Source of the DNA: Marsupella aquatica
Taxonomy: Eukaryota > Plantae > Marchantiophyta
Assembly (NCBI GenBank): GCA_973895155.1
Contig: OZ316894.1
Coordinates: 25,852,709-25,916,708 of the forward strand
DNA: 64,000 bases
Reading direction: 5' to 3'
The notes under the pieces were generated by a model. That model was not told the origin of the DNA and made no database searches. It saw only the letters and a program-made list of their open reading frames with translations. Position 1 is the stretch's first letter. Every line of letters begins with the position of its first letter. Shown here one piece after another: positions 1 through 64,000 of this stretch. The translations under genes were made by a program, and so were the position numbers.

Positions 1-2
1 TG

Positions 3-1304
3 GTGGTCGAGGGTGTACATTTGAGTCTCAATTTTGTGGTGGGGCTCATGAAGAAGCACCCCTCGATTGTTCCCTTCATGATTTACATATCAAATGAGGA
101 TAAGCATTTGGAGCGGTTCGCTGTTCGGGCCAAGTACATGACTCTTGATCCAGCAAAGAACAAGTACGTCAAATATATTCGGAACATCCGCACTATCCAG
201 GAGTACCTTTGTAAACGGGCTGATAAACATTTAGTGCCCAAAGTGAACAATACTAATGTAGATAAGAGTATTGCCCTTATTCATGCCACCGTTTTCAGCT
301 GTTTGCGGCGAAGGATGGGAGGAGAACCTCTCTGCGATGCCGCAACAAACACGGTGAAGGTGGTGGATCAAGAGTATAAGAGTCAGTATGCAGCATCCTC
401 GCTGGGTTCCAAAGGCATGTTCCAACTTATTCAGAGGAGAGGATCATCACGCCACCTCATGGCTCTAATGAACATAGACGGGTCAGTGGCCAAAGCTTGG
501 CCAATTGAGTCGGATAGTAACGGAAAAGCAGTGTCAGGATCATCTAATGGTCAGGAGAGCGGAAGTAGAACTCCTTTATATGGGCCTCTAGCTATAGGGA
601 AATCAGAACCTGTCAATCTGCAATTCGGACATTTTGGTCTGAGTGCCTGGCTGACTGATACTGGTGCAGCAAGCTATGCAACTAGCTACAACGGTAGTGG
701 TGACGGGCATAGCTCACGAGGAGAATATGAGTTGACCAGCAGTCATCCTGGATCTCCATCGTGCTCCAGCTCGCCTAAGCATGGGGAAGGGGGGGAAAAG
801 GAACTTACAGACGAGGTAGTTGTCTCTGTTAGTGATGAGGAACCAGATGAGGAGGAACCAACAGAAGCAGACAGCGATGGCGAAGCTAGCGACTGTGGGC
901 TCGAGCACATTGACGAAGATGATGCCGGATCCGTGGACGACCAGAGTGAGAGATCTGATGACGATGGTGATGACGGGTTTTGTTTAGATGACAAATTGGA
1001 GGAGCGAGATAACGTGCATGATCACCTCACAACAGGTATAAATGATAAAAGTGGCACCTTTTCTGGCAAGATAGGAGAGAGGATGCAGGTCAGGAGGTAC
1101 ACTCAAGGGCAAAGATACAAAGGAACATTGGTGGGCAGGCTGGTGGCAGAAGGGCTTTCACAAACCAGTAAGGACTCATCCGAGGTGACCACTCCTGAGA
1201 ATCGTTCTCATAATCGGTCCAAGAGTTGTCCGAACTGGGACTTCTGCTGTCCAATTTCAGAGGGCGAACCTAAAAGGACTTTGGAGTTCACAACCGAAGG
1301 ATGA
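3..1304 (+). CDS. LPA1: P-loop NTPase domain-containing protein, LPA1 / 2-phosphoglycerate-kinase-related homolog; 3' part only, gene begins before the window
   Basis: The translation [66 protein letters not shown]...NNTNVDKS matches the plant LPA1 family as I recall it. An acidic low-complexity tail follows. Stop TGA at 1302-1304. Confidence 0.88.
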
Positions 1305-2165
1305 CTTGACTTCACATTAAGCCCACAGTCCACGAAAGTATACACGTGAGAAAAGTGTCCTTGACTGGCAAGCCATTACTTTTCCTGGGGACTCTTTGAA
1401 ATGTTCATTTCTTCAAATTAACTTGAAGGAGATTCCCCCATATGTGAACTCTTTTAAATTTCAAAATGCTATGATACATCAGCACTAATGACTCCTACCT
1501 ACCAATCCGATCAGGTTTTTGTTACCCCGTCTCCCGAGTGTGCGGTTGGCTATCAGTATTTAGACAGGAAGTAGAATGGTGGATAAATCTCCTTCAATGG
1601 TGGCCTGATAGCTCTCGCTGGACGGCTTGTAGGTTTAGGGTGTGGACGTATGTTTTTCAATTCCTGCATGATAGCTTTTGCTAGCTTAGTTATGGGTTTA
1701 GTGAATCGGGCTAACCAAGGATTTGGTTGCGCAAGGGAGTCAAGACAGTCAGGGGTGTCTGGAAAATAATCCAGACGCGCTCACAAGATAGGTTTAAACT
1801 TCATACATGGGCTCCTCGGATGAGTTTCCATGCGGCTTTGTATATTCATAGGGTTTTTCGCTTGAGTGGCCCATCCTTTAAAGTTGTAGAAAACGTGCTC
1901 TATGATATGGCTTGTATCTATTGTTTTCCAACACATTCATGTACAAGAGTGACAGAAGCATACCACCCTATTAACAATAGAACCTTGGCTTGTCCTAAAG
2001 CAAAGGAAGTACCTGAATAGCAGCACGACAAATGTGCACTCGAGAATAGAGTCTTCCGACTTGCATACAGGTGCAGCAAAAACGACGGCTGGAGCTCAAT
2101 CACCATATCACCACAGAAGGCAAGTCAACTGACAAATTTGAGATAGTACGACTCAAAACTTTGCT

Positions 2166-5100
2166 TTATTTTTTGTGAGCTACAATGGTCCTGTGACGAG
2201 GGGAGCACTGCTCTTGAGTTGGAGAAGAAAACCCACGCTCCACAATGGCCATTTCAATGGGAAATGTTCGGTAATCATCGACCCACGGTTCAGTTGCTTT
2301 GAACTGCAATCATCAGAACCCACAGGAACAATTCCTTCATCAGTTTACGGACGGACCTACAGGCTTTACGAATGACTTGTGCTTAGGAGTCGAAGCAACT
2401 GGCTCACTATAATGGCCTCACTTAATGCTGTTGTCAACTAGATGTATACATAACAAGTAGACTAAGGCAAAAGTGTGAGTTAAAAACAACTTTCAACAGA
2501 AGTCGTAGTAGATTACAAGAATAGGGCATACCGCTGTGAAGGCAATCACGTTCTTAGCCATGTTTTGAAAATGAATGCTCCTGGGATCCATTTCCATGAT
2601 TGCAAGGGAACCGCCTACTTTTAGAAGTCGATGAGCTTCTTCAATAATCTGTGTCAGGACAACCCAATGCATGATGTCAAATGATGTATCCCAGCAATGA
2701 GGATCACCAATTCCAAGGGTTTGAAAATCTGTGTCAGGACAACCCAATGCATGATGTCAAATGATGTATCCCAGCAATGAGGATCACCAATTCCAAGGGT
2801 TTGAAATTTACGAACAGGCATTTCGTATTAAGCATAGTTTGATCGGCCCTTGTACCAGCCTCCACGTTTTTGCCGTTTCCTTTCATCGTTGTAGAAGTCA
2901 TCAGAACAACTCCTATTACAGGGACTGTTTCCCTCTGAAACCATTTGCCATTCAGGCGGGAAAAGTCGTACCAGCTTGACATCAAGATAACAATGACAAC
3001 AACTAATATGGATCGTGACCGTCAATTACCTTCTTGGTGGCTGAGCGAGGAAGTTCATGGCAAACCAGACACATTGACACCAGATCGTAGGCACCTGATG
3101 GTAGGCCTGTATACTCGCCAGCAGCATGTAGGAATTGAACTGAACTGCTCTTTCCCTTCATCACCACTTCACAAACAAATGAAGTCAGTCCCAAAATGAC
3201 CTCTATGAACTATTTGAAAACATTGCTTGAAGAAATGTTCACTTTAAGAGTGTATAAGTTCACCATAGGATGGGTCCCACAGCAATTTACCACTGTCAAA
3301 ATACTAGAGAAAAGCTGCAATTCATAGGCTTACCCTTTCCTTTAGATTGTAGTTGGCAACCGAAATAAAATATGGTGAAAGGTCAACACCAACAGTATGC
3401 GCGTCAGGGAAAACCTGAATCGTTCACACATGGTAAGGAAATGTCACAAGGCGGGGGGGGGCATCTTTTTTATGCTATAACGACAGCCTAAATTCAGAGA
3501 ATCGACCAAGAGTTTTGTGTTGTATACTGGAGGCCACAGTTAAACCAGGGATATACTACAACTGCCGGCCGACAGACGGACCAAGAGTGAAACAGTAAGT
3601 GAAATTCAAAGCTATTCTATCCTAACCTAGCACGTGCGCAAGAGTATAGAGAGTGTCTTCCTTGGGAATGCTCAATCGTTTCGACATTTCTAGCAGACTC
3701 AGTTTCAAGTGAAATTTGGAGGAAAACCTCATGGAGGCCAAAAGTGCTGAGACCACTTGAGCAGCCAATGTCCACGATTGCTTGCGGGGACCTCTTGAGC
3801 ATAGGTACCATAGTTGAATGATAGGAATTTCTCAGCCTGACGTCTCCTTCTGGATCCAACCTGTTTCTCTGCCAGTTGCCAGAAACTACGGAAAATAAGA
3901 TCTTGCCCACACATGTATGACTTTCAGGAGTAGATAAAGGGTTCCATCCCCATGATCGCTTCAAATTTGGCAGTCCAAGCAAATTGAACCACACACTTGT
4001 CTGCATAAACTCTGTGCTTCACAACCAAGCGTGCTATGATCCATAATCCCCTTCCCCCCCCCCCCCCCCCGCCCCCCCGTGCGCAAAAAAGAACACCACC
4101 GCCATCCCCTTAGTGCCTTTGTACAATTTAAGCTCCACCATCAACCCAGCAGGAGTCGTTCAAAGTCACCTCAGGATCAAACGTAGTTGCGTGGACTGAC
4201 TTGGCTGCAAGCTCCGCCTCCCATGCAGCATCCCATGACAAATTGCCCTTTTCATAAGCATGAAAAGGTTTAAGGTAATACTGGAAGCACACAATAGAAA
4301 AGAAAGATAAGGATCAAGGGATTTCCATGCAGTGCTGACAGTAAGCCCGAAACTCTAGTTGGATTAAGATCTCACATTACCTCTTTAATTTAATGTTTAC
4401 GCGTGTAAGCTATGCCATCGATAACAAAGCTGTGGGTTCAAGATTACCCAAGGCTGCTTCTTGCATGATGCCTTCTCTAGTAGCTTTTTAAAGCCAAGTT
4501 TGTTTAAATTGAATTACACTTGCAACGACTGATGCTCTACACTGTGACAGCTCTTGACCAATGCCCACTGAATATAATTTTTACTCACAGAAAGGCCGAA
4601 AGCCATCTAGCCCTCGGTGTGCCGTAAGGAGTCTAGAAAATGATTTATAGGTACCTCTACAATAGAATAATCAACCTCTCCGTACGGTCAAAGACAGGAT
4701 GCAGGGGATCATTGCGATAAGCTTTTCAGAGAGGGTAAAAACACTAAGCAAAGTGCTTCCCAGAGCGCCAAACATAATAAAAGAAGCCTGAGTGAAACAA
4801 TAATGATGCATTAACTGCTGAGGGAATTTACTTCAGGGTATTCGATGTACTTGTTGCGAATTTGCTTTATCTCGTCCTCCCAGTTGTGTTGACGCAGTTT
4901 GGCAAGCGTGGGAGGCCAGGGATATCCAATTTCAGCACCTCTTTCGATGATCATATTTCTAGCTCGACCGGCTGCAAACCGGAAAAACGGCTGGAACTGG
5001 AAAAGTGCATTGACTGCACCAGCCACTAAGTTCATGGATGACTGCGCTCCATCCTCCGTGTACTGTATCGACGGGCGAGCTTCAGTTTGTGGTGCTGCGA

Positions 5101-5379
5101 AGTAGTTGCATCTCACGTACGTTGTAGTGCAGACTTTCCGGTCCGAAGCATCACCAAATGGGCGAAGATTTGCCACTCTGCGACAATCCTGTGATACAAC
5201 TCTCCGTCATTCTCCATGATCTGTCAGATTGGCTAGGAAAGACCGCTTTGGATATGTAGTGGAACTACAGAAGAGACATCTTTGGCCAGAGAACGGCTCA
5301 CCTGATCGACAGACTGACAGACACCTACCGTAAGACCGGACATGGCATTGATAGACGTCATGCCCGTCGTTGCCATCAT
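2166..5379 (-). CDS. Class I SAM-dependent methyltransferase (cyanobacterial-type Methyltransf_11/25 family, possibly plastid-targeted), 8 exons, ~382 aa
   Basis: Manual GT-AG model, all introns phase 0: 5379-5302, 5188-4832, 4280-4170, 3868-3728, 3414-3334, ~3155-3030, 2648-2532, 2303-2166. Motifs: YPEYYLKPFHAYEKGNLSW, IVDIGCSSGLST (motif I), GVDLSPYF, YDLVSMCLVCHELP, EAHRLLKVGG, TEPW...SPRHRTIVA. Confidence 0.88.
2646..2806. repeat. 80-bp tandem duplication (2 copies) at the 3' end of methyltransferase intron 6
   Basis: aatctgtgtcaggacaacccaatgcatgatgtc...gggtttgaaa begins at 2646 and again at 2726. Confidence 0.9.
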
Positions 5380-7723
5380 CGTCCACGGGCTGCTGCAGCC
5401 GAGATGCGTGCAAGACTCAAATCATCCACCAACCTGCGCCAAAGACTCAAAAATCAACCTCCAAGCTGCGAGCCCGAGTCAAATCATCCATCGAGCTGCA
5501 CGCAACGAGCAAATGGGGAGATGATGTGAATGGAATGCGTCCTTACAATCCTTCCTGCTGATCAGCTCGATTTGGCTTCCCTTCTGTTTTCAACTTCTCG
5601 AGCTGCAGCTGCAACTCTCGCCACGAGAGCAGAGAAAGAAGAGCGAGAGAGAGAAGGAGCGAAAGAGAAGAGAGCGAAGAGATACTTATGTTCTTGAGCA
5701 GAAAATATCGTAAATGTAACGATATGTGGATTTCACACATGCCTGTCACGATAAGGTGTTGGCGATTCCCTCAATCTGAGCCGTCAGACGTGGGAGTTTT
5801 TAGCCTAAGAATATGTAAATGGAAGCTAAATGCATTATAACACATAATTATCGAGCTGAGCAATTGTTATTATGATTAGAATTAGCTCAATACCCGAGCA
5901 TTGCACAAGAGTTGTGTAGTGCCATCGTTGGCCTGATGGGCAAAAGATGCCCTTTGCGGAAAAGATATCATTGCCCAAAAGATGATATTTGCTGAGAATT
6001 AAGATGATGCTGTTGGCATGCACAACCAAGTTCTATTGGGCTCTGGCCTAGTCCCAAACCACATCAGCTGAGGGTGTCCCTTCATTTGGGGCATCCTGTT
6101 CCAGACCCCATTCTCTTGATGTCAATGTTGTTATTGTCTCTCCCGACACTTCAGTTAATATCATCGTTATGTTTGGCCTACCTCTCACGCCTTAGAGCAT
6201 CTGCACCAATGCTTGCCTTCGGGCTCCGGGCTGGCATTTTGCAAAATATACAGGGTTAATGCACTTTGTTGGGTTGCACCGGTGCCCCGCATCACAAAAT
6301 TTTATGCAGGTGTTTGCATCCAAACTTTTCCCAACCAGAATACTTGCCCTTTTTCCAGGTCTATATTCCCCTTTTGCCAATGCTGCCAAACTTCATCTAT
6401 GCTTCAGCCCACGTCATATGTTCACATCCCAAGCAACCTGCAGTGGTCCCTCACTTTTATGAAATTGGCACCAGCGTCTGTACATTCGAAGCCAGAGCCT
6501 TACCAAAGCTTGTCGAGTGTGCTCTGCCATGCTCATTGAGTGTGCTGCACAGTAGAGTACACATTTTGGACAGATGTTTTGCTGCAAGCCTCTTGTAGTC
6601 CGGACTCCCATTCTCAGGCATCTTTTTACAAGGCACAGGTGCAACGCCTATTGTGCACCCGGCCCATATCACAATGCTCGTACCTGTTTACATTTGTTGA
6701 AATTTGCCAAAAAGAGGCTACTTCAGAGGTTCACCTGCGCCAATCAATGTCCTTGCTGTAGCCATCAGACCCTAAATTGATGGCTTGTCTTTAGAAAAAT
6801 AACTAAAGAAACTTGTTTGCAAGTGTTCAGCACCCTTGCCAGTAGCACACTGTAGCAAACCTCAAATCTTTTGTCTCAAAAGCAAATGTGGATGATCACT
6901 CAAGTCATTCCCTATTGTTCGAGCATGACGTACATATACACCAAAAAGACTCACAAGGGACGGATCACAGGAAGCTGTCAGCCCAGCACATGGCCCTGTA
7001 GCAGAAGAATGCAAAAATTGAATGAAGGGCTGTACTCAGAGCATTCCCAGCCGTCTGGGTATATATCCAAGCACACCAGGACAATTTTACCGCACCCTCA
7101 CCCTTGGAGACCCATAACAACCCATAAATTGTAACTCAGTTATAGCTCATAACATAAAACACTGTTACGGCCAGGACAAAATCACTATGGGCTACCAAAA
7201 TACATACCCCATAAGGGTGATACATCCAAAAAAATTAAACCATAACACTTTGGTTACGGGAGAAATTTGACACGCCCTATTATTTCTCCCTTAAAGGAGA
7301 CCTGTAGCAGTACTATAGACACTTGAGAGTCTCCCCTCAGGATGTCTTTGCGGCCCATCATTGACACCCCCTAATAGAACCTCACTTGTGTACCCAAAGC
7401 CATGGAGGGATTTTACAGTCATGAGTCTGAGGCTATGGGCTGGCAAGAGTATGGGGCACTGGGTAACCCCCTTGCCAGCCTAGCCTGGGATGATGATGAG
7501 ATTTTGGCCCTTGGCTATCCTGTCTGGAGGGTTTTCCAACTTCAAGCACAATTTTTGGGTAAAACTTAGAGCAAAATTAAACCTGGGGTTAAGAGCTTGT
7601 TAACCCATGGTCACCCAGGGGCCATGCTGCACATCCCCCCCCCCCTCTCCTTCACCGCCCTCAAGGATTACATCCATAAAACCCCCTTGGGCCATGGGTT
7701 ACCCTACACTTTACCGTCTTTGC

Positions 7724-7797
7724 CACGAAACTTGGGGAATTGATACGAAACTTGGCGAATGATACGAAACTTGGCGAATGATGCGAAACTTGGCGAT
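7724..7797. repeat. ~19-bp minisatellite (acgaaacttggcgaatgat x ~4) upstream of VPS11
   Basis: Direct tandem units visible in the sequence, with minor substitutions. Confidence 0.8.
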
Positions 7798-8446
7798 GGT
7801 ACTAAACTCAAGTCTTGCGAAGAGACTCGTTGCGTCAGTGTTGTTTCGGGCACCCTTCCCAGCTCTTTTCTTTGTACAAAATCACATCACGTTGCCACAG
7901 GTGGATGGCCCGGGGCAGGGAGAACCAACTCTACTTCGCAGTACAGTCTATTCCATTTGTGTCGAATGGAAAGCTGTACGGAGAAGTTAAGTCCAATAAC
8001 ATCACATCAAGGGGGCACATAGTCACATTTCAGACGATCAAGAAAAGCAGGCCAGGACTTGGATTTTGCAAGTAGTGAATCACAGCTTGGCTGCGTGCAC
8101 AGGCTCACACACCTAGAAAGATCGACGAGAGTTTGTTCTGTGTTTCTCATGCTGGCTGCCATGGATGAATTCTTCACAGCATCCGCTTTTCTCGGTCCAA
8201 CCTATTTGGAATCCACGCCTTCCTTCATTGGAGATCTGCGTCATATGTCGGCCTCGTGTGTCGGGAGTTCGGTAGTTGGTCAGCAGTGCTAGCAGAGCAA
8301 GAGCAGCGCAGCGATTGAGGCAGCAGCGATTTTTTGCTGCCGGGTTGTAGTAGTGTAGTTGGAATACGAAGTTGTAGTACAGGACCGAGAACGATCAGGG
8401 ATTACGGAGAAAGGAGCAGATCTAGAGCGGGCAAGGACTGTGCAAG

Positions 8447-11400
8447 ATGTATCAATGGAGGAACTACCAGTTTTTCGAAGAGAAGGCGACAGGCGGTGGG
8501 ATGGCTGGAGAGCTCAAGGAGAAGGTGGAATGCAGCACCAGCGGGCGGCGCCAGATTTCTCTAGGCTCAGAGGATGCAATGGTGAATGTCCTGGATCGGG
8601 GACTGAAGCTACGCTACAGTTTCCAGGCCCACTCTACTCGCATTCACTTCATTCAGCAGCTCAAGGTTCCTCTCCCACCAATGATTCGCTCCTCACTGCC
8701 ACTTGCAGTTGGTGCTGTTGAACTTGAGAAGGCTTTAAATTCTATTCGCCACACGAGACTGGACACATGTTGTTGAGAAGCCCATAATGTCCTACGAAAG
8801 CTGAGTTTTACAGATGACCTTGGGTTTTGAACCCTAGCTTGTTGCATGAAATTTTATTGGAAAAACAATTCTCTCACCCGTAATTTTAGCATCTACCCCT
8901 GCTCTGGTGTCGAGGGTGCTAGAAAAATGTATAGGAACGATAAGTTCGATTGTTGTGACGACTTCCGTAGTTGGGTTGAGTAAATTTTCCGACTTGTGAG
9001 ACTCATGTTATTTTGTCGTTGTGGCTTTGCTGGAGACAGCAACGGAATACACTTGTATCAGTCGGAGAAGATGATACATCCACGCCTCGTGCATCCGCCC
9101 TCACTTTGAAGATGTGGGATTTGGACAAGATACTGCCGGAGGGTTCAAGCACTACTGGTCCAGCTCTTGTTCGAACTTTGCGTATCTTTACATCTAAGTT
9201 CCCTGAATCCAAGGTACGTAGACCCTGTCTACTACCCTGCTAGAAAGTCGTAATCTCTTAAAAGGGACGGAGAATAAAATCGAGACTAGTTTCAGTTCTT
9301 TCTGTCATATAGGTAGCGTCTGAACCAAAGTCATGGGTTATTTAGAAGGACTTCAGCAAGGGAGATATGGTTGTGAACTTCATAATTTTAAACTCTCCTA
9401 TGCGGACATTGACATCGAATTGTTGGCTCTCAGATCACATCTTTTCTAGTTTTTGAGGAGGCACCTCCAATCCTGCTAGTATGTGTAGGACTCGACAACG
9501 GTTACATTTATTGTATCAGAGGAGATGTGGCACGGGAGCGTGTGTCAAGGCTGAAGTTAAATGTTGATCCAGCTACAGACACGAAGCCAGCTTCTCCAGT
9601 CACAGGCCTGGGTTTCCGAGTAGACGGTGCAGCGCTTCAGCTCTTTGCACTGAGTACTGTCTCTGTCAATCTATTCGATATGCATCAACAGCCTCCTGTT
9701 AAGCATCTATTGGACCATCTTGATGAGGAAGGCCAGAGCATGACTATGAGTGATAAGCAGGTTAGTACTTTACTGACACTCGTTTGTTATGTAGTTTGGG
9801 TTGCATCTGTTGTATTTGCTTACTCAGAAGCAGCAGTAAGGGATCTTTGACCGATGGGAATTACAAGTCCACTGGACTCACTCCAGTTTCATTGAGGTTT
9901 TGCTGTGGTAGATGTCAAAGTATTATCAGCTAGGACGAACGACAATGCACACGGAATGACAATAAACCCTAAATCCTTGTTTCCAGATAAATATGTTAAA
10001 TCCCGAAAATAACCAAAGAATTATAAACCCTCGTTTGACTGTAATTTCTACTCACAAACAGGTTTTTCTTTATAGTACGATGGTGCTTCCGTAATGCATA
10101 ATTAGCTTTTAAATATGGAGCACTTACATGCAAGGCAGTAAGCAATTGAAATTCGATTAGCCCAGCACTCTGCACCAATCAATTATCAGTATAGTGTAAG
10201 CATTACCATGTGCTCACAGATTTATGAATCGATATTTACAAGGTACTGAATATGCAACCAGCTGAACTGAGTAATCGGAAATGCCAGAGGCACTTTGTTG
10301 TACGTTATAATCTCAAGAAGGTGTCTAGCTGTAAGTAACTCATGTCATCTGAAATCTGAAAACCCTATCGCACGTTGTACAGGAGCTTGTCGTCGGAACA
10401 TCGAAGGCTGTTTACTTTTATGAGGTTGATGGACGGGGACCTTGCTGGGCATTTGACGGCGAAAAGAGATATCTAAGCTGGTTCCGGGGGTATCTTTTGG
10501 CTGTCACAGCTCATCCAGAAAAACCAGACAAGAATGTATTCACGATCTATGATTTGAAGAATAAATTGATTGCATACAGTAAGGAGGTTGGAGATGTGGC
10601 TCACATCTTGTGTGAGTGGGGTATCATCACAATTATTACGAGAGACCAGAAGGTGCTGTGTGTGGCGGAGAAGGATATGGGCAGCAAACTGGCAATCTTA
10701 TTTAAGAAGTACCGATACACTGTTGCAATTAACCTAGTTCAGAGTCAACATGCCGATGCCGCAGCTACAGCTGAAGTAATGCGGAAGTATGGGGATCACT
10801 TGTATGAAAAGCAGAATTATGATGAATCAATGCAGCAGTACATTCGCACTATCGGGCAGTTGGAGCCATCCTATGTAATTCAAAAGTTCTTAGATGCCCA
10901 GCGAATACACAACCTAACAAACTATTTGGAAAAGCTACACGAAAAAGGTTTGGCTACTGCAGATCACACAACACTGCTCCTTAATTGTTATACAAAACTC
11001 AAGGACGTGAACAAACTGGATAAATTTATTAAGGGGGATGGGAGTGGGGAAGGAGAACATCGTTTTGATGTGGAAACCGCGGTAAGGGTTTGCAGGTCTG
11101 CTGGATACTACCAACATGCACTCTATGTTGCTAAACGAGCTGGAGAGCATGAGTCGTACTTGAAAATTCTGCTGGAAGACCTTGGGAGGTATGACGAGGC
11201 TCTGCAATATATATCCAGCCTCCCACTCTACGAAGAGGCGGTCACCCTGAAGCAGTATGGGAAGATTCTTGTCGGGCACAAAGCAGCTGAAACGACGGCA
11301 GCATTAATGAAACTTTGCACGGGTAGCGATGAGGGGAGCACCTCGAATGGGACTACGAGTAATTCCGGAAACGGGAGCTTTTTGCCTTCCCCAGTGGATT

Positions 11401-13158
11401 TTGTACATGTGTTTATAGACCAGCCCAAATGGTTGATGAAATTTTTCGAAGAGTATATCGAGAAGGTAAAGGATTCTTTGGCTAATGTCGAGATTCATAA
11501 CACACTATTGGAACTTTATTTGTCGGAAGATCTACGCACCCCTGTGCTTTCGAAGGTACCCAGTAAAGAGAACTCGAAAGATCAAGACCACTTTTCTATC
11601 TGGGGTGTAAAGTCCAAGTCTTCGAAAGCTCTGGTGGGGAACGGCACTCCTCCTACAAAGGGAAAGGCCACAGCCAAAGAGAAATCCGCAGGCAGGTCAG
11701 AAAAGGGGGCAAGTGAGGAACGATCAGACAGGCTGAAGAAGGCTTTGACTCTACTAAAACATGGTTGGGGTCCGCATGAGCAGGAACCCCAATATGACGT
11801 AGATCTTGCTCTGGTGATGTGTCAAATGCACAAATTCAGAGATGGGCTGCTATTTCTGTACGAGAAGATGAAACTCTATAAGGAAGTTGTAGTAGTGTAC
11901 ATGACAGATGGAGACTACCAGGGATTGATATCCTGCTGCAAGCGACTTGGTGATTCTAGCCGTGGAGGGGACTCTTCTCTCTGGAGCGATGTTCTTACTT
12001 ACTTTGGAGAACGAGGAGAAGATTGTTCCAAGGAAGTAAAGGAGGTTCTAGTTCATATCGAGCGTGAAAATTTAATGCCGCCATTAATAGTCCTGCAGAA
12101 GCTGGCTAAGAACCCAACCCTCAAATTGTCTGTTGTAAAAGATTACATTGCACGACAGATTGAGCAGGAGACGCGACACATTGAAGAAGATCGCAGAGCT
12201 ATTGACAAATATCAGGTAACCTAACATTGTTTAAATACAGTGTCTGTACTAACTATTTACTTTCATTAGCTACCAGGCATAAGTTTGAGGTATCGCTACA
12301 GAAGTAGTTTGGCTGTTGGACTCAGTGTAGTGCAATGCTCAAAACCAATCGAAGACCGCGCCACGCGTTCAGTTTTTCTGAGCAAGTCGTAGACTTCAGA
12401 AACTGAAAGATCATTCAGGCGTCAAATTCTCTTGTCAATCCCATGGAGATAACGCAAGTTGTCCCTGTTCTACGGATCTACGAGTTTCGGAATTGATTTT
12501 AAAATTCCTTTCAAGACTGATTTCAAGGTTTTATGGGATATAGCTTATCAAGACTAATTTCGTGTCTCTCTTGGATCAAGCTGCCTATAATCGAATTAAG
12601 GATCCTCTGCAAAAAGGAATCCTCTCTTGCGTTGCATGTTACTTGTTTGAATTCGAATAGAGAATTTTTTATCTCTTGGATTCATAGTTTGTCTTTGTGC
12701 GCAATTGTGTAATGATTTTCTGTTGGATGAAATTTCAGGAAGACACTGCTGCCATGCGAGCGGAGGTTCATGAGCTTCGAACAAATGCCCGCATTTTTCA
12801 GCTTAGCAAGTGTACTGCATGCACATCAGCACTTGACCTTCCAGCTGTTCACTTCCTATGTATGCATTCATTTCACCAGCGTTGCCTTGGGGATAACGAG
12901 AAAGAGTGCCCTGTTTGTGCCCCTTCCTACAGGCAGGTGCTGGATATGAAAAGAAATTTAGAGCAGAATGCAAACGATCATGACCAATTCTTTCAGCTAG
13001 TTCGTAATTCCGAGGATGGGTTTTCAGTCATAGCAGATTACTTTGGAAGAGGCATCTTCAGCAAATCGCGAAGTCCTGCTAGTGCTAGTGCCCCTACTGA
13101 ACTTGTTAGAACAAATACGAATACATCATTTTCAGAAGCTTTGAAGCTCCCTGTGTGA
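8447..13158 (+). CDS. VPS11: Vacuolar protein sorting-associated protein 11 (HOPS/CORVET core subunit), 5 exons, ~990 aa
   Basis: Exons 8447-8665, 9040-9213, 9434-9760, 10383-12215, 12739-13158 (GT-AG, in frame). N-terminus MYQWRNYQFFEEK; clathrin-repeat region YGDHLY...EPSYVIQKFLDAQRIHNLTNYLEKLH...HTTLLLNCYTKLKD; C-terminal RING CTAC...LDLPAVHFLCMHSFHQRC...CPVC. Confidence 0.96.
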
Positions 13159-14132
13159 GTAGAACGAAAATTGAGAACTTTTACGGCAAGGTTCTTCCGT
13201 CTTTGGAACTATATTGGAGTAACAATGTACATATATCCAGCTTTGTCTTTGAATGGAGTTATCGTCTAGAGGCTTCACTCTGGACCCTGGCCTTTGAAAG
13301 TAGCTTATGGTCACGATTTATTAGAAAGATGTGCTTGATGGGGCCCCTAGCATAACCTTTTACCTGACTGGACCTATGAAACTTTTCTTACCAACTAGGA
13401 CCCCTCTTGATGAGTCGCACAACCTGTTCTTGTGTGGAGCTAACTGTGTACTCCACCACAAAAGGCACCTCAGACACCACTGTGCTCCCAAGCCCAGTCC
13501 ACATTTAGTCCCTAATGTTGGGGCTCCTATTGTTGAGACCATGTCCCCAATACCCGCTTCACCTTAGTTGCTTGGAAAGACTAAAATGTGGAGGAGGGGC
13601 ATACTGAAAATAGTTGTTTCTTCATCCTTACCCGGTAGTTGATTTGCATTTCTTCATCCTTACACAATTCAGGTTTGGCTAGTGGGAAATAACATGAATG
13701 TTGTCTTTGTTCACCACTTGGATGGTTGGAAGTGGCCATGTCAAAGCAGACACCGTTCAAGCAAGGCCAACGGCCCGTGGTAGACCTTAGCACAATTTGC
13801 TACTAAACCATGACAGACCACTGACAAATTATGATCTTGTTCAGAAGGACTAATATCTGTATTCCTTGTGAACATAATGTTTGGCATAGAAACTTGCCCA
13901 CATCCTCCTGCAGCTAAAGTAGCTTGTACATCACTTATCAGTAGCCTATGTTAATTCCCTGGTCCAATTCTTTGGATCCCAGAGTGCATCAAAACAGAGG
14001 AGACCCCAGATACGATAAAAGTGGACTCCCATTTTTGCCTTAATTATATTATATATACATACATAGATCCATAGATAAAAAGCAGCATCCAGAGGAAATA
14101 ACCGATGCAGGCAGAGTTTACACACATTTGTG

Positions 14133-14250
14133 TAAGGTTATAAAACCATATAACTTTTTTAAATACATTGCCACTGAAGATCTTTGAATTTAAGGTTATA
14201 AAACCATATAACTTTTTTAAATACATTGCCACTGAAGATCTTTGAATTTA
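14133..14250. repeat. 59-bp tandem duplication
   Basis: taaggttataaaaccatataacttttttaaatacattgccactgaagatctttgaatt occurs twice, head to tail. Confidence 0.85.
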
Positions 14251-14957
14251 CAGTATTGCCTTTTTTTTTATTTACAAAATTGTCAAGGTTTCCCTATATA
14301 GTTCCCCTCGTTACCTTAGTAAACTTGTAGTTTATATAAACACATATAAAACAATGAATGACAGTAGTGTCAATTAGAACATCTTTAGTGGCAAAGTAAA
14401 ACCATAAATGGGAAGTCCTGTGTAGTGCTACCGTTGTATATATTCATTGCAGGACAAGATAGCCCTTTCGGTCATGCCAGCGACACACTCGTTGGCTGCC
14501 TCGATATAACGAAGGTGAAGCTTATTGAACGAGCGACTCGTTGGCCGTCTCAATGTAACGAAGGTGAGGCGTTAAACAAAAAGCGGATCGATGTGACGAA
14601 GGTGAGGCTTTAAACAAGAAGTGGATCAGAAAGTCTTCGGTCTTGTCTAATGCAGTCGGGTTCCTAATTTCCCCGCTAACCATTTTGCAAGCGCTTCCGC
14701 CTTCGCACTTTATCTTAGCAAACGCGAAGCTCGTTCCATCCAGTCCCCTAGTGCTCTCGGGGCCGCCACTCGGTCACAGCCTCGGTGTGACTCCAATCAC
14801 ACTCGCTTACCCTCCATCACCCTGAAACACGTCTTCCGACCCTGCGGACAGACGGACGATCTCCAGTTTTATTCGTAGAGTGCTTGGGAACAGTGAACGT
14901 GCGGGCCGGGCGAGGAGCGCAGCAGAAAGCGTGGCGCTATGGTTAGTATTTTGTGCC

Positions 14958-17900
14958 ATGGTGTGTTATTTGGTGCTGATGTCCCCTATGCTGTCGGTGG
15001 TGCATTGTTGAGTTATCGTTGATTCTTGCTCTTGGAGGGCAGGCAGTCGATCCGGAGCTCGTTTGAAGGAATTTGCTGTTTGATCATTGTGTCTGTTGAG
15101 AGTGTTCTTATTGCGTGTCTGGATCGGTACTTACCGCGTGATCTGGACTGCATTGGCGTCTATATAGGTGGTCCTTGCGGCGTCCATCATCAGCAAGTCC
15201 GGGAAAGGTCAGATAAGGCTTTCACTCATGTGGATTGGTCTCAATTGCTTGTGTTTCTTAACTTTGGCATCTCGTGGCCTTGGAGTCCAACTGATCGAGA
15301 TGTACAAGTCATCAAGATGTTTCGGTGGCGATTAACTGGCTGATTGGCATTGACGAGAATTAGGTCCAACGGGCTACTGTGTACGCGATCTCCTTTCGCA
15401 TCATCTCCGGTGGTCGTTTACAAACCTTTCATTGCCAGAAAGGAAAGTAGATCTACTTTACGGTATTGGCGAGCCAGATCCAGGGGCACGGCGATGCATT
15501 GTCCCGTTCCCCAATTACCCCGGGCTGGAGTACTGATGTCTGAAGTGCCTCGTTTGTCGCGATTGTGCAGCTCTTGTTTCCCGGCAGTTCGTGGACATGT
15601 CCAGGATACGAATCGAGGGGCTTCTAGCAGCATTTCCAAAGCTCGTCGGCAGTGGTAAACAACATACCTATGTGGAGACAGAGAACGTCCGATATGTGTA
15701 TCAACCAATGGAGGCGTTGTATCTTCTCCTGGTCACGAACAAGCAGAGCAACATTCTCGAAGATCTTGATACCCTTCGTCTGCTGTCAAAGCTTGTATCC
15801 TTGCACAATTTCAACCGTTTTAGCACTATTTGCTTGACAGCACCATTGTTTTCTCGAAGCATTTTACATCTTCTGAATTAGCCTACTGGTGTCCTTGTAG
15901 TGGCCCGAACGTTGACAAACGTCAGATGTCCCTATTTCGTGCCAAGGCAGTTTGAACCTCAATTGCATCGTAGGTACCTGAATATTGTCCTGGTCTCGAT
16001 GAGGAGGGAATTTGCAGAACAGCGTTTGAGATGATATTTGCATTCGACGAGGTCATCTCGCTTGGGCACAAGGAGAACATCACAATGGCGCAAGTGAAGC
16101 AATATACTGAAATGGAGAGCCACGAGGAGAGGCTTCACAACCTTATCATTCAAAGCAAAATTAACGATACTAAAGATATCATGAAGCGTAAGGCTAACGA
16201 GATCGACAAGAGTAAGGTGAGGATACTTTGCAGTCGTTCATTCTGTCAAGTAGCATTCTATCCATGATGTATCTTTCTGAACTCAATGCGGGCACTACAT
16301 TTGTAACAGGTCGACAAAAGCAGGATTTCTGGAAGCGGCAGAGGCGGATTTGTTCCCGGCCCCGGATTGGGAGGGTCCGGTAGATATGAGAATGGGTTTA
16401 GTGACATCAATGCCTCTGGAGGCGGCGGTTTTGGTAACCATTCGAGCTTTGGGAGTTTGGATAATGACTTCACCACGAAAGTCAAAGGTATGTTAATTAA
16501 CTTAGCTGAAATATGTGTGGAATTTCTCTGTGAAGGTTGTTGGAGGTTATGTGATTTTTCGTCATACCTATTGTAAGCAGCTGGGAAATAGCTTTCCATT
16601 TTCTCTTTCTACCACAACCTCTAACTGATATTTCCTACCTTCCTCGCTTCTTACAGCGAGGCCCGCTACCACAGTTGGAGCACCTTCCAAAGGCCTTGGC
16701 ATGCAGCTGGGCAAGTCACAAAAGACAAATCAGTTTTTGGAGCTGTTGAAACAAGAGGGAGAAGTCCTCGTAGATGATGTGCCAGTGTCTCTGCCGGGTC
16801 CATTGAAAGCAGCAGCAGGACCGACTGACCCTGTGGCAATATCAATCCAAGAGAAGCTCAGTGTGATTATAAAGATGGATGGTGGGGTTGAATCTCTCGA
16901 GGTGGTGGGTGAGATGGCTGTAGTGGTACAGAAAGTAGAAGATGCATACATCCGAATTCAGGTAAATCCTTTCTACTCTCATGCATTATCGTTCTTTGGC
17001 AAACTTTTCCCCATCTGTATTTTTTGTAGGAGTGATGGACGAGCTGTAATAATGTACTAGTCTTGTCTTTGTAAATGAAGTTGAATTGGTTTTTTTTCAT
17101 GGCTGTGGATGTAACCAATTTGGTTTGTTGTTACAACGTCTTATTCTTATTTCTGTTGTCTTTGTTGGCGCTCTGCTAATGACTTATTATGAGTGATCTT
17201 GCAGCTTCTAGAGGTGTTGCAAGTGCGTTGTATGCCTTCTGCTTTGGAATCGTAACCGAAAGGACACTCCCTTTGTTATGTTGTAGTTTGAGCAAGGTGC
17301 CAACAAGGACTTCATTTTCAAACAACATCCTACTATTGACAAGGATCTTTGGAACAAAGAGAGCACACTAGGCATGAGGGATCCATCGAAGCCTTTCACA
17401 AGTGGTGGGAGCCTAAAATGGCGTCTGCAAAGCAAACAAGAGTCCTTGGTACCTCTGATGAGTAAGATTTTAGATCTGTTGTCCCTTCGTCATTTCTTAC
17501 TGTTGATTGCATCAGCAACGGAACAGCTTGGATCCCTGATCTTCATTGAACAGATTCAGTCGTTTGAAGTCGTATGTCCGGACTGGACTTGTATTAGTTA
17601 GAGACTAGTTCAGCCACGAACTCTTCTGTTAGCAATTGTCGAGAACTTGCTTCTGCTAGCATTAGGACCTTCCCAGGACGGTCTCTCGTAACACCTTGGA
17701 TCGGAGAGGCCGAGGGGTCAGGATCTTTGTGATGCACTGCTGAGTCCCACCAAGACGAATTCTTGAGCGGTTTTTATCGTCTTACTATCTATGCTGAAGG
17801 ATGTGTATTTACGCTTATGTGCAGTCAACTGCTGGCCATCTGTTTCCGGTGGAGAGTCTGTTGTAAATATTGAGTACGAAGCGACAAAGACATTTGATTT

Positions 17901-18814
17901 GCAAAACGTGGTAATTCAAATACCTTTGCCCGCTCTTCGCGATGCTCCGATAGTGAATCAAGTGGATGGTGAATCAAGGTACGGTAATCATTCCTTTTAG
18001 GCAATGGGTTTTTGCAGTGTAATCGAGATCCGTTTCCGAGGATCCTTGATCTGAATCTGCACAATGCTTTAGTAATGACATGAACTCTGTGCAGAAGTGT
18101 TCTGATCTGTTAACTTTCTTTTGTGGCTTTTTACTTTGGTGATTAGATATGACTCGAGAAAATCAGTCCTGGAGTGGTCAATTGATCTCATCGACAAGAC
18201 CAACCGCAGGCAAGTTCAGACAACACAAATGTTTGATCTTATTTTCGGATTAAAGTGTTGTTGGCAAAGGAAATCTTATGGTCTTCCCTTGTGGGAGAGT
18301 GCCGAGGGATTTCAATACCTGATACTGAACCCTTGTGCAACGATCCATTTTCTTGCAGTGGTTCTCTGGAATTTGTCGTCCCTGCAGCTGACCCCTCTTC
18401 ATTTTTTCCCATTGATGTAAACTTCTCCGCCTCATCAACTTTTGTTGATTTGAAGGTAAGGCGACGCTGATATCTGCTAGATTGAGATTTCTTTGAGTTT
18501 GGGATTTCTAAAATTGGTTAGCGTTCCCTTCATCCTTTTTCCTGTGAGACATGTTGATGAAGTCGGTTATCAGATTTCTAAGGCCCTCCGATTCATTGGT
18601 TCCATGATGTTGTGTGAACTCGTTACACATCCAAGAGACTTGATATGTGTGTGTGTGTGCGTGTCTGTACAAGCAAGAATAAATGCACCTTTTATAACAA
18701 TGATCGGAAATGGTGTTGCATCAGGTTGCAACTGTGAACTCAACACAGGGAGGTAATAACGTAAAGTTTGGCGGTCGGACGCAATTGGTTGTTGACCGCT
18801 ATCAAGTTGTGTAG
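14958..18814 (+). CDS. delta-COP: Coatomer subunit delta (delta-COP / ARCN1 ortholog), copy 1, 11 coding exons, ~523 aa
   Basis: Exons 14958-14960 (ATG only), 15168-15207, 15571-15794, 15974-16216, 16310-16487, 16657-16961, 17287-17461, 17825-17978, 18147-18209, 18359-18455, 18725-18814. Protein reads [40 protein letters not shown]...SNILEDL...FAFDE...NCWPS...SGSLEF...[12 protein letters not shown]. Confidence 0.95.
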
Positions 18815-20841
18815 AAACTTCCGAGGATGCAATCGGTTGTTGTGACCGCGATGAAGCTGTGTAGAAGCCTCCGAGGATGAAGCAGCTGAGGGGATTGAAG
18901 GGAGTGGATGCACCCTTGTCCAGGCATGAGTCAAGGCTATGTTAATTTCAGAGAAAGGAAAAAAGTAGAATACAAGTCCAATTGGGCTTGAGGCGGCACA
19001 TACTTGTTCCCTCGCTATTTTGGTACTTCCAGGTGATGGATGTATTTATGCACAATTGAGGAAGTAGCAGAGGCTTCGGTCATGATGAAAGAGGCTTCGG
19101 TCACGATGAAGGGTACATGTGTGGATGAGCTGATGAGCACGAGTGCTGTGCTTCGGTTTGCCTGGTTGGAGTAGGTCGTTCAGCCAGTTGCGGTAGTAAT
19201 AGCTCACCTAGAGCGAAAGCGAGAACTCCATCTTGTACAATCACAGCTGGACTATAATCAGCATGGAAGTTCCCCCATTCGAGATAGCAACCACGAACGA
19301 TGAATTCCAGGGCCGAATTAAGGTACCCCTACAAACCCGTCACAACCCAGGGTAGAGTACCTACAAAGTGATGAGCGAAACCCCATTACCCAAGGCAGTC
19401 ACGTTCATGAAATTCTTTTACTTATTTCGAATTCACTACTACCTCAAACTCCTGGAGAGCAGACTGTCTTTTGTTGTCAATTTTAGCAAAAATCTATGAT
19501 GAAGTGCGAAGAGTTAGGTTTTGATCCATGACTGAAAAGGCTTCCGAGTCTGAAATGCCGTACTCACTGGAGTGATGACGAAAATGCGCTGAATTCAGGT
19601 CTCCGAATTTGCACGGTACTTGATGTGCATTAGTGAAGAGAACTGGAGTTAAACATTGGCTGCAGACTTGGACGACATGGTAGGGCCAGGTGGATTTGAA
19701 AACACTGGCCATCATTAGTACGTAAAGAGATTACCATCCTGCCAATAATATCGTGGAGACATGTCTCACATTCCAAGAGGACCCTAGCCACAAGCTTGAT
19801 GATCTTTGTTCCAAATTGTAAGTTTTTTTAAGAGGAATTTGGTCCCAAATTGTAAGTGCTTGAAAACGTTTTTACTTGGTCAAGGCAGCTGTTGGGCACT
19901 TCCTCAGACGAATGTGTGTGCAAGCAACATAGATACTGTGACAGGCGGACATACCCCACGGCCTGAACAGTTAAAACTGGATGTTTCAACCTTAGACAAA
20001 GGACACTACGGTTCTCAATCAGTTTGGTAGTAGTTGATTTGGCAAGTCTTCTTGGGGATGTATATGTACTTGGGGGCAAAGCTGAGTATTATAAGTCGCC
20101 ACAAGTACTGTCAATCCACATCCAGAACATATCACACGATCATACTGATGCCAAGATATGTGGTTCACCCCTATCAGGCTTTGACTGCAACCGATTATAC
20201 TAACGCCAAGATATGTGGTTCATACCTTGTACGAGCCTGTCAAGCTCAGTCACCAACAAACTGAAGATACATATTCCCCAAAAAGGATGGTGGTCCCACA
20301 ATATGAGTGTCATTGAGTGATGTAAACAAGCACCTAGGGAAAGCAGTTTGTAAATTGTGGATGACATGGAAATGAGCCATGACAAATCTAGCCCCACCTA
20401 CAGGGTCACCTTGTCAGGTGCCAAACTCAGGCACAGTGTCTGTGTAAGAACTTGAGATGATCAACTTAGAACAACAAGGACTAGAGTCCCAAAAGGCATG
20501 CTCAGAAGGAAGGAAAGGCAAGCTAGTGCCCCCTTGGCATCACAAAGCTCCTAAAAAGGATCTGCCTAGAAACAGTGTTAAAGCTATTGGCTATATCTAA
20601 CTAGATAACCGCCAATCTGGGTGGAGATCCATGATGGAACAAAGACCATGCACAACACTCTGTCACAATCGCTCAATGTTTACTTCCCAAATTTGCACAC
20701 TTTGCAAGAAAGTTCCCATATTTTAGATTGAGGGTAGAGATTAGCTTGCTGCTGTGCACCGACCCAGTCCTTGAGTTTGGAAGCGATCATTTGTCATGTA
20801 ACCTCCTCCAAACTAGTGAGCAACAAAGTAGGATGCAAACG

Positions 20842-21700
20842 TGTTAGGTATTTACTTTTAGGTCTAAAGTTATGACTCTAATGGTAGTTAAGGTTCATCG
20901 TTGTTGTAGACTTGGTTAGTTGCACACTAAATACCCAAACAATGAGTTACAGAGCCAATTGAGACATAGAAAAAACTTGCAAAACAAAGACTTGTATGAC
21001 TAATGGGCCCAAAGTGCAATAAAACTATTGTGTATTTCGGGGAATGTAGCCTCAATTGAGGCAAATCACATATCTCTCTATGTCACCTATATGTTTCTTG
21101 GATGGTCAAGGTTGTTGTGAATGTTATTAACAGTTGGTATCAAAGCATGCATGGGAGGTGACTAAAGTTTTTTTGTGATGGTTTTTCTAGCGTTAAGTGT
21201 TGGTGGTTTGTTTGGAGTTCCATTGCATGGGACTCAAATGTTATGACTCAGCGGATTAATATATGTGGTGCATAGGAATTAGCGTTAGTATCATTCTAGA
21301 TTTTTTGGTGAAAGCAATTTTTATGTTGACCATTTTTTGAGTGAGGGACCAAATTTTTTTTGTCAAAGTTGTGAACTTTGCAGTGCACGAGGAGTTACAT
21401 GGTATAATCCCGCTTATAGCTCAAGATAAACTGGTCGTTTAGGTGGCAAGTTTGTTGTCCAGTGTGAAATGAGGCTAAATGAGTGTGACCTGACAAGTGA
21501 AAAAAGAGTTCTGATATTTTTGATAAGGTATGATGTTTGTTTTTCCCTAATCCTTACTTATCAACATCATATTTGATTTGGAGGAAGGAACACAAAGTGC
21601 CACGACTCAAGAGAAAGATTGCAGAAAGACAATCATTTCAAGCAAGATTCTGAGTCTATGATTCACACTTGACATGGAGCACATGAGTCACAATAGAAGT
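20842..21700 (+). mobile_element. Degraded Ty1/Copia relic (5' LTR, PBS and leader) in the palindrome spacer
   Basis: tgttaggtatttact...ttaaca (~20842-21132) resembles the LTR at 46715. It is followed by the PBS-like tggtatcaaagc at ~21135 and a leader similar to 47150-47500. Confidence 0.7.
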
Positions 21701-21748
21701 TTTTCCTTTCTTTGTTGGAGTGATCCGGGGTAGTCATTTCTTTTCTCC

Positions 21749-21988
21749 CGACCCATTGTGCACAAATAAGTTAACGGTTTTCAATTCAATTAGGCAGAAA
21801 ACGTTCAATTTTTGTTGAAATATATGAACCATGGAACTATGATAAAATACACATATTTTGTTCAAAGTCGACCCATTGTGCACAAATAAGTTAACCGTTT
21901 TCAATTCAATTAGGCAGAAAACTTTCAATTTTTGTTGAAATATATGAACCATGGAACTATGATAAAATACACATATTGTGTTCATAGT
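21749..21988. repeat. 120-bp tandem duplication at the inner edge of the palindrome spacer
   Basis: cgacccattgtgcacaaataagttaac...aaaatacacatatt begins at 21749 and again at 21869. Confidence 0.9.
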
Positions 21989-23369
21989 TGAGTTCTTGTC
22001 GCACTTGTCAACAAAGCATTAGATAGGTGAACCACATATTTTAGTGTCATTATAATCATGTGATATGTGCCGGATGTGGATTGACAATACTTCTGCCAAC
22101 TTATAATACTCAGCTTTGCATGCAAGGCACATGCATTTTGGAACGAGACTTGCCAAATCAGCTACTGCCAAACTGATAGAGAACCAGTGTCCTTGTGTGT
22201 CTAGGCTTGACACATCCAGTTTTAACTGATGGCATTATCTGTTGGCTGGGTATGTGCGCCTGTCACAGTATCTAGCTCACACATTTATATGAGGAAATCT
22301 CCAACAGCTGCCATGACGAAGTCAAAATGTTTCTAAGCACTTACAATTTGATCCTCTTCAAAGAACTTAAAATTTGGAACAAAGATCATCAAGCTTGTGG
22401 CTAGGGTCCTTGTGGATTGTGAGACATGTCTCCAGCACATTATTGGCAGGATGGTAATCTCTTTACGTACTAATAATGGCCAGTGTCTTCCTAAAGCATG
22501 TCGTCCAAGTCTGCCAATCTTTAACTGCAGTTATAGTTCTCTTCACTAGTGCATACCGTGCAAACTCGGAGACCTGAATTCAGCGCATTATCGTCATCAC
22601 TTCAGTGAGTCCGGCATTTCAGACTCAGAAGCCTTTTCAGTCATGGATCAAATTCTTCGCATTTCATCAGAGATTTTTACTAAAATTGACAACAAATGAC
22701 AAAGTTTATTTTCGAGGAGTTTGCGGTAGTGGTTCACTAAATTCGAAATAAGTGCCACTGTAAGAGAATTCCATGAACTTTGACTGCCTTGGGTTACGGG
22801 ATTTCGCTCATCACTTTGTACGTACTGTAGCCTGGGTTGTGACGGGATCGTAGGTGTACCTTAATTCGGCCCTGGAATTCATCGTTCGTGGTTGCTCTCT
22901 CGAATGGGGGACCTTTCATGCTGATTATAGTCTACAGTTGTCACTGTACAAGATGGAGTTCTCGCTTTCGCCCTAGGTGAGCTATTACTACCGCAGCTGG
23001 CTGAAAGACCTACTGCCACCAGGCACACCGAAGCACAGCACTCGTGCTCATCAGCTCATCCACAGATGAACCCTTCATCGTGACCGAAGCCTCTTTCATC
23101 ATGACCGAAGCCTCTGCTACTTCCTCAATTGTGCATAAATACATCCATCACCTGGAAGTACCAAAATAGCGAGGGAACAAGTATGTGGCGCCTCAAGCCC
23201 AATTGGACTTGTATTCTACTTTTTTCCTTTCTCTGAAATCAACGTAGCCTTGACTCATGCCTGGACAAGGGTGCATCCACTCACTTCAATCCCCTCTGCT
23301 GCTTCATCCTCGGAGGCTTCTACACAGCTTCATCGCGGTCACAACAACCGACTGCATCCTCGGAAGTTT

Positions 23370-27214
<3,845 letters not shown>

Positions 27215-27923
27215 GGCACAAAATACAATGCGAAGTTTAGCACAAAATACTAACCATAGCGCCACGCTTTCTGTTGCGCACCCCGCCCCGCCCGCACGCT
27301 CACCGTTCCCAAGCAATCTACGAAAAAAACTCGAGCTCGTCCGTCTGTCCGCGCGGTCGGAAGACCTGTTCCAGGCTGATGGAGGGTAAGCGAGTGTGAT
27401 TGGAGTCACTCCGAGGCTGTGACCGAGTAGCGGCTCCCGAGAGCACTAGGGGACTGGATGGAACGAGCTTCGCGGTTGCTAAGGTAAAGTGCGAAGGCGG
27501 AAGCGCTTGCAAAATGGTTAGCGGGCAAATTGGGAACCCGACTGCATCAGACAAGACCGAAGACTTTTCTGATACGCTTCTTGTGTAAAGCCTCCTCACC
27601 TTCGTTATATCGAGACGGCAAAAGGAGTCTCTCGTTGAATAAAGCCTCACCTTCGTTACATCGAGACGGCCAACGTGTCTCTCGCTGGCATGACCCATAT
27701 ATATAGATCACAGTGCCCAAGGGCAAAAAATTTCTAACCTGGAGTCAGTATTTCAATTTCAAAGAATGAAGGAGAGGAAAAGAGGGAGAGAGTATCCCAA
27801 TGGCAAAGAATGAAGGGGAGGAAAAGAGGGGGAAGGGCCCCTAGAAAAAGAAGCCAAGGGGTCCCAACCCAAGAGCCAATGAAGGAATAAAGACAAAAAA
27901 GTAACCTACAAAGGAGCAGTGAA

Positions 27924-28040
27924 GGCTAACACCGTATTGAATGTAGAAGTGAAAATTCTGGTAAAGCTCCAGAGTCAACCGTGGCTAACACCCTATTGAA
28001 CGTAGAAGTGAAAAGTCTGGTAAAGCTCCAGAGTAAACCG
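27924..28040. repeat. 60-bp tandem duplication
   Basis: ggctaacacc(g/c)tattgaa(t/c)gtagaagtgaaaa(t/g)tctggtaaagctccagagt occurs twice. Confidence 0.85.
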
Positions 28041-28366
28041 CATATGAGAGTCACAAAACGGAACCTGCCGGGAGGCCCAAAGGACTTCTGTGTCCTGCGA
28101 TCACCATATAGAGCAATCTCACTACACATGACTTCCACATTTATGATTTTATAACCTTTGCACAAATATGCATGTAAACTCTACCTTCATCGTTCCCTCC
28201 TCTGGATGCTCATTTTATATATGGTTTCTATCCATCTATCTATATATAAATTAGTTGTGTACCCTTTAGCTACATTGATTAGGGTTTATTTGAGTAAAAA
28301 TAATGTATGTAAAATTAGCAGATTAACTTGAGCCATCCCCCACAATTGCACATCATGTAGCTTACA

Positions 28367-28710
28367 TGTTGAGCATAGACGACATTCGTAACGGCAAGCC
28401 CATGAACCATCCAACGCACAATAGTCGACACAAATAGATACGTGATTCACCTCCACATGAGGCTACGTCCACGGGAACACACAAGAGCTTTACTGCACTC
28501 TAGGCCGACCGGCCATACCAAGCATCCACAACACAAGCTCTCCCTATCTCTCAACTAGCTCCGTAACAATGAGCCTAAGTTTCACCTGGGTCTGGCATCA
28601 GCCCTAGCTATATGCATAACAGCACTACCGCTAACATTAGCTAAGTCCTAACCCGAGTTAACCTAACTGTAGTTAGCTCATGAGTCACAAGACTAGAGCA
28701 GTATCTAACA
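28367..28710 (-). mobile_element. Solo LTR (344 bp, Copia family related to the 46715 element), TSD TTACA
   Basis: TG...CA termini, flanked by ttaca at 28362-28366 and 28711-28715. The reverse complement shares the block gtgttcccgtggacgtagcctca...gtcgactattgtgcgttggatggttcatgggcttgccgtt with the 46715 LTR. Confidence 0.9.
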
Positions 28711-29338
28711 TTACAGACCCGACCCAACCCTTATTCTTCAAATTATTCTTACTCTGCTCTTCTGATTAGAGAAGTAGAATCCTTCATAATTGAATGTGGA
28801 ATATTTCATTCAGTTGAGCTAACTGATGAAATGGATTGAGTCGGGTAGTAAGCTGTCAGCCCTTTCTTGGTCCCCACATTAGCTGTTATTGCTTCTACAC
28901 CTGCTTGCATGGTCACCCCAATCACTAAGTGCAGGTCACCATGAAAGGAATGTACTCACCGCACTGACTTGAGGGGACTCAAGTGCAACCAGCTGAAGTT
29001 TCAAAAACTTTGACAGAGCTTAACCTGGACGGAACTTAGATCCAATCGTGAAGAAACATGTGGCACAGTTACTGTTAACCCAAGTAAGCGAAGAGCAAAA
29101 GTGTAGCATATTTGCAAATACGAGAAAAGTAGTGACAATATTAAACTTATCCTTAAACCTCATCCACCGTTCATAGCCACTTCTATTACATTCCTCCAAC
29201 AAATTTTGAGACTTGTGCTATCCGTAAACCATCATAAAGACAACCAAATTTACTGCACGTGGTTAACCGCATCCACAGACAAGTCCACAGGGAAACACTT
29301 GTACGAGCTCCTCTTCATGAATATTCTCATGTTCATTG

Positions 29339-30023
29339 TGTTAGGGTTAACTTTAGTCTTGCTTCTAGTTATCTATGTTGAGCAAAGACGACATTCGCAA
29401 CGGCAAGCCCATGAACCATCCAACGCACAATAGTCGACACAAAGAGATACGTGGTTCACCTCCACATGAGGCTACGTCCACGGGAACACACAAGAACTTT
29501 ACTGCACTCTAGGCCGACCGGCCATACCAAGCATCCACAGCACAAGCTCTCCCTATCTCTCAACTAGCTCCGTAACAATGAGCCTAAGTTCCACCAGGGT
29601 CTGGCATCAGCCCTGGCTATATACACAACAACACTACCGCTAACATTAGCTAAGTCCTAACCCGAGTTAGACTAACTGTGGTTAGCTCATCAGTCACAAG
29701 ACTAGAGCAATATCTAACAATCTAGACTAAACCATCATTAGAGTGTTGATGATGATTAGTCTCGACTCTTGCATATTGCATATAGAGAGGCTAGGGAGAA
29801 CTCTTCTTGGAAGCTCATGCTCATTGTTGAAGGGGCTAGCTAGGTGCTAGGAGAAAATCTCTACAAGAAATTTTTGTGTGACCATGGTGGCCAAAACTTA
29901 GTAAAGCTCTTGTGTGTTCTTGTGAATGTAACCTCGGTGCAAATGAATTATTTATCTCTTGGTGTTAGTGTGTGCATGTTTGCTTATTGTTCTCATGGTT
30001 GTGTGGTGCCAGATTACCCAACA
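29339..30023 (+). mobile_element. Older degenerate LTR interrupted by the solo LTR at 29376-29719
   Basis: tgttaggg start, ...cccaaca end, and an internal block agtaaagctcttgtgtgttcttgtgaatgtaacctc resembling this LTR family. No clean TSD. Confidence 0.5.
29376..29719 (-). mobile_element. Solo LTR (344 bp, same subfamily as 28367-28710), TSD ATCTA
   Basis: TG...CA termini, flanked by atcta at 29371-29375 and 29720-29724. Highly similar to 28367-28710. Confidence 0.9.
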
Positions 30024-31639
30024 TTATCAAGACATGACAGTTATTTAATAAAAACACAAAAATACATACTACTTTAATTGCATACAAGAATTTGTGTTAA
30101 CCTGTGGTACTAACCTGCGATTACACTTTGCAAAAATTTCACACAAAAAATTGGTCAATTTTGGTTGGGAAAAATATTTGGTATGTCTTTGAATTCTTTG
30201 AAAATTTGTGTGCAGTAGTTTTTTGTTTGGTGCATAATTTTCCACTTAATAGGCATGACTAGTCCATGGTTAGGCTAGTATACAGATAGGTCTGTTGTTA
30301 TTTTTATTTCTGTCATCTTTAGTGGCAACCTATGTAAAAGCTGATTTTAGATTTGATTATTCTGAATCCTTGCCTTCATATATTCAAGGGTTTTTAATTG
30401 CCCATTGCGAGTTTAACTCATCGTTCTTAGCTTCTTAGCTCATCACATGCATTTAGTTGCATTTGTGCGGTCTTACTTCAAGAACTTGTTCGGATTGCCC
30501 AGTGCAGGTACGAAGAGGTCTCGACATGTCCTACTGTGCTCCGTTTTTTGCCATTGTTTATGCTCTCGCTTCTGCCCTCGGCTGTGCTCATTTTTGGCCT
30601 CGGCTGTGCGCTAGATTCTCTAGGGATTTCGGTGCTCATTGTGGGTCAAACTTTTTCGTCTCTGGGAATTAACAAAATCAACAAGCCTTTGGCACCATTG
30701 GAATTGCACTGACTCAGCAGCGACAGGGCTAGATTTCTGACGAAGACGAGCTGTAGAGGAGTTCTGTAGTGCTGTAGCATTCCCAATGTGTAGTCTAGAA
30801 TCTCGAAGGCTGAAAGGTGAAGCAATGGAAATAAATCTTGTTGCAATGTGTGCTGATATTCTGTTTTGTTGAATTAGTTTACTGCATTTGTGGCCATCGA
30901 TGGTCAACCGGTGTCATTTAGGACTGCCAAATTTCATTCATTCGCACACTCATTCATTTTGTTCATTCTAGTATTTGGTGTGGGCTATCGCTGCTGTCGT
31001 ACTACTGACAAAGATTGTTACTCTAGTTCCTGACAAATATTCAACTCGTGTTGTTACCTTTGACATGCATGTGTCAGTTAGAGCAATCCACTTTAACATT
31101 GTCTTGCTAGGACTAAGAAACATCTCAAATTCACAGTCCCGTTTGTAAGTAATGCAGGCGTAATCCAATCCGTTTTCCGTATGAAGTTTATTTGCTTTTG
31201 CCGCTAGATGCAATGTACAAATCTGTCTGCGTCTTTGTTCGTCGTCTGATCTGTGGTTCTGCCTCTCAACTCTCCTCTCTGTGGTTACCTCTCCGATCCC
31301 CTGTGCAGTCAGCTCAACCAATCCTTAATGATTCACGGCGAAATGGATGGGCAGCCACTTCCGTCGAAGCAACTCCTCCATTTCAATTGCCACAATCATG
31401 TAGAGATCAGCAAGGGGAATCCCTGAGCTTTCAGCGTCAACGAGGGAATGTGAATAGTTCAATATGCCAAACCCCTACAACGACCGTTAAGAGAAAGGAG
31501 GAATCCTTGCCAACCCTATACATCGAGAGAATCAACAAGGCAAATTCAGAAGTTCTCAGGGTCTAGCAACCTAACGTGAAAGCCCCTTCATATGGATTGA
31601 ATTCAAGTAAACGTAATTATTCTAACACGAGGGAGAGAA

Positions 31640-33230
31640 CACAGGTACTGAGTTCAGCGAGGTCGCGAGTAACTCGCAAAGGCTGAAGAGACCGGAAAAA
31701 CCCTTGTCAGATTTATACACATTCTGCTCACTCGAATTTCGCCACTCCAACCACACAGGGCTGATCTCGGACAGCATCCGAACCTGGACACCCATACGCG
31801 GTAAGAGAGTCGCCATTTTGCAATAACCGCAGCTGCAGCTGTTCTGGAATCAGTAGCTCACAAAAACGAGTCCCTTGCGAAAACCTTCACAATACGGGAT
31901 CACTTCCTCCACCGCAGAGAGGGATTCCCGCTTTACCCTCCAAAGCTCACTCAAGGACACCCTATTCCACAGGCCACAGGAAGCTGTCCTCAGAGTCTTC
32001 GAATCAACTGGACAAACGTCTCACCAGATAGGCTTCGAAGGACCTTGAGTAGCCATCTTGCGAGGAACAATCCTCCCGCTGACAGGAGCCCGTCCTCAGC
32101 ACTTCCGAGGTGCACCAATCTCGTCCTGCTGCCGCTGTCCCGCTCGTCGAGATAATGGGCGGAACGCATTCTGACCACTGCGGACAGGCCACGGTCCAAG
32201 TATCCCACTGGAGTGCCCCTTTCGCAGAAGTCTTCAATGTGCTACATTGCGAGGTAATAAGTTCATTTCAATCCATAAGAGTTTTCCAAACTTGCTGGAT
32301 AAATTCATTCTTCAGTGCCCCTCAGACAAATGTTCAATTCCCTGCCAGAGCACAAGATGAATTGTAATGTAGTCAACGCAGGTCGGGTGGTTGCTGATGG
32401 CCTAACTGACACTCAAACACAGAGGCTTGCCAGCCTCACAATCTCAGCTGACTCTTTCGCATCATCATCTTCCGAACGACTTGAAATCATTCAATCCTCG
32501 CCAGTACGTCCAATGCAGCATCCCTCCAAAATCCATCCACGACGTCCCTCGTATCCGTTTCCCAATCACGCAGAAATATCGGAAATCTGCCTGGTCATCC
32601 TAGAGTCTTCTTCTCCTCGTTGAATCGGGAATCTCTCCCTCCTCCCTTTCTCACACCTTACCAAGCAATACTGCGGAAGGCTCCGTCATGAGCGACAATC
32701 CCCTTTTATGCAATCAAGTAACAGGACATCCTCAGTGATCCGCTCCCCAATCGCCTACTCACTTCACAACAACATCATTGCAAAGGCTGCAAGATGCACG
32801 AATTCACGAGCTGGATCTGACATCGGAGACTACGCCAACATGGTGAGCGAGCGAACTAAACATCCCAGTCCTCTCTTAGAACCTCAGCAGCGACGAGATA
32901 TCCTCCGTGCTCTCTTCCACAACCATCTACGCATTTCACAACGACATCGCCTCAAAAGCTGCAACACGACCAAATTCACGAGCAGGATCTCAGCGTGTAG
33001 ATCCGTTCTACGTCGACATGATGACCCAGCAGATCAAACGCCTACTCCTCGCAGAGAACCTCAACAGCGTCAGGAACGGATATGCCAGCAGAAAAAGCGG
33101 CAGGACACTCGCAGTGATCCACCGCAACGATCCATGGTACCTGCTTCACCAGGACCTTCCCGCGAAAGCTGGAGGATGGAAGAATCCATGTCCCCCCAGT
33201 GTTTGTTTTTCTTGGCCCGCAGCCTTTTGA
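31640..33230 (+). pseudogene. Degraded coding-like region of unknown origin with an internal peptide repeat
   Basis: GC-richer stretch with long reading frames broken by stops and frameshifts. Two related peptides: YSLHNNIIAKAARCTNSRAGSDIGDYANMV and YAFHNDIASKAATRPNSRAGSQRVDPFYVDMM. Confidence 0.35.
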
Positions 33231-33351
33231 GCCCACTCTTATGTGGGGCTTAGTTTTTCTGCAGCTTGTCGTGCATGTCATGGTCCTCGCATGTGGTGGT
33301 CCCCCAAATTAGACCCTTTTAATAAGTGAACTCTCGGTAAGTTTTGATTGA

Positions 33352-33471
33352 ACCAGACTTTTGTGCCCCAACCACCTCCCCAAGAAGTCATGGCAGACCA
33401 GACTTTTGTGCCCCAACCACCTCCCCAAGAAGTCATGGCAGACCAGACTTTTGTGCCCCAACCACCTCCCA
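33352..33471. repeat. 45-bp minisatellite, ~2.7 copies
   Basis: accagacttttgtgccccaaccacctccccaagaagtcatggcag in tandem; a related single unit lies at ~34351-34388. Confidence 0.88.
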
Positions 33472-34389
33472 AAGAACCAACTGGCTTAGGTCAAGGGATG
33501 AGCCTGGAACTGAGAGGTCCCAGGTTCAATCCCCCCTCCACACACATAGGGGTATGGAGGGTATGTAAGTGTGGGTGGGGTGGGTTTTGTTGGTAGTGGA
33601 TGAGAGTTCTGATTATCTACTTGGCCCCTGGTTGTCCACTTTGTAGCCTTGCTTTAATTTAATCCTCTCTCCCTCCTGGTGCGGGTCCCTTTTGGTATCT
33701 GTGGGGGCTCACCCTGAAATGGGTTCCCTACAAAGAAAGTGTCACTATTGGGGTGGGGAGGACTACTAAGTGTTATTCCCCATTTCCGTTGAAGACAATA
33801 AAGAAGAAGTCATGGCAGTGTTGAATAGGGATCTTGTAGTGCAAGGGCCAGAAACTTAGGGCCAACTCACATGTTGAGGTCTTTCAGAGTGCGGCCCTTA
33901 CCACTTGCGCCAGTTTTGGAAAAAGCACCATCAACTCAATCCTTGTGGCTTATACGTGTTGTGTTTGCGAAGGGGCTCGTGTCCCTGCTGTGTCGTATGT
34001 GCAACAGATATACAAGGTTGCACAAAAACTGTGAACCTTCAAATTTTGGTTATTAGCCAAACAAAGGTTGGGACCTGCAAGGGCTGGCACGTTTCCGGCA
34101 CTTGCCCTTGGGTGCCCATAAGGCCTGTCATCAGGTCTGCCTGACGAGTGGGATACGGCATGGCATTATCATCAACTCTAATAATGACATGTAGCAGTTT
34201 CAGGGCCGCTATATGAAGGGCCGATAGCATGCGAGTTGGCCCTTACTCCTGCCAAGTTTTGACTCCCCTCCCCAGGTTGTCACGATGGCGTCGCATGAGG
34301 ATTTTGAAGGGCAGGGGCCTGAAACTTACTCCTAGCAAGTTTTGACTTAATCAGACTTTTGTCCCTCAACCACTTCCCAAGTAAGTCCT

Positions 34390-36780
34390 TGTTAGACATT
34401 TACTTTTGGGTCTAGGGTTACAACTTACTACAACCGTAGTTAGGGCTACCCCCTGGGCTACCCTTTGTCACGGACTTGGTTAGGTTAGTCATGTTGCACA
34501 CTATATTCAAAGCGATGTTTGTTTGGGTAGAAGAAACCCTGGGAGAAACTAGGCTTATTGTTACAAAGCCAATTGAGAGATGAGGAGAACTTGTATTTTT
34601 AAGTAAACCAAAGGCTCAAACTAGACAACAAATGCGGAACATGAGAGCACACGAGGGAGCACACTCAATCAAACGTACACCAACGAGACACGACAAAAAG
34701 AGAAACTTCTGAAGAATCCATAGCATATGAGAGTACATGTGAAGAATGAGGGAGAGATCTTCTTTCTCCAACCTATACCCCGTAGGGGAGGCCGAGATGT
34801 GTGGGCCTAAACTAAACAGATCTTATCATAATGTAATCAAGGGTTAATTAACCCTAGTAAGGCCAAACTAGCTAAAGACGGGAACTCAAGAAAATTCCTA
34901 ACAATATTGTAGAGACTTGATAATGATGGTCGACAAGCCTAGAGTGCGATAAAGCTCTCATGTGTTTCCATGGATGTAGCCTCCACTGAGGTGAACTGTG
35001 TATCTCTCAATGTTGACTACTTGTTCGTTGGATGATCATGGGTTTGCCATCATCTTTGCTCAACAATTGGTATCAGACCATGTTGGAGAGATGACAAAAT
35101 TTTTCCGTGATGGTTTTACTGGAGTTTTGTGGGCATGAAACTTAGAGGTTATGATTGGGCTCAGCAAATAGATTGGTGCAAGGGCTTTCTAACGGTGTTT
35201 AGAAATCACCAGTTAGAGTCTGTGGTGCAAAGGAATCAAAGTATTTATCAATTAATATATTTTTGTGGAGGTTCATAAATTTCATTATTTTTATGGTTTG
35301 TTAAAAGAGTGACCAAAGTTTGTTTTATTGATGGTGTGAACTTTGCGGCGCACGAGACATTGCATGGTATAGCTCAATTTGTAGATCAGGACGAGCGGAA
35401 CAGTTTGGTACCAACTTTGCTTGTACTTGCAAATTGAGTGAGACAAGATGAGAATAAGACACGTTCTGAGTTTTGGCAAGCTATGGTGTTAGGTCTTGCC
35501 TAAGCCTAGCTAAACAACATCACATTTGACTCAAGTGGAGAATCAAAACTTGTTCTGGCTCAATGAAAAGATTGTGATGCGACGATCATTTTGAGTCGGG
35601 GTTGGCTCCTGATGTAGAGGGAGGAAAGCTTAGCAAACTCAACTACCTTATTGGACTTAGTGACACTGAGTGTAATTCACCAACATTTGTTTTTGAGAAG
35701 GTACCCATTTTCTCTCTGAAAAATTAACTTTGAAAATGGCTATGGCAATTTAAGAAGAAATTGTCATCTTGCACAATTTTTTTCTTCCTTGTTCCTTCCT
35801 TGTTTTGGGTGCTTCTCGATCAATCTTCATGACCTCAAAGTCTTGTTTTTTAATCTGAAATCAGATCCTCAGTTTGTGAAAACTTGAGTGAAATATTTTG
35901 ATTATGGTGATGGGGGTGCATTTTGCAATGTGTATTTTCTGCGCAGGCGACCAGAGTTCAACGACAAAGGGTCAAGGGGGTTGGTAGGGGCTTGGGGGGC
36001 TCTAGGTTATAGAAACCCCTTGGTTTCTCTTCCAAAATCCCCACAGGGCCTGTACAAGGGTTGCAAAATATTTGAAAAAATTACATAGCTCTTGTTTATC
36101 CGTCCATTAGAGATTTTGTCTGGAAAACGGTAAATGTTTTTGTTTGTCTTTGTCAAGGTGGTAGCCACCATAGTTGGCAACCCGGTGCACCAATCATATT
36201 GTGTTTTCAATGTTAGTTTCTAATTTGGATTTTGGTTATTCCTTGAGATGGTCATCACGAAAGAGAATATTGCAAATTTAACTCACCCCGACTAAAAAAG
36301 TGAATAAGTTTTTTGTCAGAAATTTTCAATTATGATTTTGGTTTTCAGGGTTGGATAGCTAAGCTCATGGGCTACGCGACAGTGATTAGTCTTGACTTTT
36401 TGAGAAATTGAGGGAAAACATCATTTTCTTAATTTCTCACATGAGTGCTTTGGAGGAGGTTTCATTGTCAGGCGAGTCACTAGAGCAGTTTAACGTGGAA
36501 GAGGAAGAGCTAGCAAAACTGTGCTCACCGGTACTAGAACTAGTGGCAAGAAGAAGGATGAGGACGATCAAGCTTGACGGTCCCAAGTTTGAGGTTACAA
36601 AATATGATGGTCACACATACTACTTATTGTGGGAGTGACAGATGCAAGGGGTACTCAGTGCAACCAAGCTTGGTAAGCTGACATTAATCATGATAGGCAA
36701 GGCATGTATGAGTAGGCTGCGAGCACCGTGATGCTCTATTTACAGTCAAATGTCATGTAGGATTGATAGACGCCATACCT
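34390..36780 (+). mobile_element. Truncated old Ty1/Copia element (5' LTR ~34390-35065, PBS, leader, gag fragment)
   Basis: tgttaga...ctcaaca followed by the PBS tggtatcaga at ~35068. The gag remnant RRRMRTIKLDGPKFEVTKYDGHTYYLLWE* is homologous to KKKMGTFKLGGPKYEVTKYDGRSDYLLWEK of the 46715 element. Confidence 0.8.
34598..34903 (-). mobile_element. Probable solo LTR of another family nested inside the 34390 LTR
   Basis: A ~306-bp block interrupts the LTR homology, ends in cctaaca (reverse complement TGTTAGG), and has an imperfect 5-bp TSD gtatt/atatt. Confidence 0.5.
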
Positions 36781-39700
36781 GAATTGGCTTTTGAGTTCTT
36801 GTAAAGCCAATTGCAACCAGTCCCACTCATTATATGGTACAGATGTAATCTCAAAGGGAATAAATAAAAGCCATAGGGCCCCTACTTCTTGTAAAGGCAC
36901 CCTTAAAAGACTATTGTGTCCTTAGAGAGCTAATTAGGAGGTTGTGAGTGGGTGGTGGCAAGTGGGAGTATGCTAAGGGCCCTAGGCCCCTAGCGTTATT
37001 AATAACGAGCCGGACGTGCGAATTGCCAAAGGGTGCTTTATATCCAAACTCTGACTAATATTTATAATAGGGTTATAACCAACAAGGGTGCCTTTTATGT
37101 GCCGCACACCTTATAACTAGTGCAGGGTAATGAAAATACAGGGTCAATTTAATTCGCTTGAAGGGGGGTTATAATTCTAAGGCCACGCGTCATTACATCA
37201 TTGGTCCACGTGGCTTGCCCTGATTGGAGCTTGTGTAAGTGGCACTAGTCCTACCTAGAACTAAGGATTTTGGAATTTTTTTGGTTTGGGGGATAGTTTG
37301 AAGGGAAGGGTTATGGGCAGGGTTTGGGTTGGGAATGGCATATTACGAGACCCTACCCCGTCGCCAAGTTTTCTATGGGGCCTTTTTTCCTAGGATTATT
37401 TGGGAGCTGATCACCTGGCTAATCGATTGGTAGTGAGCGGGGTAGTGAGGGCCCAAGTGAGGGTTCCCTTTAGGGCATTTGGGCAGACATAGGGAGCCAC
37501 CACGAATTCCATCGACAGAAGGTTGAGGGAAGTTGGAAGCTTGCAGCTATGCGATGCCGCATTTGAGCTGGTGAGCTATGGAGGCCTGAATGAAATGTCG
37601 TGGTGGAGGTCGTCAATGGGTATTGAATCTCCGTAGGGTTCCCTCTGGCAAGGTAACAAGCAACTTTTGGGACAAAGGCAAGCTTCATTGAGGACGAGAT
37701 CAAGGAATACACTGGCGGGACTAGGTTGACGCCCGGGTTGACAACTCACACTTCACTTTCTGCAAGCTTTACTGAAGGTTTGACTCTGCCTGACACTTTC
37801 CATTGTTTAGGCAAATGCTTTCCACGTATGTGCATACACTTTCCATTGTTGAGGCATACACTTTACTAGCTATGGAATGTCCCGAGCTGCAACTGCCGTC
37901 CATCTGCCCCGCCATCTACAGTAGGCCTAGGCTAGGGCGCGACCTTCGTGTTGGTGTCAACATTGGGGAGGTGTTGCAGTCTGCGGGAAGGCAGAGTCCG
38001 TGGCTGAGTCGTTGCCAAAGGTGTTGTGGAGGTGCTACCGGTGGAGGTGTTGCTGCAAACCCGACCGCTAAGGTCCTTTGTGCAGGAAGCCCGGGGGGAA
38101 GCCTAGACATTGCACAGAGGTTTGGGCCCCATTAAATCCTCCCATTCACTGTTTCTCTCTACGCACAATGCATTTGAACTATAATGGTATGCATTCCACT
38201 ACTGTATTGTTCTTGAGAAAGAAGGCTGAAATTGTGGTTGAAATGTGGCTTATGCTGCTTGCGGAAGGTGCCATTGTTCTTGTGGGAGGTACTCCTCTGT
38301 GTCAGGCTTTGTGCGAGAAGGGCGGCTATAAGTTGAGCTGCGGGAGTGTTGTTGGACTACAAGCGGGGCTGCGGGAGTGCTGCTACTGCGCTAAGGAAAC
38401 CTGTTGATGTAGTCTAGTGGGCGCCAAAGCTGTTGCTGGTGTCCAAGGAGTTTGCTTCCCGTTGCTGCTACCTGAGGGGAGCACTATTGCTGGAGGGAAC
38501 CGGCTGCAAGGTATCTTCCTTTCAATTCTTTTGACCACGCTGCTTTTGGTAGTGTACACAATCCTGTATATTCAAAGAAACTGTTACTTTCGCATTGTGG
38601 GCATTGAATTTTGTGTGTTCCCTCTCTATCTCCTTGAAAAAGTGCGATGGGACACGGATACGAACAGAAATAGATTATTGTGTGTCGCGGAAGCAGGCCG
38701 ACGCTTGTGCTCTGTCAGCAAATTTTTTGAGTAGAGAGCAAGGAGATTTGTTCACATTTGAGTGTAATTGTTACATCATTGCCAGCCGTGAGGCTCTGTT
38801 CCATTGTTTTTTCCGTTGGTTCTTGGATTGTCTCATGACAGTTGTTCATTTTGTGCTGCCCCCATTGTTTTGTTGCTTGTAGCAGCGACTGTGTTTATGG
38901 GCTCTCTTATTTTGGGGTTTGTGGAGATGTGGTTATTGTCTTCACTCCGGGAGCCAATCATCTTTTAAAGATTGGGTATATCTTTCAAAGATATCCGTTT
39001 TCCATCCAAACTCCATTGCGAATGCCAAACAGCATTAAGAAGGTATAACGCCCGGCCACCACATTTGTTTCAGATGTCAATGTGTCATTTGTTTTAGAAG
39101 TCAATGAATTGATGTTTCCATCATTTGCTGTCTGTGCAGATGTTTGCGGATGAATGTGCAGACATGGGCTTTTGTACAATTTGAAATCCCTGAGGGTCTA
39201 GTTCTCAATATAATCCAGGTTGAGTTTCTGATGGCATCAATCAGCCCCTATCTCACTTGTCTTGTATATTTGTTTGCGATAATACCTCAATAATCTGTAG
39301 GTTGAAAACATTGTTGTTGTATAAAATAGAAGCCTTGATGGTTGCTGGAGTTGTGTTTAATTTGAAAGAAGCCTACCACAATTAAGACCGTTACTAACTA
39401 GGTGTCCTATTACAGTTGTACAGGCCAGTTTTGCATCATTCAACCTCCACTCTGAAAGTTGAAGATCGACGACCTACAAGGCCACCAGATCGAAGGTTGA
39501 CATATTTTTTCCAGTAGTTGATGCGGGTGCTGGTTTTCCCAATTTTGAAACAATTTGGCTCATTTAGGCATGTTGTTATTGACCTCGGCAGAATTGAAGT
39601 ATGGAGTTGTTTTCTTGACTTTCATTGACATACATTTACCTCATTTGGCCTGCTGTATTTTTCCCAGAAATGCCCCGGAGGTGCAGCCAGTTAGGAGCAA

Positions 39701-41149
39701 ACTTGGAAGGCAAAGCGGAACGATTGTTCCACAAGCTTGTGTTGAAGAGGTTGGTTCCTGCCAATTGCGCTGTTGTCTGGGAATATCCGCCTGTACGGAG
39801 GGACATGTATAGTCGGCTTGTTTCTGCCTAGTATTGTCCTAGTTGTGAATGGTGTCATGCAACCAGAGGACATTCTGTACTCTGGATGTATCCACAGTTG
39901 CGAGCTCTTATGTCCAAGCTGTAGGGTGCGTCCGGGAGATATTTTTACTCAGGCTGGCCAAAAGCAAGTCTAGAGGTGGGCAGCCTGTGTAACGTGGAAC
40001 CACGATCAGCTCATCTTAGGGCCGGGAGTTCACACTGTTTGCCCTAGAGTAGAGGATCACTTAGTGGAGCATCTGCAATATCGACTGTGACTGGATTGGG
40101 ATTATGTGTTTGACTATGATGTGTGCCTCGAATTATAGAGTTCTCCTTGAACTCATTTGTGTTGTCATTTACCCACAGATTGGGCAACCTGTGAGTTTAG
40201 GAAGAGTTCACATCATCAAGTGCTACCTTCCACTACCACAAGGTATGGAGTGAATTTCAAATTATAGTTCTGTCATTCCATACTAGAATGTACAATGTTT
40301 GCACAGACACTAACTGACAGGGATTGTGTGTTGCTCAGGTAAGTTAGCAGGTTTTCATTTTACATGTCTTTTTCGCATTTTCCTTTTTCGCATTTCCTTT
40401 TTCGCTATTGTAAGTGTTGGTTTGCAGGTTCCTCAAGTTCATTGGGACCTCAGGGAACTAATGCCCCTGAAGGAGACTTGCTGGAAGTGATGACCCAGCA
40501 GTCTAGCGCCCTTGAATGAGAGAGCAGGTTGCTTGGGAGGGGGAGGGGCCTTGGAGTTGGTCACCAATGGCATTCCTGATTAGAGCCCAAAGTGTTAGGG
40601 TTTGGTTGGTCCGGGATTGTCAAGGAATCCAAATTCTTGGGGCACTTAGGGTCGATAGGGACTGAGTCCAAGTCCACTGTGTTCGAGTGGAGGGAATTGG
40701 AGTGTGGGAAACCCGATTGAACATGCTAAGCACACATGAGCATGTTACAGATCCCAATCCCTCTAGTGCTTACATTGACATTGGAATCCTTGTCAGCCCT
40801 AAACCCTAAACCCTTGCCCTTCCCACCCGAGATGTCTCGGAGAAAAATGACTTGGATCTGTAGAAGCCAATCACCAAGAGCAATGGTCGGGATGGGGCAA
40901 GGCTCTCTTGGGGGTTGGTCCAATGGATGTGGTCTCCCAAGCAGTGGGCTGTTGTAGGTGTTTTGTACTAGGGTATTTGATTGGGGAGGTCACAATATAG
41001 ATTTAATAACTCATTGCCTTCTGCTTGGTTTTAACAGGCGATGTTGGAGATTTATCCATACATGAGGTGGATATTACCCGAGCCTGATTATGGCAGAGGG
41101 GATCTTCTGTTACAGTTGAAGAGGTTGAATATTCTTCAGAGTAATAATC

Positions 41150-41803
41150 ATGCATATTGCAGGGCTGCTCTGCAAAGAATATTACTTGAACGTGCACCAT
41201 TTCTTTGTGAATCAAGGTGATAGAATGATTTACATCAGATGGGACAAATATGTCAAGTACAATAGAAATGTTATATTTCTCCTCATCAAATCCGGTGCAG
41301 TGAAGACCTTCATTCTTCACTCTTGTCATGTGGTGAAGGGGCTTCTATTGTATGAAACAAACTTCTACAAGGAAAATAGAAAGGAATATTTTGATGAAAT
41401 CCAGGACGTCATTGATGGTCTGGAAAATCCTCTGGCCACAGAGTTTTTGGTTGATGTAGGTGGGAAACTGTATCCCTACCGAAATAGACAACTCCCTCCT
41501 CGACCTCTCTGTACATATTTGCCTACGGTAAATGTATGTGGTCTACTGACTGGTAAAATGGCCGATGGAAGTTTCTATGAATGTTGCATGTTAGCCTGTT
41601 GTGATATTCCATCACGCAGGGTTTCAGTGGTAGTGGTTAATCCTGAGATGAACCAAGTGGAATTCCATTGGTTGTGGGCTTATCCCCACACCGTGAAGAC
41701 TATTCCACATTGGCCAAAATTAAATGTTTGGAGAGAACAACCACATTGGGGAGGTTGGGGTAGTGATAGTGATGAGGAGACTGATAGACATAGGCAATTT
41801 TGA
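41150..41803 (+). CDS. Orphan 217-aa ORF carried inside the DNA transposon, function unknown
   Basis: ATG-initiated, uninterrupted ORF with globular-protein-like composition, on the same strand and ~260 bp upstream of the transposase ATG. No family recognised. Confidence 0.5.
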   Translation: MHIAGLLCKEYYLNVHHFFVNQGDRMIYIRWDKYVKYNRNVIFLLIKSGAVKTFILHSCHVVKGLLLYETNFYKENRKEYFDEIQDVIDGLENPLATEFLVDVGGKLYPYRNRQLPPRPLCTYLPTVNVCGLLTGKMADGSFYECCMLACCDIPSRRVSVVVVNPEMNQVEFHWLWAYPHTVKTIPHWPKLNVWREQPHWGGWGSDSDEETDRHRQF

Positions 41804-44800
41804 ATCTCAATATTCAATTTTGAAGAGTTAGTGCACCACCCGGCTCATTTTTTGTAATTCTATTGTATATACTATCAATCTGAAAATTTTGAGATAGTTT
41901 TTGCAATCTCAAGAAATGGTTTGTAATGTTTACAGACTTCTATATAAGAATGGTGGTTCTTTTGGTAGTGTTGATTGTGTAATTGACATGTGTATATTGT
42001 GGGGAAATGCTTGAATGTGACATGTCCATTGTATTGCTTGCAGGTCTGAATCTGTGATTTTTTCATGCCGCCTATGCCTGTATTTCTCGTTGACCATGAG
42101 TCAGGGACCAGAAAACACTCTGGGACCATCAGTTGTCTCCCTGGATGGACCTTGGCGGATGCTAGGCAGAAAATGGTGGATTTGGAACTTTGGGACTTTG
42201 ATTTTGATTTTATTGATAGCGTGGGAGGTTGTAGATTGCGTGCTGCTTGGGAAAAAGGCAACCTCATTGATGATTGTGATGGAAAGATTGTCATCATCCC
42301 CAAAATACAGTCTCTGCCCATCCAGAAAGTGGGGGTTGATGTTGGAAGCAGCAATGCCTCCAATGCTGAGGCTATGAGTAAGAGTGTTAGTGACGGAGAG
42401 TGGCACACTGAAGTTAGGGTAGAGCCTGAGATACAGTGGGGACAACAGGACTTGCCTCTGCCTGTTTCACCCCCAACTTCACCTCTCCCTAATGTACCTG
42501 TGGATGATGATCCACATGTGAGTTTCCAGTCAACAACTATGTCAAATGATCTGGCCAAGCTCTGGGTGTCCAGTGTTGACAAGTTGAAGGAGCACATGGT
42601 CTTCATAAAGTGTGAGGACCACAAGTGGAGCGTCAAAACTTGGGACAGTGGTGGTGTTCCATGTGGTAAGATAGAGTGTTGCGAGTGCAACACTAATATA
42701 TCTGGATCATCTAAGTATGTTATGGATAGGGTGTCTATCACTAATTGTTTCACAAATTTCAAACAGAAGCATTTGATCACCCCAAAGCATGCCAAAAATG
42801 TGGCACATAATAGGGGGCAGAGAGTAGACTCTGTTGAGATCAGTCGAAGGGTTGCAACTTCCTCCTTGAACGATTGTGCAACTCTTGACATGCATGTTCA
42901 GATAGTTGAAAGGCTCAATGAATCTGAGCCTGTGTCCAAACCTACCTTCTACATTGTAGGTGATGTTCAGAAGGAGCTTGTGGAGAAGTTAGAGCGGTTC
43001 AGAGTGGGGTGCCATTTTTGCTCTGACATGTTCACTTTGGTACCCAAGCAACGTAATCTGGAGGTTAATCTGAAATCCCATTGCATCTCTGCAAATCATC
43101 TATCAGCAGTTGCTAGGAGTTTGAAGCCACCACCTGGTGCACCAATACTGTCAGGAAGGTCAGGCAGACCTCCTAAGGATGATAAGAGGGATGTTCGCCA
43201 AAGAACCATTAATGGGTTCTTAACCCGGCAGGCCAGAGATATTGCTTCCAGCAGCCGGTCAGGAGGGACAGCTGGAGGGAGTGGTTCAGGAGGGAGTGGT
43301 TACAGTGGAGGTTCAGGCCATTCAAGGGATGTGATAGGAGATCCAGGTAAACCCCACCCTTGGTCATTGTTGTGTTGGGGATTGTGGCGGAACTCAGTTC
43401 AATATGGTGCAGTAATCAGGCCTATCAAGGATATCCTATTAGTCAGCCAAAGGTTGACGGAGCATGGTATGCAGAGTCAGGGGTAAAGGCAGAGGTGTGG
43501 TGTCTTCTAGGCCAAGGATCTTGTTTGATAGAAGGACTGTTCAGGCACGTGAACTGTAGTAGAGCATCACGGCTTCTTGGTGGTTTTCAAGATCTGACTT
43601 GTGAAGAATGTTACAGTATTGCAAGGATGGGTGACTTCCGATTAAGAGCCTTTAGAGAGGACATTGCAGTAGAGAAAAGAGGTACTCGAGGAACCGGTAA
43701 GGGTAGACGGTTGGCATATCTCACAATTCCTGAGATTCAAGAACAAGCCAAAACTTACAAGAGAAACATTTTGTCTCTCAGAAAACGTCTCAGAGCTCAG
43801 CAACACCGCCTATGCATGTTGGGGGCCCGAGTCCCCACTTTGAGAGATCTTTGCAAAGAGTCTGGAAGTAGGAAAGACTTGTACAAGTTTTGCAATGACA
43901 TAGTCTTGGCTCACCAGCGTGGTGCATTTGGTGGGAGAGAGGCCCTATGGGACTTGTTGCGAGATGTAGCTGCAAATCTTAATAGGAAGAAAGAAGGAAA
44001 CACCTTTCGACCTGACACTAAACTTCTTTCCCAGATATTGTTCCACCACGGTGGCAGGCGTGTGGTGGATTGCTTGCAAAGTAATGCATTAGGCCCTAGT
44101 CTGAACACCCTTCAACGGGACAGGAGAGCCATGGTTGTATTTAGGCCTGGTTTGCATGCTGACCAGTTCAAGTTTGTTGCTGTTGTATACTCTCAACTAA
44201 AGCAGAGGATGGGGATCACAAGTCCCGTGCCATGCTATTTGGCAGAAGATGAGACCTGTCTTAAGCGGACAGTCAGGTGATTTCATTCCCCTGACAACAT
44301 CCTATAGTCTGTAGTAAATTTTTGTCTGTTATCCCTCTCCTCAATAGGTCTGTGGCTGACCACTACTGTGGATGGCTGTGTTGCAGATGGCAACCAAAAC
44401 ATGACACATTATTGGGGTTTTGTGGGTTGAAAGAGGATCACGAGTGTGTGGTTGGCTTGACAATAAAGGTTGGAGCAGGAGAGGAGGGTTTCAGCAAAAT
44501 CACTGATACCTTTGAGAATTACAAAATTGGAAACCAGGCCAGATGTATAGTAGTAAATCCTCTTGCAGAAAGATTTCCTAAATTTTGCATGGTCGCCATG
44601 AGTACATGCGGTAAGTTTATTGCAGATTTTGTCAATCAGCAATGGAAGTCCACAGACACTTTGTGGGCTAAATATTGTCTAGACTCAGTTGGTCCTCTCT
44701 TGGGTCATGCTAGTGATGGAGATGCACAAAGGAGGAAGCTGATGCTAGAAGACTACACGTACTGGTCAAAGCTCATATCAAGGGCAAAGACAGAATCTGA

Positions 44801-46714
44801 GATGGGAAGGTTGGCTATTGAGCCACTCATTCACTACCAATGGACGTCATACACATGCTGTTGGGTTACATGATCAGGATTACATTCATAATGGAAAGAA
44901 GTTAATAAACCCACTTGATTCCTGCGGCCAGAACTTTGAAGCTGGGAACAGAGGTGGTTGGAATCAGTAACTTGGACACTCTCCAACGTTTATATAGCAA
45001 CTTGGATCATGGGTTGAACAAAGGTGATGTTAAACGAAATGATAGACAGAATTGGGCCAGTGCACAACGATTATGTAGTAGAAAAGTTGTGAAGGCACTA
45101 AGAATGCTTCGTGAAAGGAAAGATGCAAGAGTTGAGCGAACTCTGGGGATTGAGATGTATCTCACAATATGTGGTGATTACTTGGATATCTTTATGAATC
45201 CTTGTCTCACCTTGAGAGAGCGGGTTGTGCTATGTGCCAAAGTTAGTTTCTTTCTTCGCCTTTGGCGATTATGGTGTTTTCATGGAAATCATAGTGTTGG
45301 AGGTAACACGACAACAATCAATTTTACTGTGAGCTGTGTCCCTATGCAGACATTTCTTGATATTCACATGTCTGTGCACTTTGTGGTACTTCTAATTATC
45401 CAATTCAGGGATAATTTCAGACATTTGCCAAATGTGCCATTGCATTTGACAGGATCTGATGCATGTGAATAGTTTTTCTCCAAAGTAGGAGGAATGAAAG
45501 GGAATGAGCGTAGTTATGATTTTTCTGAGTTGATTGACTGTGCAACATCATTGAATAGGTTGGCTGCAATGGATCTCAGCAAAGGGATCAGAGGGGCTGG
45601 AAAAAGTCACAAGAAGCATTGCAATATTTGGATGAAATTGCATCCGATACCGATACAAGTTGGTACTTCTGTTAATCCTGTAGACTACACAGGTATTGAA
45701 ACCAATGAGGAAGTTGTGATAGCCCTGAAAGAAGGGTTACTTTTAGCCCAGACTGTAGGAATCGAGTTGCAGATGAATCCATCTACATCTTGTAGGGATA
45801 AAGTATGGTGGGAATCACCTTGGATTACTGAAAAAAGGGGTCCAAGTTTGGAGGATGGTGTGATGTTAAGGTGGAGGATCTTGCACCTGTTGATAGTGAT
45901 GATGAAGAATTAGGCGGGGAGATCAGGCAAATTGCAGCTAATGTAACCATCCCTACACTTCCAACTGATATTGCAATGGCAGAAGGTAGTGAGATCAGTG
46001 AAGATAGTGAAAGGCCAAGCATTGCAATAATAGGAGATCATTGTTCAACTGTTATGTCTGAAATGCATTCAGACTTGTTGTATGGACAACCTGTTCTTGA
46101 CATCAGACCAATTGTGAGTTTTGATGGTCGGAGCATATACAAGAGCAGATTGGTAAGCCAACTAGTTGGTAACCCCAATGTAAGTAAAGATCGTTTGACT
46201 AGAGTGAAACATAGCTTGTACTTCAACAATTTAGTTGATGCACCCAAAGATTGAGCAGGAGCAGTCACCATGTTCATGACTATGGGTAGTGATTGTGGAG
46301 TTCTCTTTGCTGATACAACAGTACAGACTCGGGCCACAAGAGCCACTGAGGCTATTCAAAAAGCCATGAAAGGGAAAAGAGCAAGGAAAGAATGTGGGAC
46401 AACAAACGGATCTTCTGCTCCCAATCCAAAAAAGCCAAGGGGAGAACCTGTGAAAGTTACCATAGTACCTGATACCCTTAAGTACACTTGGTGGATAGGG
46501 AGGGTACAATGCATCCAACAAAAATATCAGGGTCGGGTGATGGGTAGAACAAGACAATCAGTGGATTTACTTGATAGGCCTGGCAATGAAGAAGTTGTAA
46601 GAGTTCGTTTTGAATGGTTTTCAAGGATTGGAAATAGTAAGCACAAATTTGCTTACAATGTTTGTGATCCTCAGTGGATCGATTTGGATTGTGTGATATC
46701 AAACGTGACACTAT

Positions 46715-47135
46715 TGTTGGGTATTTACTCTTACGTCTAGGTTAGGTATGACGTGGTTGGTACAACAACGTGGGTTGGTACAACTACGTGGTTAGGTACA
46801 ACTACGTGATTAAGTACAACTATGTGGTTAGGTACAACTATGTGGTTAGGTACAACTATGTGGTTAGGTACAACTAAGTTGCACACTATATCATAAGAGG
46901 CATGTGTGCTTGGAGAGGTAGAACCAAGGCTCATTGTTATGGAGCCACTTGAGAGATAGGGAGAGCTTACACTGTGGAGACTCGGTATAGTCGACGGGCT
47001 TAAAGTTCAGTAAAGCTCTCTTGTGTGTTCCCGTGGACGTAGCCTCAAGGAGGTGAACCACGTATCTCTTGTGTCGACTATTGTGCGTTGGATGGTTCAT
47101 GGGCTTGCCGTTGCGATCGTCGTCTATGCTCGACA
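46715..47135 (+). repeat. 5' LTR, containing an 18-bp tandem array (gtggttaggtacaacta(c/t) x ~7)
   Basis: Direct repeat of 52024-52444; array at ~46752-46876. Confidence 0.95.
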
Positions 47136-47558
47136 ATTGGTATCAGAGCATGCTTGGGAGATGACGTGTGTTCGTGACGGGATTTCATGACAGTTTTTCC
47201 AGCGTTGAGTGTCGGTGGATTTCCCAGAGTTCCGTCACATGGAACTTGGAGTTTATGGGCTCAACGGATAGATCAGGGCAAGAGCTTTCTAACGGTGTGA
47301 AGAAATTGATGAACGGAGCTCGTGGTGCAGAGAGATCTAAGTTTTCATCGTTCTGGATTTTGTGAAGAAAGTTGGCAATCGACTCAGAGGGAGAACCGTC
47401 AAGTGTTTTGACTCAACGGAGAGATTGAGGCAAGACGATTGTTTTGAGTCCGGGATTGGCTCTTTGATGCAAAGAGGAAGGCTAAGCAAAATCAATTACC
47501 TTGTTGGACTTGGTGACGGCACCAAGTGCAATTGATCAACATTCGTTGTTGACAAGAC

Positions 47559-50500
47559 GTGGAACTTGAAGCACGAGGATCATCGCGGAGGTTTCAGGGG
47601 CAGAGAGAGGAGCAGGAGGAAGAGCACGTGACACCGATACCATCACCGGTGCGGCGTGTGGTGGAGGAAGCAGTACTACTACCGGAGCTCACGGTAGTGC
47701 CAAAGAAGAAGATGGGGACTTTCAAGCTTGGGGGACCCAAGTATGAAGTGACAAAGTATGATGGGCGCTCTGACTACTTGCTATGGGAGAAGCAGGTGAA
47801 GGGAGTGCTATATGCGTCAGGGATGGGCCAATTGCTGAGCCCTCGTGAAGACGATGTTGATGAGAAACAATGGGACCGCATGCAGGAGCAGGGAGTGTGG
47901 TGTGTTACACTCTATCTCATGCCTCCCATCATCAAGCAGTTGGGTGCACATAAGGATTGTATGTCCTTGTTTGCGGAATTGCAGAGCAAGTATCACCGCA
48001 AGGAGTTGTCAAACCGGCTCTACACTTCCTACAAACTGATGAGTTTCAAGATGAAAGAATCCGGTACGAAGTTGCAAGACCATGTGGATGCTTTCAACGA
48101 CATGGTCGTTGACTTGGAAAACCTTGGGGAGACTTTGAATGATGAGACGAAGGCTCTGCAGCTTCTTAGTTCATTGCCTCCATCTTACCAATCCCTATCA
48201 CGAGTGTTGTTGCATCGTGATACGGATACCATTTCATACAATGACGTGGTAAGTTCTCTGCTTAGTGATGATCTTCAGCAGAAGATGCACATCACGTCAC
48301 AGCCTTCATCATCTGGTGCTGCCCTCAATGTTAACCGTGGGAGGAGTATGTAGCGACCAACTGGGGACCGTAGAACCCAGTTTAGATCTAAATCCAGATC
48401 TAAGTCCAAGGGTAAATCCCCTCAGAGGAGGCAGGTGACATGTTGGAAGTGCAACCAAGTTGGACACTTCAAGCGAGACTATAAGGGAAAGGCAGTGGAA
48501 ACTTCATCGGCAAATATGGCTAGGGCTGATGGAGAAGCTGATTTACTCAATGATGAGTATGTTCTATGAAGCCGGGGGTATGCCCTGTGCACGTCATCTA
48601 GGAGAGCAGATGATATGTGGATTCTTGATTGTGCTTGCTCTTTTCATATTTGTAACATTCGTGAGTTTTTCAGTTCTTACTCTGTTTCAAACGGTTCAGT
48701 TCTGATGGGAAATGATCACTCCTGTCAAATTGAGGGAATTGGGTCTGTGAAGATTCAAATGTTTGATGGCGCTGTGCGCACAGTGTCCAGAGTCAGGTAT
48801 GTACCTGGCATGCGTAAGAATCTGATTTCACTCGGTGTGTTGGATTCAAATGGTCATCAATGGTGCGTTATTGATGGTGAACTTCAAGTCAGGTCGGGAG
48901 AGACAGTGATTTTGAAGGGGAGTAGACAAAAAAAAATGTATGCGTTACAGGGCAATACTGTATGTGGAGAGGCCAATGTAACCAAGTCTCACGAGGAGAT
49001 GACTCAACTGTGGCATTTACGGCTAGGTCACATGAGTGAGAAGGGTTTGGCTATCTTACAGAAGAATGGACTCATTTCTGATTTGCAATCTTATAAATTA
49101 GAGTTTTGTGAGCATTGCATTCTTGGAAAGCAGCATCGTCGTGCTTTTGGTGTTGGAACTCATCGTTCCAAAGCGGTTCTTGAGTACATACATAGTGACG
49201 TGTGGGGTCCATCCCCGACTCCCTCACACTCTGGAAAGTTATACTATGTATCATTTATTGATGATTACTCAAGATTTGTGTGAATTTATTTCATGACGCA
49301 TAAGTCTGATGTCTTATCCATTTTTAAGAAGTGGAAGGCCTAGGTGGAGAATCAGACTGGAAACACGATCAAGTGTTTGGATACAAGGGTGAAGAGTCTG
49401 AGGTCAGACAATGGCGGGGAGTACACTTCAATGGAATTTGAAGAGTACTATTCAGAACAAGGGATAACTCGCCATCTCACCACAGTTTATACTCCACAGC
49501 AGAATGGTGTCGCTGAGAGGCTCAATCGAACACTGTTGGAGCGGTCACGGAGTATGTTGAGCCAATCAGGTTTACCACAAGAATTTTGGGCAGAAGCTGT
49601 CAATACCGCAGCTTATTTGGTAAATCTTTCTCCTTCTAGTGCTATCAATTTCAAAACGCCGTTTGAGATGCGCTATAAGCGGTAAGCAGACTATCATGGC
49701 TTGGTAGTTTTTGGAAGTGATGCATATGCTCTCACACCGAAGCAGAATAGGACCAAGTTGGATCCTACCTCCAAGAAATGTATTTTTCTTGGGTACCAGA
49801 GTGGTGTGAAAGCCTATAGGCTATGGGATCCTATTGCCTGTAAGCTCGTTGTCAGTAGGGATGTTTCCTTCAATGAATCCAGATTATTGAAAGAGGGGGA
49901 GAATACTCAGGTCTCCCGTACTGACAAAGGAAAATCTCCTATCCCGGATCTCGTTGAGGGGGAGATTGGTTATGAGGTGCATGACCGGAGAGAAGGAGTT
50001 GCTCCAATTATGGAGCTGGTTCCTGTGCCAGAGGAACCAGAGGAGTTTGTTGATGCTGGTGAGCAGCAAGTGGATGTTGTTGAGCTTCAAATTGTACCAG
50101 CACACGCAGATCAACCGGAGTCATCGGCTATAAGAACATCTGGTCGCACTGTACGCGCTCCACCAAGGTATGGACAGTGGGTTGATTCATCTCAACTGCA
50201 AGAGGATGATTTTACAGCTGATGATGAGGGTGATGCGTTAATTTTGGAAGAAGGGGAACCTTCTTCATTTCATGAGGCAAGTGCTTCAAAGGAGAAGCAG
50301 AAGTGGACTGCAGCAATCCAAACGGAGATCCAATCACTAAAGGACAACAAAACTTGGGAGCTTGTTAAGCTGCCTAAGGGTCAGCAAGTGGTGGACAACA
50401 AGTGGATTTACAAGCTGAAGGATAATTCCATAGGAGGTGGATCGAAGGTCTACAAGGCTAGGTTGGTAGCAAAGGGATTCACACAAGAGAAAGGTGTGGA

Positions 50501-51834
50501 TTACAATGAGGTCTTCTTACCAGTTGCTAAGTACTCTACAATACGACTATTGTGTGTACTTGTTGTAATGTTTGGTCTGCTGCTAGATCAGATGGATGTT
50601 GTCACAGCTTTCCTCTATGGCACATTGGAAGAGGTGATCTTCATGAGACAACCGCTAGGTTTTGTGAAGAGAGGACAGGAGGAATTGGTTTGCAGATTGC
50701 TGAAATCCTTGTATGGGTTGAAGCAGTCACCAAGACAGTGGAACAAGCGGTTTGACGATTGGATTCGATCACAAGGTTTTCACAGAAGTCTATTTGACCC
50801 TTGTGTGTATTTGAAACCGGTAAAGAATATTATCTTTGGGTTCATTGTTTTAGTACTATGATATGCTAATTGCAGCCAAGGATAGGTCTGAGATTGTTAA
50901 GCTCAAGGCACTGCTTAGTGCAGAGTTTAAGATGAAGGACTTAGGGCCAGCTAAGAGGATTTTGGGTATGGAGATCACTAGGGACTTGGAGGCTGGCAAG
51001 CTATGGTTGACGCAGAGCAGTTATGCGAGGAAGGTAATTGCAAGGTTCAACATGGGGAATAGCAAGCCAGTAAGTACCCCGTTGGCTCCACACTTCAAGT
51101 TATCATCAGCGTTCTGTCCTACGAATGACACAGAGAAGGGGTTGATGTCAAAGGTTCCGTATGACAAGGCAGTGGGGAGTCTCATGTATTTGATGACTTG
51201 CACTAGACCTGATCTTGCCATGGCTATGGGCAAGGTGAGCAGGTACATGTCGAATCCAGGGAAGGTACACTAGGAAGCAGTGAAGTGGATTATCAGGTAC
51301 TTGAAGGGTACCGTGGATCATGGTCTTTTATTTGATGCGAATGCAAAGAATGCTAAATCATTGATTGACTATGTTGATTCTGACTATGGACAAGATTTGG
51401 ACCGAAGGAGATGAACAACAGGATACGTGTTCACACTTGGCGGTGGATGCATAAGTTGGAGGTCTACTTTGCAGAAGTGTATTGCTCAGTCTACTACAGA
51501 AGCGGAGTATGTTGCAGTTGCGGAAGCATCCAAGGAAGCGATTTGGTTGGATAGACTTATCACTGAAATGGGATTGCCACAGGGGAATGTGAAGCTCCAT
51601 TGTGATAGTCAAAATGCGCTCCACCTTGCTATGAACCAGGTGATGGACAGCAGAGTGAAGCACATTGACGTCAGGTACCATTTTATCAGGCAGGCTGTGT
51701 TTGATAATTTGTTTGAGCTAGTCAAGATTGATGGTAAACTCAACCCGGCTGACGCATTTACCAAAGTGATTCCTTTGGAGAGTTTCTCTAGACACCGTGA
51801 CGTATTGCAGGTTTTGCAATTGCATCACAAGTAG
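47559..51834 (+). pseudogene. Copia gag-pol polyprotein pseudogene
   Basis: UBN2-like gag, knuckle CWKCNQVGHFKRDY, protease WILDCACSFH, GAG-pre-integrase LWHLRLGH, integrase HSDVWGP/RSDNGGEY/QNGVAER, RT KARLVAKG/QMDVVTAFL/LYGLKQSPRQW, RNase H STTEAEY/KHIDVRYHF. About 7 in-frame stops and one frameshift. Confidence 0.95.
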
Positions 51835-52023
51835 AGTTTTCTTAACATTCATTGTAATTACTGATATATGCTATTCCTCATTCCTATATATTAGGCTACA
51901 GCTTAGTTCTGGTTTGCTCTAGTTAGAGAGGGAAACCGGTTTGGTTTTTGTCCAGAACTTCCCGCTGAGGGATCATATACATTGGCAGTATTACTCTCCC
52001 TAGACCAGAGTCAAGGGGAAGAT

Positions 52024-52444
52024 TGTTGGGTATTTACTCTTACGTCTAGGTTAGGTATGACGTGGTTGGTACAACAACGTGGGTTGGTACAACTACGTGG
52101 TTAGGTACAACTACGTGATTAGGTACAACTATGTGGTTAGGTACAACTACGTGATTAGGTACAACTATGTGGTTAGGTACAACTAAGTTGCACACTATAT
52201 CATAAGAGGCATGTGTGCTTGGAGAGGTAGAACCAAGGCTCATTGTTATGGAGCCACTTGAGAGATAGAGAGAGCTTACACTGTGGAGACTCGGTATAGT
52301 CGACGGGCTTAGAGTTTAGTAAAGCTCTCTTGTGTGTTCCCGTGGACGTAGCCTCAAGGAGGTGAACCACGTATCTCTTGTGTCGACTATTGTGCGTTGG
52401 ATGGTTCATGGGCTTGCCGTTGCGATCGTCGTCTATGCTCGACA
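52024..52444 (+). repeat. 3' LTR
   Basis: Direct repeat of 46715-47135. Confidence 0.95.
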
Positions 52445-53699
52445 ACTATCAGTGAACCCCACAACTCCAAATGTTTTTCATTTGCATCCCGCTGATGCAA
52501 ATTTGCTGGATGATTTTGCTAAAGCCCATAAGTGATTGGTATAACAAAGGGGTAAATGGTGATATTCTGAGAATTCAGCCATGCAAGGAGACAAGATTTT
52601 TTCTAAGGCAAGTGCTTAAGATCCTGTTTGCTTTTGTGAACAATTTGATATTCCATTTGATATGACACAGTAAAATATCTGCTCATTAGGCTTACATACT
52701 ACTCCATATAGTAGTTTAATTTGGACAAATCCTTACTGTTTTTGATGTAATTTTTTTTGATTGTGTCCTCGGGATCTTTTGAAGATGGAAGGCAAGAGGA
52801 GGACATATAAATTCCCTAGTGTTCTCTTAGTTCAGATAGGAGTTCTGTATGCACTAAACTTACATGTGTGCCTGGCCTCTTAGTTGAGAACTTCTGCAAA
52901 CACTCTTACATGTTTACAGCAAAATGTTTTCTAGAAATAGTGCTTTTATAAGATTATTAGAACATAGTTGTATAAGTACTTTTACATATACGCCCTTATA
53001 GACAATAGGTAGATTTGTAAGCACTGTTGCATGTGCTAAATCATAGTGAAGCACTCATACATGTCCTAGAACATAGTGAGACACCGTTAAAGTTAAAACA
53101 CTATTATATGTGCTAGAACATAGGGAGACACTCTTATATGACATGCCAAAATTGAGTCTTCTTCTCCATTCCAACACTATTTTTTATATAGATACCTAAT
53201 TTTCTATGGTATACCTTTAATGAGTTTTGTATATATTTTCAATATTTTTCAAAATTTATAATATTTTAAGACCTTTTTTAATGTGATTAATGGTACATTT
53301 ATAATTTTTGCAAGGGGCAAATAAATTCTCTAAGATTAAGTTTTTAAGAATAACAAGAGGTATATCTATTGGTGTCCAAAAATAATAAGGGGTATATGAT
53401 AAGGGGCTGTACGCACGTATACCCCTTACCAATACAAAGACTGGGGCCCCAGGGGCTAAGGGTTGGCCGGTAGATGGATTAGCAATATTATATCATTTTT
53501 AGCTCTAGTTTGTTTATCAAGGGCAGTCAATTTTTAGTCATTTGAAAACTCAGTTATTGAAATTTGTAAATCACAGTTTCTTGAAAGTTGGCTTTCAAAA
53601 TCCATTATTGTGGCCCACGCCAATGTTATCTTGACTCATTTTAGTGGGTTAAAAAAGATTTTTTTTCTAATGGCACTTAGCTCATTGCTTATTTACTAC

Positions 53700-54640
53700 A
53701 AAACATTACATTGGGAGAAGGCCATCTGTAAGGATGAACACTAGGTTGGATGGTGAACGGTGGTGTGGCCCGTGTGAGGATAGTGCACATGAGGATTCTC
53801 TTCACTGCCTTTGGAGTTGCTCTGATTCTAAACTGATAGTGGATTGCAAAAGTAATGCAGTGTGCTTGTAATGGGGATAGGTTGGTTCACTTTGGAGTGA
53901 TACATGCATTATTGGGGGCTCCATTGTCTGGAATTCCTCGGGGTTTTACCCTCAAACTTTGGCAGATTGTATGAGGGATTACTATTTGACAGCTTTGGAA
54001 AGATTGATGTTTGCTGGAAAACAAGAAGGTGCACTTTGCGGTTGTGGGTATCAATAACATTATTTGGAAGGAGATTTGTTGAATGAAGGTTGCATGGAAT
54101 CTGGGGTTAGCTCTTATGGCTGAGGTGGGCGGTGGCAGGATGTGCCATGATTTTGGCTGTGAAGGGGGGCTGTATAGTATCAAGGATGGCATGTTCCTTG
54201 TTGACTACAAACCATTTGGGGCTTGTGACCCTCCATGAGGCATAGGTCTTAGTGTTCACCTTGTTTTGCTATTGTTTTATTTTGGTGATCCGAGGTGGTT
54301 AGTGTGTTAGGTGCATTGTTTTGTTTGAATATGGTTAATCGGCTCTGGATTTTGGCCTTGAGACAGATGCTTAGTTTTCAGTGAATGTTGTTTTCTCTCT
54401 GTGTTCTTTGGGGCTGAGTCAGCCCTCAGATTTGCGTTTTTGCTTAGTTTCTAGTTTCTGAGTGGGTGACATGTTGTCACATTCCATTCTCAATCCTTTT
54501 TATCCCTTGTCCTCAAGATTGGATGCGTGGGTGACTTTTGATCGTTGATCTTTATTGATCTGGCCACTTTTACTCCATGTTTTACTGGGTTTTACTTTTC
54601 CTATAAGTAAAGTGTCCTTTTCAAGACTTAAAAAAGAACT
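53700..54640 (+). mobile_element. 5'-truncated, degraded L1-type LINE remnant
   Basis: 53761 onward translates as WCGPCEDSAHEDSLHCLWSC, the CxxC..E..H..C zinc finger at the C-terminus of LINE ORF2 (zf-RVT-like). HALLG and IIWKE fragments and a T-rich 3' region follow. Boundaries are approximate. Confidence 0.55.
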
Positions 54641-54848
54641 TAGATTCAATTAACTATCTATGGAAATGTCATGGCTGAGACCCTGAAAGCTATCCTTATG
54701 TCTAGGGAGATCTAATGATCATTTAAAAATCCAGTAAATTAGTACATCAAGAATGTTCTTAGCATCTCCTCCTTTATTCAAACTAATATTCCCACCCTGG
54801 CCAATTTTAGAAATCCTTAAAAGTACATTCTGTAGCACTACCCCTTCA

Positions 54849-56644
54849 GAGCATCTGCAACCCAACTGGGTTTTGCTACTATAACTGGGTGTTGACCAAA
54901 CCCAATAAATAAAATCTAAAAAATCAGGTCCAACCCACTCACTATATGGATTTCAGGAAGACAGTTTTTTGGTCATTGGATCTGTATATGGGGGAGATTA
55001 TACAGTAATTGACTGCTCCGTATTGCATTTGTTACTGGTTTTCAATATAGCATACTCATCCTGGAACATGAAAAGTTATTTTGTCCTCTAGCAAAAAGTT
55101 TAAGTTTTTTAGTGAAATACAGGTGATCTATTTTTTGTGGCAAATATAAATAGGACATTGATTAGGAACATACTCATCCTGGAACATGAAAAGTTATTTT
55201 GTCCTCTAGCAAAAAGTTTAAGTTTTTTAGTGAAATACAGGTGATCTATTTTTTGTGGCAAATATAAATAGGACATTGATTAGGAACATACTCATCCTGG
55301 AACATGAAAAGTTATTTTGTCCTCTAGCAAAAAGTTTAAGTTTTTTAGTGAAATACAGGTGATCTATTTTTTGTGGCAAATATAAATAGGACATTGATTA
55401 GGAAGCGGGACATTGAAAAGTTGTGCACGATAAGGTACAAGAATAAAAGTACACATGTAAAGAAAGTAATAATGAACAGGAAAAATTTAAGTCTATGGTA
55501 TTAGTTCGTGGACCCCTTGGCTAATTAACAACATGGTTATCACAAGCAATTGTCAAAATCAGGCCTTTTCGTTACATGCTACCAAATTCTCAAGCTACTA
55601 GAGTCACAATTCAATCTATGGCAAGTCCATTTGCAATTAGATGAATGTCTGATCAAATGAATTGTATCACTTAAGTTCAAGTAGGACCATGGCTAGGAGT
55701 TTCCCTTGATTGCAGTGGGCCGAAAATCTTACTCCAGGTGCCAATTATCCTTTAACAAGGAAGTTATCAAGTTAGTTACTAGCCATTATTTATTATATGA
55801 AAAATACTTTTTATAAATCTTTGAATTTAAGTTTTAAAATTGAAAATGTAACTAAAACGGTTACATAGTGACAGTTTTAACCATCTTGCTCTTTGCATTT
55901 TCAATTTTTTACATTTCTTTTTACGGCATGGCGTCCCAAAATTTACACTCAAATTGACACAAACACGAATGAAGATTATAAGTTTGATTCAAAAAATCGA
56001 TGAGTCTTGTTTGTTGGGGTTGTTGTTGATGTGGCACACTGTGGTGCCAGGAATTTTGGAAGGGACCTCTAGTGGGGTCCGTAATAATGAACAGGAAAAA
56101 TTTAAGTCTATGGTATTGGGTTCTGCACATACTATACACCAGTAAAGATACTTATGTACTTATCTTAGGTAATGACACTCAAATGAATTAAAATCATAAA
56201 TTTAGGACACAAAACCATGAGTAGAACTTAAAGACATGAGGAGTGCACTTTAATTAGATCATTTCTTCTTCACTAAGGGCTAGAACTTCCTTGAGCTTTG
56301 TTAAAGGGTGGATGATCAAAAGTATAGTAAAGATTGAAAAATTTAGAGGGGTGCCAGATTAAATTCAAATCTAAAGTATACAAGGGATGCACCTTGGTAA
56401 GACACATTGAATTAAAATATACAAGAAAAAAAGTTTGAATAAGACAAAATACTGGAAAATGGATTCACCATACAGCAGTTTCATTCTATGTTTGCATTTG
56501 TTACTGGTTTTCAATATCTCAATCTACAGTTATCACATCTTGATAGGATTGGGTATGCTTTTCAGTTAGCCCCTTTGAGATACGTACAGTGGGCACTGTC
56601 ATTAAATACCCACTAAGCAAAACCCCTTTGGGTTGGAGATGCTC
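54849..56644. mobile_element. Non-autonomous PIF/Harbinger (Tourist-like) element, ~1.8 kb
   Basis: ~29-bp TIRs gagcatctgcaacccaactgggttttgct and agcaaaacccctttgggttggagatgctc. 3-bp TSD TCA at 54846-54848 and 56645-56647. AT-rich interior with no transposase ORF. Confidence 0.82.
55051..55404. repeat. 118-bp tandem repeat, 3 apparently identical copies
   Basis: catactcatcctggaacatg...ggacattgattaggaa begins at 55051, 55169 and 55287. Confidence 0.95.
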
Positions 56645-57312
56645 TCAATAGATGCAGTTGGGTTTCGGCGCCATGGCACAAGAGTTTCTGTAGAGTTTTA
56701 ATAACTACAGTTACGGGAAGGGAGTGGAACTGGATTGCCTACAGATGGGCACTAACCAGATCCAGAGTGGAGTTCAAATGTCTGATGCGGTTTACGGTCC
56801 TGTACCTGAAGACGAAGAAGTCGAGCGAAGCAAATTCAAGTAACGAAAGGCAGATTTCGCCCCCAGAGAAAATCAAAGCAATCACTGCCAATTTCCTGCA
56901 CAATCACTCGAAAGAATGTCACTTCAGATGTGATATCTGGCACGTTACCTTCCCTCTTAATCACTTCCAAAATTTCTACCGGTTGCTGCTCCACAAATCA
57001 CAAGTCGCATGGGTTTGTGGGTCGTCATGGTACTTTAGCTGGAGAGCTCTGGAGAGAGGGAATTGTCTCAGGAATCACGGCCCCGAGTTGAAGACGAAGA
57101 CGAAAAAGACTGAATGGATCATTTTTTGAGGTCAAGCATCTCTGTTTCAACAAACTTGGGGGTACTTGACCTCTGGGTACTTCAATCTTTGAGGCTGGCA
57201 GACCACTATTTCTACAAGGGCTCTGGACAGATAAGAAGGGAAAAGATGGTTAGCTTGTAGGCAGGTCACGAAAACGAGGAGCCAGGCCTTCTTTTGTGGA
57301 CGGACGGATGCA

Positions 57313-60300
57313 ATGCAATGTATTGCTCTGCGGGCTCAAATGCCCTTCTTGTACGACCATCGTCTCTCTCACGCAGCAACTGCAGCTAGAGAATCATCAG
57401 CTGGGGAAGTTGATGTTTCGAGTGAACTGACCGGCGGAAATTTCAGTAATTCCGCGCTGTTGACGTTGCTGCGATACAGCAACGGAGCCCGCAGTTACTT
57501 GAATCAGAGTTTGGGGATCCGGATCATTAAACCCTGCTGCTCTCGTCTTTGTGCAGTGAACCCCAGAAGTAGGAAAGAGTGGCTTCTCCTCCACAACTTG
57601 CCTGATGCTCGTGATCAGGGGGCCCCCAACGTGAAGGAAAAGAAGGCGGAGACCGAGTTTCACCACGATGTCGTCCCAGCGAAGACGCTGCAGACTGACA
57701 AAGGTGCGAAATAAGCAGATTGACAAGAATGTGTGGAAAACAAATACCATTTTTATGACGCTCGCTCGAATTTTCGTGTGTAGGGTTTTTGGTATAGACG
57801 AAGGCAATGCCTTTTATAATTGCGTGGACTGTATCCGTAATATTCAAATTTGCTCTGGAAACTCCCTTCATAAGGGTTTGGACTGACGAAGGTATTCTCT
57901 TACATTTTTGTGCGGGGTACATTTACGGATGTCAAAATTTTGACTGGAATCTTTCGTTGTAGGATTCTAGGTAGTGTGGTTAATGAGTCATCCTGTGCTC
58001 ATGTGATTTTACCAGAGGTTACGGAAAAGACAGTGGCGGGAAGAGGGGATTCCAGACCGGAGAGCTTTATTGAGTTCAGGAATAGCAGTCCACATTCTGC
58101 AATCAAGACCAAAAATCAAATTGAGAATGGAAAGTTCAGAGTGCCCACTTCAGGGGAACCTGAGATGCAGACAAAAAGGGTTGCCTCCCCTGAGATACCT
58201 CACCTAGGAAGAGAAATGTGGAATGGGAGCCCGGTGGATAGTGCGTATCAACCACGGGTTTCTCATATTCTCCCTCGTAAGGATGGCGATTCCGAAACTG
58301 TAGAGTTTTGGGGGAGGAAGCAGAGAAAGGAGAGCATGCCAGTGGAAGGAACCGAGACCGGAGCTAACCTGAAATCCTCCGACGAAACTCTTGCAATGAC
58401 GAAGAGATGCAAAAACGTGACCCATGTGGAAAGGTATAAAACTCGTGTTCTTCAAAACCGAATAGATGGCGACTCTGCTGCGACATCCAGGGAGGGCAAG
58501 AACATGGAGGGGTTCAGTCCTTGGGTGGCACCTCAGAAACGACAGACTCTGGAGACACCTGACGAAACTCGTGCAACGAGAGACTTATGGAACAATAGGC
58601 CTGTTCAGCGTCAGGACCCTGCAGATATTCAGATTGGAGCTCGCGCTCAGCCCTTACAGAAGAGGCAGAACAATCCAGAGTTTACTTTTGAGGGGAAAGA
58701 CAGCTTTCAATCCTCTGCTGTGAGAGAAGCATCAAGTGGCAACTTGTTGGTGAACAACGAGAGCATCCAGGTGGTAGAGAGCACCGCAGGGGCTACAGAA
58801 AAGATAAGTCGGAGGCCTAAATCCTCTCGGGGGGCTGGGGAAGGGACTCAACCACCTGGTCGTAAATCCCTCTACCAACAGGGAGGTGATTCCGAGGTTA
58901 GAAAGGAAGAGATGAGCGCAAAAGAGGAAGAAGAGGTTCCAGGATTGTTATCTGGAAAGCGAGAGATGGTTGATCACAATGGGGAGAAAGTGGTGGAGGT
59001 GTGGAAGAAGGGCAGGGTTGTGAAAAGATATAAGCCTCTTGGCATTGAATTTCTTTATGGAAGGACGAAGCCCACTCGATTATTTGGACCACTAAACTCA
59101 AGGGGTGAAGTTCCGGGTACTGATTTGGCACCCGTTCCCAGGATGTATCGAGACAGGTGCGAGAATGGCCAGGGGTGGAGTATTAGAGAAGTGGTGGCCA
59201 AGGTTTTGGAACTAAATCACTGGGACGATGTTGACTTAATTCTTAACCAGTGGGTGGGACGCTTCAATCGAAGGAATTTCCCTCCTCTCATGCTGGTATG
59301 AAAATTCTCCTGTCAACGATAACCTCGTCCAGATTTCGGGAGTTTAATCAGGTGCAGAGGCACATCGCCAGTCTGGTACATAAATAAGTAGTTTTAACAT
59401 GAAAGTCAAGGAAAGGTCTAGAAGGTCCGTTACTCGTAGAATATGAAAATGGCAGAGTTTGGAAGACAAAAAGTACCTTGATATTTGCTTGTACATAATA
59501 ATTTCTTGAGTTATCAAAAATTTGTTCCAGCGTAAACATCAAACCTTTTTCATCTGGTGCTTGGGCGGAACATATTAACTTTGCGCACTGAAATTTTGCG
59601 TGGCTTACCAACCTTGTAACTTAAAGTATATTGTATAACACAGAGAGTCACCAACTGCAGGCAATGACAAGGACTGGAGCCCTCAAACACAGTGCACGAT
59701 TGTTTACCTGGATGAAGGCTCAGCGCTGTTATAGGGCTCGGACTGATATCTACAATCATATGATCTGGCTCTATTCAAGACACTATCGAGTTGACGCAGC
59801 ACGTGCATTGTTTACGGAGATGCAAGAATGGAGGTCGGTTTTCTGTGAAATTTTAAAAATTGATGAAAATTGGACTGAATGCTTAAGAAAATGTGTGCTG
59901 CTGTAAAGAAACGATGGGTTTGAAGTCTAAGATGAGCTAGAACCTCCTATGAAGCCATGTCCTTTTTGTTGTCTGGATTTCTGCTTTTGCGATGTTTTAG
60001 AAGCTTTGCCCGGTCTTGTATGGAAGCCATGTTTTGGCATTAGTAGCTCCACCTTAGTGCGGCTTTATTTTCGAATTAAGTCTTGGTCCTTAAATGGCAG
60101 GTTTTAAGTGATAGTACTTCTTTTACACATGAAGGGAAACGTTAATTTTCATGAGCAAGGACGACTTCTGGCAGTCCTAGTTAAAGATACAAAGTTTGTC
60201 AAAACAGGTGCAAGCCAGATGTTGAAACTTACAATGCACTCATCAATGTGCATGGCCGAGCACGGCAGTGGCGTGAAGCTCTACTTTTCTACGATAGAAT

Positions 60301-63300
60301 GCTACGAGCAGAGGTGAGTAAGATTACCTGTGGTTTGCTTCTCTTCCATTGTATTGCACATCGTATATTTGATTTTTTCGCATATTTCTACATTTCCATA
60401 CAAGACTCTGCAGTCAGACAATTCATTAAAGTAGTGTACTTGGTTGCACATCATGACAGGTGCCACCGAGTACAGGTACTTATAATAATCTCATCAGTGC
60501 CTGTGGGAATAGCGGTCAGTGGAAAAAGGCTCTGGCGCTGTACGAACAAATGAAAGTTGACGGAGTCCAGATGGATGTTGTGACTCACAACACAGTTCTC
60601 ACTGCATTGAAGATCGGGGAACAGTATGGCATTGCTATTAAACACTTTGAAAGGACCCTCGAGTGGGCAGTTTCTCCTGACACTGTCACCCTTAATATCA
60701 TCATAAGCTGCTTTTCAAAAATGGAAAGATACGACGAAGCAGTGAAGCTCTTCAATAGTATGATAAGCATGAAATGGAATGGCTGTCAGCCCAATTTGAT
60801 CACCTTCACCACAGTGATGCATGTGTACGCTGTTTGTGGGCAAGTAGAGAATGTGAAGGCTATCTTTGATATGATGGTCAAGGAAGGAGTAGTTCCCAAC
60901 ATAGTCTCGTATAATACTCTTATCGGAGCATATGCATCTCTTAGAATGGATGTGGAGGCTCTTGAGGTTTTTGAGAGGATGCAAAAAGTAGGGTTTGAAC
61001 CTGACCTTGTGTCCTACACGGCACTTATGAATGCCTATGGCAAGGCAGGGAAGCCAGATGATGCTGCCCGCATCTTTGAACTCATGAAAAAGAGATCGCG
61101 CAAACCTAACATAGTGACTTACAACACTCTGATTGACGCATACAGCGCTGCTGGACAAGTCACAAAAGCTTTGGAACTGTTGCCAGACATGGATTTTGAT
61201 GAGGTTCCACCTAATGTTGTCACAATATGCTCACTAATAGTAGGCTGTGGACGTAGTGGCGAAATTGATAGAGTAAGCAGTATACTTAAAGTTGCTGCCC
61301 TGCGAAAAATCAGCTTAAATGTAAATGTGTACAACACTGTTATATCGGTATATCTGAATCATGGTCAGTTCGAGGAGGCCAATAATCTCTATGCAGTCAT
61401 GAAGGAAGAGGGAATCGCTCCAGATCTAGTCACTTTTGCGATTCTGATCAACGATGCTGCTAAAGATGGGAACGTCTCTCAAGCTCAGTTGTATTTCGAT
61501 GAGATGCTCAGTTTGGGCATCGGATTCAATGTTGAAGCCTGTTCAGCTCTGATTCACGCCTACGCTCAGAAGGTAATTTATTGCTGACAGTTTCTCGAAC
61601 TTCGGACAGTTTCACCCAGCACTTCTAAGTTCTGCGTGCAAGAGAACCTGCTTTTAAGCTGGAAAGGATTGGAAAATGAATATCAGAAGCAGTCCGTGCC
61701 AACTAGCCTTGTCTTTGATGAACTCAGATAGTATAAGAAAGTTGTTCGGTCAACGTAAAGTACAAATCCACAGAGGGTGTCCACTACCAAACAAAAGTGT
61801 TGACTTACGATGTGCATTTGATAATCGCAGGGTTTGCCTGAAGCTGCACATGCTATGTTGACTACAATGAAGGAGTCAGGCTGTGCACCAGACATTCTGA
61901 CTTACACATCTTTGATTCATGCCTACACTTTGGCAGGTACGGATATGGTATGCATGTTTTTGTTGCTTACAGAGGTTCCTGTCAACATAGAGTTTCAGTT
62001 GCATTCCTTAACTGCTTTCTTTTCATCAGATTTGACATTTCATCACAAACTCTTAAGGTAGAGTCCCATGGAGGGCAGGCTGACTTTTGATGATGTGAAA
62101 GCTCAGTGTGGAATGATTGAAGAACGACTATAGAAGCTTGTTTCAACTCCTTTTGCGCAGAGATGCCTGCGGCAGCCATTGCAGTGTTTGAGGAGATGGA
62201 GGGCCTTGGTGTTGAACTCGATGCCGTTGCATGTTCTGCTCTTTGTACGGTTTTTAATCAGTGTGGTCAGGCAGAAAAGACTCGCGCACTGTGGTCAAAG
62301 TGGAGAGAACGTTTGCAATTTGGCGAGGCTGCATTCACACAGCTGTCAATAGCTTGCAGAATGTAAGCATGTCACTTCCTCTTTGGTTCCAAACTAAGAT
62401 GTGCCTGAAAGGATTGTTCTCTCGCTTATTTTCTTCCAAGATGCCAGTACTTTATGTAATTTCTTGGGCTGTTTTACCAAATATCTGATTTCCTTATATT
62501 CCAATCTAGAAATCGTATCCATTAATAAAGATCCTTTCGAATACTATGTCTCAGCCCGAGTAGCCTCGTACCTTTTGATTCTCAATTCTGTCACACTGGA
62601 AAAATGTAGTAGGAAGGCCAACTGGGGAATGGTTGTTCAATGACTCAATACTACAGGCCACGTTTCGTATATTGGAAAGTTCTCCGTGGCCTTGTTTGTT
62701 TGATTTTCGTAGTGAAAGGAAACTATTTTTTAGCAGGAACGAGCAGTCAATTTGGCAATATATCTTAGAGAAAATAAAAGAACCTGTATATTGCTTGGAC
62801 GGATAACAATTCCAGGGCCCTTTGCTTGAACAGTGGATTGAGATTTAACTAGAACATGTTAAAAGCTTAGAGAAAGCAATTACCTTCGCAGATTCCTTTT
62901 CGCGGTCAATTAGACCTACCGAATCATTTCGCAGGAAACTAGCATCAACTTAGGAGTCTTGAACCGGTTATGCTTGTGGCACCATGTAAGGGTTACCAAT
63001 TTTAGTATCTAACGATGACGACGAAGGCCAGTAGTGACAAGCCACCGCGTTCCTCTCAGGCTTGGCGACTGGAGAATGGCTCTGGAGCTGTTTGACAACA
63101 TGCAGCAGGTTGGAGTAAATCCTAATTCGACAACTGGGAACAATTTGTTAAAATCCCTTAGCAAAGGTGGGAATATAGAGCAACTTTCAAAGGTGCGTGA
63201 GATTTCTCTCGATCTTTAACGTGGTCTTCAAATTTCCTCTAAAACGGTTGTCTTGATTTCCAGTCAGAGTTTGTTTACTTCTATAGCCAAAGTCGTGGAC

Positions 63301-63847
63301 CAGTTTCTCAGTTATTCTACATCATATGCTGGTGATGATTTGCTTACCAAAGTTGATAACATAATTTGTTCTAAAACAAAAGCGAATCTTGTTCTATATC
63401 TGGGTGACAAGGGGTAATGGATGCGCAGGTATTCAGGCAATTGGAAGAGCTCGGCATGAGGATGACCAAGGAAACTTATGACGTATTGATTTATAGCCAT
63501 TTAAAGACGCAGAACTGGAGAGCGGGTCTTGAGGTGAGTGAACCGATTTTGTGAGAGGCCTAAAGTTTGAAATTGTTGCAATTGTGCAGAACTGTGCCTA
63601 AACTGTGACGCCAATGTTTTTGGAACAGATATTGGACAAATTCAAAGCTGATAATCTGTATCCTGACCTCAAAGCATATAAGATTCTTCTGAAATGTTTG
63701 GAGGAAGTTGAGCAGTGGGATGTGTGTATTGAAGTCTACGACCAAATGAAGGCTAGCGGGTTGTTCTCTTTACAACCTTTCCATCGCATTTTAAGGTTCA
63801 ATTTTAAAGGCTTTGTTGCTGGCAACAAGATGAGAAATTGTCTTTGA
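57313..63847 (+). CDS. EMB2654: P-class pentatricopeptide repeat protein, At2g41720/EMB2654-like, multi-exon; 3' end uncertain and may extend past the window
   Basis: Approximate exons 57313-57702, 57963-59295, ~59661-59832, 60208-60313, 60460-61571, 61831-61936, 62161-62362, 63060-63192, 63430-63533, 63629 onward. LNHWDDVDLILNQWVGRFNRRNFP...FTWMKAQRCYRARTDIYNHMI...EMQEWRCKPDVETYNALINVHGR resembles EMB2654 as I recall it. Many 35-aa PPR motifs follow. Confidence 0.85.
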
Positions 63848-64000
63848 AAGTTCATATGCCAGGAAATTCCCGTTTTCGGATTTGACTTAGGATACTCTCA
63901 CTGCGAAGCAAGGTGATTTCACTCGAGCTTCTGCAATGTAGTTCACTGAGAAGTGTGGGTGATAAAACCCCTCTCTCAGAAGCTGGTTTGTGCATCAAAA

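Follow-up and report, generated by a model that had tools for sequence, protein, structure and literature searches.

Introduction

Transposons of the P superfamily conventionally have termini that start with CA and duplicate 7-8 bp of target, and 17-nt staggered cleavage at each end is a criterion of the superfamily. P elements outside animals are not new, and green-algal P families are present in Repbase. Fungal P elements in Pucciniales and Allomyces have been scored with Pfam P domains (PMC5751038). The best comparison is the P element of Drosophila melanogaster (PDB 6p5a, 6pe2; PMC7776569), which makes an 8-bp target-site duplication (TSD) and has a terminal C:G pair. Its 751-residue transposase has a THAP domain, a coiled helix, a helix-turn-helix (HTH) and an RNase H domain that is split by a helical insertion domain and carries a DDE triad with a D(2)H motif. 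Transposition assisted by GTP is known for P alone, and in the Drosophila complex GTP contacts the terminal G (PMC7776569). Galileo, 1360/Hoppel and THAP9 share this DDE and D(2)H signature and have TSDs within 7-9 bp, and THAP domains are reported as restricted to animals (PMC3698922, PMC10824691); their absence is expected elsewhere (PMC7776569).

For plants, a 2023 review lists seven superfamilies with terminal inverted repeats (TIRs), P not among them (PMC10741241), and a survey from 2025, covering recently active elements of 1,007 plant genomes, reported none in a Pfam P screen at E < 1e-5 (PMC12973397). In the open papers that we searched, no account of P elements in land plants came up. 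Here we describe a locus in a 64,000-nt stretch of the genome of the liverwort Marsupella aquatica (hereafter the window) that is, very probably, a defunct insertion of a multi-copy DNA transposon, which duplicated 8 bp of its target. Its transposase is predicted to belong to the P superfamily, as a member that branches deeply and lacks THAP, and its mode of movement is likely cut-and-paste.

Results

The element occupies positions 36980-53454 of the window and is 10,740 bp long without a nested 5.7-kb Copia element, close to the ~10.7 kb proposed in an earlier sequence-only reading of this DNA. The left TSD, GCTAAGGG (36972..36979), abuts the left TIR, CCCTAGGCCCCTAG (36980..36993, + strand), which matches the right TIR, CCCTGGGGCCCCAG (53441..53454, - strand), at 11 of 14 positions, and the second copy of GCTAAGGG follows at 53455..53462. 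The exact 8-bp duplication and imperfect 14-bp inverted ends described in that reading are therefore present, but a TSD and TIR pair of this kind also occurs by chance in 21 of 200 simulations with paired flanks of about 10 x 9.5 kb, and the pattern taken alone is weak evidence, little above chance.

We accept the ends as real because sister copies stop at 53454 with different flanks and because there is an empty homologous site. Among public contigs, loose ends begin directly past 53454 in all four runs (3, 1, 4 and 2 contigs among those listed, per run), the flanks beyond differ among sister copies (consensus agreement 0.51-0.6 where there are several contigs), and in run X1 contig depth at this position falls from about 1,100 to 17. 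Runs X3 and X4 each have one contig that joins 36979 to 53463 with a single target copy, its left-flank and right-flank records having been paired on length, depth, strand and coordinates. As these contigs are only about 88-89% identical to the flanks of the element, they represent a homologous locus rather than the direct pre-insertion allele. The left end at 36980 rests on this empty site and on TIR symmetry. Of the checks proposed from the sequence, copies ending at the right boundary of the element and an empty site are borne out. A fortuitous pattern of ends flanking a decayed gene of host or domesticated origin would account for the TSD and TIR at the simulated frequency, but it is hardly credible in view of the copies that stop at 53454, the drop in depth, the empty site, and an independent intact element elsewhere (L001, below).

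The decayed transposase gene aligns end to end with a 1,529-aa protein of Calypogeia fissa. The first exon (42065..44276, + strand; 44-58% identity to Calypogeia P0008) encodes the N-terminal domain, two C2H2-like fingers, the coiled helix, the HTH and the first catalytic Asp (44248), and has one frameshift near 43440. It is followed by a 110-bp GT..AG intron (44277..44386, + strand), removal of which makes the gene colinear with P0008; locus L016 has an intron at the same position, and 28 of 29 testable loci have none there. The second exon (44387..46714, + strand; 42-66% identity to P0008) encodes the second Asp (44715), the D(2)H motif (44878-44889), the helical insertion domain, the Glu (45467), an acidic linker and the C-terminal domain, and is interrupted by frameshifts near 44770, 44930 and 45835 and by in-frame stops at 45470 and 46252. 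The last 28 codons and stop lie past the Copia insertion (52449..52535, + strand) and match P0008 residues 1494-1525. Every motif named in the sequence-only reading is located where it was claimed (AEDET, 44242-44256; ASDG, 44709-44720; QDYIHNGKKLI, 44875-44907; SDACE*FFS, 45455-45481), and its four frameshifts, its intron and its inserted Copia all hold, with the two stops being additional. Its description of the element as complete applies to the ends, which are intact, but not to the transposase gene, which with four frameshifts and two stops is dead.

The predicted zinc fingers lie at 42677..42790 and 43010..43099 (both + strand). The first has the pattern C-x2-C..H-x5-H in 14 of 15 long members of the family, and the second has its pattern in all 15, with C317, H340 and H346 invariant (alignment A6). 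There is no Pfam THAP match, and the THAP pattern occurs in none of the 15 long members, in keeping with the description of the element as THAP-less. The N-terminal region has no sequence match in the Atlas or PDB, and a likeness to ribosome hibernation factors was set aside, its Z of about 6 being in the range of common folds. The C-terminal domain is of low confidence or absent in both fold models (P0018 and P0011, below); to the eye it resembles BAH or Tudor, a candidate label not retained given these models and a profile that has no match in PDB or Pfam.

Assignment to the P superfamily draws on predicted folds of two relatives, P0018 and P0011, rather than of the protein encoded in the window. 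P0018 is 50% identical to the window core, and its model (mean pLDDT 81.9) has the Drosophila P transposase 6p5a as first match, with Z 25.4, rmsd 3.2 and 409 of 442 residues aligned (chain range 134-566), the next-best of 48,161 chains having Z 9.0. Foldseek gives E 4.9e-10 for P transposase and 4.1e-3 for the next family, and 6p5a is also top-ranked with the weaker P0011 model. Sequence identity with P transposase reaches only 12-15%, and PDB searches with single sequences or an 18-row profile returned no useful match; the family profile places 6p5a first with E 0.0023, aligning the coiled helix and HTH and placing the first Asp on D230. The triad is near-invariant (D in 70/71, D in 86/88 and E in 82/83 rows) and present in the window copy, and the D(2)H motif after the second Asp is near-invariant in the family too (D 86/89, H 89/90, followed by KK). 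The top three ESM Atlas matches have a P-type GTP-binding insertion domain in 19-67% of members, with a recognition score below threshold. These observations agree with the P-like transposase originally proposed, and support a divergent branch of the P superfamily, hosted by non-seed land plants.

We considered other cut-and-paste superfamilies with an insertion domain, namely hAT, Mutator, Transib, piggyBac, Kolobok and CMC/Plavaka. hAT and Mutator also make 8-bp target duplications, but the motif here is D(2)H and not C(2)H. Hermes (Z 8.6), ISCth4 (Z 8.6), Transib (Z 8.1) and piggyBac (Z 5.6) fall far below P (25.4). The absence of Kolobok and CMC/Plavaka from the structure-search matches listed is less telling, as we know of no solved structure of Kolobok or CMC and the fold search is blind to both; the family has no Pfam match to Kolobok or CMC/Plavaka. 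The Kolobok target duplication is TTAA, whereas the TSDs here, GCTAAGGG and, in L001, GTTTTCAT, are not TTAA and differ between the two elements. Membership of any of these superfamilies is very improbable.

A closer alternative is a superfamily of its own, sister to P, with the same fold but with no GTP use and no long staggered end cut. All eight ends begin CCC or CTC (C-Y-C), bearing out the claim of termini other than CA, and only the first C is common to the CA type; the ends are G/C-rich and the TIRs, at 14-26 bp, are shorter than the 31 bp of P. On an alignment segment that scores poorly, only three of eight GTP-contact equivalents are kept in the window copy (D528, S409 and D444), with K385, K400, V401, F443 and N447 not kept. 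The N- and C-terminal domains differ from those of P, and the family is large by itself, with 4,046 clusters at 50% identity. Against this, the 409 of 442 aligned P transposase residues include the insertion domain, 75 of 84 rows retain the D528 equivalent, and the profile E-value is inside the 0.005 convergence rule of Repbase, made for iterated PSI-BLAST (PMC4455052). Pfam P models, whose cut-off is passed by one of 62 relatives (for the P HTH model) and by none of seven window pieces, weigh against membership of P, but that one relative speaks for it. We regard a sister superfamily as unlikely, and membership of the P superfamily as the preferred assignment.

Several other parts of the element were mapped. 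The nested Ty1/Copia retrotransposon (46715..52444, + strand; 5,730 bp) has Pfam gag, integrase-flanking and RT matches, LTRs at 46715-47135 and 52024-52444 that differ at 6 of 424 positions, a primer-binding site at 47138-47149, and a 5-bp TSD, ACTAT. The motif CGTGCG is found 36 bp from the left end (37015..37020, + strand) and 38 bp from the right end (53412..53417, - strand); it lies at offset 36-38 in seven of eight ends from five elements, the motif having been defined after looking, and is likely a transposase contact. The 5' interior (37250..39530, no strand assigned) is low-copy within the family, summed contig depth in run X1 being close to that of single-copy sequence, and has no protein family in a six-frame Pfam search. 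A 224-codon open frame (41129..41803, + strand) is unexplained and is missing from many sister copies, in which joints skip about 41017-42030. A search of the 5' 5 kb for a separate histone-reader gene was negative against PDB, against the 61 loci and against Pfam, the last with six-frame translations continued across stops.

Relatives with named hosts are from liverworts and a fern, and a non-seed-plant host holds for the element itself. The intact relative L001 is 6,096 bp long, with a perfect 26-bp TIR, an exact 8-bp TSD and a single 1,498-aa frame; L003 has family-type inverted ends and no matching TSD. End screening left 28 of 30 loci without a convincing pair of ends, and candidate ends in L013, L032, L034, L040 and L041 were discarded as matches between AT-rich stretches or repeat arrays. 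The family tree has 158 rows (those with under 80% core cover were dropped, Adiantum proteins among them) and is midpoint-rooted with no P outgroup, a form from which transfer direction is not readable.

Discussion

The liverwort family resembles the Drosophila P element in its 8-bp TSD, terminal C:G pair, domain order and DDE and D(2)H residues, but departs from it in a protein of about 1,500 aa with two C2H2-like fingers and long extra N- and C-terminal domains, in C-Y-C ends of 14-26 bp, in the GTP contacts of the copy described here, and in elements of 6-11 kb. Unlike Galileo, 1360/Hoppel and THAP9, it is found in plants, is without THAP, and has no sequence-level Pfam match. Retention in non-seed plants of a TIR superfamily that is rare in flowering plants has precedent in Ginger of lycophytes. 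Sola, a second case, is kept in mosses and lycophytes and rare in flowering plants (PMC10741241), and the transposase types of Sola and Ginger are unrelated to that of the liverwort family.

By analogy with P, the enzyme, of roughly 1,500 aa, would bind subterminal sites (CGTGCG at 36-38 bp and AGGGG-type repeats), with the two C2H2-like fingers replacing THAP in this role, and the coiled helix and HTH would pair the two ends. Cutting and joining would be performed by the RNase H DDE site split by the helical insertion domain, and joining 8 bp apart would yield the 8-bp target duplication. As every end observed starts with C, the joined 3' base would be G, and GTP might contact it as in Drosophila. 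Right ends far outnumber coding regions, which suggests short non-autonomous copies moved in trans; partner copies in the style of BuT5 are likely in this family too.

The survey of 1,007 genomes may have missed the family because Pfam barely detects it. The best E-value among members tested, 6.4e-5, falls short of E < 1e-5, and plant transposon catalogues thus likely miss a whole multi-copy family, whose transposases are likely annotated as hypothetical genes of the host.

The broader interpretation, to which we give an even chance, is that a large uncatalogued P branch has passed down within land plants from a time before the split of leafy and complex-thalloid liverworts and is intact in non-seed plants, missed by Pfam, with THAP swapped for two C2H2-like fingers and a C-terminal barrel added that may read chromatin, and that it may transpose without GTP. 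A distant branch that shares the predicted fold and the terminal G, and in which half of the GTP contacts are changed, offers a natural experiment on the GTP mechanism. If this interpretation is true, intact members would allow a direct test of how universal the GTP requirement of P is, and bryophytes would gain a native transposon tool.

Results

The element at 36980-53454 is bordered by the 8-mer GCTAAGGG at both 36972-36979 and 53455-53462, directly adjoining its ends, and 11 of 14 bases match between the left and right ends. The imperfect 14-bp inverted ends of the sequence-only reading are thus present, but the pattern of duplication and inverted ends taken alone is weak evidence, since 21 of 200 trials contained at least one such pair when flanks of 10 and 9.5 kb were simulated with a first-order model. 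Public contigs provided the test of the ends; they come from the four best of six sequencing runs containing the stretch, which represent two organisms and two studies, and of which the best-matching may derive from the window's own sample. In all four runs contigs (at least three, one, four, and two) track the element to 53454 and then enter other sequence, and in the runs with several contigs the pooled sequence beyond this base agrees at only 0.51-0.6, so the flanks of the sister copies differ. The element ends are real, and the expectation that other copies would share an end base holds for the right end in at least one contig of every run. Summed contig depth in run X1 falls from ~1,100 inside the right end to 17 outside, and for the coding region is ~130-200 versus 16; because contig depth is no copy number, we read these values only as those of a multi-copy family with more ends than genes.

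An empty site, which the earlier reading had proposed seeking, is present in a 573-nt contig (X3) and a 457-nt contig (X4), both from organism B. These match the left flank as far as 36979 and then the right flank from 53458, and the five letters common to both alignments place 36979 on 53462. With a single target copy at this site, the insertion accounts for 16,483 bp (element and duplication together), of which exactly 8 bp are duplication, as had been claimed. At ~88-89% identity to the window flank, this is a homologous locus. X4 contigs also span both filled junctions with 0 mismatches. Organism B has a filled locus and an empty locus (36979/53462) that are ~11-12% divergent and similar in depth, a combination that a hybrid or allopolyploid would be expected to show, as would a paralogue.

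The nested Copia (46715-52444; target-site duplication ACTAT) interrupts the large gene within its final 30 codons, the Copia LTRs differ at 6 of 424 positions, and removal of the Copia leaves an element of 10,740 bp, in agreement with the predicted ~10.7 kb. The transposase gene extends from the ATG at 42065 to a stop at 52535, and a 1,529-aa protein from the liverwort Calypogeia fissa aligns with it along its full length (42-66% identity). The predicted single intron (44277-44386) and four frame changes were found, and stops lie at 45470 and 46252. Of 29 loci in which the intron could be assessed, metagenome locus L016 has it at the identical place and the other 28 lack it. Sister contigs are ~1-3% different from the window copy across long pieces, and in each of the four runs they carry a sense codon where the window copy has the 45470 stop; the family is thus young and this stop is private to the window copy. 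Neither of two features in the 5' 5 kb, a low-copy segment and an open frame of 224 codons (41129-41803), matches anything, the frame being without Pfam or PDB match; many sister copies skip ~41017-42030, as judged by contig joints.

Other Copia-related sequences are nearby. A decayed gag remnant just upstream of the transposon (36500-36900) resembles the nested Copia's gag in translation, LTR-like sequences at 28366-29674 and 34490-35210 have 70-86% identity to its LTR, and in each of its LTRs (46751-46876 and 52060-52185) an 18-bp unit is repeated in tandem about seven times. Host genes include VPS11 and a PPR gene (9413-13158 and 57200-61587), with ~4 kb separating the right end of the element from the first likely exons of the latter. 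A giant inverted repeat (14460-27700) with ~6 kb arms of 91-99% complementarity carries a coatomer delta-like gene in both arms; the Pfam match is Adap_comp_sub, and the probable delta-COP label was read from the translation. The repeat has the appearance either of a host-gene duplication arranged as a palindrome or of a fold-back in the assembly.

Pfam gave no match in seven window transposase pieces, and its P-family cut-off was passed by 0 of 17 and 1 of 45 relatives (best E 6.4e-5). A 14-row profile reached 4,046 clusters at 50% identity, 592 with E below 1e-30, and for a 90-row profile searched against the PDB the Drosophila P transposase ranks first (E 0.0023), with an alignment covering the coiled helix, the HTH, and the first Asp. 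Structure predictions were made for two relatives (P0018 and P0011) rather than the window's broken protein. The P0018 model (mean pLDDT 81.9, from 102 rows) matches the P transposase structure 6p5a with Z 25.4 and rmsd 3.2 over 409 of 442 residues; integrases follow at 9.0, then Hermes and ISCth4 (8.6), Transib (8.1), and piggyBac (5.6). In Foldseek the modeled fold likewise favors P transposase (E 4.9e-10, TM 0.72 over target) over RAG1 (4.1e-3). The P0011 model is weaker (pLDDT 52.2), and P transposase is again its top-ranked match. Both the catalytic triad and the D(2)H motif hardly vary across the family, and ESM Atlas neighbors of the window's own piece bear the P-type insertion domain, with a recognition score below threshold. 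The proposed P-like assignment is supported by the profile and modeled-fold matches, with Pfam remaining blank for the window pieces.

Thirty of 61 metagenome loci had flanks and were screened for ends. L001 is complete at 6,096 bp, with a perfect 26-bp terminal inverted repeat, an exact 8-bp duplication, and a single frame of 1,498 aa. The inverted ends of L003 are 15 bp long and lack a matching duplication, L004 and L047 have one end apiece, and no convincing end pairs were found in the remainder of the 30. L003 also contains, 3' of its transposase and within the element, a 174-codon frame (7003-7527) without a Pfam match. Named hosts among the matches listed are Calypogeia fissa, Riccia sorocarpa, Riccia fluitans, and the fern Adiantum nelumboides, and no seed plant is named in the 17 and 120 rows, most of which have no host name. 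In a 158-sequence FastTree of the core, the window and Calypogeia group together (1.0) and then join the Riccia group (0.89). The tree fits vertical descent in liverworts, short of proof. The window's VPS11 shares 93% identity with Calypogeia, 79% with Riccia, and at most 70% with named mosses, lycophytes, ferns, and seed plants, which makes a leafy liverwort the likely host.

Discussion

The family departs from Drosophila P in several respects; family features were drawn from PMC3698922, PMC10824691, and PMC4455052. Unlike in P, no THAP was found, as the sequence-only reading had it; instead, two C-x2-C..H-x5-H fingers are present, both in 14 of 15 long members and the second in all 15. PMC7776569 reports THAP as absent from plants, fungi, and bacteria, so its absence here is expected. 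Of the eight GTP-contact residues listed there, the window appears to retain equivalents of D528, S409, and D444, with the other five replaced; this mapping is tentative, resting on an alignment segment scoring 1.4 bits. At the D528, S409, and D444 positions, respectively, 75 of 84 family sequences have D, 40 of 90 have S, and 51 of 88 have D or E. All eight ends examined begin CCC or CTC, consistent with the suggestion of unusual, non-CA termini, and (C/G)(G/C)TG(C/A)G occurs at offset 36-38 in seven of the eight, a motif picked after looking (per-end shuffle chance 0.2-2%). A conserved C-terminal beta domain resembles BAH or Tudor by eye only. The distant members P0239, P0252, and P0267 have additional domains that differ among them: Tudor (E 9.7e-10), SAP (6.3e-10), and C1 (4.8e-6), respectively.

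The observations show directly that the element inserted with an 8-bp duplication, that its ends are fixed, that it is multi-copy, and that an empty site exists. On the P model, as described in PMC7776569, the fingers would bind subterminal sites, the element ends would then be paired, the DDE site would cut and join by two-metal chemistry, and integration would be staggered by 8 bp. In the Drosophila complex GTP is described there as hydrogen-bonding with the terminal G of the transferred strand; this G is retained in these ends, and by analogy GTP use and a 17-nt staggered cut are putative here.

We found no report of land-plant P elements in the papers searched, and supplementary repeat tables, Repbase, or Dfam could already list the family. 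Green-algal P families are present in Repbase. The available text of PMC10741241 catalogues seven plant TIR superfamilies, P not among them, and that of PMC12973397 describes a Pfam screen of 1,007 genomes for 17 superfamilies including P, with seven reported; its scope is elements of 2-12 kb with recent activity, and 5.7% of its species are non-vascular. A term search did not find 'P element' in the available text of PMC7466625, PMC9985172, or PMC10294476, and fungal P elements are described in Pucciniales and Allomyces in PMC5751038. The window element is a genuine copy, now dead, of a family that was recently active and belongs to a divergent branch of the P superfamily in non-seed land plants.
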